Assembly: GCA_030704615.1 (NCBI GenBank)
Contig: CM060734.1
Span: forward strand, 51,522,001-51,586,000
From: Takakia lepidozioides
Taxonomy: Eukaryota > Plantae > Bryophyta
Length of the DNA stretch: 64,000 nt
Reading direction: 5' to 3'
Part shown: positions 1-64,000 of the stretch, piece by piece
How the letters are laid out: each line of letters begins with the position of its first letter
How positions within the stretch are numbered: position 1 is the first letter of the stretch
The notes under the pieces: model-generated
Database searches by the model: none
What the model was told of the DNA's origin: nothing
What the model saw: the letters and a program-made list of their open reading frames with translations, nothing else
Program-made: the position numbers and the translations under genes

Positions 1-1580
1 CTTGTCTTCTTTATGAGGTCCACCTCTGACATAAGGTCTCTCATATGTGCCAACAGTTTCGAGGCTGTTCCCAGATCACTGATTTTCTGGCATGATTGCT
101 TGACCCAGGCCTTGCGCACATGCCAAAGGCAGAGGAAAATGCTTATTCATGCGAACAGATCTGCACGGACCACATAGTCAGAATGGCGTTGACCACTGGG
201 CAAAACACCAAGCAGACCATATATCAGAGCATACTGCGGACTATGGAGCAGACCACACATGATACAAGAGAACACAATAAAATCATTGGCATACCGGATT
301 GCATTGATTTCTGCTTCAACGTCGTCCACAATGAAGGCATCCGGGCGCCAGGTGGGGTTTTTTGCTAGGAGGGAATCACGCAATGCTGACATCCACGAGA
401 TGAGGTCCGATGTTCAGTTGCGTGCTGACAATATGTATGCAACCGAAATTCCGTTCAACCATTGGTCGAACACCATTAATGTGTACAAGGGGAACTGCAT
501 GGAACGACAATTCATAATTAGCAGACCATTGAAGGCAGTGGGCCAATGGATCCAAACTTTTACAGTCATTGCCTGGCATAAACACAGTTTTGATCCTACC
601 TATATGGGTCTACTGGAACACATGGTCTACTGCCCGCATATGGTTTACTGGAACAGTTTGGTCTGTCGGGATTGAGGACGAAAATGGTACCCATAACAGC
701 AATGGGAGACTAACAGGCAATGAACTAGGCTATCATGCTCCTAGAACCCCGTGGAGAGGGTCCACGACAGACCTTGTGATGGTTAGTTCCAAATGTCGCG
801 TTGCAAGCTACGATGCGCGCATCGCCCAAGTCCAACATGTTCTGCCCATGCCATAGACCAATGGTGAAGGTCAAATCTCCATCAAAATCTTGAAATGTGG
901 GCGCCAATGATTCCTCCTGGTAGAAGAAGACCGAGTCCGGGTTTTGATCTTTCCACATATGTACGGATTGTCCGCGTGTTTTTTGAAGGTTTGTCATGCT
1001 CGTTTTTTAGCGAGATTCCGGACATCTTGCTCGAGGAGAAAGTCGTCGCGTGTCTATGCTTCTCCCAAGCCAATGTTGTGCATGACGTGCTCCTTGTGTT
1101 CAATCATGACTTGCGTGACACTCAGGCCTCATTCCATGATCCACTTTTTTAGTTCCTCGCTAATATGTGGAGCATAAGCATATCAGCTGAACTGAAACTG
1201 GGCATACCCGCCATGAGAGGGTTTTCCGGACACATCCAGGTGTTGCATGTTGTTATAATATGGGATGACTCCAATGGCGGAGCAAGAAAACATTGCGAGA
1301 CTTTGAAAGAAAAGAGACAACCACGCTTGTACGACTCGCCATATTCGCTTTTCTTTCGTCTTGGACCTTTGTGAGGATTACTGGTTCCAGCCCTGACGTT
1401 CGGACCTCCTCGCTCGGATCCCTCACACTCACATTGTTGGTGCGCTTGTCCTCTGGACCATAGCAACACTGATACTTGGACAAAGGTCGTATTGGAATAT
1501 GTCATCGACACCCATGGAGTTGGAGTTCTACAAGCATGTAAGATAGTATGAACATGAACATGTACATGTGGCGCAAACAC
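1..1580 (-). mobile_element. Degenerate MULE-type (SWIM-family-like) transposase remnant, running off the window edge
   Basis: Pieces in several minus frames join into a MULE-like sequence: KRGCLFSFKVSQ..., SVHMWKDQNPDSVFFYQE, FTIGLW...IVACNATFGTNHHK, probable intron, FPLYTLMVFDQWLNGISVAYILS, WRPDAFIVDDVEAEINAIR. Multiple stops and frameshifts. Confidence 0.65.
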
Positions 1581-2059
1581 AGGAAAAAACTGGAGGTGCG
1601 GGAATATGGTACAGGCATGACAGATGTTAGATATGTGTTAGCTCTTGGAGTTGTTCTCATTCTAGGCTTCGCGTGAACGTGCACATTTATGTCCGGGTTT
1701 GACCATTTCCCCTGCTCTGAGATCTAACCCAATTCCCCTTATCTATAGCTTGTTGGAAAGCCTGTCTTGTAAGGATGAAACACGTAAAACCTCAGGCCGA
1801 ATGGACGTCATCCCGATATTGAAAAAACAAAAAAACTTCCCTGGAATTGGAAAATAGCAAAAATAAAATATCAATTTGCCCAAATTCGCAATGGTGGCAT
1901 TTCGCCATATCAACGTTGATTGGCCTGAAATTTGGCCAGTAACCTTGTCAGGTAAGTAACCACAACATGTCGAATCAGAATTGCAGATTTACTTTTTTCC
2001 ATCAAGTTACGGCTGGATTTCCGCGAAGGGGTCTCTTTTTAAGGGCATTTAAGGGTTAG

Positions 2060-2641
2060 CTGATGGAGGCCTGAGGGTGTGCCCAGCTGGAACAACTACA
2101 CAGAGGACTATTGGAAAGCTGGATTTGAGCTTGTGAGGATGCGCTGGGTGTATGGTGGTCCTTGCCACAAGAGGGAAGAGTACAAAGACGGCTCTGGCAA
2201 GGTGGACACTGAAGAGTGCAACCCCGGTCCTCCTCAAAAAATGGTTCTACATCAATACGGAGGGGTTGCGAACAGAGGGCAAAAGTATTAAGTGTTTAAT
2301 CTATTGCCTCAACTTCATATTGTGGTGTATCTCAACTTTAGCTTGGAATTGATCCCTCCTTCTCTTTGATATTGTGCAGTATTTGGTGTTTGATGCATAT
2401 TGTTTTGTGAAGAGTGGCTCCACATTCAAAATTTGCTCAGACGGTCGTCTTGTTAATGCTGCTATGGACCCTCTTACCTACGATGTCCTCTACAACCATG
2501 TGCCCAAGGACAGTACACTGAAGGACACTACCGATAGACCTTGGCGGTACAGCCGGACCCGGAGCCCTACTTTCATCCAAACGCTCATAGAGACGTGCTC
2601 CGATGTCCAAGGCAGAATTCTTGACCTCACATGTGGCACAG
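2060..2641 (+). pseudogene. Two-exon fragment of an N6/N4-type DNA methyltransferase-like protein (SAM-binding portion)
   Basis: The exon ending at 2201 (AAG|GT) splices in frame to 2380-2641 (gtgcag| ... G|GTAAG). It gives ...PWRYSRTRSPTFIQTLIETCSDVQGRILDLTCGTG, which resembles the beta-class MTase segment KP..L...I...S..GD.VLDPF.GSG. No catalytic DPPY/SPPY motif and no downstream exon found. Confidence 0.5.
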
Positions 2642-3429
2642 GTAAGCCTTCATGTCCACATTATGTCCCTTGGTCCAATTACATTCGCCTTTGAGGCAGA
2701 TACTACCACATTCCGCCTTGCATCACATCAAAGATTGGGTACATGTAGGACATGCATCATTTTCTTAAAATAAAGATTGGTCAGCTTCTATTGTTCCATC
2801 AACTCTTTGTTCTTCCCATCTGAACTATGCACCATCTTCATTGTTTCCCCAAACTGTCTTTGATGTGCTTCCCATTGCCCTTCAAATTGTTCCAATCTTA
2901 TTTCCAACGGATACACTATTACGTTACTACATCACCAACAAGTGCTATCATTGAGATTGCCAGAAATGCTTGTGAGTCAAGCAGCAAAATCACTGATCAT
3001 CCTCCCCTCCCTCTCCCTCCAGAACTTCCCCCTATTTTTCACATTTTTGAGGCTGAAAATGCAGGTGACATTTGTGTGAAACATATGTATACAGAGGTGT
3101 GGCAATATGGACATGCTTCAAAATATGAGTCAGCCTTTTCACTTATAAAAAGCAAGATTATGGCACTTCCATGCTGCAACCTGCAGGTTTACAATCCCAG
3201 TGTAATACAGAATACCAAGACAATGCTCTTGGGGCTACATTCCAAAGAACAGTTAATTGTTACGTTCTTCCTTTCAAGGAAGAATGTGCTTGAAGACTTG
3301 ACACAACCGGAGCCCAGAGTTAAGGTCCAAAACAGTAACGTATGGCTGTTGGCAAGTTAATAGAATAGTGGACTCTCTCAACCCTGGTGGGTGTAAACCC
3401 CCCAAAAGGGTCTGGGAGGGTTAGTTTCC

Positions 3430-3951
3430 TTCGGGTTCAAGACCATTAGGCCATGCCAACCTTCACCGGGAATGGCATCAGTACATTCTCTCCCTCTCTC
3501 TCTCTCTCTGTTCCGCTCAAACTGGGCGTGAGGTCAATGGCCACAAGGCTATGGCAAACAACGTCTTATGAGTACATTCTCTCTCTCTCTCTCTCTCTCA
3601 TATGGGTAAGTTTCAAGAATTTCCTGGTCCCTCTGGCTCTCTTTATCCTGGAAAATGGATAACTCCACTCTCAGATTACTTAACTCTGTCGTGTGGAGAA
3701 AAATTGCTTGCTGAGCTACTTGTATGTCTCTGTTGACAAGGCAAGGAGAATGACATGTCCATGAAGGTTCCTTGTGAAAGAGCAGGACATTTGACGGCGA
3801 ACTACTCCGTGATATCTTGCACTGTAGCAGTAGCATACTGGGGTATATGTAAACACCTCTACATTCTCCGGTCAATGTATATTGCTCTTTTGGCTGGCCT
3901 GCCAATGCCTTCTATCAGAATTAGGAAACCTGAAAATGAGAGAATTAGGAT

Positions 3952-3988
<37 letters not shown>

Positions 3989-4490
3989 GTGTCAGAAGAC
4001 AGTATTCATTTCTGATACACTGTCCGGGGTTCTCTCACCAAAGAGACGCTCTCTTCAAATCTATTAAGGGAATTGTGCCTGTACCCCTGTTTACCAACTT
4101 TGAAAGTCTCGAGGCTGAGCCAAAAGCCCAGGCCCTCCTGAGGCCTAGTTTTTGGGCAAATCACACACAGCAGATTGATGCTTGTGTGAAGGGATTTCTA
4201 GAGGATATCTGGAAAACCCGGATTAATTCTTTATATGGAGGTAAGTCTTACTACCAACGTCAGCCCCTGACAGAGGTAGGTTCTGTCCCTTTTGTTCCCG
4301 CTCAAACTGGGCGCGGGGTCAATGGCCACAAGGCTACGGCAAACAACGTCTTATGAGTACAATCTCTTGAATGTGTCAGCCCCTGATAGAGGTAGGTTCT
4401 GTCCCTTTGTGTTCCGCTCAAACTGGGCGCGGTCAATGGCCACAAGGCTACGGCAAACAACGTCTTATGAGTACATTCTCTCCTTGAATG
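3430..4490 (+). mobile_element. Stacked 3' ends of a (CT)n-tailed non-LTR retroelement family
   Basis: The unit TGTTCCGCTCAAACTGGGCG...CAAACAACGTCTTATGAGTACATTCTCT occurs at ~3509, ~4293 and ~4410, the last two as a ~115-bp tandem. The preceding ORF end (CVKGFLEDIWKTR, 4075-4260) is homologous to the minus-strand remnant at 56990-57110 (CVKGFLEEIWTN). Confidence 0.6.
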
Positions 4491-6579
4491 TGGCTGAGTC
4501 CTTTGTTCAACATTCAAGGATTGGAGCCTGATCCTGTTATTCTGTTCGGAATTTTTTTGCCTAGAACGTAACGGGAAAATGAAGAACGGGATGACTCATT
4601 AGGGTTTGACCTAGGTCTTACCTTAACCTAAAGCAGCTGCCCTATAAGGTTAGAAAGCCTGGCCACTCTTCTCATTTGGAAGAGGAGCCGGCAAGAGCTG
4701 AAAGAGCTGACTACCTTACTGCTGATCACTATGGCTTCTAGCAAGGTATCACATTCTGACTCCTTACACATCTTGAAGGGCTGCTTTATATGGCGACACA
4801 AAGAGTTGCCACTACGAGGAGCTCACATGGACTTGACTAAGCTCTACTCTGAATCTAGGAATACTTGTGCAAACAAAGGGCTTCTAGGTATGCCCTTGCT
4901 TGAGTACTTGGTCTAGTAATACTTGCCTTTTGGGAATGAGTGCTTACTGTCATGACTCTACCACCCCTCCCTTTGGAGCATGGGTTGCAATAGGTACGAC
5001 TGTGTTGTGTGCCTACCGCTCCTCTCTTTGCTAATATGACCTCCTGCAGGAATGACATTGATAACAAATGTGAAGGGGTTTAAGCCTGGGTTTCCACAAG
5101 GATCACTAACCTGTTGGTTTGTTGGTTGGCTGTCATGGATCCAGGTGAGCCCACTTTGCCTTCTTTTGTTGCAGGAAATGCTACTAAGGGCAAGATGGTA
5201 AGGAATTAAGGCTTTGGGGTTTCTCAAATCTCAAATCTGTTTGTATGTGTTGATTTTGTACACGTACTTCTGCTGTTTTGCTCTGAGGTTGAACAATCTA
5301 TGAACACAGAAGGATGTATCTTAATATATCTAATATACACCAGAAGACCTCAGCTGCTAAACTACATAAGGTACAACATAGCTGTCATACACATTCATCA
5401 AGTAATGGGTAGGGCTGATCCTTACCAGAGATGCTGACTGCAGTTTTTTGCCTGAATCTGTAGGCCACTCACTCCACTCCTATGAAGGAGTTTGTGGTGA
5501 CAAGAATAGCATGTGGTGGGCGCAACCGAATCTTTCCTGGCACCACTTCAGTACCTGTGTACTTGCAGGGCCTCTCCCTCTTTCTCTTTGGAGGCTACGC
5601 CCACCCTCTGGACCCTATACCCATACCCATGCTAGGGTGGCAAGGTCATTATGGCCGTTAAGGCACCATTGGTTGGAGAACTCAAGCTCCCAGAAGGCAT
5701 TCCTGCTGATGAGGGTGGTGGAGGCCGTATGGCTGTTGGGGCATTCAGGCCTTGCAGCCTGAGCCCCTCCTAAGTCTGCACCTCTCTGCAGAGTAATGCA
5801 AAGGAACCTGTATAAACCAAGTAGTCAAGATCAGTGACAAGCGCATTCTACAGAGTACACAGGCTATTCAACAACAGCCCTTCAGCCCAAAATTTGATAT
5901 TGTTGCTGTGTTATGCAAACACACAGCACCTAAATTTTTTGTAACAAATCAAACTCATGCAAGGAGCGTGGACTGCCAATTGCTTGGGGCATTGCAAGGA
6001 TGGTGCCAATGTGAAGCTCTCCTATGCATGTATCTCTTGATGCAACTAGCATAATATCCAGGTCTGCTCAATGTGATTTGATGAGAGTCAATTTACGGAC
6101 TTCACTTCCATCATGGAGGTGTTTACAGAAGGAAACAGTCTAGGGAGGGCTGTTTGATCTGTGTAAGGTCGGTAGCTAAAGTTGGTCCAGGGTTGACAAG
6201 TCTTAGAAAAAACTCGATTGTAAGAAAATTCGGCCAGTCCAGTAGCAGTGCCCTGATTAGTGAGATCAGATATATTTCTGTCTAACCACACTGTACCAGG
6301 ATAGCGGTCCCACTCCATCCCTGCCTTCCATGCCTGGACTTGACTGCTGGTCTGTTCTCAGTATTATCATCTCACTTTCCCCAAAAATTCCATGGCCACA
6401 ACATCTTGTGGAGGATGGCACAATGCAGAGCTTTGTTGGCTTACCTCACGATCCATGGCTGCCTATGAGGGATGCCCATCACATCACAAACACAGATTAG
6501 AGTCAAGGACACTTCTCATAATTGATAGGAGACCCCAACAATTGGAAGGAGAATAAATTAGTACCTTCGACACTTATCA

Positions 6580-9500
6580 TCACCAATAATCTCCACAAGA
6601 ACAGACCCCATTCTTGAAGTGATGGAAGCGGTTGGCATCCCTTGCAACAATCTCTCGCTCAACAATCTTGGAGATGAATTTTGTGGCCATGTGGCAATCA
6701 CCACACACTCTAAGGTTCTTGATTATGCGAATAGGTGTGCCGGGGGGTGTGCTGATAAGCCCAAAACTAATGGCCAGCTTTTCACTGTGGTGGCAGAGAG
6801 CCTCTTCCTGCATCTGCTGACCCACATTATGCATGGCATAGCGAGTGTCAGCAACATATCCACGCTCCTTGATTTGCCTGGTCAACCTCTCTAACTCAGC
6901 ATAGATATCCTCTGATTGTGGGTGTGATCTATCTTCTGCAACGAAAGAATGTACCCTGTTCTTGATCTTGATCCAGCTACGCCCTGGCTCCTTTTTCAAA
7001 CTTTTCTCCTCCATCACCTTCCTCACCTTAGCTACCTCTTCCCACCTGCCAGCCACCGAATAGATGTTTGAAAGCAGTACATACACCGAAGCATCTTGTG
7101 GTTCCAACTTGAGAACATATTGTGCCACACGTTCTGCTAGCTCCACATTGCCATGGATGCTGCATGCACCAAGTAACGCCCCCCAGACAGGAGCACCAGG
7201 TTGACATGGCATTTGGTTGACGAAGTGCTCAGCCTCCTCCAAGAGTCCTGCACGGCCCAGAAGGTCCACCATGCAGCCGTAGTGCTTTCCACTTGGTGTG
7301 ATGCCATAATCTCGACTCATTGAGAGAAAGTAATGATGGCCTTCATCCACTAGGCCCATATGGCTGCATGCAGAGAGAACACCGATGAATGTAACCTCGT
7401 TTGGCTTCACCCCTTCTCTTTGCATCTGTTGAAAAAGACGCAGACCTTCCTTGCCATGCCCATGCTGAGCATATCCAGTGATCATTGTAGTCCATGAGAT
7501 GACATCTCGTTCACGAATTCTGGCAAATACGTGCAATGCATCCTCCACACTCCCACACTTGAAATACATGTCAACAAGGGCATTCCCCACACAAACATCT
7601 GACTCCAATCCGCACTTGATGATGTGGGTATGTATCCACTTGCCCTCTTCAAGGGCTGCTAGGTCAGCACACACATTTAGGATGCTAGTGAAAGTGACCG
7701 TGTCAGGCTTCACACTTTCTTCTTGCATTTCCCGGTAGAGTTCAAATGCCTCTTCACCATGTCTTTGCTGAGCAGATCCAGCAATCATTGCTGTCCATGA
7801 TACCACATCTCGTTGAAGCAATTTATCGAATACTTGGCGTGCATTCGCCACACTCCCACACTTGCAGTACATGCTGATAAGGGTATTCCCCACACGCACA
7901 TCTGACTCGAATCCCATTTTAACAATATCAGCATGGAGCTGCCTGCCCTCTTCCAGAGCTCCTAGACTGATACATGCCTTGAGGATGCTAATGAAAGTGA
8001 CTTTGTCAGGCTTTATGCTTTCTCTTTGCATTTGCTGAAACAGAATGAAAACCTCCTCACCCGGACCGTGCTGAGCAGATCCTGCAATTATTGCATTCCA
8101 TGAGCTTAGGTCTCTCTTAGGCATTTTGTCAAACACTTTGCGTGCATCCACCAAACTCTCACACCTGCAGTACATCCTGGCAAGGGCACACTCCACTTCA
8201 CCATCGGAATCGAAACCAGACTTGATGACACTTTCATGGAGCTGCTTCCCGCGTTCTAGATCTGCTGGGTTCATACAAGCATTGAGGACACTGATAAAAG
8301 TGATCTTGTCTCCCGTCATGCCTTCTCTTTGCATTTCCTGAAAGAGTTCCAAAGCCTCGGCACTTTGACCATGTTGAGCAGATCCAGCAATCATTGCAGT
8401 CCACGACACCACATCTCGTCTAGTCATACTATTGAACACTTGGCGTGCATTCACCACACTTCCACACTTGCAATACATACTGACAAGGGCATTCCCCACT
8501 CGACAATCTGGTTCATATTCAGCTTTGATAATGCCGGCATGTAGCCTCTTTCCATGTTCCAATGCGGCTGGGCTGGCACAAGCGTTGAGGATGCTAATGA
8601 AGGTGATCTTGTTTGGCTGCACACCTTCTCGTTGCATTTCCTCAAAGAGTTCAAAAGCCTCGTCGACATGCCCTTGCTGAGCTATTCCTGCAATCATCGC
8701 AGTCCATGAAACCACATCTCGGTTCCGCAGTTTTTGGAATACTTGCCGCGCATCCACCAGCCTCCCGTACTTGCAATACATGCTGACAAGGGCAGTCCCC
8801 ACACGGACATCTGACTCCAACCCAGCATTGATGATACTACTATGCAAACGTTTACTTTGTTCTAGGGTAACTGGGCTGCCACATGCGTTGAGGACGCTCA
8901 TGAAGGTAATCTGGTTTGGCTTCACGCCCTCACTTTGCATTTGCTGAAAGAGTTTAAATGCCTCCTCGCCATGCCCTTCCTGAGCAAGCCCGGTAATCAT
9001 TGCAGTCCACGAGATTACATTCCGTCTAGGCATTTTGTCAAACACTTGCCGTGCATCCACAACACTCCCGCACTTCACATACATGCTGACAAGGGTGTTT
9101 CCTAGGAAGATGTCCAGCTTCAATCCACTTTTGACAATGTGGGCATGGACCCCCTTGCCATCTGCCAGGGCTTTCATAGCAGCACAATCTTGCAAGAGAC
9201 TAGCACAGTAATCAGAGTACACGCGAACACCTCGTTTCTCCATCAAATTCAAAACGGGCAGGGCTTCCGACAATAGTCCCTCGTTTCGAAGTGTGCCCTC
9301 ACCCCCAGTAGTTCCCCTCCTGTCTTCGTTGTTAACCTTCCCCTTTGGTCTTTGTCTTCGCCCTCTATCGGAAGCGGTGGTGACGGTGCACGCGCCAAGA
9401 CTCACACTCTGTCCCCGATTTTGATGGCCAGCAAACAACTGGCCCTGCTTGCAGACTAGAAAGCCCGCTGCCCTGCGTATCGAATCAACTCAATTACATC

Positions 9501-9618
9501 TCTTCCCAGCAGCGTGTTTACCACTTCTTATCACCTTAATCCTTCTAATTCACACTACATACGTGAGGGATGGCAGTGGAGCGTACCTTAAACCCCAAAA
9601 TTTTCTTCGGAACAACAT
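6580..9618 (-). CDS. PLS-class pentatricopeptide repeat protein with E1-E2-DYW deaminase domain (organellar C-to-U RNA editing factor)
   Basis: Regular P-L-S triplets, PG box (KKEPGRSWI), HSEKLA and CGDCH zinc motifs, terminal CSCGDYW. Proposed exon 1 9618-9587 (MLFRRKFWGL), GT-AG intron 9586-9473, exon 2 9472-6580, giving 974 aa in frame. Confidence 0.95.
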
Positions 9619-10047
9619 TCCAACGAGTACCCAACTGCTACATGGTAATCACTGCCTCGGGACCGTCTGTGCAGACAAGCGTAGTCCTCGTACAAGTGTG
9701 ATGTATGCAGGGATTGTCATTGCGCACTGTCTCCACTTTGCAGCCTAGTGGAAGGTATTGAAATTTAACAAACACCTTTCGTACAAGGACAGTAGGATCC
9801 GCCACAGCGAGAACCTGGCCATCGGGTTTGAGCTCAGCAGCACAGCCCCTCGGACGCCTCTCACCAAGAACCTCCACCAACTTCATCTCAAACCCTAATA
9901 ATGTTTTCGACGTGAAAGGCTGCATCTAATTCATGCCGCGTCACTAACTAACAGAATATCCAAATACCATTACCAGAATGATGCTAAAAATCCAAATTTT
10001 TGAGATATTAGGTAAATTGCACGAATTGATGCCTGGCCGCTGGCAGT

Positions 10048-11720
10048 GTTTTTGTTTTGTTTTTTTTGTTTTTTTGTTTTTTCTTAGAGAAGAGGGACGG
10101 AGGCCTCGAAACTTTATAGTATATATTAAGGACAAGAGTCCAGGAATTACAATAACCTCTAATTACCTAAGTGCCATGGAGGCTGACATACTTAGGAAGG
10201 CAACGCTTCGTGACTAAAAGAGAAAAAGCAGGCTGGAGCTCGAGAAGTTAGTAAGCTGCCAGGAAAGCGAATCTATAGATCTAAAAAGCCCGAGAGCAGG
10301 AAAATAGCAAGCAAAGCAAAGCAACCAGCAGCTCAGGAGCTGAGTCCAACATAGAGCAGTGGTCGGAAAGAGGGATAATGAAACCAACCAGAGCCAACAT
10401 GGAGGCTTAGCAGCCAACAATACTGTGGAACTGCTCAAGAAAGAACTACAAAAGCAAGAGCTGCAAAAAGATAAGGCCTTGGCCTTCCCTTTTCTAAAGG
10501 ACTTGAGGTGTCTCCAATTGAGCTGAGAGCTAACAGAGCTGCCAGTCAGCCGAGATGTTGTCTGTTTTGTTTTTTGAAAGGGACAGAAGCCCTGTTGATC
10601 GAATTAAATAAGAAGGAGTTACAATAACCAACCGGGGGGGGGGGGGGGGGGGGCGGGAGACATGTGGTAGGGATGGGGGGGAGATTAGAGGCAAGGATCC
10701 ACAGTAGGGAAGTAGACAATGTCGGGAAAAAGCAATGAGGTAAGTCTTGAAAAAGACTTGAAACCAGCAAGGGATGCTAGGGGATGGTGGTAGTAGATTT
10801 TGAGGGTGATGCAACTCGGAACCGTCACAGAGGCGAATGCAGATGCCAGACTTCTAGAACTTCAGCTGCGCGGGGAATTTGGGGGCTCTAGCACGTTTAT
10901 GGCGCCAGTTACAATCTCCCTCATCACCTTCACCAGGGGACCTCCCATTGAGAGGGGATGAAATGTTGCCAAGTGAATTTTGAGTTGGAAAAACTGGCGC
11001 CGAGCATGCTGCTTTTGCCCCAGGTGTCATGGAAGTCTTGAAGCAATTTCCTCCCTCGCTGCTCCGAAGTTCTGGAAACAGTTGCACAGACAATTAACCA
11101 AGCCTTCCGCCCCTAAGTCAACAGATCTTGGTAAGTATTGAATAATACCGATCTGCCCCTGGGGGGTTTTCCCTCATAATCCCAAGCACATCTTGTTTTC
11201 CATAAGTTCCACAAGGTAAGCGCTCTAAGAGCAGCCCAAACCGGGCAGATAGTCTGTACTTGACCCACGGTGAAATTCAGAAGCAACAGAGAAGGTGGGG
11301 AGGGATAGGGGAAGCTATTCCAGCGGGAGTAGAAAGCAAGAACCAAGTGCCAGACTCTAACATGTAGATTGCAGAACAACAGGCAGTGTTCAATGGTCTC
11401 GAGAGAAGAACCACACAGAGAGCAGTTAGGGTTGTCATCATGGGTGCGTTCCCTGACTGGTAGAATTCTATGCGCGATTTTCCATAGAAAACCGGATAGC
11501 CTGGTTGGTCTGTCTTTTCTCCAGATGTCTCTCCAGATTTTGTCCCATCCATGGTGGTCTAGCAGCGGGATGTTCCATTTTGCTTTCCACTTGAATTCAA
11601 ACAATTGGGGGGGGGGGCTTTAGGAGAGAGTATCCCTTTTTCACAGAGTACGCGAAGAAATGGGTCTTTTTCTTATCCATCCATCTCCACTCCCCGGGAT
11701 CGAATTGCAAGTCAACCAGT
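10048..11720 (-). mobile_element. 5'-truncated L1-like LINE remnant (zf-RVT region, 3' UTR, A-rich tail)
   Basis: ORF 11113-11604 reads WRDIWRKDRPTRLSGFLWKIAHRILPV...CSLCGSSLETIEHCLLFC, the CxxC...ExxxH...C zf-RVT pattern. A-rich tail on the minus strand at ~10050-10082. Boundaries approximate. Confidence 0.75.
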
Positions 11721-13285
11721 GGGCAGCTCAAAAACCAGGTGAGGTTTTGTTGTCTTGCCCATTGTTGCCTTGTGGGGGTAGCAAGTTTGGGTTGCCCAGA
11801 TTATCCAGAACTCTGATGTGAAAGAGGTCAGCCTTATCTGCTTCCATTCTTCCTTGATACTGAAGACGTTTTTCATTTTTCCAAAAATCGCCATAGGCCG
11901 GGCCATATGTGAATTTTACTCTATTAAGAAAAAATAAATTTACCCATGCCCATGTGGCACAAGTGGCTATATCACAGGTGCCACGTTTTGGCGGGCTACT
12001 ATGGGAAAATCATATTGGCGATTTTTTAATTCGAATTTTACCCCCGTAATTCCTTTGTACAAGTAGCTGACCATTTTCCAGGTCGAAATCTGGCGATCCT
12101 ATGCATTGGCCCGTGGGTCTGGGGTTCAAATCCGTGTGAGCTATCTCTCTCTGCCTTCGAGCTGGGGCTCTGCCCCTGTTGGCCTTCCTTGGAAAAAAAG
12201 AAAAAAAAAGAAAAACTTAGAGTCAAACGGAACATCTAAAATAACAAAAACAAAAAAAAACAGCTAGCCTAAAATGAGAAAATTAAAAACAAAATAGTCA
12301 AATCCTGAAACCGTATAGTACAGGCTCTGTAGACAGTTCAACCAGAATAAAAGAGAAAAAGAAAAAAGAGAAAAAAAGAACAGATATGTTTTTTTACGTT
12401 TTGGCAAGTGCGCATTCAAACGTGAGCCAACCCAGAGTGGACACTTGTACAGGTGGGGGTCCACATCGTGCTTGGCTGTGTGTGCAAACAATCCGCACGA
12501 GCTCCCGGAAAAGTTTGAGGAAGATGGCGGCACACTGATGCTGCTGCTCCTCACGTGTGCTCTCAAGCTGCACACCAGAAACTCTGAGCTGATCATTGCT
12601 TTTGATGAGCCGCTCAGAGGCAGTGGAGAAGTTCTTAATGTGAGACGAGTCCTGTATCAGTTTTGGAATTCCAGTGATGGCATTACTGAAGGCCGATCAG
12701 ATCGGATGGGCCTTCCCTGGAATCTCACTAACTTTGTGTGTAGTTGCTCAGCCAAACTGACGCTCTGGTCAAGTACGGGAGATTTTATTCCGATGGCTTG
12801 AAGGATAATGGTTGTTTTGCTACTCCGTGGTAGTGAGTATGAACATTGGTTCTGTCCTCTCATGAGGAGGGCGTTTTCAGAGAAGATGGCAGTATCACAT
12901 TTGGTTGGCCTGCAAGCCTAAAGGATTGAAGTAACGACTCTGTCTCGTTGTGGCTTCTCAATTGGCGGCAGCTATTGGTCAGGGGCTTGAGGAGATAACG
13001 TCTCATTTCTGGAACTTCGAATGTTGGTGCTTCAATTTTAGCACTGCGTTGCTCCTTGAACATCTTGCACGTATGAATTCACCTCTATCCTGTATGTGGT
13101 GGATGTGTGTCTCAACAGTCCCATCTAGATGTTGCAGGTCTTTTTAGGTCGGACTAAAATTCATTAAGTCTGTTGAAAGCGTGGTAGTTGTCCTCTACAA
13201 CACATTGTTGACTATGCCGTGGCACATGAAATCAGCGGGTGTATTATTCAGATACCACTTCACGCTATCTTAATATCATGTCTAT

Positions 13286-13288
<3 letters not shown>

Positions 13289-13353
<65 letters not shown>
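13289..13353. repeat. Compound (CT)n(CA)n microsatellite
   Basis: Directly visible run of CT dinucleotides followed by CA dinucleotides. Confidence 0.95.
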
Positions 13354-13355
<2 letters not shown>

Positions 13356-13718
13356 CCATTTGGGGAAATTCTCGTTAGATTTGCACAATCGCTATTCCAA
13401 TCGGAGTCTGGTTGCATGCCTGGCAAGTGTAAACCAATGACCATACCGAAGGGCCAATGCTGTGAGGACCAGAGCTTTCAGAGTAGTCATAGCCAACGCC
13501 TGCTATGGTCCATGAGCCAGTACATCCCTTAGCCCTTCTGGGTCAGAAACTCCACATGCAAGTAGGCCTCATTAAATGACATTTTCAGATGAGGGGCAGT
13601 GGGAAATTCCCGGGGCTGAGTGTGAGTGTCCGTTTTTGAAAGGCATTAAATGATCCAAACTTTTCCGCATTTATTGTGATCATCTAATTCTCACTTTGTG
13701 CCTTCCATGTGATGCAGA

Positions 13719-16217
13719 ATGAAATTGATATGGGGGCTTTCGGTATCACTACTTCTCATAAACCTGGCACAGATTGTGGAGAAGGCCGATGAATCACTCC
13801 TCCCAGCAGTTTACAAAGAAGTGTCAGAAGAATTTAAACTCAGCCCTTCCCAGCTTGGGACTCTCACTTTTGTCCGAACCCTTCTGCAGGCCCTTTTCTC
13901 TCCTGTAGCAGGGGTACTGGCAATGCAATTCTACCGACCATCTGTGATAGGCCTTGGCACCCTCTTCTGGGCCATTTCAACAGCTGCCATTGGTCTATCC
14001 AAAAATTTCACAATATGCACTCTTTCTCGGGCAGTCAATGGAGTTGGGCTGGCAATTGTTGTCCCTGCACTGCAGTCCTTCATAGCTGATAGTTATCCGG
14101 AAGGGGGGAGAGGGGTTGCCTTTGGATGGTTGAACCTTGTGGGTGGGCTTGGAGCCATAGCAGGTAGTGCTTCAGCTACAGTCATGGCAAGCTACACCTT
14201 TTGGGGTATGCCTGGATGGCGTGCAGCATTTCTTCTGATGGCCTGTGTGAGCTCTCTCATTGGCTTGCTGGTGCATTGGGTTGTTGTGGACCCCCGGCCT
14301 GATCGGTAAGTGACACAACTCTATTTTTGTATCTGCAGGTCTCTCTCTGACACTCTCTGTGCCCAAACTGGGTGCAGGATGTTTAGCCCACAAGAGTACA
14401 ACAAAGGAAAGACTAGTAGCTACAACTCCGTGGTTATTTGGGGGTCAGTGGAGTGTCTCTGATTCTCAGCAGAGTTCCTTATTTGCAGCATATCCAGAGT
14501 GTTTACGTAGACCGAGTTCTTTAACCAGGCTCTGCACTACCATAACTAGAAAAAATCCAGCTAGCACAGTGCTTGACAGTGCTAGGGTATTGCAAGTGAG
14601 ACTAGTTAATTCTAACCTGTGCTATTGAAGTTCCCCATTTACTGATTTTTCAGGGAGGTGAATGGAGCTAGGGAGGGAAGGAGCCTTCGCAGGGTTTGGC
14701 TGGATTTTCGGCTTGCAGTGAGAGATGTGCTGAAAATACCTACATTCCAGATAATTCTGATGCAGGGAGTTGTGGGATCCCTGCCATGGATGGCGATGGT
14801 ATTCTTCACTATGTGGTTGGAGCTCATTGGCAAGTTCTTCCTCCCTGTTCTGTCGGTTCTTTTCATCTCCATCTCTCTGTCTCTCCGTATCTCTGTTTCC
14901 CTTGAATGACAAAAGAAGAGACTTACTAGTGAAGGGGCCAGACACAGTGAATAATTTGGCCAGGGACAAGCATGGGTAAGTGCATAGGTCTTGTATGGAG
15001 ACTGCCTCCGGAGAGCATGTGGGCAATATCTTTCACATCATTCTGAATGGCAAGGTTTGAGCTTTGGGCACTGTCTAGCCAAGACAAGTATGAAATATCG
15101 TTGTTTGCACAATGGCACAGAAACCAGCTGATTGACAGTGGTCAAGCCCTCCTTGGGTGAAAACAGAGCTATTTTCTGTGATACAAGGTCAAGCCCAATC
15201 CCTCCCATACCCATCAAGCAGATCAGGGTTGGAATTTGGTGCACCAAGGAGCAGAAGTGGGATAACTTGGAAATCTGGACACATGTTACCGGGACACCAC
15301 CTGGATATCTTCCACCTTTTTTATGCTAGTTACCCAAACCAAGTTTAGGAGTGCACAGAAGGATGCATGATCCAGTATGGATGGGTGATAGCGCAATGAT
15401 TTTGATCTGGCTGCTCTTTATTGGTGTTTACTTCAACTTGGTAGAAAGAGTGAATGAGATCTTACCAGTGGAAAGTGCTTTCCTTAGGTGTGGAATCCAT
15501 GGTATTTGATAGGAGCTGGGTATTTTCCAAAAAGGAAGACAAAGTGTGCATGCATTATCTGAATCCTGCTGTGTTTCTTCCACAGGTTTTGGACACAAGA
15601 GCGCAGCAAGCCTGACCAGCATCTTCTCTGGAGGCTGTGCCATTGGCAGCCTCTTCGGGGGCTGGATGGGTGACAAAGTTGAGCGAAAATTTCCTGGAAA
15701 GGGCCGCATAATGTGCGCCCAGTTTTCCTCTTTCATGGGTATTCCGTGTTCATGGTTATTGCTCCATGTCCTCCCCCAGGATCCCCAGCATTGGGCTCTC
15801 TTTGCAGCAACATTCTTGTTCATGGGATTAACCATTAGCTGGTGTCAAGCTTGTGCCAACAATCCCATGTTTGCAGAGGTTGTTCCCGAGGAGTATAGGA
15901 CGGTAATTTACTCCTTTGATCGTGCAATAGAGGGAGCCATTGGGGCTCTTGCAGCTCCCCTAGTAGGCCTATTGGCAGAGCATGTCTATGGGTACAGGGT
16001 TGATCTGGTGATTCCCAAGGCAGGATCACCTGCAGAGTCAGTTGCTCTCTCTAGTGGCCTACTTGCAATGATGGCGGTCCCTTTTGGTATCTGCTGCTTG
16101 TGTTACACACCCTTGTATATCACTTACGGGAGGGACCGTGATATGGCTCAGACAGCAATGAGGAGATATTCTCCAGTGTTCGATGAGGAGTCCATGAAAG
16201 GCTTCACCGAGCTATGA
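13719..16217 (+). CDS. Major facilitator superfamily (MFS_1, spinster-like) transporter, 3 coding exons, ~464 aa
   Basis: Exons 13719-14305, 14654-14829 and 15586-16217 sum to 1395 nt in frame. Motifs include EKADESLLPAVYKEV, RAVNGVGLAIVVPALQSFIAD, QGVVGSLPW, WLELIGF and NNPMFAEVVP. The ATG follows an AG acceptor, so an upstream exon is likely. Confidence 0.9.
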
Positions 16218-17202
16218 GGAGGTCCTCAACCATGAATGACTGAGAGACGATGAGTCTGTGAGCTTTGGCCTCTGCAGTTTCTATGTTCTCAAGAATGACT
16301 ACCTGTCAGTGTCATGAATATTGTGCTGATAAGATTAAATCTGAGTTGAGCATGAGAAGTTGAAGCTAGATGTAGACAGGTTTCAAAGTCTTGTCTGCCA
16401 TGTTGATCAGCAAAAGCATTTCAGCCCTTCTGGGTAACTCTAAGCCTTAAAGGTATTATTCTTGTGTTTAACTTCCTGGAAACTAAACAAACTTTGGGGT
16501 GTAGCTGGATGCCCATGCTATTCTAGAAGTACAATAATATGCTTACAAGTAGAAGAATCAGGGGTAGTCAGAGTGCTATGACACACAGCTTGACTATAGG
16601 GCAAGTTTCAATAGGGCTGATCACAAAGGCATCATGAGACACTGACACTTCTGAACGAGATTTTTCTTGGTGGCCTGGCAAAAGTTCTAATTTGTTTCAA
16701 GTGCTGAACACTGTCCACTGAGCAATTAACTTAAGCTCCATTAAACTGTTTTGTTTACCGTTGAGCCCTACTAGTGCCACCTCAGATTGACAAGCCAGGC
16801 GTCGGTTCCGGTCTCGAGGGCCCTTCTGTATTCTGCCTCCTCGTTATCTCTGCTCCCAGTCGAAAACCTTTTCCTCTTCTCTCAGACTGCGATTTTTTCC
16901 CTTCACCAGTTGTAGTCCACTCCAGCTAAACATGACGCCTGAGGATCCCATGAGAAGTTATTGCAACCAGAGTATGATAGGGCAGTACCAGCTTCATGAT
17001 GGAACGCTTTTAACTAGGTTTTTGAGCATTGTTGGGAACATTCAGAACCTCTGCGCAGGTATGTGAATCCTGGTATCAGATGTGTTTAGGTCTCTCCAAT
17101 CATGGGAATTTTGCACAGTCGTGCTCGTGATTGAAGGTACGTAGTCAATTCATTGTACATGGGTAGGCTCATACTTGTCACTTGGAAATCATACCCCCAC
17201 AG

Positions 17203-17445
17203 GCATATGGGCATGGGCAAAAAGCATTCAAGGATGACTGGGCCATGTGGATTAATTTCTTGGCAGCTGTGTTGTCTCATCCAGAGCAAGCTGATGTTGC
17301 AGGATTGGCTGCCAGAGTGACCGATCTGTTGAGGGGGCACCCAGACCTTATTCTAGGGTTCAATGCCTTTCTACCCAAGGATTATGAAATCAGTCCGCCT
17401 ACAAAAGAGAAACCTCATGGTTCTGGCACGCAGCTAAGTTCATGA
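17203..17445 (+). pseudogene. Stand-alone PAH (Sin3 paired amphipathic helix) domain, copy 1; no clear start
   Basis: KAFKDDWAMWINFL...VAGLAARVTDLLRGHPDLILGFNAFLPKDYEI matches the Sin3 PAH1 consensus (V..RV..L..GH.DLI.GFN.FLP.GY.I). Preceded by the acceptor ccccacag; no in-frame upstream exon could be built. Confidence 0.7.
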
Positions 17446-17647
17446 GATCAAGTGCTTAAGAAGCGAGAGAGAGGTTTTAAAAGCTCGCGAGCTTTGAATC
17501 CATGGAAGCCATGAATGAGCCTTCCAGGATGCTTTTCCTTATTTGGAGCATCAAGAACTCGACTACTGTGAGAAGCCTTTCATGATCTAATATTCAGGGG
17601 AGCGTGCCCTGGTTGCGCAAAATAGTGAACAGTGCGCCTGACATGGA

Positions 17648-20600
17648 TGTCTCTTAGCAAATCGCTGTCATCTACTGTCATGTAAGGTTTGTCTTGCTGT
17701 TGAAAAAATCCCTTGTGCAGAATCCATCCTGGCGTGCGTGTATTCTCTGCTCGAGTCTCTGCTTAGCTCTCTTCATTAATGGTGCAGCTCAGTGCCCCTT
17801 TCAAGAAACCAAAGGTGCACGAAAGTGTAGGCCACAAGTCAGTAGCAGTGGCTGTCTTTGTTGGGTACCTTCCATAGCAGGCCACAAACACACCTTCCAG
17901 GCTTTTGCAAGACTTGAAACAGGCTCAACTTCATGGCTCTGGGATCTGAGGGTGAGAATTCAGACACTCACGAAGAAATTTTCAAAAAGTGTCACCGTCG
18001 TCTCTCTCCTCCACATCCTAAGCGGCCAAAGACAACACCTCGTTCTGGATTGTGACCACCGTGTGCAGTGTGCACTCTTACCGCAATGTACAGCTCTTAA
18101 TGAGTAGTTGGATAGTGATGAGTATACGAGAGAAAGAACCAGATAATTTGGGTACGTCCACAGCAGAACGGATCGTGGAGAGAGTATGTGCGTGTCCAAC
18201 TGTAAACGAGTGGAGCCTCGGGGCCTGCAGGCAAGCTGAAAGGCTTCTACTGATGAGAAGCCTTTCACCTTACGGAAGAGGGAATGGTGATGAATGCAGA
18301 TACATCACCTTCTGCACGAATGCATGCCACAAACATGAATACTTGAGTCTCTCTAGCTAAATATGGTCTGTCAAATAATTTGGAAGGCGCTTTAAAAGGC
18401 TAGATCATATCTAGAAAATTTTATTTCTGGAAAAGAGAGCTGTGCAGAGCCAGAGAAAGCTTCAGTTTTCAATCATGTGCAACATTTGTGCATGTACGTA
18501 GCGCCCTTTCATCTCCGTTGAATCTTGCTGAAATTGTAGAATTTCCTTAACAGAGTCCTCCTGATCAGACCTCAAGTTTGTGGTGCTTCGAGGGAAGTAA
18601 GTGGGCCAATTTGCCGTAGTATCTAGATCTGGGGCAATATGTCTGGTTGTTGACAAGCAGGACTCCAAATTTTTTGTGGCCTATATATCCATATGATTGA
18701 TTGCTACATGAACTCGTAGCTCATGGTCCTCACGCTCCACTGCTTGGCAATACACTTCAAATGAAGCCTGCTTTAGAATCATTTGAATGTAGATTTCTGG
18801 ACATTTGGGCTCAGCAGTGGACATGGAAGTGTAGGAAGGACACTGAAGTGGGAGTAAATTGCATACACTTGAACCTTTATTGGACCTTCAAATGATAGTT
18901 TACCACACTGAGGCCACAGTGAGCCGAGAGGCAATCCTCATTGTATGAGCACTACAGACCCCAGACCTCCCCAGACGTATCTAGACATATCGTCAGGGAG
19001 TCTTTTATGAGCTAGCAGCTGTGACTTCAATTTATATGTAGACAATGTAAATTCTCTGGCAAAGTGCCCTATGGAAGATCTGTGGCACTGGACTGGGCGC
19101 AAATGGAACTGATCCCTTCCAGGAGCTGTGGCCTTGTAAGAGTTAGTCCAGGCTGCGATTTTCTAGCACAGTTCATCGCCGGACTCAGACTGATGATCCT
19201 CCTTGGTGAACTGGAAGGCCTGATTTATCTGATTTATGAGGTTTCTTCAAATGCTAGTACTCTATAGGCGGACTGATTTTATAACCCTTGGGTAGAAAGG
19301 CATTAAATCCCAGAATTAAGTCTGGGTGCCCCTTCAACAGGTGGGTCACTCTGGCAGCCAATCCTGCAACATCAACTTGCTCTGGGTAAGACATCAGAGC
19401 TACCAAGAACTTAATCCAAGTTGCATAGTCATCCTTGAACGCTTTTTTCACTGCCATGAGATAAACGATCGGATCAGGCCCTCCAGATATGGACAGTTTG
19501 TCCGATCTACGCCTCAATCATCTTCCGACCAGGCATCCCCCATGCGTTAATCCAGATAGACTTCATAGAACGTACATGACGGAGGTGTCCTGGGGAGTGG
19601 GGGGGGGGGGGGGGCATTGCGATTGCATGGCTGATGCGCAAAAACCCTCTTCCCTGGCACCCTCCCTGAGCAAATCATCCCGGTATTCAATTCATGGAGC
19701 GTGCCATTGTGAAGTCCTGCAAAACTGCGGCAATGTAATCTTGTCGAAGGTCTGAAGTTAGGAAAATAAAACTCTGGAAAAGAATGCTGGACGAAAATAC
19801 CTGGAGATCAAATGGTTGGTCGTTTCAACCGATCTCGAGCATGCCGAGCACACACCAGTAGTAAAGCTGCTGCCCTCGCCAAGATCATCTCTCTACATAT
19901 ACTCCCTCTCCGTTCCATGAGGGCTCAAGTCACCCACCGTCGAAGCCTTCAGAAAGCCCTGTCAGCTCAGTGTGGTCTCTATCGGCAGGGACAAGGGACG
20001 CAGAGTAGGCCCAGATTCTGAGCAGTGTCTCCATCGACTCCACAGCTACACACTACAGGTACCCTTGCCCATTCCTTCTCACACTCAAACTATTCACAAC
20101 ACATTCGCTCACATTCGGCTATTTATATCACAAGATTGTGGGGCGGTTATACTGATACTTTTCTTACTAATGGGTATCAAAAACCTTTCAAATCTTAGTC
20201 ATCTGACACTGACTGGTGTGCCACTGGTGTGCCAGGTATAGTAAACAAGTCATGCCTGGTTTATGAAATACTGAAGCTGCGCATCAGCAATACTAAGTCA
20301 GGCTTGAATTGCTAGTATCTGTTTAGTGAAGGATATTTCTTTCGTATGCACAGATTTTTAAGGTTATGAATCCATCCTGTTACCTCTAAGAATTGGATTG
20401 AGACCATGATATAGATCAACCATAAGAAGCTCTTCTAATTAAGCAGTTATCTCTCAATTCTGATGGCTCCGGCTAACTTTGGCGTGGTATGTTATAATTA
20501 ACAGTAGTTATCTTTAACGCATGGCCCCAGCACTGGAGTGCTAGCGAGGCTGCTAAGTTGAAACCTAGTTAGCTCTGCTGACAAGCCCCATGCAGTTGTC

Positions 20601-20727
20601 CGCTGGGAAGACCCTGTGTATACGCTCCTGAAGAGAGTAGAGTTGCGTGGGTACTTGGGGCAGGTGGCCAAACTGCGGCCGCTCAGAGTTGTGCCAAGTG
20701 TGGTCGGTCTTGTAGCCTTCTTTAGAC
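17648..20727. repeat. Tandem duplication unit A (~3.1 kb), carrying PAH copy 2
   Basis: Collinear with and highly similar to 21033-24017, from TTAGCA(A)ATCGCTGTCATCTACTGTCAT to TGTAGCCTT.TTTAGAC. Confidence 0.9.
19254..19517 (-). pseudogene. Stand-alone PAH domain, copy 2 (5' part frameshifted relative to copy 3; an internal ATG could give ~68 aa)
   Basis: MAVKKAFKDDYATWIKFL...RVTHLLKGHPDLILGFNAFLPKGYKISPPIEY. Indels upstream (gcgtagatcgg versus gcgtatcgg) break the frame seen in copy 3. Confidence 0.75.
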
Positions 20728-20778
20728 GTGAAGCGAAAGCGGTTTTCAAAAGCTCGTCAGCTTTGAATCCATGGATCG

Positions 20779-21015
20779 AAGAAATGAAATGAAGTGGTGC
20801 TTTAAAATAACGTCCGCGGAAAACTCATAGAGCTTATGGGACAAAATGGAAGAGAACATGAGAGAGGAAACAAAACCAAAGCCAAGAATAAGAACTATCG
20901 TTAGAGTGATTGTCTAAGGGTGAAGGCCTTGTGCAGCAGACCTGTAAGCTGCCAAGCATTTCTGATCCCCATAGTGACAGACTTCAGTGAGAGATTGGGT
21001 TCCACGGAATAAATA
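20779..21015 (-). mobile_element. Short 3' end of an (ATTTC)n-tailed LINE
   Basis: Homologous to 33925-34138 and 34598-35104, with the GAAATGAAATG tail on the plus strand. It lies at the junction of the two tandem units. Confidence 0.8.
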
Positions 21016-21032
21016 GGATGGTCATGAAGGCC

Positions 21033-24017
21033 TGTCTGTTAGCAATCGCTGTCATCTACTGTCATTTAAGGTTTGTCTTGCAGCTGAGAAAATCCCTTGC
21101 CCAGTTGAATCCATCGGTTGCGTGCGTGTATTCTCTGCTTAGCACTCTTCATTCTCTCTTCGACATTGATGTAGCTCAGTGCCCCTTTCAAGAAACCAAA
21201 GGTGCACGAAAGTGTAGGCCACATGACAGTAGTAGCAGAGGCTGTCTTGTAGGGTACCTTCCATAGCAGGTAACAAACACACCTTCCAGGTTTTCAATGC
21301 AAGACTTGAAACAGGCTCAAATTCATGGCTCTGGATCTGAGGCTCAGAATTCAAACACTCACGAAGAAATTTTCAAAAAGTGTCAGCGTCGTCTCTCTCC
21401 TCCACATCCTAAGCGGCCAAAGACAGCACCTCGTTCTGGATTGTGACCAACGTATGCAGTGTGCACTCTTACCCCACTGTACAGCTCCTATGAGTAGTTG
21501 GATAGAGATGAGTATGGAGTGAAAGAACCAGATAATTTGGTTACGTCCACAGTGCTCAGAACGGATCGTGGAGAGAGTATGTGCGCGTCCAACTGCAAAC
21601 TGAAAGGCCTCTACTGATGAGAAGCCTTTCCCCTTGTGGAAGAGGGAATGGTGATGAATGCAGATACATCACCTTCTGTACGAATGCATGCCACAAACAT
21701 GCATACTTGAGTCTCTCTAGCTAAATATGGTCGGTCAAATAATTTGGAAGGAGCTTTAAAAGGCTAGATCATATCTAGAAAATGTTCTTTCTGGAAAAGA
21801 GAGCTGTGCCTCCAGAGAAAGCTTGAGTTTTCTATTATGTGCACACTAGACCGTGCATATACTTAGCGCCCTTTCAGATCCTTTGAGTCTTGCTGAAATT
21901 ATAGAATTTCCTTACGAAAGTCCCCCTGATCAGACCTCACGTTTGTGGTGCTTCAAGGGAAGTAAGGGGGCCAATTTGCCATAGTATCTAGATCTGGGGC
22001 AATATGTCTGGTTGTTGACAAGCAGGACTCCAACTTTTTTGTGGCATACATATCCATATGATTGATTGCTACATGAACAGCTCGTAGCTCATGATCCTCA
22101 TGCTCCACTGCTTGGAGGCGGAGTAAATTGCATACACTTGAACCTTTATTGGACCTTCAATTGATAGTTTACCACACTGAGGCCACAGTGAGCCGAGAGG
22201 CAATCCTCATTGTATGAGCACTACAGACCCCGGACCTCCCCAGACGTATCTAGACATATCGTTAGGGAGTCTTTTATGAGCTAGCAGCTGTGACTCAATT
22301 TTTATATAGACAACGTAAATTCTCTGACTAAGTGCCCTATGGAAGATCTGTGGCACTGAATTGGGCGCAATTGGAACTGATCTCTTCCAGTAGCTGTGGC
22401 CTTGTAAGAGAGAGTCCAGGCTGCGATTTTCTAGCACACTTCATCGCCGGACTCAGACTGATGATCCCCTTGGTCAACTGGAAGGCCTGATTTATGTGGT
22501 TTATGAGGTTTCTTCAAATGCTAGTACTCTATAGGCGGACTGATTTTATAACCAGTGGGTAGAAAGGCATTAAATCCCAGAATTAGGTCTGGGTGCCCCT
22601 TCAACAGACGGGTCACTCTGGCAGCCAATCCTGCAACATCAACTTGCTCTGGGTAAGACATCAGAGCTACCAAGAACTTAATCCAGGTTGCATAGTCATC
22701 CTTGAGCGCTTTTTTCACTGCCATGAGGTAAAAGATGGGATCAGGCCCTCCATATATTCCATACAGCTCCAGACAGTTTGTCCGATACGCCTCAATCATC
22801 TTCCGACGCATCCGCCATGCGGTAATCCAGATAGACTTCATAGAACGGGTCATGGAGCGTGGGCGTCTCATTGTGATTGCAGGCCGTGCAAAGTCTGGCG
22901 CAAAAACCCTCTTCCCTGGCCCTCTCCGGGTATTCAATTCATGGAGTGTGCCATTAATTGTGAAGTCCTGCAAAACTGAGGCAATGTAATCTTGTCAAAG
23001 GTCTGAAGGTAAGAAAATAAAGCTCTGGAAAAGAATGCTGGACGTTCGAAATATATATCTGGAGATTAAATGGTTCGTGGTTTCAAGTTTCAACCGATCT
23101 CGAGCGTGCCGAGCACACACCAGTAGCAAGCTGCAGCTGCCCTCGCCAAGCTCATCTCTCTACATATACTCCCTCTCCGTTCCATGAGGGCTCGAGTCAC
23201 CCACCGTCGAAGCCTTCAGAAATCCCTGTCAGCTAAGTGTGGTCTCTGTCGGCAGGGACAAGGGACCCAGAGTAGGCCCAGATTCTGAGCAGTGTCTCCA
23301 TCGACTCCACAGCTACACAATAAAGGTACCCCTGCAGCTTTCTTCTCACAATCAAACTATTCACAGCACATTCGGCTATTTATATCACAAGATTGTGGGG
23401 CGGTTATACTGATACTTTTCTTACTAATGGGTATCAAAAACCTTTCAAATCTTAGTCATCTGACACTGACTGGTGTGCCACTGGTGTGCCAGGTATAGTA
23501 AACAAGTCATGCCTGGTTTATGAAATACTGAAGCTGCACATCAGCAATACTAAGTCAGGCTTGAATTGCTAATAGCCGTTTACTGATGGATACAGTCTTT
23601 CGTGTGCATCATAGAACCAGATTTCTATGGTTATCAATCCTGCTATCTCTAAGAACTGGATTGCATGATATAGATCAACCATTGAAAGGAGCTCTTCAAG
23701 AGCAGTTATCTCTTAATTCTGATGGCTCCGGCTAACTTGGACCTGTTATGTTATAATTAACAGTGGTTATCTTTAATTCATGGCCCCAGTAACTGGAGTG
23801 CTAGCGAGGCTGCTAATTAGAAATTGAAACCTAGTTAGCTCTGCTGACAAGCCCCATGCAGTTGTCCGCTGGGAAGACCCTGTGTACGCTCCTGAAAAGA
23901 GGAGAGTTGCGTGGGCACTTGGGGCAGGTGGCCACGCCACAACTGTAGCTAAACTGACTGTGAGTGCGGCCGCTCAGAGTTGTGACAAGTGTGGTCGGTC
24001 TTGTAGCCTTGTTTAGA
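21033..24017. repeat. Tandem duplication unit B (~3.0 kb), carrying PAH copy 3
   Basis: Collinear with 17648-20727. Confidence 0.9.
22521..22973 (-). CDS. Small protein with a single C-terminal Sin3-type PAH domain (copy 3, open frame)
   Basis: Uninterrupted frame. The first ATG gives MRRPRSMTRSMKS...PIFYLMAVKKALKDDYATWIKFL...GHPDLILGFNAFLPTGYKISPPIEY (~116 aa). An acceptor ttttgcag lies near 22968. Expression unknown. Confidence 0.6.
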   Translation of the reverse strand: MQDFTINGTLHELNTRRGPGKRVFAPDFARPAITMRRPRSMTRSMKSIWITAWRMRRKMIEAYRTNCLELYGIYGGPDPIFYLMAVKKALKDDYATWIKFLVALMSYPEQVDVAGLAARVTRLLKGHPDLILGFNAFLPTGYKISPPIEY

Positions 24018-25899
24018 CAACGAGTTTCTGTTGCTTTACAAAAGGCTCAAGCTCTGTCTATTTTACATAGGGAGAGGTGGCCCGGGCGGCTTCATTTCGC
24101 CTCCTCACACTTTCCATCCTCTTTTCTCTTGTCTGACCTTCCAGATCAGGCAACAAACACACCTTCCAGGCTTTTTTAAGACTTGGAACAGCCTGGGCGG
24201 GACTGTCCCTAAATATAGTTCCTCTAGACAGCCAGAACTGGATCCAAGGGCTCAAGTCCATGGCTCTGGGATCTGATGGTCAGGATTCACTAGGAGATTT
24301 GAAAAAAGTGTCACGGTGGTCTCTCTACTCCGTATCGTAAGCGGCCAGAGAGAACACCTCGTTTTACTTTACTGTGACCCACGTGTGCGGTGTGCATCCT
24401 GAACCCATTGTACAGCTCTTACTGAGTAGTTGGATAAGAGATGCGTATGAGAGAAAGAAGCAGAGAATTTTGTTACGTCCACAGTAGAACGGAGTGGAGA
24501 GGCGCGTGGAGAGACAGTGTGTGTGTCCAAGTGCAACGAGTGGAGCCTCGGGGGCTGAGCTCTTCCAGCGATGGGCCCTCTATAAGTAGGATGCCTATCG
24601 CCTGTTCACTCTGTCCTTCTTCTCTGTCGGTTCTCAGATAACCTTGAGTTCCTCCTCCTTTTTCCACCGCTTTAATGTGTACAGTCTGTGAGAGCGGATG
24701 CTGCATACTAGCAGATCACTAGTGTGTGAAATTGGGAGAGAAGGTTGTAAGCACCGGTGTGAGCGGAAGAGGAACATGTGCACCTCAAGCGAGTCTGCAG
24801 AGAAGCCGCCATCAGAAGCGGTGAAGCGAGGTGCGCAGCAGGAGAGCAAGAACGCAGTGCGCACACGGCTGCTGGCCATCTCACAGACAGATCCCACTGG
24901 GGTGTGCTTGCTGGTGCAGTCACCCAAGGTCGTCCCCCAGGGAGCTGGGCTGGAGGAGAGTGGTGACAAGTTCCGCTTCAAGTTAATGGCCATTTCTCGT
25001 GTTCAGACTGCAGGGCTACCTTACTAGGATTTGCTTCTTGGGCTGTAGAACAATTGAAAGGCTCTTGCTGCTTCTTCATCTTGGTGATCTTCAACCTTTG
25101 AGGGATAACACTATTTGACAATGCAAAATAGGGCTGCAGGCAGTTTTGCTACTTGCAATTTCTTTGCTTGCTCACCAGACACCCATAGGCAAGTGTGTGC
25201 AACGCTGCAGGTCAAGGCTGCAGCATGGGCCCCAAAGAGAGTGAAAAGCTTCCAGTGGAAACAACTTTGTAAGCATGAAAGTTGAACTCCTGACCTCTTT
25301 TCAATGAAAAGGCGAGGGGGTGTGTGTATTATGATGTTCTCAACCTGTATGAAAGAGATCATTGGCCTTAGCTCGCAGATATCACAAAGGCGGCCACTTC
25401 AACCAACAAATTTTCTCTTCTTCCCCTTTCCTAGTTCACATCCCCCCTCTTCCTGTTAAGCTAGTTCGGGTGATCACGTGGGATGGTCCTCAGCGGAGAT
25501 TTATTGCCACTTATTCCCACGAGTCCTCCGTACACTCCAGACCCACGCTAGGGAATTCCAAATAGGCCTTGATGTGAAATGCAGCGCAATTCACTTGATC
25601 AGATGCCAATTCAATTGAACTAACCCTAATTTGCAACTCAATTGAATTGCTGACTGCAATTCAATTGAATGTAATCTATAATTTTTAACGCAGTTTTGTA
25701 TATAATATATATAATATATTATCATGTGTATGTATATGTATATGTATCGTATACACATATACATACGAGAGTATAAGATGAATATACATGCTGGCCCGTC
25801 TATTCCTGCTGCCCGTCCAACCTTTGCTTGTGGTAAGGCCTAAGTCACGACATGAGTCGCGTACCCTAAAGGAGAGATATATACTACACATATATACTA

Positions 25900-26150
25900 G
25901 TCGAGGTATCGTCATTAGGTTGTAGCCCTGTTTGATATATCTACATAGGTATAGTATTTCATTTTACAAGAAAAGTTGGCCAAATTAATCTATATTTATG
26001 CGGAGGTATCGTCATGAGACAGTAGCCCTGTTTAGTATACCACCAGAGGTATAGCGCATGACTTACAAAGAAACCTGGTCAAATCAGCCTATATGCAGGT
26101 TGAGGTATCGTTATGAGGTAGTTGCCCTGTTTAGTATACCTACAGAGGGA
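25900..26150. repeat. Three ~100-bp subterminal direct repeats inside the left TIR end
   Basis: GAGGTATCGT(C/T)AT.AG..(T/A)GT(A/T)GCCCTGTTT...TATA at ~25903, ~26003 and ~26102. Confidence 0.75.
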
Positions 26151-26559
26151 TTGGCAACGTACGCATTCTTATCTCTGTTTTTATCCCAATCCTCGCTTGT
26201 TAGATTCTACAGCTGTTCATCGCGTAGCACTTGGCTACATGATGTCTATTGTTTCTGGTTTACTCAATAAGAAGAGTGGGATAGAAATGTCAAGTGAGTT
26301 TTTCATGGTACGTGTCATGGTTGGGTGGACAGGAAGAGGCCAAGGAAGAGGCAGCAGCAGAGCTGACACATTTGGTAAGGCAACCGTGTCCATCCTGAGT
26401 ATGAATGATGCTGCACCCTCGGAAATACAAGATGCTTCAAGTAAGTTCAAAGAGCTTTCTTCTCTTTCTGGTGTGCTGGATATGTATGCGGAGGACAACT
26501 AATATCACCTTAGGTGCCAAGGCAGAAACAAACAACCAAACCCTATTTCATTTCATTTC

Positions 26560-28282
26560 TTTCTCTCTCTCTCTCTCTCGTGTTTCTCCCTGTCCTCTAG
26601 GAAGCCTATTGACATTGGGTGGACTTGAAACGGGAGTACATTAATGTCTCTGTCACTAAATGCCGGCCTTCTCACCTCGTGTCCTTGTTTGTTTCGACCT
26701 TAAGCGTTTTGCTTCAGGTAAGGTAGTGCATTGGATTTAGTTGGAAAGCTTGGGGCCTTTCCCTCTTTAGAATATGCCTACACGGGCCATTCCCTGCAAC
26801 TCCCTGGAGTGTGATCTCTGAATGGTAACAAGCGGACTCCTACCGCTTGGGGGCAGCTCCTCCGCCCAAATTGGGCAGTCGTATGCTCTGTCTAGCATAC
26901 TCGGCACTTGGGCTCGGGTTGGTTCCTGTGCTTAAACTTATGGCCTGCGAAAACAATCAAAAATTTAGCTCCTATCAACATCAACACTCCTCAGGGTGAT
27001 CCCTGGGAATTGGTTACTTATGCCAAATCTAGGGCTTCATGTGTAGTTTTTGGGGTGAATCCCAAGATGGACGATGTGTCCTTTAAAACTACATGCTCTA
27101 CCTTAGGCTTGGATTTCATGGTTAATGGTACCATCTCGAGACTTGATAACAGGGGTACGTTGAAGGTTGCAATGACCAAAAGTGCTTCTAATAGAGTCCC
27201 GCATCAATTCAATCTCAAATAAGTTCGTCCGTGATTTCTTGTTTGACAATTGTGAAATTATCAACAAGGGTTTGAGGTACGAGCATAGTATCTGGCTAAA
27301 ACTGAATTTGAAGGGCGGCATGAGTACTCTGCTGGACCTCTTTGTCCGTTGTGTTTACATGCCCACAGAGGGGACCCTGTGTGCTGACGCAGACAAGGCC
27401 TCACAAGTTTTGAAGCTGGACTGTGCTTCGTTCCTTGCCAAAGGTCAGGTGGTACTATTGGGGGACTTCAATGCCTGGGTGGGCAAAGGGATCCATCAGG
27501 ACGATATCATTGGACCTTTTGGTGAGGACGAGCTGAATTCTAATGGCAGACGGTTAATTAACTGTCTAGAAGAGCTTCAGCTTTTGACCTTGAATAACAG
27601 GACAAGAGGTGACCAAGTGCAGTGGACTCGTGAGAAACCCCAAACTGGGGAACGTTCCATTGTGGACTATATCATAATGGACAAAATTTTGTTCCCCCAG
27701 TGTGCCGATGTGTTGATCGACAGAACTGATATTGGTACCTCTGACCACTTGCTGGTTTGGACTGACATCAAAAGGTGTTTTCCCACCACCAAGAGATCTG
27801 TGAAACGTTCGATTCGGAAGTGGCGCATAGAAAAATTCCACAATGAGGAGGTTAAGGCTGAGTACGTCCAGGCCTTGCAAGAGGCTCTCCCTCATTTTGT
27901 CCAATCGCTCCAAGAACTTCAGTCACGCTCTGTTAACGCAATAAATAAAGTCGAAAGAGCAATGGACTCTTGGGAGAATTTCGTTTCCTCCGTGGCTGAC
28001 AAGATCATTGGGAGGAAACTAATTGTATGCGGTAGAGCAGTTAGTTGGTGGACTAATGAGATTAAACTCAAGATAGCTGAGAGAGGAGCCCTCTATAAAC
28101 AGTGCTGCAATTTGGAAACCAACAGAGAATTGTGGGCGAGGTACTGCCAGCTCCGTAAAGATATCAATCAGCTTGTTAGGTCTCAGAAAAAATTATACTG
28201 GGACAAGTTATACAGTGAAATAAACTCAAACCACCATGGTGGTAATGACAAGAAATTATGCTTGGCCCTTCAACGTTTGTAG
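26560..28282 (+). mobile_element. 3'-truncated RTE/RTEX-like LINE (5' region plus apurinic endonuclease domain) nested in the TIR element
   Basis: ORF 27182-28282 has EEP endonuclease motifs VVLLGDFNAWVG, SIVDYII and TSDHLLVW, followed by the WW linker. No RT domain follows. It begins after a (CT)n run. Confidence 0.85.
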
Positions 28283-29289
28283 TCACGCTCTGTAGAGGTA
28301 TTGAGCACAAGGGGAAGCAATATAACTTGGCATAGGGGCTGATATGGACTTGACATTGATCTTCCATGTGCACACCTCTCTCCATGTGCTGCTCATCCAC
28401 CACTCTACCCACTGCCTGCGTATCGCTGGTTTGACTAAGTGACTGGTCACTAGATCACCAGTCACACCTTCATAGGAGTGGGCATGTGGCTTGCAAGTGT
28501 TGGGCTGCCAATAACAAACCCACTACAACGTTGCACTACAACCATAATCTCATCACTATTGCAGAACTCAGCATTCATGCTCTCGATTCCCACTCCAGCC
28601 TTTCAAATTCCTCAATTTCCATTCAGCATCCCATGAACCCCACATGCAGCCCGAGTGTTATTACAAGCACGTTATGTGCTTTGGTAAATACTGTTGTTGG
28701 AATGAGGCAAAGCCCTCAAACCTTGGCCAAATGTTTATGCAAACCTCCTTAAACTGCTTGTGAGCTAAATGGGTTTGATGTGCATGCCAGGGCTAGCTCC
28801 ATCTCATTTTTTGGGGGACCCTTTGGGAGACAGATGGCTTACTCAGAAGTGCTTCAGCTTCCTCTGATTCACTGGCAAAAGAAATATGGCTAGCTCTGAA
28901 AGAAACAGACAATTTCAAACCTCACAATTGATGAATGGCTTCCCCTGCATCATCATGTACTCCCCTGGCACTAGTATCTGGCCCCCATGACACAACCCCA
29001 GAGAAAACAAAAGACATGTTCATTTCGAGAATTATCTCCAATAATCTTGTTTCGATACCCTTACAAAGGTATCATGTTGCAATTGGGCTGTGTGTTCGAT
29101 AGAGAGTTTAATATATCAACTCTTAGACGTTGATACTCTTACAGTGGTATCATGTTTGGTATATGTACATAGCCATATATTGGCACTATAAGGGCTTGGC
29201 AGTATGAAATTGGTTAGTGTCTCAAGGTGCAGATGAAACATGCTAACATATTTAGATTGTAAGCAACACCCACCAGTCAAACTCATCCT

Positions 29290-29435
29290 CAGAAGAGATT
29301 GATACACAAAAATTTCTCAGGGTCGTTGGTGCGCAGGCTTTTGTCAAGGGCTTGATATCATCATCGGTCAACTCAAAGTCAAAGACATCAAGGTTCTACT
29401 TCAATCTCTCCATCTTGTCTGACTTAGGATTTTTA
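29290..29435 (-). pseudogene. Captured last exon of an aldo-keto reductase (M6PR/S6PDH/xylose reductase-like)
   Basis: The minus strand reads NPKSDKMERLK*NLDVFDFELTDDDIK, then after a frameshift LDKSLRTNDPEKFLCINLF*. This parallels the AKR C-terminus IPKS....RLKEN..VFDF.L...D......D...R.N.P..F. Confidence 0.7.
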
Positions 29436-30233
29436 TTACTGTATGCAAAATTCTTAGATTATAATAGAGGGTTCTTAAAAATGAGGCAAGTTGGTCATCA
29501 TTGTCTCATATGTGGGGCAGACAAAGATTGTTGGAGATAAAAGGCGGCCTCATGAGCCTCACGCTGTGCACTTCCCAATGAAACCCAACAATTTCACAAC
29601 CCTCCAAAGATCGTACAACCCAGGCCCTGCCCCCAAGTAATATGGTTTGATGTTTAGGGTGTATGGTTCAATATGGACAATGGATATGATGATGACATTT
29701 ATTTAACAGAAATCCTCAAAGTACGTGACATAAAATAATTATCTTTGAATGTGATTGTCCCACTTATTCAGTTAATCACAATTACATACAAGAGCTTGTG
29801 TAATTAAAAGTTGGAGAGCTTCCCTACTTAACACGGTATTACCAATGAGGTCCAATTGATCAAAATATCTATGTTCATGCGTTGCCAAACCACAATACCG
29901 AGACATGTAGTAGTGGAGATGAAAACAAGAGATCGAATCCTTCCCAACCTTTCCAATTTCATAAGCTTGTGCACGGACACGAACCATGTCAGGAATGAGT
30001 TCAGCTCATTTGGTAGGAAGGTCATGCAAACCACCTGCACATCGCCACCTTTGATTCCCACGAGGCCCCAAGTCTTGGTTACCAATGTGTCGGGGGTCTT
30101 CCCTGAATCGTGGGTCATCAATAAGGTGGCTGGTCCATCTACATGATCAAACACATCACCACATTAGAATAACATTCCAATGTAAATTGTAGCTTAACAA
30201 TGAAAGTACAAACAAGAGAAAACCATGAGCTTA

Positions 30234-31509
30234 CCCATGCAAACGTTCATACTCACGAAAGAAACGAGCAGGAACATGTGATCGACGAGATCGACCGTTT
30301 TCATTAATCGTGCGAACTCGATGTCCATTCCAAATATTCACGTATTCATCAACAGCTTCTTGTAGTATGGGCATATATATGTCAATAAAAGATTCTCGTT
30401 GCCACGGATCGTCCATATCCAATAATCCATCATTGACCATTGCTTGGAAGCAATTTTTGTAGTAGAACATTACCTTCTCCCATAGATGCCACCAAAAGTG
30501 TTCAATCCTCTAACGTGGTGATTACACCACACAAAGTATTAGGAATATGCACAACATTACACACTCAATGATTAATAAAGATGAACCAAGAAATATGACA
30601 GAAACGTAAAGTTGATATGCAAGATAGAATTGTATAGAACACTAACCTGATTGTGTGTAGAAGACCCAGTCAAGTACGGATTGGGTGTTTCAGAACGTGT
30701 GGCTTCAATGTGTTGTTTTATAAGAGAGTGCTCTACTGCAAAATTAGATCGAATTCGTAAAGGTGCTCCAAACTTGGAAACTGCATCGTGATATCATTTG
30801 AAAATGGTTTTTTCTTTCTTGTTTCTTGCAACGTTCGCCCATAAAACAAAATGAGAGGCCCCATCAATGCCAGCATGTACTCGAAGTCCAAACATAACCA
30901 ATTTGTCATAAGCTGCACCACGAATTGCACACATGTTTTAATTTGCCTACAATTTTGTGCGATATGTAATGCAAGAAAACGTCTTGCATGTGCATCTTCA
31001 AAGAACATTAAGATGCATGAGATAAAATACTTACAGTCAATGTGCCATAGAGCCATAGGCATTGTCACATTATACTGAGTCCTCCGAATTGCCTGTGCCC
31101 TTCTCCTACGCTCATAATGGTAGGGTGAGATGATTTTCAAAGCTTCCCCCATCTTCCTTCGAGGAATCTGCCAATTTGACCTCCTTAAGGCAGATTGCAC
31201 TGTTCTCATTCCCCAATTTGTCCCATTCTCTTCAATAGGAAGTAACTCTTGAATCTTTTCACACAAGCGTTGGACACTCAATTGATGATGAACTTTGAAA
31301 GGAGACCCTTGGACTTCTGATAGCAATCTTCTCAATGGTCGTACATCATCAAAAGAAAGGGCAGTGGCGATTGATTTCATTGTGGCACCCTCATTCAACA
31401 TTGCTTCCACATAAAGTACTAAATCATCCACTACTTTATCACCATCCAAATGGTTGTTTTCCATGCTCACATGATCTGTCTTATCTCTGCTTAATAGCCC
31501 CAGTGCCAA
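30234..31509 (-). pseudogene. Spliced IS3/IS481-like DDE integrase (transposase of the TIR element), inactivated
   Basis: Exons ..31035, 30912-30647 and 30509-30234 (GT-AG) give MPMALWHIDSYDKLVMFGLRVHAGIDGASHFVLW...FK*YHDAVSKFGAPLRIRSNFAVE...GSSTHNQRIEHFWWHL...EYVNIWNGHRVR. There is a TGA at 30796-30794, and the second catalytic D is now N. Confidence 0.85.
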
Positions 31510-33924
31510 TGCCTTCGACCTTGCCCTTGTTGTAATTGTTTGCTGTTAATTCTGTAGTCACTGCATCCACTCACACATTCCCCATAGGACTTACGTCACT
31601 AAAGTTCACATAGGCTATCAAGTAGATGAACCAAATGTACTTTGAAACAACAACTACTCTATCCTAAAATGTATTAGCAAACCACAGTACACAATGTGGG
31701 CTGGTTGAAGACAAACCATGTGATCAAGCTCTTTCTTTCAGTGTGTGTATTGAGGAGCGTTTGGTAACCCACTCTACTACCCCTAAAGTTCTCTCCTCAA
31801 AACTCATGAGTCACCTGCACGTACACAAGAACTACAGCTTTAGCTAAAATGATATCTTTATCAATGATTGGGGGAACTCATGCCAATATGGGAATGTGCT
31901 TACTCATGGGCAGATCTTGTCATTTGGTGATCCAAGAAGGCTTCCATCATACATAGCGCCACCACCGCTCCACCACCGCTCAACCCTAAACTTGTTGTTG
32001 CATTCTTCTCTCGTTACTTCTCGTCCTCCAACTGATTTGATCCTTTCACTTTTAGGGCACCTCTGCCCTAAAAACCCTTCATCACTTCATTTCTCTCTCC
32101 CTTTCCCTCGCTCTCGCTCTCTCTCTAGTATATATCTCTCCTTTAGGCTACGCGACTCATGTCGTGACTTAGGCCTTACCACAAGCAAAGGATGGACGGG
32201 CAGCAGGAATAGACGGGCCAGCATGTATATTCAGCTTATACTCTCGTATATATATATGTGTATACGATACATATACATATACATATACATGATAATATAT
32301 TATATACAAAACTGCGTTAAAAATTATAGATTACAATTCAATTGAATTGCAAATTAGGGTTAGTTCAATTGAATTGGCATCGCAATTCAATTGAATTGGT
32401 ATCGCAATTCAATTGAATTGGTATCTGATCAAGTGAATTGGCATCTGATCAAGTGAATTGCGCTGCATTTCACATCAAGGCCTTTTTGGAATTCCCTACC
32501 CACGCCACACTATTTGGTTATTCTCTCATGGCTTCATTGATAACCTAATTGGGATCCGGGTCACTGGCGTTGGAAGGAGACCGGAGCCACAGGGGCTCAA
32601 TATTTTTTTGTCTATATACTGCAAAAATTGGTTATATGCTGCCTTGCTCCACCGGCAACATACCGGTAGCTCAAGGGCCACCCAAATCTTACATTCAATG
32701 GGATTTGATGCCAAAGACCGCTTCCGGACATGGTGCAGAGTTTGGGACAGAGGCAAGGCTAGGAAGGTGTCTATGTTCCTGTGGCTTGCAATGTATGGAG
32801 GGGTCGCTACTGCTGTTTGGTGTTCTAAAATGGGACACTCTCCAGTTTGTTAGGTCTGCTTGCAACATGACGAGACACTACAACATTGTCTCTGGTCTTG
32901 CAAATTTGCTCACCATACATGGAGACACCATGCCCGCTTAGAAATTGGCTATGTTTTGTATTCTATGTGGTTGGCAAAGATCATTGGTACACTGTCAAGC
33001 TATGTATGTACCTGTTACACACAGATTTCTGCCAATGTTTAGGTTATAGGTTGACATGAGTGTGCATTTTGCCAAGCATGAATTGTACGTTCTTCCTCCA
33101 TTGCAATATGCTATTTCATGCTGCCTTCTACTTTACTGAATTGAACATAGAACTCCGAAATATCTTTATTCAGATAGGGACTTAGAATCCACTTAGACTC
33201 AGACGATTCCCACAACAAATGTATAGGGTTACAACTGCAACCTGCCATCAATATCCTACCTTAATGGCATCCGACCAGGACTGAAGGCTGAAGGCCATAC
33301 ACCTATACAGGAATTGCGACCAAACTAGATGCTCTGTCAACACCCATCATCTCCTTGCCTTTCTGTGGTCTAGCCATATGTTTGACAATTTTCCAACAGT
33401 GAGAAATGGCGAATTTTGCTTGTGAGAAAAATCCATCTTTAAGCTCACTGGCTTCTGAATTGCTCTTTAATGCTGTGGAGATGCCATTAGGATGAATATG
33501 AGTACAAAACAAGGTCCGGGCAAAAGAAAAATGCCGCAATTGATACTCGGACTCCCTTACATCCAACCTTGATCCACTTGTCAAGTGCATGTGCATTTCC
33601 AATAGTACACGTTACAATTAGGTGAGCCTTATCACCTCATCATGCTCAACATTGTCACTCGCAAGGAATTGCTGCCTATCTTACCTGAAAATGTTGTCAC
33701 TACACCCTCAGAATGAGCTGTTTACTTCTGATATAGTGCAGTCTGAGTGGATTTTAAAACCTTCCACAATGAGCATGTGTTATTACATTTCAAGAGATTC
33801 ACATCCATGTCAAGTACTTACATCTCCTGTAATCTACTATGAAGATGCACAAATCACACAATACATCATAGTCCCTCTGTGATCATAATAGAACACTTCT
33901 TGCTGTTCGGTTTACTCGAAGAGA

Positions 33925-34138
33925 AATAAAATGAAATGAAATGGTGCTTTATAACGTCCGCGGAAAGCTCATAGAGCTTATGGGACAAAATGGAAGAACA
34001 TGAGAGAGGAACAAATCCAGAAACCACAATTAATGTTGTAGCGATTGTCTAAGGGTGAAGGCCTCGTGCAGGTAGGCTGCCAAGCATTTCTGATCCTCAT
34101 AGTGAAAGACATCAGTGAGAGTGGATCCACTGAATAAA
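33925..34138 (-). mobile_element. Short 3' end of the (ATTTC)n-tailed LINE, inserted in the duplicated TSC10 last exon
   Basis: Interrupts TCGAAGAGA|..|ATGGTGGAGTACC, which is contiguous in the intact gene at 36901-36925. Confidence 0.85.
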
Positions 34139-34284
34139 TGGTGGAGTACCAGCCCTTGAGCACAAAGAAGGCAACAACACGAAACAACCCCATAGACACC
34201 AGCTCCAGCAAAGCCTGTGTGAGCGATGGCTGTGGCGACATGCCAGCTCCATAGCCTAAATGCCACGGCTGGCCGCTGCCGGAG

Positions 34285-37021
34285 CAGGCAACAAACACAC
34301 CTTCCAGGCTTTTTTAAGACTTGGAACAGCCTGGGCGGGACTGTCCCTAAATATAGTTCCTCTAGACAGCCAGAACTGGATCCAAGGGCTCAAGTCCATG
34401 GCTCTGGGATCTGATGGTCAGAATTCAAACAGTCAACTAGGAGATTTGAAAAAAGTGTCACGGTGGTCTCTCTACTCCGTATCGTAAGCGGCCAGAGAGA
34501 ACACCTCGTTTTACTTTACTGTGACCCACGTGTGCGGTGTGCATCCTGAACCCACAGTACAGCTCTTACTGAGTAGTTGGATAAGAGATGCGTATGAGAA
34601 ATGAAATGAAATGAAATGGTGCTTTATAACGTCCGCGGAAAGCTCGTAGAGCATATGGGATAAAATGGAAGAAAACATGAGAGAGGAACAAATCCAGAAA
34701 CCACAATTAATGTTCTAGCGATTGTCTAAGGGTGAAGGCCTCGTGCAGGTAGGCTGCCAAGCATTTCTGATCCTCATAGTGAAAGACATCAGTGAGAGTT
34801 TGGGTTCCACTGAATAAACAGTGAAATCTCCCACGGATCTCGTAGTTTAGAGGGCAGTAGAAGAAGAAGTGTTCTTCAGTTTCAATTTCCTTGCTGCGCC
34901 CTATGCAAGCTGGACATAGGCGGTCCTCCCGTTGCAGGTTTTCCCATCTGCCAGTCTCTATCCGTAGGTTGTGGGAACCCACCCTGAACCGCCCCAATGC
35001 CCTCAAGAGGGAAGGAGATAAGGGTGCTGAAAGGTAATTTGGTCTCAAGATTCTATCATCGCGGAGCACCAAGAATGTCTCTCGATAGAAGTGGAGCTTT
35101 GTCGTGAGAGAAAGAAGCAGAGAATTTTGTTAGGTCCACAGTACAACGGAGTGGAGAGGCTGGAGCCTCGGGGGCTGCGAGCTCTTCCAGTGATGGGCCC
35201 TCTATAAGTATGATGCCTATCGCCTGCTCACTCTGTCCTTCTCTGCCGGTTCTCTGACCTTGAGTCCCATTTCCTTTTTCCGCACCGCTTTAAAGTCTGA
35301 GAGCGGATGCTGCATACTCGCAGATCACTAGTGTGTGAAATTGTGAGAGAAGGTTGCACCGGTGTGAGCGGAAGAGGAACATGTGCACCTCAAGCGAGTC
35401 TACAGAGAAGCCGCCATCAGAAGCGGTGAAGCAAGGTGGGCAGCAGGAGAGCAAGAACGCAGTGCGCACACGGCTGCTGGCCATCTCACAGACAGATCCC
35501 ACTGGGGTGTGCTTGCTGGTGCAGTCACCCAAAGTCGTCCCCAAGGGAGCTGGGCTGGAGGAGAGTGATGACAAGTTCCGCTTCAAGTTGATAGCCATTT
35601 CTCGTGTTCAGACTGCAGGGCTACCACACTAGGATTTGCTTCTTGGGCTGTAGAGAACAATTGAAAGGCTCTTGCTGCTTCTTCATCTTCCTCATCTTCA
35701 ACCTGTGAAGGAAACACTATTTGACTATAAAATAGGGATGTAGGCAGTTTTGCTACTTGCAATTTCTTTGCTTGCTCACCAGACACCCATGGGCAAGTGT
35801 GTGCAACTCTGCAGCATGCCCCCACAAAGAGAGTGAAAGCTTCCAGTGGGAACTACTCTGTGAGCATGGAAGTTGAAACTCCTGACCTCTTTTCAATGAA
35901 AAGGCGAGGGGGTGTGTTTGTATCATTATGATGTTCTCAACCTGTATGAAAGAGATCATTGGTACAATGTCAAGCTATGTATGTACCTGTTCCACACAGA
36001 TTTCTGCCAAGGCTAGGTTAGGTTGACATGAGTGTGCACTTTGCCAGACATGAATTGTTTGTTCTTCCTACAGTGCAATATGCTATTTCATGCTGCCTTC
36101 TACTTGAATGAATTGAACATAGAACTCCGAAACTTGTATCTTTATTCAGATATGAGGGACTTAGAATCCACTTCTCAGACGATTCCCACATAGGGTTACA
36201 ACTGCATCCTGCCATCAATATCCTACCTTAATGGCATCTGACCAGGACTGAAGTCTACATTTGATCTCCAGCTCAAGGCTGAAGGCCATACACTACAGGA
36301 ATTGCTACAAAACTAGATGCTCTGTCAACACCCATCATCTCCTTGCCTTTCTGTGGTCTAGCCATATGTTTGACAATTTTCCAACACGGACAAATTGTTA
36401 GTTTGCTTGGGAGAAAAATCCATCTTTAAGCTCACTGGCTTCTGAATTGCTCTGTAATGCTGTGGAGATGCCATTAGGATGAATATGAGTACAAAACAAG
36501 GTCCAGGCAAACGAAAAATGTCGCAATTGATACTAGGACTCCCTGACATCCAACCAATCCACTTGTCAAGTGCATGTGTGCATTTCCGATAGTACAGGTT
36601 ACAAGGTGTGCCTTATCACCTCATCATGCTCTGCAATTATCCTTGCAAGGAATTGCTGCCTGTCTTATCTGATAATATTGTCACTACACCCTCAGAATGA
36701 GCTGTTTACTTTGCAGTCTGAGTGGATTTTCATTAGCCTAAAATTTTCAACAATGAGCATGTGTGATTACATTTCAAGAGATTCACATCCATGTCAAGTA
36801 CTTACATCTCCTGTAATCTACTATGAAGATGCACAAATCACACAATACATCATAGTCCCTCTGTGATCATAATAGAACACTTACTTGGTGTTCGGTTTAC
36901 TCGAAGAGAGGATGGTGGAGTACCAGCCCTTGAGCACAAAGAAGGCAACAACACGAAACAACCCCATAGACACCAGCTCCAGCAAAGCCTGTGTGAGCGA
37001 TGGCTGTGGTGACATGCCAGC
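34285..37021. repeat. Copy B (native copy) of the TSC10 3'/downstream duplication
   Basis: Aligns to 24147-25365 + 32988-34247. Confidence 0.88.
34598..35104 (-). mobile_element. 5'-truncated RTEX-like LINE 3' end with (ATTTC)n tail
   Basis: ORF 34707-35072 reads RFRVGSHNLRIETGRW...RLCPAC...ETEEHFFFYCP. Short TSD (~TGAGA) by comparison with the empty paralogous site at 24441-24470. Confidence 0.85.
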
Positions 37022-38513
37022 GGTCACCATGCTCAGCATAAATCCATCGAAATTGCAGCTGATGGTAAAGCGGCCAGCCTTTATGCCTGCTAGCACCTTG
37101 CGTGCTACATCCATTGCATCCATTGAGCTTGACGACCCAGACAGCAGCTTAGTCAGCTCTGGCTTTGACTTGTTCTCTGCCAAAACACCCGCTCCCTCAT
37201 TCATACTGTTTCACACCAACTAAATAGCTACCAGTCTCTTGAAAAATTTCAAAGTTTATCAATGCAACATGGAAAAAGGAGGCTCTCTTCTATCTTGAAA
37301 GATTATGCATGCTTCTGAAAAATGTATATGGAGCTGGGCCTCCATACCAAGCGTTTCAACATGTTAAACACGGTTTCAAAGTCAGAAAATACTGAAGGCC
37401 AACTTGTACAACTCACATTACAGTTATTAAGTTCACATTACAATGTGAATGTGTGTAATAGAAATAAACGTACCTTCAGCAAAGCCAGGGGTATCAGTAT
37501 CTGGGGGGAAAATGAGAGAGAGCTGGATATTGCGGGTAAGAAGCTCTTGTTGCAGCACCTCTGCCAGGCCTCTCAATGCAAACTTACTGGCCGCATATGC
37601 TCCATAGCCATACACACCTACCTGGAGCCTTCCATTAGCTTCTACACACGTCCCAGATGCTTGAATAAGACATTCCAGGTTTTGAACCAATTTGCCAGAT
37701 CTCCAGTACCATCATATGCCAGAAACACAAATTATGCCTACCATATGAATCACATGTGATAAATGCTGATGAAGGTACAATGGCTCACTTGCCAATGCCT
37801 GGCAATACACAAACAACAATACCCAAGACTTTACAGTTTGAATTTCATGAAACCAAGCAACCCTCTTTTTAAAGCCCCTCCAGCATTCTCTAAGCTTTGT
37901 CAATAGACCAACAATTGTATCTTTAGCACAATAGTACCTGGCCCGCCTGAGAAGAGAAGATGGCAATGGAGGCGGGAATTGCACTACTCGACTTGATGAA
38001 AGGAAGGACAGCCTTGATGGCATAAATGCTGCCCCTCAAATTCGTATCCAGTATGTGCTCAATAGTCGCGAGGCTGGTCTCCTCGAAGGTGCCCGGAAAG
38101 GCAACTCCATGGCTCAACACCAACACCTCCACATCACCGGCCTCAATGGTGGCTTGCTCCAAAACCTTCTCGATGCTGGCAAACATCTTAACGTCCGCAC
38201 TGTAGGTGCGCACTTGCGCTTCTCCGCCGCCAACGCCAGTCTTTTGCTTGCAATACTCCAGAATCGATCGGCGAGCGTCCGCCAGCTTGGCAGAATCTCT
38301 TGCCACAATAGATACCCGTGCGCCCTCCGCCGCAGCGAGCTTGGCCAGAGCCAGGCCTATGCCACTAGAGCCCCCCGTGATGACCACATGACGACCTCCG
38401 AAAGCAATGCGCGTGGGCCGCGGTACGATGAGCCACCACACCAGCAGCACCATCGCGCCTAGCAGCAGCACCACAGCTACCAGCACGGGCCCCACCCATA
38501 GCCACCATCCCAT
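36881..38513 (-). CDS. TSC10: 3-ketodihydrosphingosine reductase (SDR family), 3 exons, 339 aa
   Basis: Exons 38513-37938, 37621-37474 and 37176-36881 sum to 1020 nt. N-terminal TM segment, [41 protein letters not shown] (YxxxK), [18 protein letters not shown] and a C-terminal hydrophobic segment. Confidence 0.93.
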
Positions 38514-39659
38514 CCTTCTCGTCCCCTCTGCAAAACTCTCTCTCTCTCTCTCTCTCTTCTTACAGAAAGAGTTGCACGGAAGCTCTGTAGTCCTTCTGGC
38601 TGACAAGACAATCTTGCATCATCGTCCACACCTGTAGTCAGCTTATCTACTTTTTCCACAATCTTTGCGTTACTCTGCCTTTATCAACATCGCCATGCTT
38701 GCCTTTGACTCCGATCCCTGCAACCGCCACTCCCATCGGACTGCTGTTGACTCACTTGATCATAATAACGATTGTTTCTCTCTTTCTCTCTTTGTTTCTT
38801 TCTCTGGTCGGTATTTCCGCTGCATCCCGCAAATCACAGCAAGCAAGTAGCTCCCACGCAAATGCAAACTCCTCCCTCTTGCATCCTGCGCTCCAGCACC
38901 TCTCCTCTGCTGCCTTCCAAGGAGAGAGACGACGAGATCGAACTAACGACCGAACATCCGGCGACGTTCGTTCATATCCTTTTCGTCCAGTTCGGCACCG
39001 AATCCAAGTTTGAGCGTGTGAACATAGGGGAACAGAAATGGGAACATGAGAACGCTCATCGGAATCCGCACTGTATCTTTGACTCTACTGCACAGAATAT
39101 TTCAAAATTCGAGATAATAATAATAAAAAATAACAAAAGTAGGAAGTTGTCGGTACGCGTGGGCAAAGCCGCGGGTGGAAAACTGCGGCGCACGTTACTT
39201 CATGGATGTACAGTAACACGGATTCATCCATCCTGTACCCTAGATCTTCCGCGCACGAGCCGGTTGACCGTGTCATAAATATCTTCCTTTCGTCAGTTTG
39301 GACGATGTTCATCCATCTATGCAAGTGTGAAACTGGCGGATGAAGAATATGTCATCTGGTGGTTACGAGCGGAGTTCTCCGCGCCTGTTCCAGCGTAATC
39401 TGAGGATTCTCCGCGTCCGTTCCACAGTAATTGGTCGTCGTACAGAATCCAGCCGAATCCGGAGTGTTTGGAACAGTCCACGGTAAGTGGGATATAGGCT
39501 ATAAGTGACTAGTGACTAGTGAGAAGATTAGTGAGAGAGAGCGAGAGAGAGAGAGAGAGGAGAGAGAGCGAGCTCTGCTTGCCCCACCCTGTCTGCATCC
39601 TGCGAGATTGTTTGGATCCCTGGGGGGATTGCTGGTGAGGGGGACGAAGATTGGAGAAA

Positions 39660-42600
39660 ATGCATGTCTGCAACGCATGGCTGCCTCCAGCCGTGGCGGA
39701 GAAGGTGAAGGAGGAGCCGGAGCGATTTCATGAGGTGGTGCGATTGCTGGAGGCGAGCTGGCAGCGCGACAGCCCCAGTAGCCGCCTCGAAACTGTCCGA
39801 TGGATTCCGATAATAAATTCGTACGTGTATCTTGTTCTCATGGTCTGGATGACTGTGCTAGCTCGGAATTAGAGGTTGTGGTGGTGTTTTGAGAATTCGC
39901 AATTCGAAGAAAGACGTTGGTTGTGGAAGTGGCTCGGTCCAGCTGGAGTTATGTATTTTGATGCGCATACGAGAGACACGAAGGGGACGAAGGGAATTCC
40001 TGATGGTCTTCAGGAATCTCCCGGTGGTAGAATTCAGGCCCAGTGTGATCATGTGTTGAGAAACTTGCCTTCTGCACGTATGTTTGCAACCATTTATGGA
40101 TGTTGAGTTGATTGGAAGAATATTTCAGGAATGATAGTTTTTTTTTTGTTGCATAAGGGTATGGTGCAATAGCCTCGTGGCATCCAACTGGCTGTTTGCC
40201 CGCTCTGTCTGTTCGAGGAAGGCTGCCACTTGGTGTCTGCTAATTGTACGATCCACCATGTTGGAATTGCTGAGGTGTGCAAGTTCGGTTGCACGTGCAT
40301 TTGAGGTGAGTGTAGGCATAGTCACTTTCCCAAATTCACTCGTCACATGTGGCACTGATCTTCATATGGCGGCTAGCATTAACATCCAGGGCCGCTGCCA
40401 ATTCAGTACCTTGTTTTCGATGAGTGCACAGAGGAAGAAGAGAGTTATGACTGCAAGCATCTCACGCTGATGCAGATTCATAAAAGCCCAAAGTGAGTTG
40501 GCAATAGCTGACCTGGAGGTTGTGGTGAAGATGGGACTGGACTTGCTTCTGCAGTCTTCTGATAATTTGTTTATCCAGGTTTGTCCCCATCTCGTGTTTT
40601 ATTGCCAGCTCTCAATCTTGCTTGGGAGCATGTCCTTGTGTACTAGACTAGGTGTACGGAAGCTGACTACTTTTGATGGTGAACAGCATCAGTGGGGCCA
40701 TTGTGTCACTCGAGTGTTGAGGAAATATCATGAGAAACTTGTTCTGAAGATCGAGTGGCGGCCTTTATACACAGTTTTGTTGACCACACACTTCAAGAGG
40801 TGAAGTGCTCACAATGCAGGCCGTGTTGGAATGATGAGTGGTGGTATGATATTGTGAATGTACATTGTTAGAGATGCACATTAGTTCTAAATCAATTGTG
40901 AGAAAGGATCCATGGTTTGTTGAGATGTGTACTGCAAGAGTCTAGTTGATTTAGCCATGTCTAGTCTTCATTCAAGGTGCAATTCTTATATACATCTACC
41001 TATCACAGGCGATATTCTTATGAAGGGGTGGCATTAAGGATGGAACATTTGGACTCCATTGTTGCTCTTGTCCGCTGCTGTCGCCGCTTCTTTCCACCCA
41101 GTTCAGATGCGGAGATTTGGTGTGAGTTTCGGTATGTTGCATTTTAGACTTCGTCATCGAACCTGATTTGTTAGTGTAGTCTTGCTAGAAAGATGAACTT
41201 CTAGTGTTTCATAGGTTTGTGGATATATTTTCTCATGTAGCTGACGTTGGTGTCAATAAAAGAGGAATCTGGGGCAGGTCTGAATGGACTTATTAAGATC
41301 TATGTGTCTGGCTTGGCAGGCCTGCACTTGAAGATCTTTCTCACAATTCAGCTTTGGAGGCAATGGGCTTTATTTCCCTGTTTCTACCAACAACATTCCT
41401 AAACAAGTCAGAATGTGATCTGCAAGTCTCTGCAAGGTACCTTTTCTAGCTTTGGGAGGCTACTGAAGTTGGTAGGATGCAGGACAGCTGGTATAATCTG
41501 TAACTGGGGTGGGCACATTGTTGGCCTGTGGGTGTGTATTCAGTGCCTGGATAACCGAATGCTTATGCCTCTGGTCTGCCTTACCGAATTGTCGTTATTG
41601 GAATCAACAATGGGCTTCTTTTCTAGGACGTTGCATCAAGTCTTCCAAAGGCTCCTTTGACTGGGAGCCATTCTTGCCAATTCTCTTCACACAATATGTG
41701 CAGTCCTTTCAGGTACATTATTTTTCTACTTGAGAACTGAGTTACTGTTGAATTTTAATATGTTTAATAATCCAAGGCTGGAAGAAGTTGAGCTAGTTGC
41801 AAAACCAGCAGAGCATAAATGTTTTCTGTATGATTTACTACTGCTGAAAACATGGTGTAGGTGCCGGTGGGGAAAGCGGGTTCCTGTTCGCCGGCTCACA
41901 GGCGCATTCCCCGAGAGGTCACACTTGCTTTCAGCTCCAGCTGGACATCCTCTTTCTCAAAAGTCTTTGCCAAGTCCATTGTAAGTCATCTCCATGCAAT
42001 CAGTGGTCACCAGGCTCCAGAATTCACCACCAGTAATATATGATCTTTTGAGTCTTTGCCATAATTCATGGAGACTCCAAATGATTAAGTGGGTGGAGTT
42101 TGGATTTAATTTGAGATGTTGTGGGAGTATGCAGGTGCATTTGCTTGTTCCTGGTGGCTCTGCGCAAGGTCATCTTGAGATGCTAATTGATCTTCTTGAA
42201 CAGTAGGTATTTCTAAACCTGAGGTAGATTATGACTATTCTCGACTCTGCAGATTGTCACAGTTCAGTGCGCAGGGCTGGGCTTGCCATGTATGAATAAT
42301 GACCTGTGCTGCAGATATTATCATCCTTCCAATGGAGGTTCGTGGACAGGTTCGTTGGAATGGTTGTTGCGCTATCTGGTGTATTACTTCCTCAAGCGCC
42401 TGGCACATGAGCAACGGTAAGAGGCTGTGTCACTTGCAGTCTTCCTGCTTTACATGCAGGCCAGCAGCTGTCATTTGCTTGCTACGATCTACATTTGAGC
42501 ACTGCTAGACAGCATGCTGTGCAACGAAGGTGCATGGTAGCCATGCCCATCATGTGGTATTGTTAGGAGTTGATGAGAGCACCGTGTGGGCTTCAGAAGG

Positions 42601-45600
42601 AGTAGCAAGCTGGGACAACAGTTGGGACCCGCAGAAAGGTCAGCCTTTGTGCGCACATTAATGCGATTGATAGAGCGGGGACAATACAGTAAGAACAATG
42701 CCTTAGCGAGTACTGTGGCAACTGCAGCCTCTCAGTTGGCCTATGTGGAGCCGTCACTGGTGTTGCCCTTTGTTGTATCCTGCTTCCAATCTGCACTGGA
42801 AACTGTAAGTGATTCTCCATCCTCCATACTCTCCACTTGAGACAAGGACAATCAGCCCTTGTCTGATTGTCCTTTAGTGAAGCCATCTGCCAACATTGAA
42901 GGTTTAAAGGAAGGACTTAAAACAAGAGAAACTTAAAGCAATCTTCAAAAGAACGGAGACTGTCCAGCATCGTTGCATCCGGATATGTTGGAGAGAGATT
43001 GGAGTATGAAATACGCTTGCGTGAAGTTGTGGTTCTAACAAAGTTGCCACTTGCCTGTGGCAGATAACAGCCACACATCAACTGGAGTCTGCACTGACCA
43101 CTCTGGCACTTGCTGCCCGTCCCATCCTACTTGCGTCTTCTGCTGCGGACCTAACTTCTGGGCATATGGGGCTCACTGTGGTCAATTCAGATGTCACTAT
43201 ATCTGTAGCTGAATGCAAGAGTACACTTGTGGTTGCGATGTTCGATACTTTGCTTGGACTGGATGCCAATGATCCCCCAAAAACTTTGGCGACCTTGCAG
43301 TTGTATTGCTCTGTACTTTCAAGCGTAAGTTGTTGAGATCAAATAGTGTAGTTGATAGTCCTGCATTTGCGCTCTTCATAAGCTGCAGGTTGCAGTTGAT
43401 TGCATTTCTTTACACAGGAATGAAAGGGTTTACAAGGTGCACCTGGGCATTTGGGGTTTTGTTTTGAATGCAGGTGGGCATTCTGGGAGACAAGGAAGAT
43501 GGGGGGGGTGGAGCATTGCCCATTGATTGGTCCAAGTGGCTTGATGACTTTCTGTCTCGCCTTTTTATTCTCCTTGTAAACTTGGAGCCAACCACAACCA
43601 CGTAAGTTTTGTGTGGGCCATGTCAAGTTTATCGGCTAGTGTCGGAAGAGTGTAAAACACACCATGTTTTACTCAACTCCGACCAGATATGATGACCAAG
43701 CAGTGTGTATGCACCTTGGCATCATTTCTGCTACTTGACATCTAGAGGCGATGGTTAATTCATACACAGTCATGCAGGAAGATAAGCAGGAGGCAACTTG
43801 ACTTGAAGGAGAACATGATAGTTCTCCAGTTCTCCCTGCATACTACTGAAAATACTAAAAGTAGAGGTTCTTGGGCTTGCCATATTCATAGTGGTTGTTG
43901 GGGCTGAATGTGTGGCTGCAGAAATGATTTGGAGTCGGATGATGGGTTTCTGATGGAAACTGGGTCACAATATAACTCTCTGATTGGGCTTCTGTTGGAA
44001 AGAGCAACAGTGCCCTTTTACAATCAGGTACAGCTTGTTGTCAACTATTTATCGAACCTGCAACTCTTGGTTTAAAGTAATTCCCTGTTTGCCATCTTGT
44101 AAGCACCACGGGTGTGAGAACGCAGATGGATTAAAAGATGGAAGGTGGGTGGTGTTTGTTTGGGGCCAGGCATTGAAGAGCGTGACCAAGTTTGTGCTTA
44201 GCAATGTATTGCCTGGTGCTTCAGAGGAGATTGGTGCACTCTGCCGTTGTGCTGTCTATGTGCGTCCTTCAGTGGCTATTCCAGCTCTATTGGTGCCCCT
44301 AATGAACTCTGTTGTTACTTCCCTTGCTGAGTCTCCTTCAACTGGATTTAGTGGCAGTGCTTCACGGACTCTTGGAGCTGATTTTAAGGTTGATCCTGAT
44401 CTCAAGTCAGCTCAAATATCAGGAAATAGTTTATTTGGTTTTTACTCTCTCAGAGTTATTGAGTTATGAGACAGCATTCTTTCTGTGTGACTGTCTTGGT
44501 GCCTCTGTTTTCATCTTTGAAGCTCCTCCTTACCTTGGATGTGACTCATTTTATGTCTCCTGACCTCTAATAATGGGAGTGCATAGTTTACTAGGCTCTC
44601 AGATTGATGTTTTATCAATTACCAGCTCCCTTTTCAATGAACTTGTGAGGACAGGATACAAGGTGTTGGGCTTATCAGAGGGAGGGGGAGGTAATGACCA
44701 GGTGGGGTTATCACCAGCTTTGGAGAGCACAGTGACATACCAACTCAAAGTGCTGGCATATGCAATTTGCTTTGGTGGAGTGGGTCTTTCTGTACATTCG
44801 GAGCTTCTCAAGAATGTCATTGCAGCAGCTTTTGATGCCCCTAGTTCAAAGGTCACTATCTGGCTCACTTACACGTGCATGTCAATGAGTTAATTGGATT
44901 GGATATTGATGTTAATGTGCAAATATAAGCTGACTGCATGTTGGAGTGTTTTTTGCAAATTTTTGGAGTTGTGTTTGCAGTTCAACTGAAGTATTTGCTG
45001 GAAAGCTTGGTTCCTAAAAACTTGCTTCTTCAATGGAAGAGGTGTGCCTGTGAATGATCTATTCCAAGAGTCATTCATTCATCCCTCCTCCAAGAAATGA
45101 GTTGGGTTTCATGATTGTGTGATTGGCTTTGACAGGTGAATACAGCTGGAAGTAGTGTCTTAAGTTCCTTGCTTGAGAGTCAGATAACATACTACACTTT
45201 ACAAATGATGCCAAAGGGGTATGTTTCCTGCTATGCTGTCTGATTTTGCAATCTGTTTTTTCAGATTCCTTCGAGTTTTTACTCCTTTCTGTAACTATTT
45301 CTGAAGTCCTTTGGTAGGTTTGAATTGTGCACTGGCTTTATGTAGGGCCCTTGGTCTTGATAGGGTGTCATGGCTCTTGGGCTCCATCATGTCATGGAGT
45401 GTTGCAGTGACTCTCAAGTGTTTCAATCGGGAAGGACATTAGGCTTGTGCTGACTGACTATGTCTGGTGGCTGCACAGGTTGCACTCTGGTCCGAGTGGG
45501 GTGGATCCATGGTTCAGTACAAAGGGCCAAAGCCTTCAAGTGGAGGGTAGCTGTCCGAAGTGGCATATCCCTAGTCCAGCAGAGATGAAGTTTGTTGAGG

Positions 45601-48600
45601 AGCTATTGGATCTGCATCTGCGCAGCTCCCTTGCAGATTTACGTAACATGTGTCAAGATGGTCCTCAGCTGGACCTTTCTGATAATGGTAGGAAGTTGTT
45701 TGACTCCTTCCACGGTTGTGGTGTGCCAAGCTGACTGGGAGTGTGGTCTAGTCAACTTTGTCTGTGGTGAAAATGGTTGATGTAGATGGTGCCGAACTGA
45801 GGTGGCTCAGGAGATGCATGGGTGGGTACGAGTGCAGGACAGCAAAAGGAACACCTACGAGTATTGCTGTTGCGTGTGGAGGCAACCTTATGTGGTCTTG
45901 GATCATGCTTACCTGATTTTCTCCCCGTTGCTGGTACCCCTTCAAGCCCGATGGTGGTGGGGGCTGCAGGTGCACCTGTGGCCAGTCCAGCACTGCGGGA
46001 GGAGACTGCTAATACCATTCACCAAGCCTGCGAGTAATGCTGCCTCCTCTTTTCCATTTGTTGGTTTTTGGTCTCTGTCAACTCCTATATTTTGTTTACT
46101 TTGATGTAAGCAGCAGTGTGTCAGACTAAGGATGGGAGAATGGGGTTGTGTTGGGTTGAACAGATACATGCTGAAAAAGCGTGCAGATGATACAACACTG
46201 TTAAAGATACTGGTGAGGGTGATTGATCTGATTGGCAATACTGGTAAGAGTGCTAGCCCCTCCCTCCCTACTGCCCTTTGTCCTCTAGATGATGTTACTT
46301 GCATTTTGCATGGGACTTGCTAGTCTTGGGTGGTTTTAATCTACTATCTTGTGGCAGGAATGGATGTGTCTCACTTCTTGAACAACCTTTTAATTGAGCT
46401 CTGCAGGTAGTTCAGAGTATAACGGCTGGCTTTTGAACCGGCAAATTTTCGAAGCTGATGCTAAAACTCTTAAGGAGCCACATGTCAATTTTATTACCAA
46501 AACTGAAACCAAGGGAAGACGCAGGTGCATGTTTGGAACTGGTGCCCTTTACTATTACTTGCATTTTGTGGGAAGTGTGTCTTTTTGGTCCGGTACGGGT
46601 TAAGTTTGAAGGAGAAAGTAAGGTGTAAAGCTAAAGGGAGGCCCGGTGAGACAGACCAGCGTGGATGGTGGTGGAGAAAGTATATCTGCACAACCTCTGG
46701 CGCAGCAGTCAAGGGGGCTTTCAGGCAGGCCCAGCTCCCATTCACATAGCTCTACTATCCAAGGATCTTTTGAATCTATCCCTACATAGCTACGCAGCTG
46801 TCCGCTCGTGAGTTCCCATACTCATTTTTCCACTACTTCTTGTACCAAGGCAGAATCTGAGGAACATGTGAGATGTAGAGAGATGCACCTTCATTTAATG
46901 GGCTATTTTAAGATGTAGGCCGCAAATGTTGGTAAAGCAACCCATTTTGGAGACTCCTAACTAGCGGAATGTACAAAGTTGCTGGCCCTGACATGATACT
47001 TGATGCAACCCTACGGTTAGCTTGTTATTCGATATATAAGAAATTCTTTGCAGTTCATTTGAGAATCTAGTCTATCAAGCTCCAGTGCTGCACTATTGGC
47101 AAGACGAAACTTTAACAAAACTGGAGTACACATTGCAACTGATAGACAGTCAGTTTTCCACTGTACAGAAGTGCAGGAAGTAAACTTGGGCTGATGTTGA
47201 CGCGCTACCCGACTTTGGTGAGCGATTGCATGCCTCAGCTGACTCGTAGCTTGCAAGAGGTTGCACCTACCGAGGATGCAGCCTTGGGTGCCTGCATGGT
47301 CCTGGCATTGACACCCCTCTTGCGAACTGTGATGCAGGTGTCTATTATGTTTTCACTCTTTCCAGCTCTGGTTGATCACTTTCCAGGCATTGCTGTGATC
47401 AGTGACTCATGCTTCAATCTCATGAAGTATGCAGTAAGGTGTTCAGCTGTGGTTTGCAAGACATTTCTATTCTGAGCCTTGTTTATGGCTATTGGCAGGA
47501 TTGGAATGCGATGACATCATTTCTACTTGCCTTGCTTGACAGGTAAGGCCTCCATAGTTTTGTTTCAAGCTTACGAGTCAGTGGCTTTTAGCTACAGAAG
47601 CCAGTGCAGAGGGCAGTGTATGACAAAACATGTGGCTCTGGTTGTTGTTGGCTGGCGGGGTATTGGAGTCCAGTGCGCACCATGAGACAGTCAAAGCGCA
47701 AAACGCCATCACCGAGGTTTGCTGAAAATCTTCACCATGGAACAAATTTTCTCAGATTTCCATTCGCTCCTGGAGACTGTTGTGTGTGTATTTTCAGTTA
47801 TATCGGGGGAGAGTAGAAATCTGACTTCCATCTGAACTGTTTGGTGTCCACAGCTGTTCTGTCTGTTTAACATCCTTTTTCGGGCAGCACCTTTGAGCTC
47901 TTTTGCGAGCTCGGGGGACACTGTGGACTGCACAACATACACTACACTAATTGGGAATCTCAAGGAGAAAGTTCTGGCCACTCACAGTGGCACTGGGACT
48001 GCTCACTGGCGGTAAGAAATTCCAGCTGTGTCCCTGAGGGTGGGTGAGTTTATGATCTGGTGAGCTTTGTAGATGCTACAAGCTCTTTGCCATTCAGATT
48101 TTAGTCTAGGTCTAATGGTACCCACATGGTTTGATGCTGGCAGATACAATCTGATGGCTCATGGAATGCTTTTATTTTTGGTATTGCCACCTTCCTCGCT
48201 TAACTGTACGTGGGATGCAACGATTATTACAAAGACCAGAGAAAGTATTGCTGGTATGTCCTCCTGCTGACACTTGGAAGTAAAATTGCTCTTTGTCATC
48301 TTCCTTTTATAATTTGGTGACACAAATAGTATTAGGGCTTTGAAATTGATCCTTGAGCTGTGATGCATTTGACAGGTGGATTTATGGGCAATTTGACAAG
48401 CGAGCTGCCACCTCTTCGTCCATTGTCAGTGGTTGCTCTATCGTTTCTACTGCAGGCCTCATCTGGCAAGACAGCACGGAATGGGGTAATCGGGACTTCA
48501 TCATGGCCACAAACTTCCAATAAGGAGAATTTAACTACCTCAATGAAAAGTACGATTAGTGCAGTGTTCAAGGACCCTGGCTTTGGTGACAGGTTGGTCA

Positions 48601-51600
48601 AGCATCTTGCATTGGATCACAACTATGGAGAAGGGCACAGTGTGTACCAATCCTCAACTATGAACGATGTTGGGTTGACAGCATTAATGCCTTATGTTAA
48701 GCGTGAGTGGCCTTACACCAGGACTTGGGACTCCACAAGTTTGGGAGAACAATTTTCTTATGCTTATGCCAAGCTCTTCAAGTCTCTTGTACGAGAATGT
48801 GGGGCGCTTGTGCTGCAAGATTTACGGACCCCTTTAGTGGATGCAGCCAATGCTGTGCAAGAACGAGGCAGGCAATGCATAGCTGCAGAGATAATAGGTG
48901 GGCTGCTACGTTCAGATGTGGGGTGTGTGGTTGAAGCGTGGCATGACTGGCTAAGCCCTCTGTTGCGCAAGGTTCTTTTGCATTCCACCGTCGAGTCTGC
49001 CTCAGAATGGGCAGCTTGTGTGCGATTCGCAATTGGAGGCAAGGGCTGCAGTGGCCGCCATGTGCCGGTGCTGCGCTCAAGTATAGTGAAGTTCTTGGGA
49101 GAGACTTTGCCAGCAGGAGCAGCCACTAGTCTGGTAACTAAGCGCCTTATGCTACTGCAGGCTGCACTCCTTGAGCTCGGGCATGACTGCGAACTTGAGT
49201 TCCAGGCTGCTCTCCTTACCGAAATCATAGGTTATATGACTCATCCAGCATCTCAGGTAAGTTTTCTTAGTATAAGCCGTAAGTCCTTTCCCAACAGTTG
49301 ATTGGTATAATTTGAATGTTGCCCCATGTTGGTCAGCAGACCTGTGGGAACATTGCACGGTAAAGGACATTCCAGCTCACAAAGCAATCCTTGACTGGAT
49401 AATACAGGTGCGGGAAGCGGTAGGCAGCATTATGTGCATCCTTGGTGCCAACCTCTTGGGTGCCAGTGAGGAGATTCAAAGTGCTGGTAGAGTGAATGAC
49501 TGGAAGATACTTGTGATAGAGGGTGCACAATCTGCTGCTGCCATCATCCAAAGCAAGGGCGGAGATGTGGGTAAGACGTCTATTGATGATGCATCCAGTG
49601 CTTCTGCGAAAGAGGCTCTGAAGCGGATTGACACGGTAGCCTCCATGCTCGTTCCTCTGTTTCTACATGTTCCGTTCTCCATTCTGTATCAAAATGCATC
49701 TAAAAATGCTTTTGGGACTGTGAATCTGTCGTAACTTTCTTAACTACTTTGGTAGGCCAAGGAAGCATGTGGGTGGGGGTTGGGTACCTGCTAACAAGAG
49801 AAAGCGGTATGTGCTTGCAGACATTACACTTCGTGGTGGCAAGCATACGATCAGGAAATGCTGCTACTTTGATGCACATCCTTCTTGGTGTCTTCTGTCC
49901 AGTGCTCTCTATGCAGGTCCAAATCTAGCACTCCTTTTGAAAATTCAGTTCACTGTGTTGAACAATGAGGGATGTTTTGTATGCTTAGGTACCTGGAAGT
50001 GTTAGACTACGAAGACTTCTTTCCAACCGCATGTCCTTTTCCCCAAATCTGTTTTCTTTACTTTGACCAACATCAAGTAGAATCTAACAATTTTTGCATG
50101 GAAAGGAGCATGCAATGCTGTGCCCATAGTTGACAGAAGGACAATCACAAGAAAGGGATAGTACTTTTGACAGTTTGAAGTTGTCCATATGCTATCAATT
50201 ATCCAGTGACACTTAAGAATGGTCGAAGGAGATGCAAAGTCTTGAGTGGTTGTCTTGACAGATAGTCAGTGGCCATTCCTTTACATTCTTTTGTTGGTAA
50301 TAATTTTAACGCATGCTCCTTGTTGCTCATAATCTTTGAAGACAAGATTTTTTCATGAGTTTTCATATGCTCTGGCATAGAGCCTGTGTAAGTGGGAGGG
50401 GATATGTATTGTGATGTAGAGAGTTTAGGGTGGGGGTGCTGAAATGTGACGGGGGAGGGTTGAATGTATTGCACAGGACATATGGGACAAGGATGTGAAG
50501 GCCTTGGCAAAGTCAGCTTTACAGCTGCTGATGTGGCAGCCCTTCCCACCAGAGCACTTGGAAGGTGCTGTGACAGGGGTTCTGTTGGCTAGCAACCACA
50601 GCAACTGGCATACGCGTGTTGCAGCTTTGACTTTCTTGCCGCCATTCATGTTCAGGTGTGTGTCATTATTTGCTCTCTTGCACAGACTGCCTTCCACATT
50701 ATACAACGAGTATTGATGAGATTGGGTTGGGGCATGGTGCAGGCACACCTTCACCATGGCCACTGCTCATTTGACTGCCTCGTGGGATCAAGTGCAACGT
50801 TTGCTCTCTGACCCTCAGATTGAGGTATTTCTGGGGGAGTACAAGGAGAGGTGGCTTTAGTGGTCCAAAAGTAATTGGAGATGTTGTGTTGCAGAACAGT
50901 AGATTTAGTCCATTTTTGTATGTCTATTTTCTTAATCATGATGTAACAGGAAAGCAAACCTCTGCAGGTGAGAGAGCTAGCAGCAACTACAATGGCAGGC
51001 CTGATGAAGGGAGCCGGCAGTAAGTTTGCTGATGTATTCCGGAAACAGGCACTGGAAGCTGCTGTGGCTCTGCAAGCTACCAAGCTGAAAACCAGGTATT
51101 TGGGTGACTCCTGCCTTGGCCTTCACTGTCCTTGAGCTGGAAGTTCGTGAAACTGGACTCTGGGGATCTAACAAGATATATGGCCTGGTCTGTGGGCAGG
51201 AGAAAAACTGCAGGAAGTTCGACTGCAGCCACACATGGAGTGGTCTTAGGCGTGGCTGCTTGTGTGCTATCTGTGCCCTATGACATGCCTCGGTAAGTTC
51301 CACCCTAAATTGCTCTGCATTTGACAGACAGCTGCTTGTTATCATATGAAGGTGCTATTATATATGTAGCTCACATAAGGTGCAAGTCTGATTGGTGTAC
51401 CAAGGACATGGGTGCCAACGGAGTAGCAGAACAAGAGGAGCCAAATCAGGAGGGCCAGGCAGGCATGCCTAAGCAGTCAAAAGTATGCTGAATGAGAGGC
51501 AGTAAGGACTCGTGTGCTTGAGGTGGGTGCAGGTGGCTTCCTGAGATAGTGACGGTGTTGGCGCGTTTTAACCACGAGCCGTGGCCCATTCGAGGCACAG

Positions 51601-51827
51601 TGACAAAGACCATAGCAGATTTCCGGCGTACCCATTCTGACACCTGGGAATTCCAAAAGCTCTGCTTCAGTGCAGGGCAGTTAGAGGTAAGGTTATGCAA
51701 TGGAATGGTGGACATAACTGGTATGGTTCATCTGCACAGTGGCTGGAGATCTCCTCTGTAACTAACTAATCTTTGTTTCTTGCAGGTATTGTCGGACTTG
51801 ACATCCTCTGCATCCTACTTTGTGTAA
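39660..51827 (+). CDS. PA200: Proteasome activator subunit 4 (PA200/Blm10), ~35 exons
   Basis: N-terminus MHVCNAWLPPAVAEKVKEEPERF; internal YYHPSNGGSW, LLGLDANDPPKT and ERGRQCIAAEIIGG; C-terminal SVPYDMPRWLPE...TIADFRRTHSDTW...VLSDLTSSASYFV*. Exons traced by eye with GT-AG boundaries; a few internal boundaries are uncertain. Confidence 0.93.
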
Positions 51828-52499
51828 TTCTCATCTTGCTCGGTGATAGATATACAGCTAATCAAACTGGAACCTGGAGGAGTCGTCAAATTCTTACTAT
51901 TAAATTTTATGAGTCGGTCCTTTAGGTAGGACGATGGTTTTGCTAGATCTATGTCTAGTCTGTCATCCATTCATGCAAATTTTAGAAACTACAGGAGGAA
52001 GGGCCAACATTCAAACATTGTTTACTGACAGAAAGTTAAGTATAGCTTATGATGATAAGTTGAACAAAATAAGCTGGCAATGTGCACGACCCACATTCAG
52101 AGCTGCCATGTGATCGATCATATGTTGACATGGAAAAGTAATTTCCTACTGCGTGTACCTACAATTGACTGCCAGCAATCTATGCCATAAAATGTGTAGA
52201 CAGTGTTCATATCCTTGCCTTGCATGTTGTGAGTTGGGTTGTGATGAGGAGACTGATTTTTGAGCCTGCGACATTCCGTTCTGCTATTGCAACAAAAAGA
52301 AGTGAAAAACAAAGCAAAGAAAACTTGTAAGTGGGGGTTCTTGAGATGTTCTTTGCTTATTGACCTCATATTTGATATCTTGCATGTATATTGACTGTGT
52401 ATTACACCTGAGTCTCAAGTATGTGTAAAAGTAAAAATCAGAGTCTAGTAAGAAAAGGTCTCTCAATCCAGTTGATATCAAGTGTTAGAGTTTCTCTTG

Positions 52500-53200
52500 T
52501 ACATCCTGTACACCCTGTGAAGGGTACCTACAGCGAGGCAGCACGATGCCGTGGAAGCGGAGTCTCCCAAGGAGAAACTGATAAGGTGAGTGGAGTACCA
52601 CAATCCGGAATCTATTACCACAAGGTGTCTCTTTGATACCATATTTTCAAGTAGAAGCAGAAGACCTGCCGTATTGTTTGCACTCTATCTCATCCCTAAT
52701 TAGCACCGTGAATTCGAAGCTTGTCGAAGTTTGTCGAGATGTACCGAAAGAGAAACGATGAGTCGGAACACTGTGTTACTGGATGGAGAGCTTATGCCTT
52801 TGGTCATGTTCCCTCCTAGGTACTCTAATGAGCTATGATGAGAGGTTTGCTCAAGGATCTCCTCCTTGATATGCTACTACATGAGAGGAAATGAAGGTGG
52901 AGTCTATGATAATCGCTTCGAGATAATTGCTTCCCCGCCCTCTACCAAGCCTTTTAGTCCAGAATACCGAGTCCAGTACCAAAGGATTCGTCTATTGTGC
53001 TCTCTAAGCTCTCTTCTTGAGTGGAAGAACACTCTTCCTTAGAAGCGCTATGATAGTTTATGGTGTCAAAGGATGTGCCTCATCATTGAAGACTTCGTCT
53101 AGAAGGGACTGGACAGTGACCAATTCTAAGCAACAGGTGGTAGAGTATCACCAGATGAGGCAGAGCAGATTAGTCTCTCACAAATTCTTCATCACATTAA
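52500..53200 (-). mobile_element. Possible LTR-retrotransposon remnant (degenerate tRNA-Met primer-binding site)
   Basis: CTTTGATACCA at 52631-52641 is one mismatch from the reverse complement of the tRNA-iMet PBS (CTCTGATACCA). No second LTR or coding region seen. Confidence 0.3.
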
Positions 53201-53378
53201 CTTGTTAAAATATAAGACATTTACTTATAAAACTATTGAGGGAGTAGCATGAGGTCTTCATCTATGTCTGACTTTCTTGCTAGCTTTGCGATTACAGATG
53301 CAGGCTTGCATTAGACTGTAAGAGCAGTGCTCACTAAATAGGCTTCGCATTAGAGGGCCCATAAGATCTCTTGCCCCG

Positions 53379-54059
53379 CTAGTGGTCGTTTTCTTGGAAA
53401 CCCTCAAGGCCTCCTTGAAAATATCCTTCAAAACAACTCCTATCTGGAAGTCCAAGGTTTGCCAATCCCTTCTCAAGTTTCTGTAACGACTCCCTTCCAA
53501 CATCTTTTTTCTCATCCTCTCGGTCTATGGGACAAAAATTCACGTAAAGAAAACTCTCGCATTCTGTAAATGTCTGTCGCAATGTGGCTTCATTCTCTGC
53601 TCACATCTTTGTCTGGCAATCTGTAACAACCACAGTAACTGCATCTGAAAGGATTTGATTGAAGAACTTCCCTAGTCTTTGATCATATGTAGTCATTCTG
53701 TTGTTTCTCACCACATAAATGTAGTGAGAGTATGTCCCACATGTGTCCGTCACAAATTTCTGCTTGAGTGTTGCTTGGTTCGTGGACCTTACAGTACTTC
53801 CCTCGTGCTGTAACATCCCATCCTCTACCTTCTCCCCTTTCAATATCACTCCTCTAGCACTTGAACTTGCTACAAAAGCATGGTCGGTATCAAGATCGCC
53901 ACGAGTCAGCATTTGTGCGATAGTGGATTTGCCCGATTCTGTCCTTCCAAACAGAATTACACGTTCACTGCTTATCACTTTCAGATTCCCTCCAGGGATT
54001 GTCATTCTGTAGATAATCGTATCGACCTCGCCACGACCTTGTTTCGGTACAATCTTCAT
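53379..54059 (-). pseudogene. Degenerate P-loop GTPase (AIG1/G-domain-like)
   Basis: RVILFGRTESGKSTIAQML (G1 GxxxxGKS), FVASSSARGV, YIYVVRNNRMT and VTVVVTDC (G4-like). The G3 DTxG motif is not found and the frame shifts near 53600. Confidence 0.6.
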
Positions 54060-54320
54060 AATCTATGTGCGTATGATGTGGTGTGAAGTCAGAATCTGAA
54101 AAGGTTCTTTCCATGCAGTTTCCACGATGATGAGGGGTGTGACACACCGGAAGTGGCAAAACACATACGATGTTTGTCCAGGGACATCGACAATCTCCCA
54201 TCCCAAAAAAAACAGACAATAACCCCACAATGCAAGGATACAAGCAGCTTCAAGTCCCCCAAGAGCTTGGGTTACTGACCAAAAAAACAAGACGGTCGTC
54301 AATACCAAGAGTTGCCATTT

Positions 54321-55924
54321 TCAGTTGGAGGTGCTGGAGGGATTCGTGGAAGACTGTACGCACTTGACCTGCCGCCTAATGGGTCTCATGCTCTCCAACA
54401 GATATGACAACCCTTGCAACACATGCAGCCGGCTGTAAGGCACACCAGTCTTAGCAAGTGCATTTCCGCGCGAGTCCAGTAGCACAAAACATGGAACGTA
54501 CTTGATCTCATACTGCAATACCTGCCATCACCCTGGTCTTATCAGCCCGTGGACATGCATGTTCAACCTACAAAGTTGCCCTAGAACGGTTTTAAACGAT
54601 GCCCAAAGGTTGCATCATCCAAACAGATTTGACTCTCGCTGCTAGGCTTGTGCATGAGCATGTCAATACCTTCATTTTATCCCCTTTAAACACTTTGATC
54701 TTCACGTCCAACATTCAGAATACTTGCCACATACCCATGCCCTCATCATGGAATCTGGATTGGAGGCAGATGCATGTGTGGGGAGTGCACTTGAAGACAT
54801 GTATGCCCATGTTCGCCTACCCTCACACTAAGGTCCTAAGCAATTACCACCGAGTCATTATATAACGCCAGAAGCACCAGCATACAGATCTATATATATG
54901 TGAGAGTGGAGGAGAACTCCAGGCTTACTATTCAAAGCTAAATGCTTGAAGGAAAAGGATTGACCGTATCCATGCTTTGTGTGCTCTCTCACTGAATCTG
55001 GAAAGCCAGGAGTGAGCCCCTCACAAGGCAGTATCTGTTCTCTTTTCTTCTGCCAACTGGGCGCACATCTGTGGCGGCAAGGCTATAGCAAATAACTTCT
55101 AAATTGTTCAACTAAATCCAAGCACTTACAGTGACTGCTCTATGAAAGAGGAAACAAAGACTAAAGAACAAAGCAAGAGGAGTAAACAACAAAAAAAACA
55201 ATGGACACTACAGGGATCGTCGGTATGGATGTCTTTGCAGGAAAAGCATATCCCTCAAACACAAAACCCACACAAAAGGATTGCCACGCTGATGATAAAT
55301 GCAAGAGTAAATTGACAGCACACACACCTCTGGCAACCATTTCTTGTTCTCGACATCCGCCATGACAATGTGCAACCAATCCTTGTTCTTCGCCTCCACC
55401 TCCATCACCACCTTCAACAGAGAGCGGCACAGCGTACACTTCGGGGAATAAAACTCTAACAGTGTGGCCTTAGGTCGACTAGCCAAAGCCTGCGCTAGGG
55501 CGCGTTCTTCAGCCTCGCCCTGCTCCTCCGCTGAGAGAGGGCGCGCACCGCGCTCGCTCTTGTGGCGCCACCGCCCAAGACTCTCGCCAAGACCCTGGAC
55601 GTGAGGAACAAATTGTTGCAACAAAGACAAACCCCCATGATTTTCCCCAGTGGCATCCGCCATGGCCGCCACACGCCCAAATGCAACGCTACCCTGCCCC
55701 CGAGCGCTAGATGCCGGAGAAGGGTGAGGCCATCCCGCAATTAACCTCTGCCCAATGTTGTGCACAGACTTCCAAGGCCATGGGAGCTCAAGCTCAAGCT
55801 TGCATCCTCCTGGGCACCAGTTCCTCACCACCCAATTTCGCCCCCTGCCCCTCCCGTCCTGCATACTGTCCCTTGCACCTTCCCTCCCTCCATGCGTGTG
55901 ACAACCCAACAACAAACAGGGCAT
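54321..55924 (-). CDS. Thioredoxin-fold protein with CTLC motif (HCF164-like superfamily), 2 exons, ~265 aa
   Basis: Exons 55924-55328 and 54521-54321 are in frame: [16 protein letters not shown]...[17 protein letters not shown]...[11 protein letters not shown]|[28 protein letters not shown]. The start codon is ambiguous (56071, 55924 or 55864). Confidence 0.85.
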
Positions 55925-55987
55925 CCCATGTGTGTTTGAGTACCTATTTGGAAGAATCCAAAAGGTAGGGAAGACTATTAAATTTTG

Positions 55988-56987
55988 ATGGGTGGGACTG
56001 GGTGGGATTGGATGGGACTGGACTTGCTTCTGCAGTCTTCTGATAATTTGTTTATCTAGGTTTTTCCCCATCTCGTGTTTTATGGCCAGCTCTCAATCTT
56101 GCTTAGTAAGCCAGGCTTTGCATGTTAGCATGTCCTTGTTTACTAGACTAGGTGTGCGGAAGCTGACTACCTACTTTTGATGGTGAACAGCAAAAGTGGG
56201 GCCATTGTGTCACTCGAGGGTTGAGGAAATATCATGAGAAACTTTTCGAAGATCATCGTGTGGCGGCCTTTATACAAAGTTTTGTTGACCACACACTTCA
56301 AGAGGTGAAGTGCTCACAATGCAGGCCGTGTTGGAATGATGAGTGGTGGTATGATATTGTGAATGTACATTGTTAGAGATGCACATTAGTTCTTAATCAA
56401 TTGTGAGAAAGGATCCATGGTTTGTTGAGATGTGTACTGCAAGAGTCTAGTTGATTTAGCCATGTCTAGTTTTACTCACAGGCGATATTCTTGTGAAGGG
56501 GTGGCATTAAGAATGGAACATTTGGACTCCATTGTTGCTCTTGTCCGCTGCTGTCGGCGCTTCTTTCCACCCAGTTCAGATGCGGAGATTTGGTGTGAGT
56601 TTCGGTATGTTGCATTTTAGACTTCGTCATCAGACCTGATTTGTTAGTGTAGTCTGCTAGAAAGATGAACTTCTTTCTCCTTCTAGTGTTTCATAGGTTG
56701 GTGGATATATTTTCTCATGTAACTGACGTTGGTGTCAATAAAAGAGGAGTTTGGGGCAGGTCTGAATGGACTTATAAAGATCTATATGTCTGGCTTGGCA
56801 GGCCTGCACTTGAAGATCTTTCTCACAATTCAGCTTTGGAGGCAATGGGCTTTATTTCCCTGTTTCTACCAACAACATCCCTAAGCAAGTAAGAAAGTTG
56901 GTAGGATGCAGGACAGCTGGTATAATCTGTAACTGAGGCGGGCACATTGTTGGCCTGCGGGTGTGTATTCAGTGCCTGGATAACCGA
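55988..56987 (+). pseudogene. Intron-containing partial duplicate of PA200 (exons 2-6 region)
   Basis: Highly similar to 40530-41558, introns included. It has frameshifts in exon 3 and a ~55-bp deletion removing the exon 5 donor. Confidence 0.92.
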
Positions 56988-57830
56988 AACAATTTGTCCA
57001 GATTTCCTCTAAAAAACCCTTCACACAACTGTGTGTGATCTGCCCAGCAGTTAGACCCCAGGACCAGGGCTTTAGGCTCAGCCTCGAGATTTTGAAAGTC
57101 GGTGAAGGGACTATGTTCATAATGTTCCTGAACTCTGGTGAGAATACCCGAGACATTCTATCAAACAATGGATATTGTGGCTGCCCACACATTGGGCATT
57201 GACAGTCTCCATTTGCTCTCCGCATCTGTAAGGGTATGCAATAGGTGTTCAAGATAATTGCTTGGACCCCACCCTCTACCAAGCCTTCCAAATGCGCAAA
57301 ATCAACAGTTCAAAGGTAGACTCCCCACCCTCAGTTTAAATTTCAGTCTCGTGCCAAGGATAGGTAGGCCCTTCAGATAATCCTTAAGGGCCTCATTCAT
57401 ATCACAGACTGGAAATAAACTCTCTTCAGTTTTATGCCTAACAGCTTGATCTCATTGGTCCACCATTTCACTTCACTTTCTGCATAAAGTGAGTTTCCTT
57501 CCAATAATCTTTTCAGCCACAGAAGTAATAAAACTCTCCCAAGTGTCCACAATTCTTTCGACATCACTCCTTGCATCACCCAAGCGAGAGGGGGGATCTT
57601 CAAGCAATTTTATGAAGAGAGAGCCTCCTTCCAGGCCTGGACATATTCCTGTCACTGAGAGATATCTGATATGTCAGACATAATCTTCATTGAGTGAGAG
57701 AATGTACTCATATGTAAGATGTTTGCTGTGCAAAGTTGCTGGCCCTGACATGATACTTGAATGCAACCCTACAGTGAGCCTTGTTATTCGATATATAAGA
57801 AATTCTTTGCAGTTCATTTGAGAATCTAGT
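56988..57830 (-). mobile_element. Mosaic of RTE/RTEX-like LINE fragments
   Basis: DVERIVDTWESFITSVAEKIIGRKL...WWTNEIKL matches the LINE ORF at ~27950-28070. CQCPMCG zinc knuckle and CVKGFLEEIW match 4075-4260. 57731-57830 also occurs in a PA200 intron at 46974-47071. The tail motif TATGAGTACATTCTCTC lies at ~57696-57712. Confidence 0.75.
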
Positions 57831-59079
57831 GTAAGAAAAATGGCCTTGGTTTAAAGCGGTACAGATGCAAATTCTGCACATAGTTCGTGATGGTATTGTA
57901 CCTCTAGCTTCAAGCACTCCATGGAGGAAAGATGATTGCAGTGGTTCCAAATTTTTTTCCAACCAGGAAACGAGAGCAACCCTGTTTAGGACCATCAAGA
58001 ACACGTCTGTTCATCAACTTTCCAAATCTCAAGGCCTAAAGCCTAAAGCTCCCGCCCTGTTGGGCAAGGTGGTGTCGACTTATCTGGTTGTGGGAACTGA
58101 GATGGACTTGGTCTCTAATTTCCCCCCTGGACTAACATATAAACAGAGACGGTTTGGATTTGCGAATGTAGAGACCCCCAGGGAAAAAGGTGAAAAAAAC
58201 TGGAAGGTAAAGTGGGCCAATGTGACCTAATAGTTACATAAAATATGCCTGAGTGCAAGTAGGTCACCCCCCTTAAGTGCAAGTGGGCCTAATATTTCAT
58301 GTAGGCTATTGGGCTGCAAATAATGGTGCACAGCATGCAAGTGGCCCCTCCTTCCTACCGACAATTGTTCATAGTTATGGGAGGGGGTGGGTTCATTGAA
58401 TATAACTAGGGTAGCATGTGCCGTTGGCCCAAGTGTCCAATATCATGTAAGTAAGTTTTTTTCCACAGAGCCTATGACCAGATTTGAACCAGAGACCTTT
58501 CCCTTGATATCTTTGTCCCACGAATGCCCACTTTGCCATTTTTGCTATTTTTGTGAATTTTCAGCGACCAAAAGTACTTCGAATTCCACATCTCCCGTCC
58601 CTCATCCCAACACTCTCTTTTTCCTCTCTTCTCTCACTTGCATGAGCATGAGAGCATCCTGTAGACACTCCTCAAACCGCCCTCCACGAGCTCGTGAAAC
58701 TTGGCCTCCAAGGCCCCATGCACCTTATGTCCACCAACCATTCCTCGGAATGGAACCACCTCAAGAAACCACACTATCCACTGAAGGTTCAAAAATGGAG
58801 CAAATAGAGGTACATATAGGCCCCACCAACAATTCTGTCCAAAGGAATTACCTGCAGGCTAGTCTTCCCCATAATTAAGAACTGGACTGAAAACCCCAAA
58901 AGATTACATGCAGGGAAGTAATCCCCTTTGTTAAAACGCAATAGGGAGGCAATTCCGACCGGATCAGCTAGCTCAAAACCGTTGTTCTTCAGAGCCGAGC
59001 CTCCCCATCAAGGTCACACGAAACGAGTGATTTTTATTTTATTTTTTATTTTATTTTAAATTTACTCTGCCTGTTCGCG

Positions 59080-59460
59080 GCCTTCCGTGGATTTAACCGC
59101 CACGACTCCTCACGGCCCGCCATAGGCGCTCACTGGCCACGGGCTGCCCCGTGATACCCCGTGGTACCACGCCCATGAGCCTTCACGGCCCGCCATTCCC
59201 ACGATCTGGTCACCGTGCCCACCCGTGGTGTCCGCGCCACGGGCTTCCGCGCCACGGCTTCCCACCGTCACGGTCAACGGTCACGGCCTGGGCTCGTGGT
59301 ATCTCATGATACCGCCCCCACAGGCCATCACGGCCACGACCACGGCCATGCCCACTGTTCCCTGCATTCCCTGGAACTCCCCATGAGTTCCCATGCGTTC
59401 TCGAGGCGTTCCCACGCGTTCCCACGCGTTCCTGAGCTGGGGTTTGCTCCTGCACCTGCT
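59080..59460. repeat. GC-rich low-complexity array of CCACGG/CACGGCC-like motifs
   Basis: Many short CACG(G)/CCATG-containing units are directly visible. Confidence 0.65.
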
Positions 59461-60322
59461 ATCGACGAGCTATGGCTTCGGTGAAGCCACCAGACCTGCT
59501 GCCATGCTCTCTTGGGCTCTCACGGCCCACTAGAAGCGCCCCCAACTCAACAAACAAGCTATATGCTACCCAACAAGCTCCTTTTTCTTCATAAAGCTCA
59601 CAAAAACAAATCTGAAAATACACACCTTCACAACCTTGGTGTACCTGCAGTTCTACTACACATTCCCTGGCTCTAGGATGCCTAGTTGCTGCCCTTCCAG
59701 CCCCACTCTTGCCACTCCAAGAGCCCTTATAGTGCTAGAGTTTCAGATTGAAACTTCCAACTCAAGCACATCTTCACAAGTGCACTGATTTGCACACAAG
59801 AGGGACCAGCCCCCTCTCTTCACTCATACCTCTTCATCAGCTTGGAGCTAAAGCTCCCAACAGGCTGCGATGCATCCCCTCGCAGCTCCACTATTCGGCT
59901 GCTCTTCATCTACCCGCAACAACTAGTTTCGGGCAGAAATATCTGGAGCTGATCATATCATCTCCAACCTGCAACACGCTAGTTTCCCATGCGCAGCCCA
60001 CATTCTTGCAGCTCCTTAACTCGGCCTGCAGCTGAAGAAGACAACCACCAGTTCGCACACTCGTGGCCAGCATCTCCTCCGCTTCACACTAGAAGCCCAA
60101 ACTTGGTTGCCATAGTGTTGAGCTATGCAACGCCACCATTCAATACAGGCTGACCGCCTCTCTATCCATTGCAAACCTGCAACCTGTTCGTCTTCGCACT
60201 CTATCCGCTTTGGATAGGCTCATGCACGGATCCCTGCATTCTAAGCTGAACCGCTTCTCATGAAAACACAAGTGCTACAACTCGAACCTGGCACTCACAG
60301 ACTCGAGCTCATCTTTCTCGAG

Positions 60323-61060
60323 TGATAAGGAAAGAATGATACAAGCTCTCTCAAACTCACACACTTGCACATGAAAATATCACTCATATATTAAGTCGAG
60401 CCAAGTGCACCCCACGCATGGGGGATCTACACTGTGGCGCCGTAGTTAGACGCGGTGAGGCTCAACTCGAGAAAGATGAGTCCACCGCGATCTGTCGTGA
60501 GGATAACAACGTCAAATGCCCAAACATATATTGGCCCCTGGATTAACACTTGGGTCAACCCCAAATGTTAATATATCAAAACTAATTATTTCCTAGCTAG
60601 TTTCATACTAGTGGTAAAATAACTTGACAGTTGTCGTGCGCATACATGTCGCTACACAACTACATCGTTGTTCACAACCACACAACACATGTGCACACCA
60701 AACACTAAGTCTATCACTAGTCCACCACTAGTGCAGCCACTAGTCCATCACAATGATAAGGAAAGAATGATACAAGCATACAAGCTCTCTCAAACTCACA
60801 CACTTGCACATGAAAACATCACTCATATATTAAGTCAAGCCAAGTTTACCCCACACCATGAGGAATCCACACTACGGCGTCATAGCTGGACGCGGTGAGG
60901 CTCAACTCGAGAAAGATGAGCCCATCGCGATCTGCCGTGAAGATAGGTGCCCAAACATATATTGGCCCCTGGATTGACACTTGGGTCAACCCCAAATATC
61001 AATATATCAATACTAACTATTTCCTAGCTAGTTTCACACTAGTGGTAAAATAACTTGACA
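60323..61060. mobile_element. Pair of ~307-bp TG...CA direct repeats (LTR-like) separated by 124 bp
   Basis: 60323-60629 and 60754-61060 both run TGATAAGGAAAGAATG...GGTAAAATAACTTGACA. No PBS, PPT or TSD recognised. Confidence 0.65.
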
Positions 61061-62400
61061 TGGGGGTTGGTGTGCCTTAGCCATGTACAGAAATTACATC
61101 TCATGAATGCATTCTTTTATATTTGTCGTAATTTTCCTTGGCCATGGCATCTGTTTGCATTGCAAGATGATACTCAGTTATAGGTTTATGGATCAATTTA
61201 TCACCCAAAATGACTGTCGTAGCATTTGCCGTTTCATCGTTCAAGTTGCAGAATGTATCATCTTTTGTGGGGAAAACGAACATTAATGTAGGGAGATTGG
61301 TTGTTTGGAATAATTTCTTGTTGTACACATGTGTGCACTGTGGGTATGAACTCAATTGGTTGTCGGATCCCATGTTTATCGAGGTTTCTTGTCATCCTAA
61401 CTCGCATTGGCATAGCTTTTCCCAGAGCAAAAGTATTCCATTCAATCGGTTTTCTTCGAATGAATTGGGTATCATCTGCTGTAAATCTAGACGGATCCAT
61501 ATCAAAATAATAGCTTGGGAATTGAGTTTTTTTGTGGAATTGAGCTTGTTCTGCTCGAGATTAGGTCTAGTCAACATATATGTATATTGCATTTCCTAAT
61601 GTGATTACAGTCAAGACAACAAATATATATTATAGAGAAGATCTAGAAGATTTAATATAGAAACTTAACCTACTGTAGAGGATTTGCGTCTTATATGTTT
61701 ATAATATAAAAATATGTATAATAAATCTGTCATATTAAAGTTTCCTGAAAAATGTCACTTATATGACATGTTTGGATGTGATATATATATATATATATAT
61801 GACGCCAACCGAAGCCAGAGTAAATAAGAGCCTCTTCCCCTTGCGGGTACTGCCCTTACAGGGGTGGGCTCTATCCGCACTGTATTTTGGATGTGACTCT
61901 AATGTGAACCCCTCTTTTATCTGCTCGTAGTTCTTGTTGGCTATAACATTTGTTGTGATTTGTGCTCATGTGAGAACAGTTTTATACAATTAAATATTTC
62001 ACCGTTTGCTATGGAATATTCTCTGGATATTTTGAATTTACTCGGTATATTCTGCCTGTTCGTGAGCATGCTCACACACTACACAACCTCTAAAAGTAGT
62101 CTGCAGGGGTCATGGTTTCGCTCTGCAAATTTATACGTGGGTGGGGAGTTTAAAAAATGAATCAGGATAGTTGGTGCATTGAATTTATCCAGATATTGTC
62201 ATCACAGATAATAGGGTTTACCGCATATGTTCCTACATATGATATGCCGTGTTGCAGCTTAAACCCTATACATTTTCAGTTTCGCGTTGAGAAATTATAT
62301 CATAAAAAAGTAGTAGTTTCAGGGGATCCATTGGACATGAGAACCTTAAAGGTCACTTGAAGTTTCACCGCCCATTCTCAAGCCTATTATGGAAAGGGCC

Positions 62401-63186
62401 TAGTATCGGCCGGGTATGGCATCTGGATATGCATATCCGGCGGTTATTTGCCGGTTATGCACATATGCACAACCGAAAAGTGTAGCCCCCGTAGGAACCG
62501 GCTATGGAAGGGAACCGGCAAAAGCCATCGAGCTTCCTAACCGGCTAGAGAACCGGCATCGCGATTGTAAGGATGTTATACCCGGAGCAAGATCCGGAAC
62601 AAATGTGGATGTCGTAGAGGCGGTTCTAGATAATACATGTAGGGGGTTGGTGATGGTAATTAAGAACATTACATATGGACAGATCCTGAGGGGAATGTTA
62701 TGTCTTACTAGTTACAATACATTTACAATGGTTAAGGAGAATGTCCAAGTAGATAGGAAATTAATTAGTTGGGCATTTGGCTAAAATAATAGTTGTAAGC
62801 TGTAAGCTTAGTGTATTACAAGGGCAAAGCCCCCAAAGATAGATGACAAGGGTTGAACATTTGAAATCAGATCCATAGGCCAACAGACGAGGCCACATCC
62901 CTCTTTGTGTAGTTTTACACACATACACAAAAAGTCTAGAAAAAGTTCAAAAAATAAAAATGGATGAATCCCATAACCGGTACCATGGAACCGGCATTTT
63001 TTAAGATGACATAACCGGTAGATTGAGAACTGGACAAAAAAAAATTCATTTGTTTAATGAGAACTTGTAACCGAGATGTTTTTTAAACCTATTGGTATAC
63101 CCTACCCCGGCCCTCCATTTTTTTCAAAGAGTAGGCTATAACCCGGACCGGAAGAGGGCTCAAAACATGGTACCCGGCCAACACTG
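62401..63186. mobile_element. hAT-like MITE with degenerate TIRs and AACCGG subterminal motifs
   Basis: Left end TAGTATCGGCCGGGTA versus reverse-complemented right end CAGTGTTGGCCGGGTA (13/16 match). Repeated AACCGG/ACCCGG near both ends. No TSD retained. Confidence 0.6.
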
Positions 63187-64000
63187 GTGTGAACGTGGTG
63201 TGAGAAAATCCACGCCTATAGGGTAACATGTTTATTATGTATAAGGGTTACTTGTTGTTTTGAAAGTGTTGCGGTTAGTGCCGATGTGAGCAATTTAAAA
63301 TAGTTCTGCAGTTTTTTTAGTTTCTCAAATTTTCGTATCAATGAGGAATATTCCCGAGGTATCTTGGGAATATTCGGAATATGCCCTTGTGCTCCCTGGG
63401 CCGTGAGCATGCACAACCTCATGTAACAAGGGGAGTCTGCGGCTTGACCCTCTAGGCTGTCGGCTACTAGGCTGCTTGGGCAGACCACTAAGTGCCGACT
63501 GGGCAACGAACGTAAAACATCCCCTCTTGCGGGGGATCTAGGATAACACAACCTGAATTTAGCAATGAACATCAATCATAAGCTTAATTGGCACTCCCAT
63601 TATGTAAATGAAAGGATCTGGTCTCGCATGATTACAGATGACTTGGAAAATACAAAGACACAACATGAAACCTTTATTTGGAATGATTGCATATTCTTCA
63701 CCAAACGAGGCTAGCCTGAAAGGTTAAGAATATACAATCATTCACAATATGCTCATATCATTCGACTATCTCCTTCTATCCTCTACTGAATCAAAATACT
63801 AGCATTGACATTTCTTGGGAGTCAATTTCTCCAACATTGTTACATGTCTACCACATCCTGTCAAAACAGCAAGAACTATGGAGGACTTCTCGGACCACCT
63901 TCTGGTCAAGCTTATTGAACCAATGCCTGGGTTGTGCTAGCTGGGTGATAATACCTTATTTGGGAGGACCTGTCCCAAGAAGATACATGTGGTTCACATC

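What the first reader, a model, noticed from the sequence alone, without database searches (positions are those of the whole stretch)
25549..32498. Intron-containing IS3/IS481-like (IS3EU-type) DNA transposon in a land plant, with a 7-bp TSD
Seen: a complete element with ~340-370-bp TIRs (TAGGG...CCCTA), an exact 7-bp TSD and a multi-exon integrase-fold gene. Its motifs are WHID...HAGIDG, P.RIRS(D>N) and S.HNQRIE..W, the DDE layout of IS3/IS481/retroviral integrases and not of hAT, MULE, CACTA, Harbinger or Mariner. Known: as I recall, IS3EU elements are described mainly from animals and fungi, with TAY..RTA ends and 6-bp TSDs. Inference: this may be an undescribed plant lineage or sister superfamily with a different TSD length. 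This is the best candidate for a new system in the window.
Basis: partly seen in the sequence, partly recalled or inferred. Interest (0 to 1): 0.82.

Follow-up and report, generated by a model that had tools for sequence, protein, structure and literature searches.

The report
Dead moss GingerRoot transposon copy
This is a real but broken copy of a jumping gene, likely in a moss, of the GingerRoot/IS3EU kind already described in clubmosses and mosses, and its 7-base insertion footprint is a published minority variant of that kind, so it is ordinary rather than new.

Summary
In detail: a 6,950-bp element with TAGGG...CCCTA ends, 338/373-bp inverted repeats, a 7-bp duplication (CCCACGC) and a spliced integrase-type transposase gene (Pfam rva_4). 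The claim of an undescribed plant lineage does not hold. GingerRoot (Cerbin 2019, PMC6839031) is this kind of element in Selaginella and mosses: TA...TA ends, mostly 6-bp TSDs but 7 bp in 5 of 77 copies, GC-rich targets and captured gene fragments. Kojima and Bao (PMC10045372) merge it with IS3EU (99% bootstrap). The transposase core matches the printed Selaginella GingerRoot peptide at 53 of 115 positions (counted by eye) and groups with Ceratodon and Calypogeia proteins. The host is likely a moss. This copy is dead (two stops, catalytic Asp to Asn). Majority contigs of other copies, about 1% different, keep both codons open and the Asp, and one probable RNA run splices four introns. The element carries a flavodiiron gene fragment and a LINE piece. 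Whether 7 bp is this family's rule could not be tested, because no genome is held. The scan has reported GingerRoot elements in other plant genomes.

The parts
25542..25548 (.). Left target-site duplication CCCACGC (7 bp, 6 of 7 G/C)
   Evidence: empty-target contig, table 5c
25549..25886 (+). Left TIR, 338 bp, begins TAGGG; 3 copies of a CAATTCA(A/C)TTGA motif
25903..26172 (+). Three subterminal ~99-bp tandem repeats (62-73% identity)
   Evidence: family D1
26122..26502 (+). 126-codon open stretch of unknown origin; no Pfam or PDB match; no evidence that it is a second element gene
26544..28281 (+). Piece of a high-copy LINE with the endonuclease ORF (27176-28279), cut off before reverse transcriptase; left boundary approximate; no TSD found
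   Evidence: PF14529 E 4.8e-7; summed contig depth about 30-300 times that of the rest of the element in X1 and loose ends at 28281
28465..28602 (-). Fragment of a flavodiiron (diflavin flavoprotein A) gene, likely captured from the host
   Evidence: phmmer to PDB 6h0d E 5.5e-9
29277..29429 (-). 153-bp segment shared with other contigs of both probable RNA runs, weakly like the C-terminus of an aldo-keto reductase; likely a captured exon
   Evidence: loose ends at 29277 and 29429 in X6 and X9; PDB 3wg6 E 0.48, weak
29772..30138 (-). Transposase coding exon 4 (C-terminal); premature TGA at 30006-30008
   Evidence: joint 30138/30235; matches relative P0013 on both sides of the stop
30235..30509 (-). 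Transposase coding exon 3 with the catalytic Glu (E235, 30501-30503)
   Evidence: PF24764 E 1.5e-12; joints
30647..30912 (-). Transposase coding exon 2; premature TGA at 30794-30796; second catalytic Asp replaced by Asn at 30743-30745
31035..31560 (-). Transposase coding exon 1 (inferred ATG at 31464; first catalytic Asp D143 at 31036-31038)
31561..31903 (-). GT-AG intron upstream of the inferred start codon
   Evidence: joint 31560/31904 in X6
32126..32498 (-). Right TIR, 373 bp, ends CCCTA; 6 copies of the CAATTCA(A/C)TTGA motif
   Evidence: contigs of other copies leave the sequence at 32498/32499
32499..32505 (.). Right target-site duplication CCCACGC

Best explanation
This is a dead copy of a GingerRoot (IS3EU/GingerRoot lineage) TIR DNA transposon, likely in a moss, from a multi-copy family whose other copies keep an open DDE transposase frame and would likely have mobilised it by cut-and-paste. 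Shown: the ends, the 7-bp duplication, four GT-AG introns spliced in one probable RNA run, three inactivating changes in this copy that the majority contigs of other copies lack, diverse flanks at the terminus, and internal-deletion derivatives. Inferred: the transposase's predicted N-terminal helical domain binds the repeated CAATTCA(A/C)TTGA motif in the TIRs; the D143-D200-E235 core cuts at the TA ends and joins them to a GC-rich target with a 7-nt stagger, which the host fills in; the internal gene fragments were captured from host genes, as in Selaginella GingerRoots.
For: Pfam rva_4 on exons 2-3, the same family as 10 of 10 relatives scanned. Core matches the Sl-GR-005 peptide printed in PMC6839031 at 53 of 115 positions by eye; SL_GR-020 has the same YNV..PM.LWH.DSYDKL stretch. 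Quick tree of 49 rows (48 best of 103 core-covering hits): SH-aLRT 99 for a 15-row group with Ceratodon P0282 and 99 for a 30-row group adding Calypogeia P0275, apart from beetle and chytrid proteins. GingerRoot has TA...TA ends in 72 of 77 copies, 7-bp TSDs in 5 of 77, GC-rich targets, and gene fragments in 22 of 77. Host gene groups with Physcomitrium, Ceratodon and Sphagnum clusters at 100/99. X2, X5 and X6 all differ from this copy at 30008, 30745 and 30796, which read Gly, Asp and Gly. X2 shows 15+14 contigs leaving the terminus with unlike flanks. The model of relative P0279 (pLDDT 81) matches retroviral intasomes, TnsB and IstA (E 7e-7 to 1e-5).
Against: TIRs are 338/373 bp against 100-150 bp in Selaginella GingerRoot. 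The TSD is 7 bp, the minority length. No published GingerRoot or Repbase IS3EU sequence was in my tree; the link to them rests on a by-eye comparison and shared Pfam family. The intact frame is read from separate majority contigs, not from one contiguous copy. Splicing rests on one run whose RNA status is a guess, though spliced joints argue it is RNA; X9 did not cover the gene. The fold is of a relative (44% identical over 317 aa), with TM-scores of only 0.25-0.38 over the whole chain. No transposition was observed.
Confidence: 0.93

Rival explanations
1. A moss sub-lineage of GingerRoot whose transposase makes a 7-bp stagger as a rule (comparable to hAT7 within hAT), which would deserve a subfamily name but not a new superfamily. 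This refines the best explanation and does not exclude it.
For: The one scorable insertion has 7 bp; in Selaginella only 5 of 77 do, so a 7 is more likely under a fixed-7 family than under that rate (inference). TIRs are longer than in Selaginella. TSD-length sub-lineages exist in other superfamilies (hAT7).
Against: One insertion only. 7-bp TSDs already occur in GingerRoot. No paired flanks of other copies were obtained.
Confidence: 0.35
2. The true duplication is 6 bp and the element has one extra terminal C on one side, so the apparent 7 is a register effect.
For: Registers 25549-32499 and 25548-32498 give 6-bp TSDs. In X2, 14 of the 29 listed terminal contigs continue with C after CCCTA.
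Against: It needs asymmetric ends, whereas both ends match exactly at TA. Another copy in X6 has G, not C, before TAGGG. A GC-rich target preference also explains many C starts; the other 15 contigs have G as the commonest first base.
Confidence: 0.1
3. A new sister superfamily of IS3EU, or an undescribed plant lineage.
For: Long TIRs, TAGGG in place of the TAYGG given for rust-fungal IS3EU, a 7-bp TSD, and a bryophyte group separated from animal and fungal relatives by a long branch.
Against: The bryophyte/lycophyte group is the published GingerRoot, already merged with IS3EU. All motifs align with the published alignment.
Confidence: 0.03

Closest known systems
GingerRoot of Selaginella lepidophylla and mosses (Cerbin et al. 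2019, PMC6839031; read: abstract, main-text parts 2-5 of 7, passages, supplementary file 1; its supplementary tables and figures were not held)
   Same: TA...TA ends; integrase-type DDE core, 53 of 115 identical by eye; GC-rich TSD; 7-bp TSD among the reported lengths; size within 3.9-12.9 kb; captured gene fragments; present and transcribed in mosses.
   Different: TIRs 338/373 bp against 100-150 bp; 7-bp rather than the usual 6-bp TSD; exon structure of the transposase resolved here (not described in the parts read); contains a LINE piece.
IS3EU superfamily of Repbase (Kojima and Bao 2023, PMC10045372, passages and supplement passages; Kojima 2025, PMC12730594, passages)
   Same: TA..TA termini; WH.D.YDKL / R.R.D / S.HNQRIE layout; TSD 'usually' 6 bp; one lineage with GingerRoot at 99% bootstrap.
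   Different: TAGGG against TAYGG of rust-fungal families; no second element-encoded gene recognised here (Styx paper PMC10853768, passages, describes an ancestral two-protein IS3EU); no TET/JBP or kinase cargo.
Ceratodon purpureus 'integrase core domain' proteins (e.g. KC19_VG294400, P0282) and Calypogeia fissa CAM6123605.1 (P0275)
   Same: 53% over 164 aa and 44% over 191 aa to the spliced protein; same PF24764 family; same clade.
   Different: Annotated only as hypothetical proteins; their ends and TSDs could not be fetched.
IS481EU (PMC10045372)
   Same: Eukaryotic IS3/IS481-related DDE transposase.
   Different: Parabasalids only; TSDs of about 4, 15 or 25 bp; different motif around the Glu in the published alignment.

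Membership tests
IS3EU/GingerRoot | Termini TA...TA (occasionally TG...CA) | tested here: met
   TAGGG...CCCTA; definition
IS3EU/GingerRoot | TSD 6-8 bp, mostly 6, GC-rich | tested here: met
   7 bp, 6 of 7 G/C; 5 of 77 GingerRoots have 7 bp
IS3EU/GingerRoot | 6 bp as the usual TSD across copies of the family | not testable with these tools
   No genome held; no loci found; read laying gives unpaired flanks only
IS3EU/GingerRoot | Integrase-type DDE core with the lineage's motifs | tested here: met
   PF24764; D143/N200/E235, Asp in other copies; by-eye match to SL_GR and IS3EU rows
IS3EU/GingerRoot | No HHCC zinc finger before the core; first Asp 100-300 residues from the N-terminus | tested here: met
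   D143; no zinc-finger Pfam hit in exon 1; criterion
IS3EU/GingerRoot | Monophyly with named Repbase IS3EU and Selaginella GingerRoot proteins | tested here: inconclusive
   Tree holds only database relatives; the published reference sequences were not in it
GingerRoot (Selaginella families) | TIR 100-150 bp | tested here: not met
   338/373 bp. A descriptive trait of the Selaginella families; it shows a different family, not a different superfamily
IS481EU | TSDs of about 4, 15 or 25 bp in parabasalids | tested here: not met
   7 bp, land plant
Ginger1/Ginger2 | TG...CA termini; 4-bp (Ginger1) or 6-bp (Ginger2) TSD; HHCC/GPY motifs in Ginger1 | tested here: not met
   TA...TA ends, 7 bp, no HHCC
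Bacterial IS3/IS481 | Intronless prokaryotic IS with TG...CA ends | tested here: not met
   Four spliceosomal introns, TA ends; relative P0279 has no tblastn match in 72,556 plasmids at E 0.01

The most novel reading that the evidence does not exclude
A young, still transcribed moss GingerRoot family that makes 7-bp target duplications as a rule, has intact autonomous copies, and controls its own activity by skipping exon 3, which yields a 238-residue product lacking the catalytic Glu. It would be a practical source of a working plant IS3EU/GingerRoot transposase and a natural 6-versus-7 pair for studying target stagger.
Probability: 0.15. Interest if true: 0.35.

Novelty: new member of a known kind. 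Interest (0 to 1): 0.17.

Why it matters
Modestly. It adds a moss family to a superfamily already known from mosses and clubmosses. The useful extras are the read-supported exon structure, signs that intact and spliced copies exist, and a possible 7-bp subfamily. Cerbin et al. found no DDE transcripts in Selaginella but did in two mosses, so expression in a moss is not new either.

Tried and rejected
Whole genome: none held, so no genome-wide TIR or TSD survey. Exact 26-nt TIR pattern in JGI metagenome contigs: 0 matches. Related-loci scan of the same collection: 237 pattern matches, 0 confirmed. Word-index search with exon 3 alone: 0 hits among 6 candidates, while HMMER on representatives found 94. 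Sequence search of PDB with the bryophyte alignment: 0 hits; the wider alignment hit HTLV integrase cores at E 7e-4. Second ORF: 14 internal open stretches gave no Pfam hit below E 0.039 and two gave no PDB hit. TSD around the internal LINE piece: no repeat of 6 bp or more, so nested insertion versus capture is unresolved. No listed holder of the stretch is on record as RNA; X6 and X9 are guessed RNA, and X9 does not cover the transposase gene, which is no evidence either way. My first guess that the stops came from CpG deamination was rejected: other copies have Gly codons there. Literature: 'IS3EU' 62 papers, 40 listed; 'GingerRoot' 13; 'IS3EU'+'moss' 3, none on moss elements by listing; a five-term bryophyte query 0. 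I saw no paper on this family or on a fixed 7-bp IS3EU subfamily in these searches; Repbase and Dfam were not searchable. Dupeyron preprint 10.1101/2021.09.26.461848: passages only, lists GingerRoot as a superfamily.
Full report
Observation. The element runs from 25549 (TAGGG) to 32498 (CCCTA), 6,950 bp. The arms are 338 and 373 bp, with 317 matches, 11 mismatches and 55 gap columns; the gaps lie mostly in a block of CAATTCA(A/C)TTGA repeats, 3 on the left and 6 on the right. Of flank lengths 4 to 12 only 7 gives an exact direct repeat, CCCACGC; the 7-mer occurs 6 times in the window. Contigs in runs X1 and X5 cross a diverged, unoccupied version of the target, and the X1 contig joining 25509 to 32498 carries the 7-mer once (table 5c). 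A single copy cannot exclude 6 bp plus one extra terminal C.

The gene. Contigs of run X6 (RNA by guess) skip 31561-31903, 30913-31034, 30510-30646 and 30139-30234, all GT-AG on the minus strand, each seen in one contig. From an inferred ATG at 31464 the four coding exons give 445 codons with stops at 183 and 368 and D143, N200, E235. Exons 2 and 3 tile the Pfam rva_4 model, and exon 4 matches a relative on both sides of its stop. A model of relative P0279 (44% identical over 317 aa; mean pLDDT 81) matches MMTV and RSV intasomes, TnsB and IstA at E 7e-7 to 1e-5, with low whole-chain TM-scores.

The family. The majority contigs of X2 differ from this copy at 13 listed coding positions of 1,338 (about 1%; 2 rows of that table were not shown). 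Three of them, also seen in X5 and X6, read Gly, Asp and Gly where this copy has stop, Asn and stop. So this copy is dead and the family consensus is open with a full DDE triad, read from separate contigs. In X2, 15 and 14 contigs leave the terminus at 32498 and 32499 with flanks that agree only 0.40 and 0.43 (62 loose-end rows not shown), which fixes the end and implies at least about 15 copies. Internal contig depth is about 600 against 28 in the flank, suggesting roughly 20 copies; the tool warns that depth is no copy number. Joints and loose ends show internal deletions 29337-31659 and 29364-30684 and a third near 29289-31419. X6 also has one contig that skips exon 3 (28 letters on the short side); that form would end six codons after Q232, without the catalytic Glu.

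Cargo. 28465-28602 matches a flavodiiron protein (PDB 6h0d, E 5.5e-9). 29277-29429 is shared with other contigs in X6 and X9 and weakly resembles an aldo-keto reductase (E 0.48). About 26544-28281 is the endonuclease part of a high-copy LINE, without reverse transcriptase or TSD. No second element-encoded gene was recognised.

Host. A neighbouring MFS gene is 72% identical to Physcomitrium and 53-67% to liverwort, lycophyte, fern and gymnosperm hits. In a 24-row tree it sits with the Physcomitrium, Ceratodon and Sphagnum clusters at 100/99, on a long branch. One gene, so: likely a moss.

Comparison with known systems. PMC6839031 describes GingerRoot in Selaginella lepidophylla: 77 intact copies, 72 with TA...TA ends, 100-150-bp TIRs, 3.9-12.9 kb, 6-bp TSDs with five of 7 bp and one of 8 bp, GC-rich targets, gene fragments in 22, and SRA hits in 18 Bryopsida and 3 Lycopodiopsida species. 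Its printed Sl-GR-005 peptide matches this core at 53 of 115 positions, counted by eye. PMC10045372 joins GingerRoot and IS3EU at 99% bootstrap, with TA..TA ends and TSDs usually 6 bp. My quick tree (48 best of 103 core-covering hits, from 238 BLAST hits) groups the protein with Ceratodon (SH-aLRT 99) and Calypogeia (99); it flags long branches and has no published reference sequences. The paper's supplementary tables, which list each element and may bear on TSD lengths by family, were not held.

Mechanism. Shown: ends, TSD, splicing in one run, lesions in this copy, many insertion sites. From established DDE chemistry and inference: TIR binding by the N-terminal helical part, cleavage at the TA ends, strand transfer into a GC-rich site with a 7-nt stagger, and gap fill by the host. 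The Styx paper infers non-replicative movement for an IS3EU-related element (PMC10853768, passages). This copy could now move only with a transposase supplied by another copy.

Verdict. Real, well-formed, and a new family of a known kind. The only open point of note is whether 7 bp is this family's rule. Earlier scan notes on other plant genomes reach the same class; I had found the GingerRoot paper before that look-up and did not check their windows.

Noticed in passing
window:25366-25548 and 32506-32977: The element sits inside a ~656-bp decayed piece, weakly like the C-terminal zinc finger of an L1 LINE (PF13966 E 0.005), flanked by a 10-bp duplication AGATCATTGG (25356-25365, 32978-32987). 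That piece splits a repeat whose uninterrupted copy lies at about 35105-36909. Three levels of nesting.
   Followed up: partly
window:30138-30647: One contig of X6 skips transposase exon 3; the product would lack the catalytic Glu and could act as an inhibitor (untested).
   Followed up: partly
window:28736-29283: Contig depth is several times higher than in the rest of the element, with a 25-bp direct repeat at 29054 and 29132; probably another small repeat inside the element.
   Followed up: no
window:32300-32498: X6 and X9 contigs join 32350 or 32398 to 32446 with other letters between: related elements with shorter, different TIR interiors, possibly non-autonomous families.
   Followed up: no
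window:6583-9489 (-): 969-codon PPR-type ORF with ~303-bp internal repeats.
   Followed up: no
window:13713-16214 (+): MFS transporter gene in two large exons, used to place the host among mosses.
   Followed up: yes
window:17648-20727 and 21033-24018: Tandem duplication of about 3 kb at 87% identity; further duplicated blocks at 40530-41559/56011-56988 and 46970-47074/57727-57833.
   Followed up: no
window:37926-38618 (-), 48357-49298 (+), 55211-56092 (-): Host gene exons resembling a short-chain dehydrogenase, proteasome activator PA200 and a thioredoxin-like protein (names recalled from motifs, no call).
   Followed up: no
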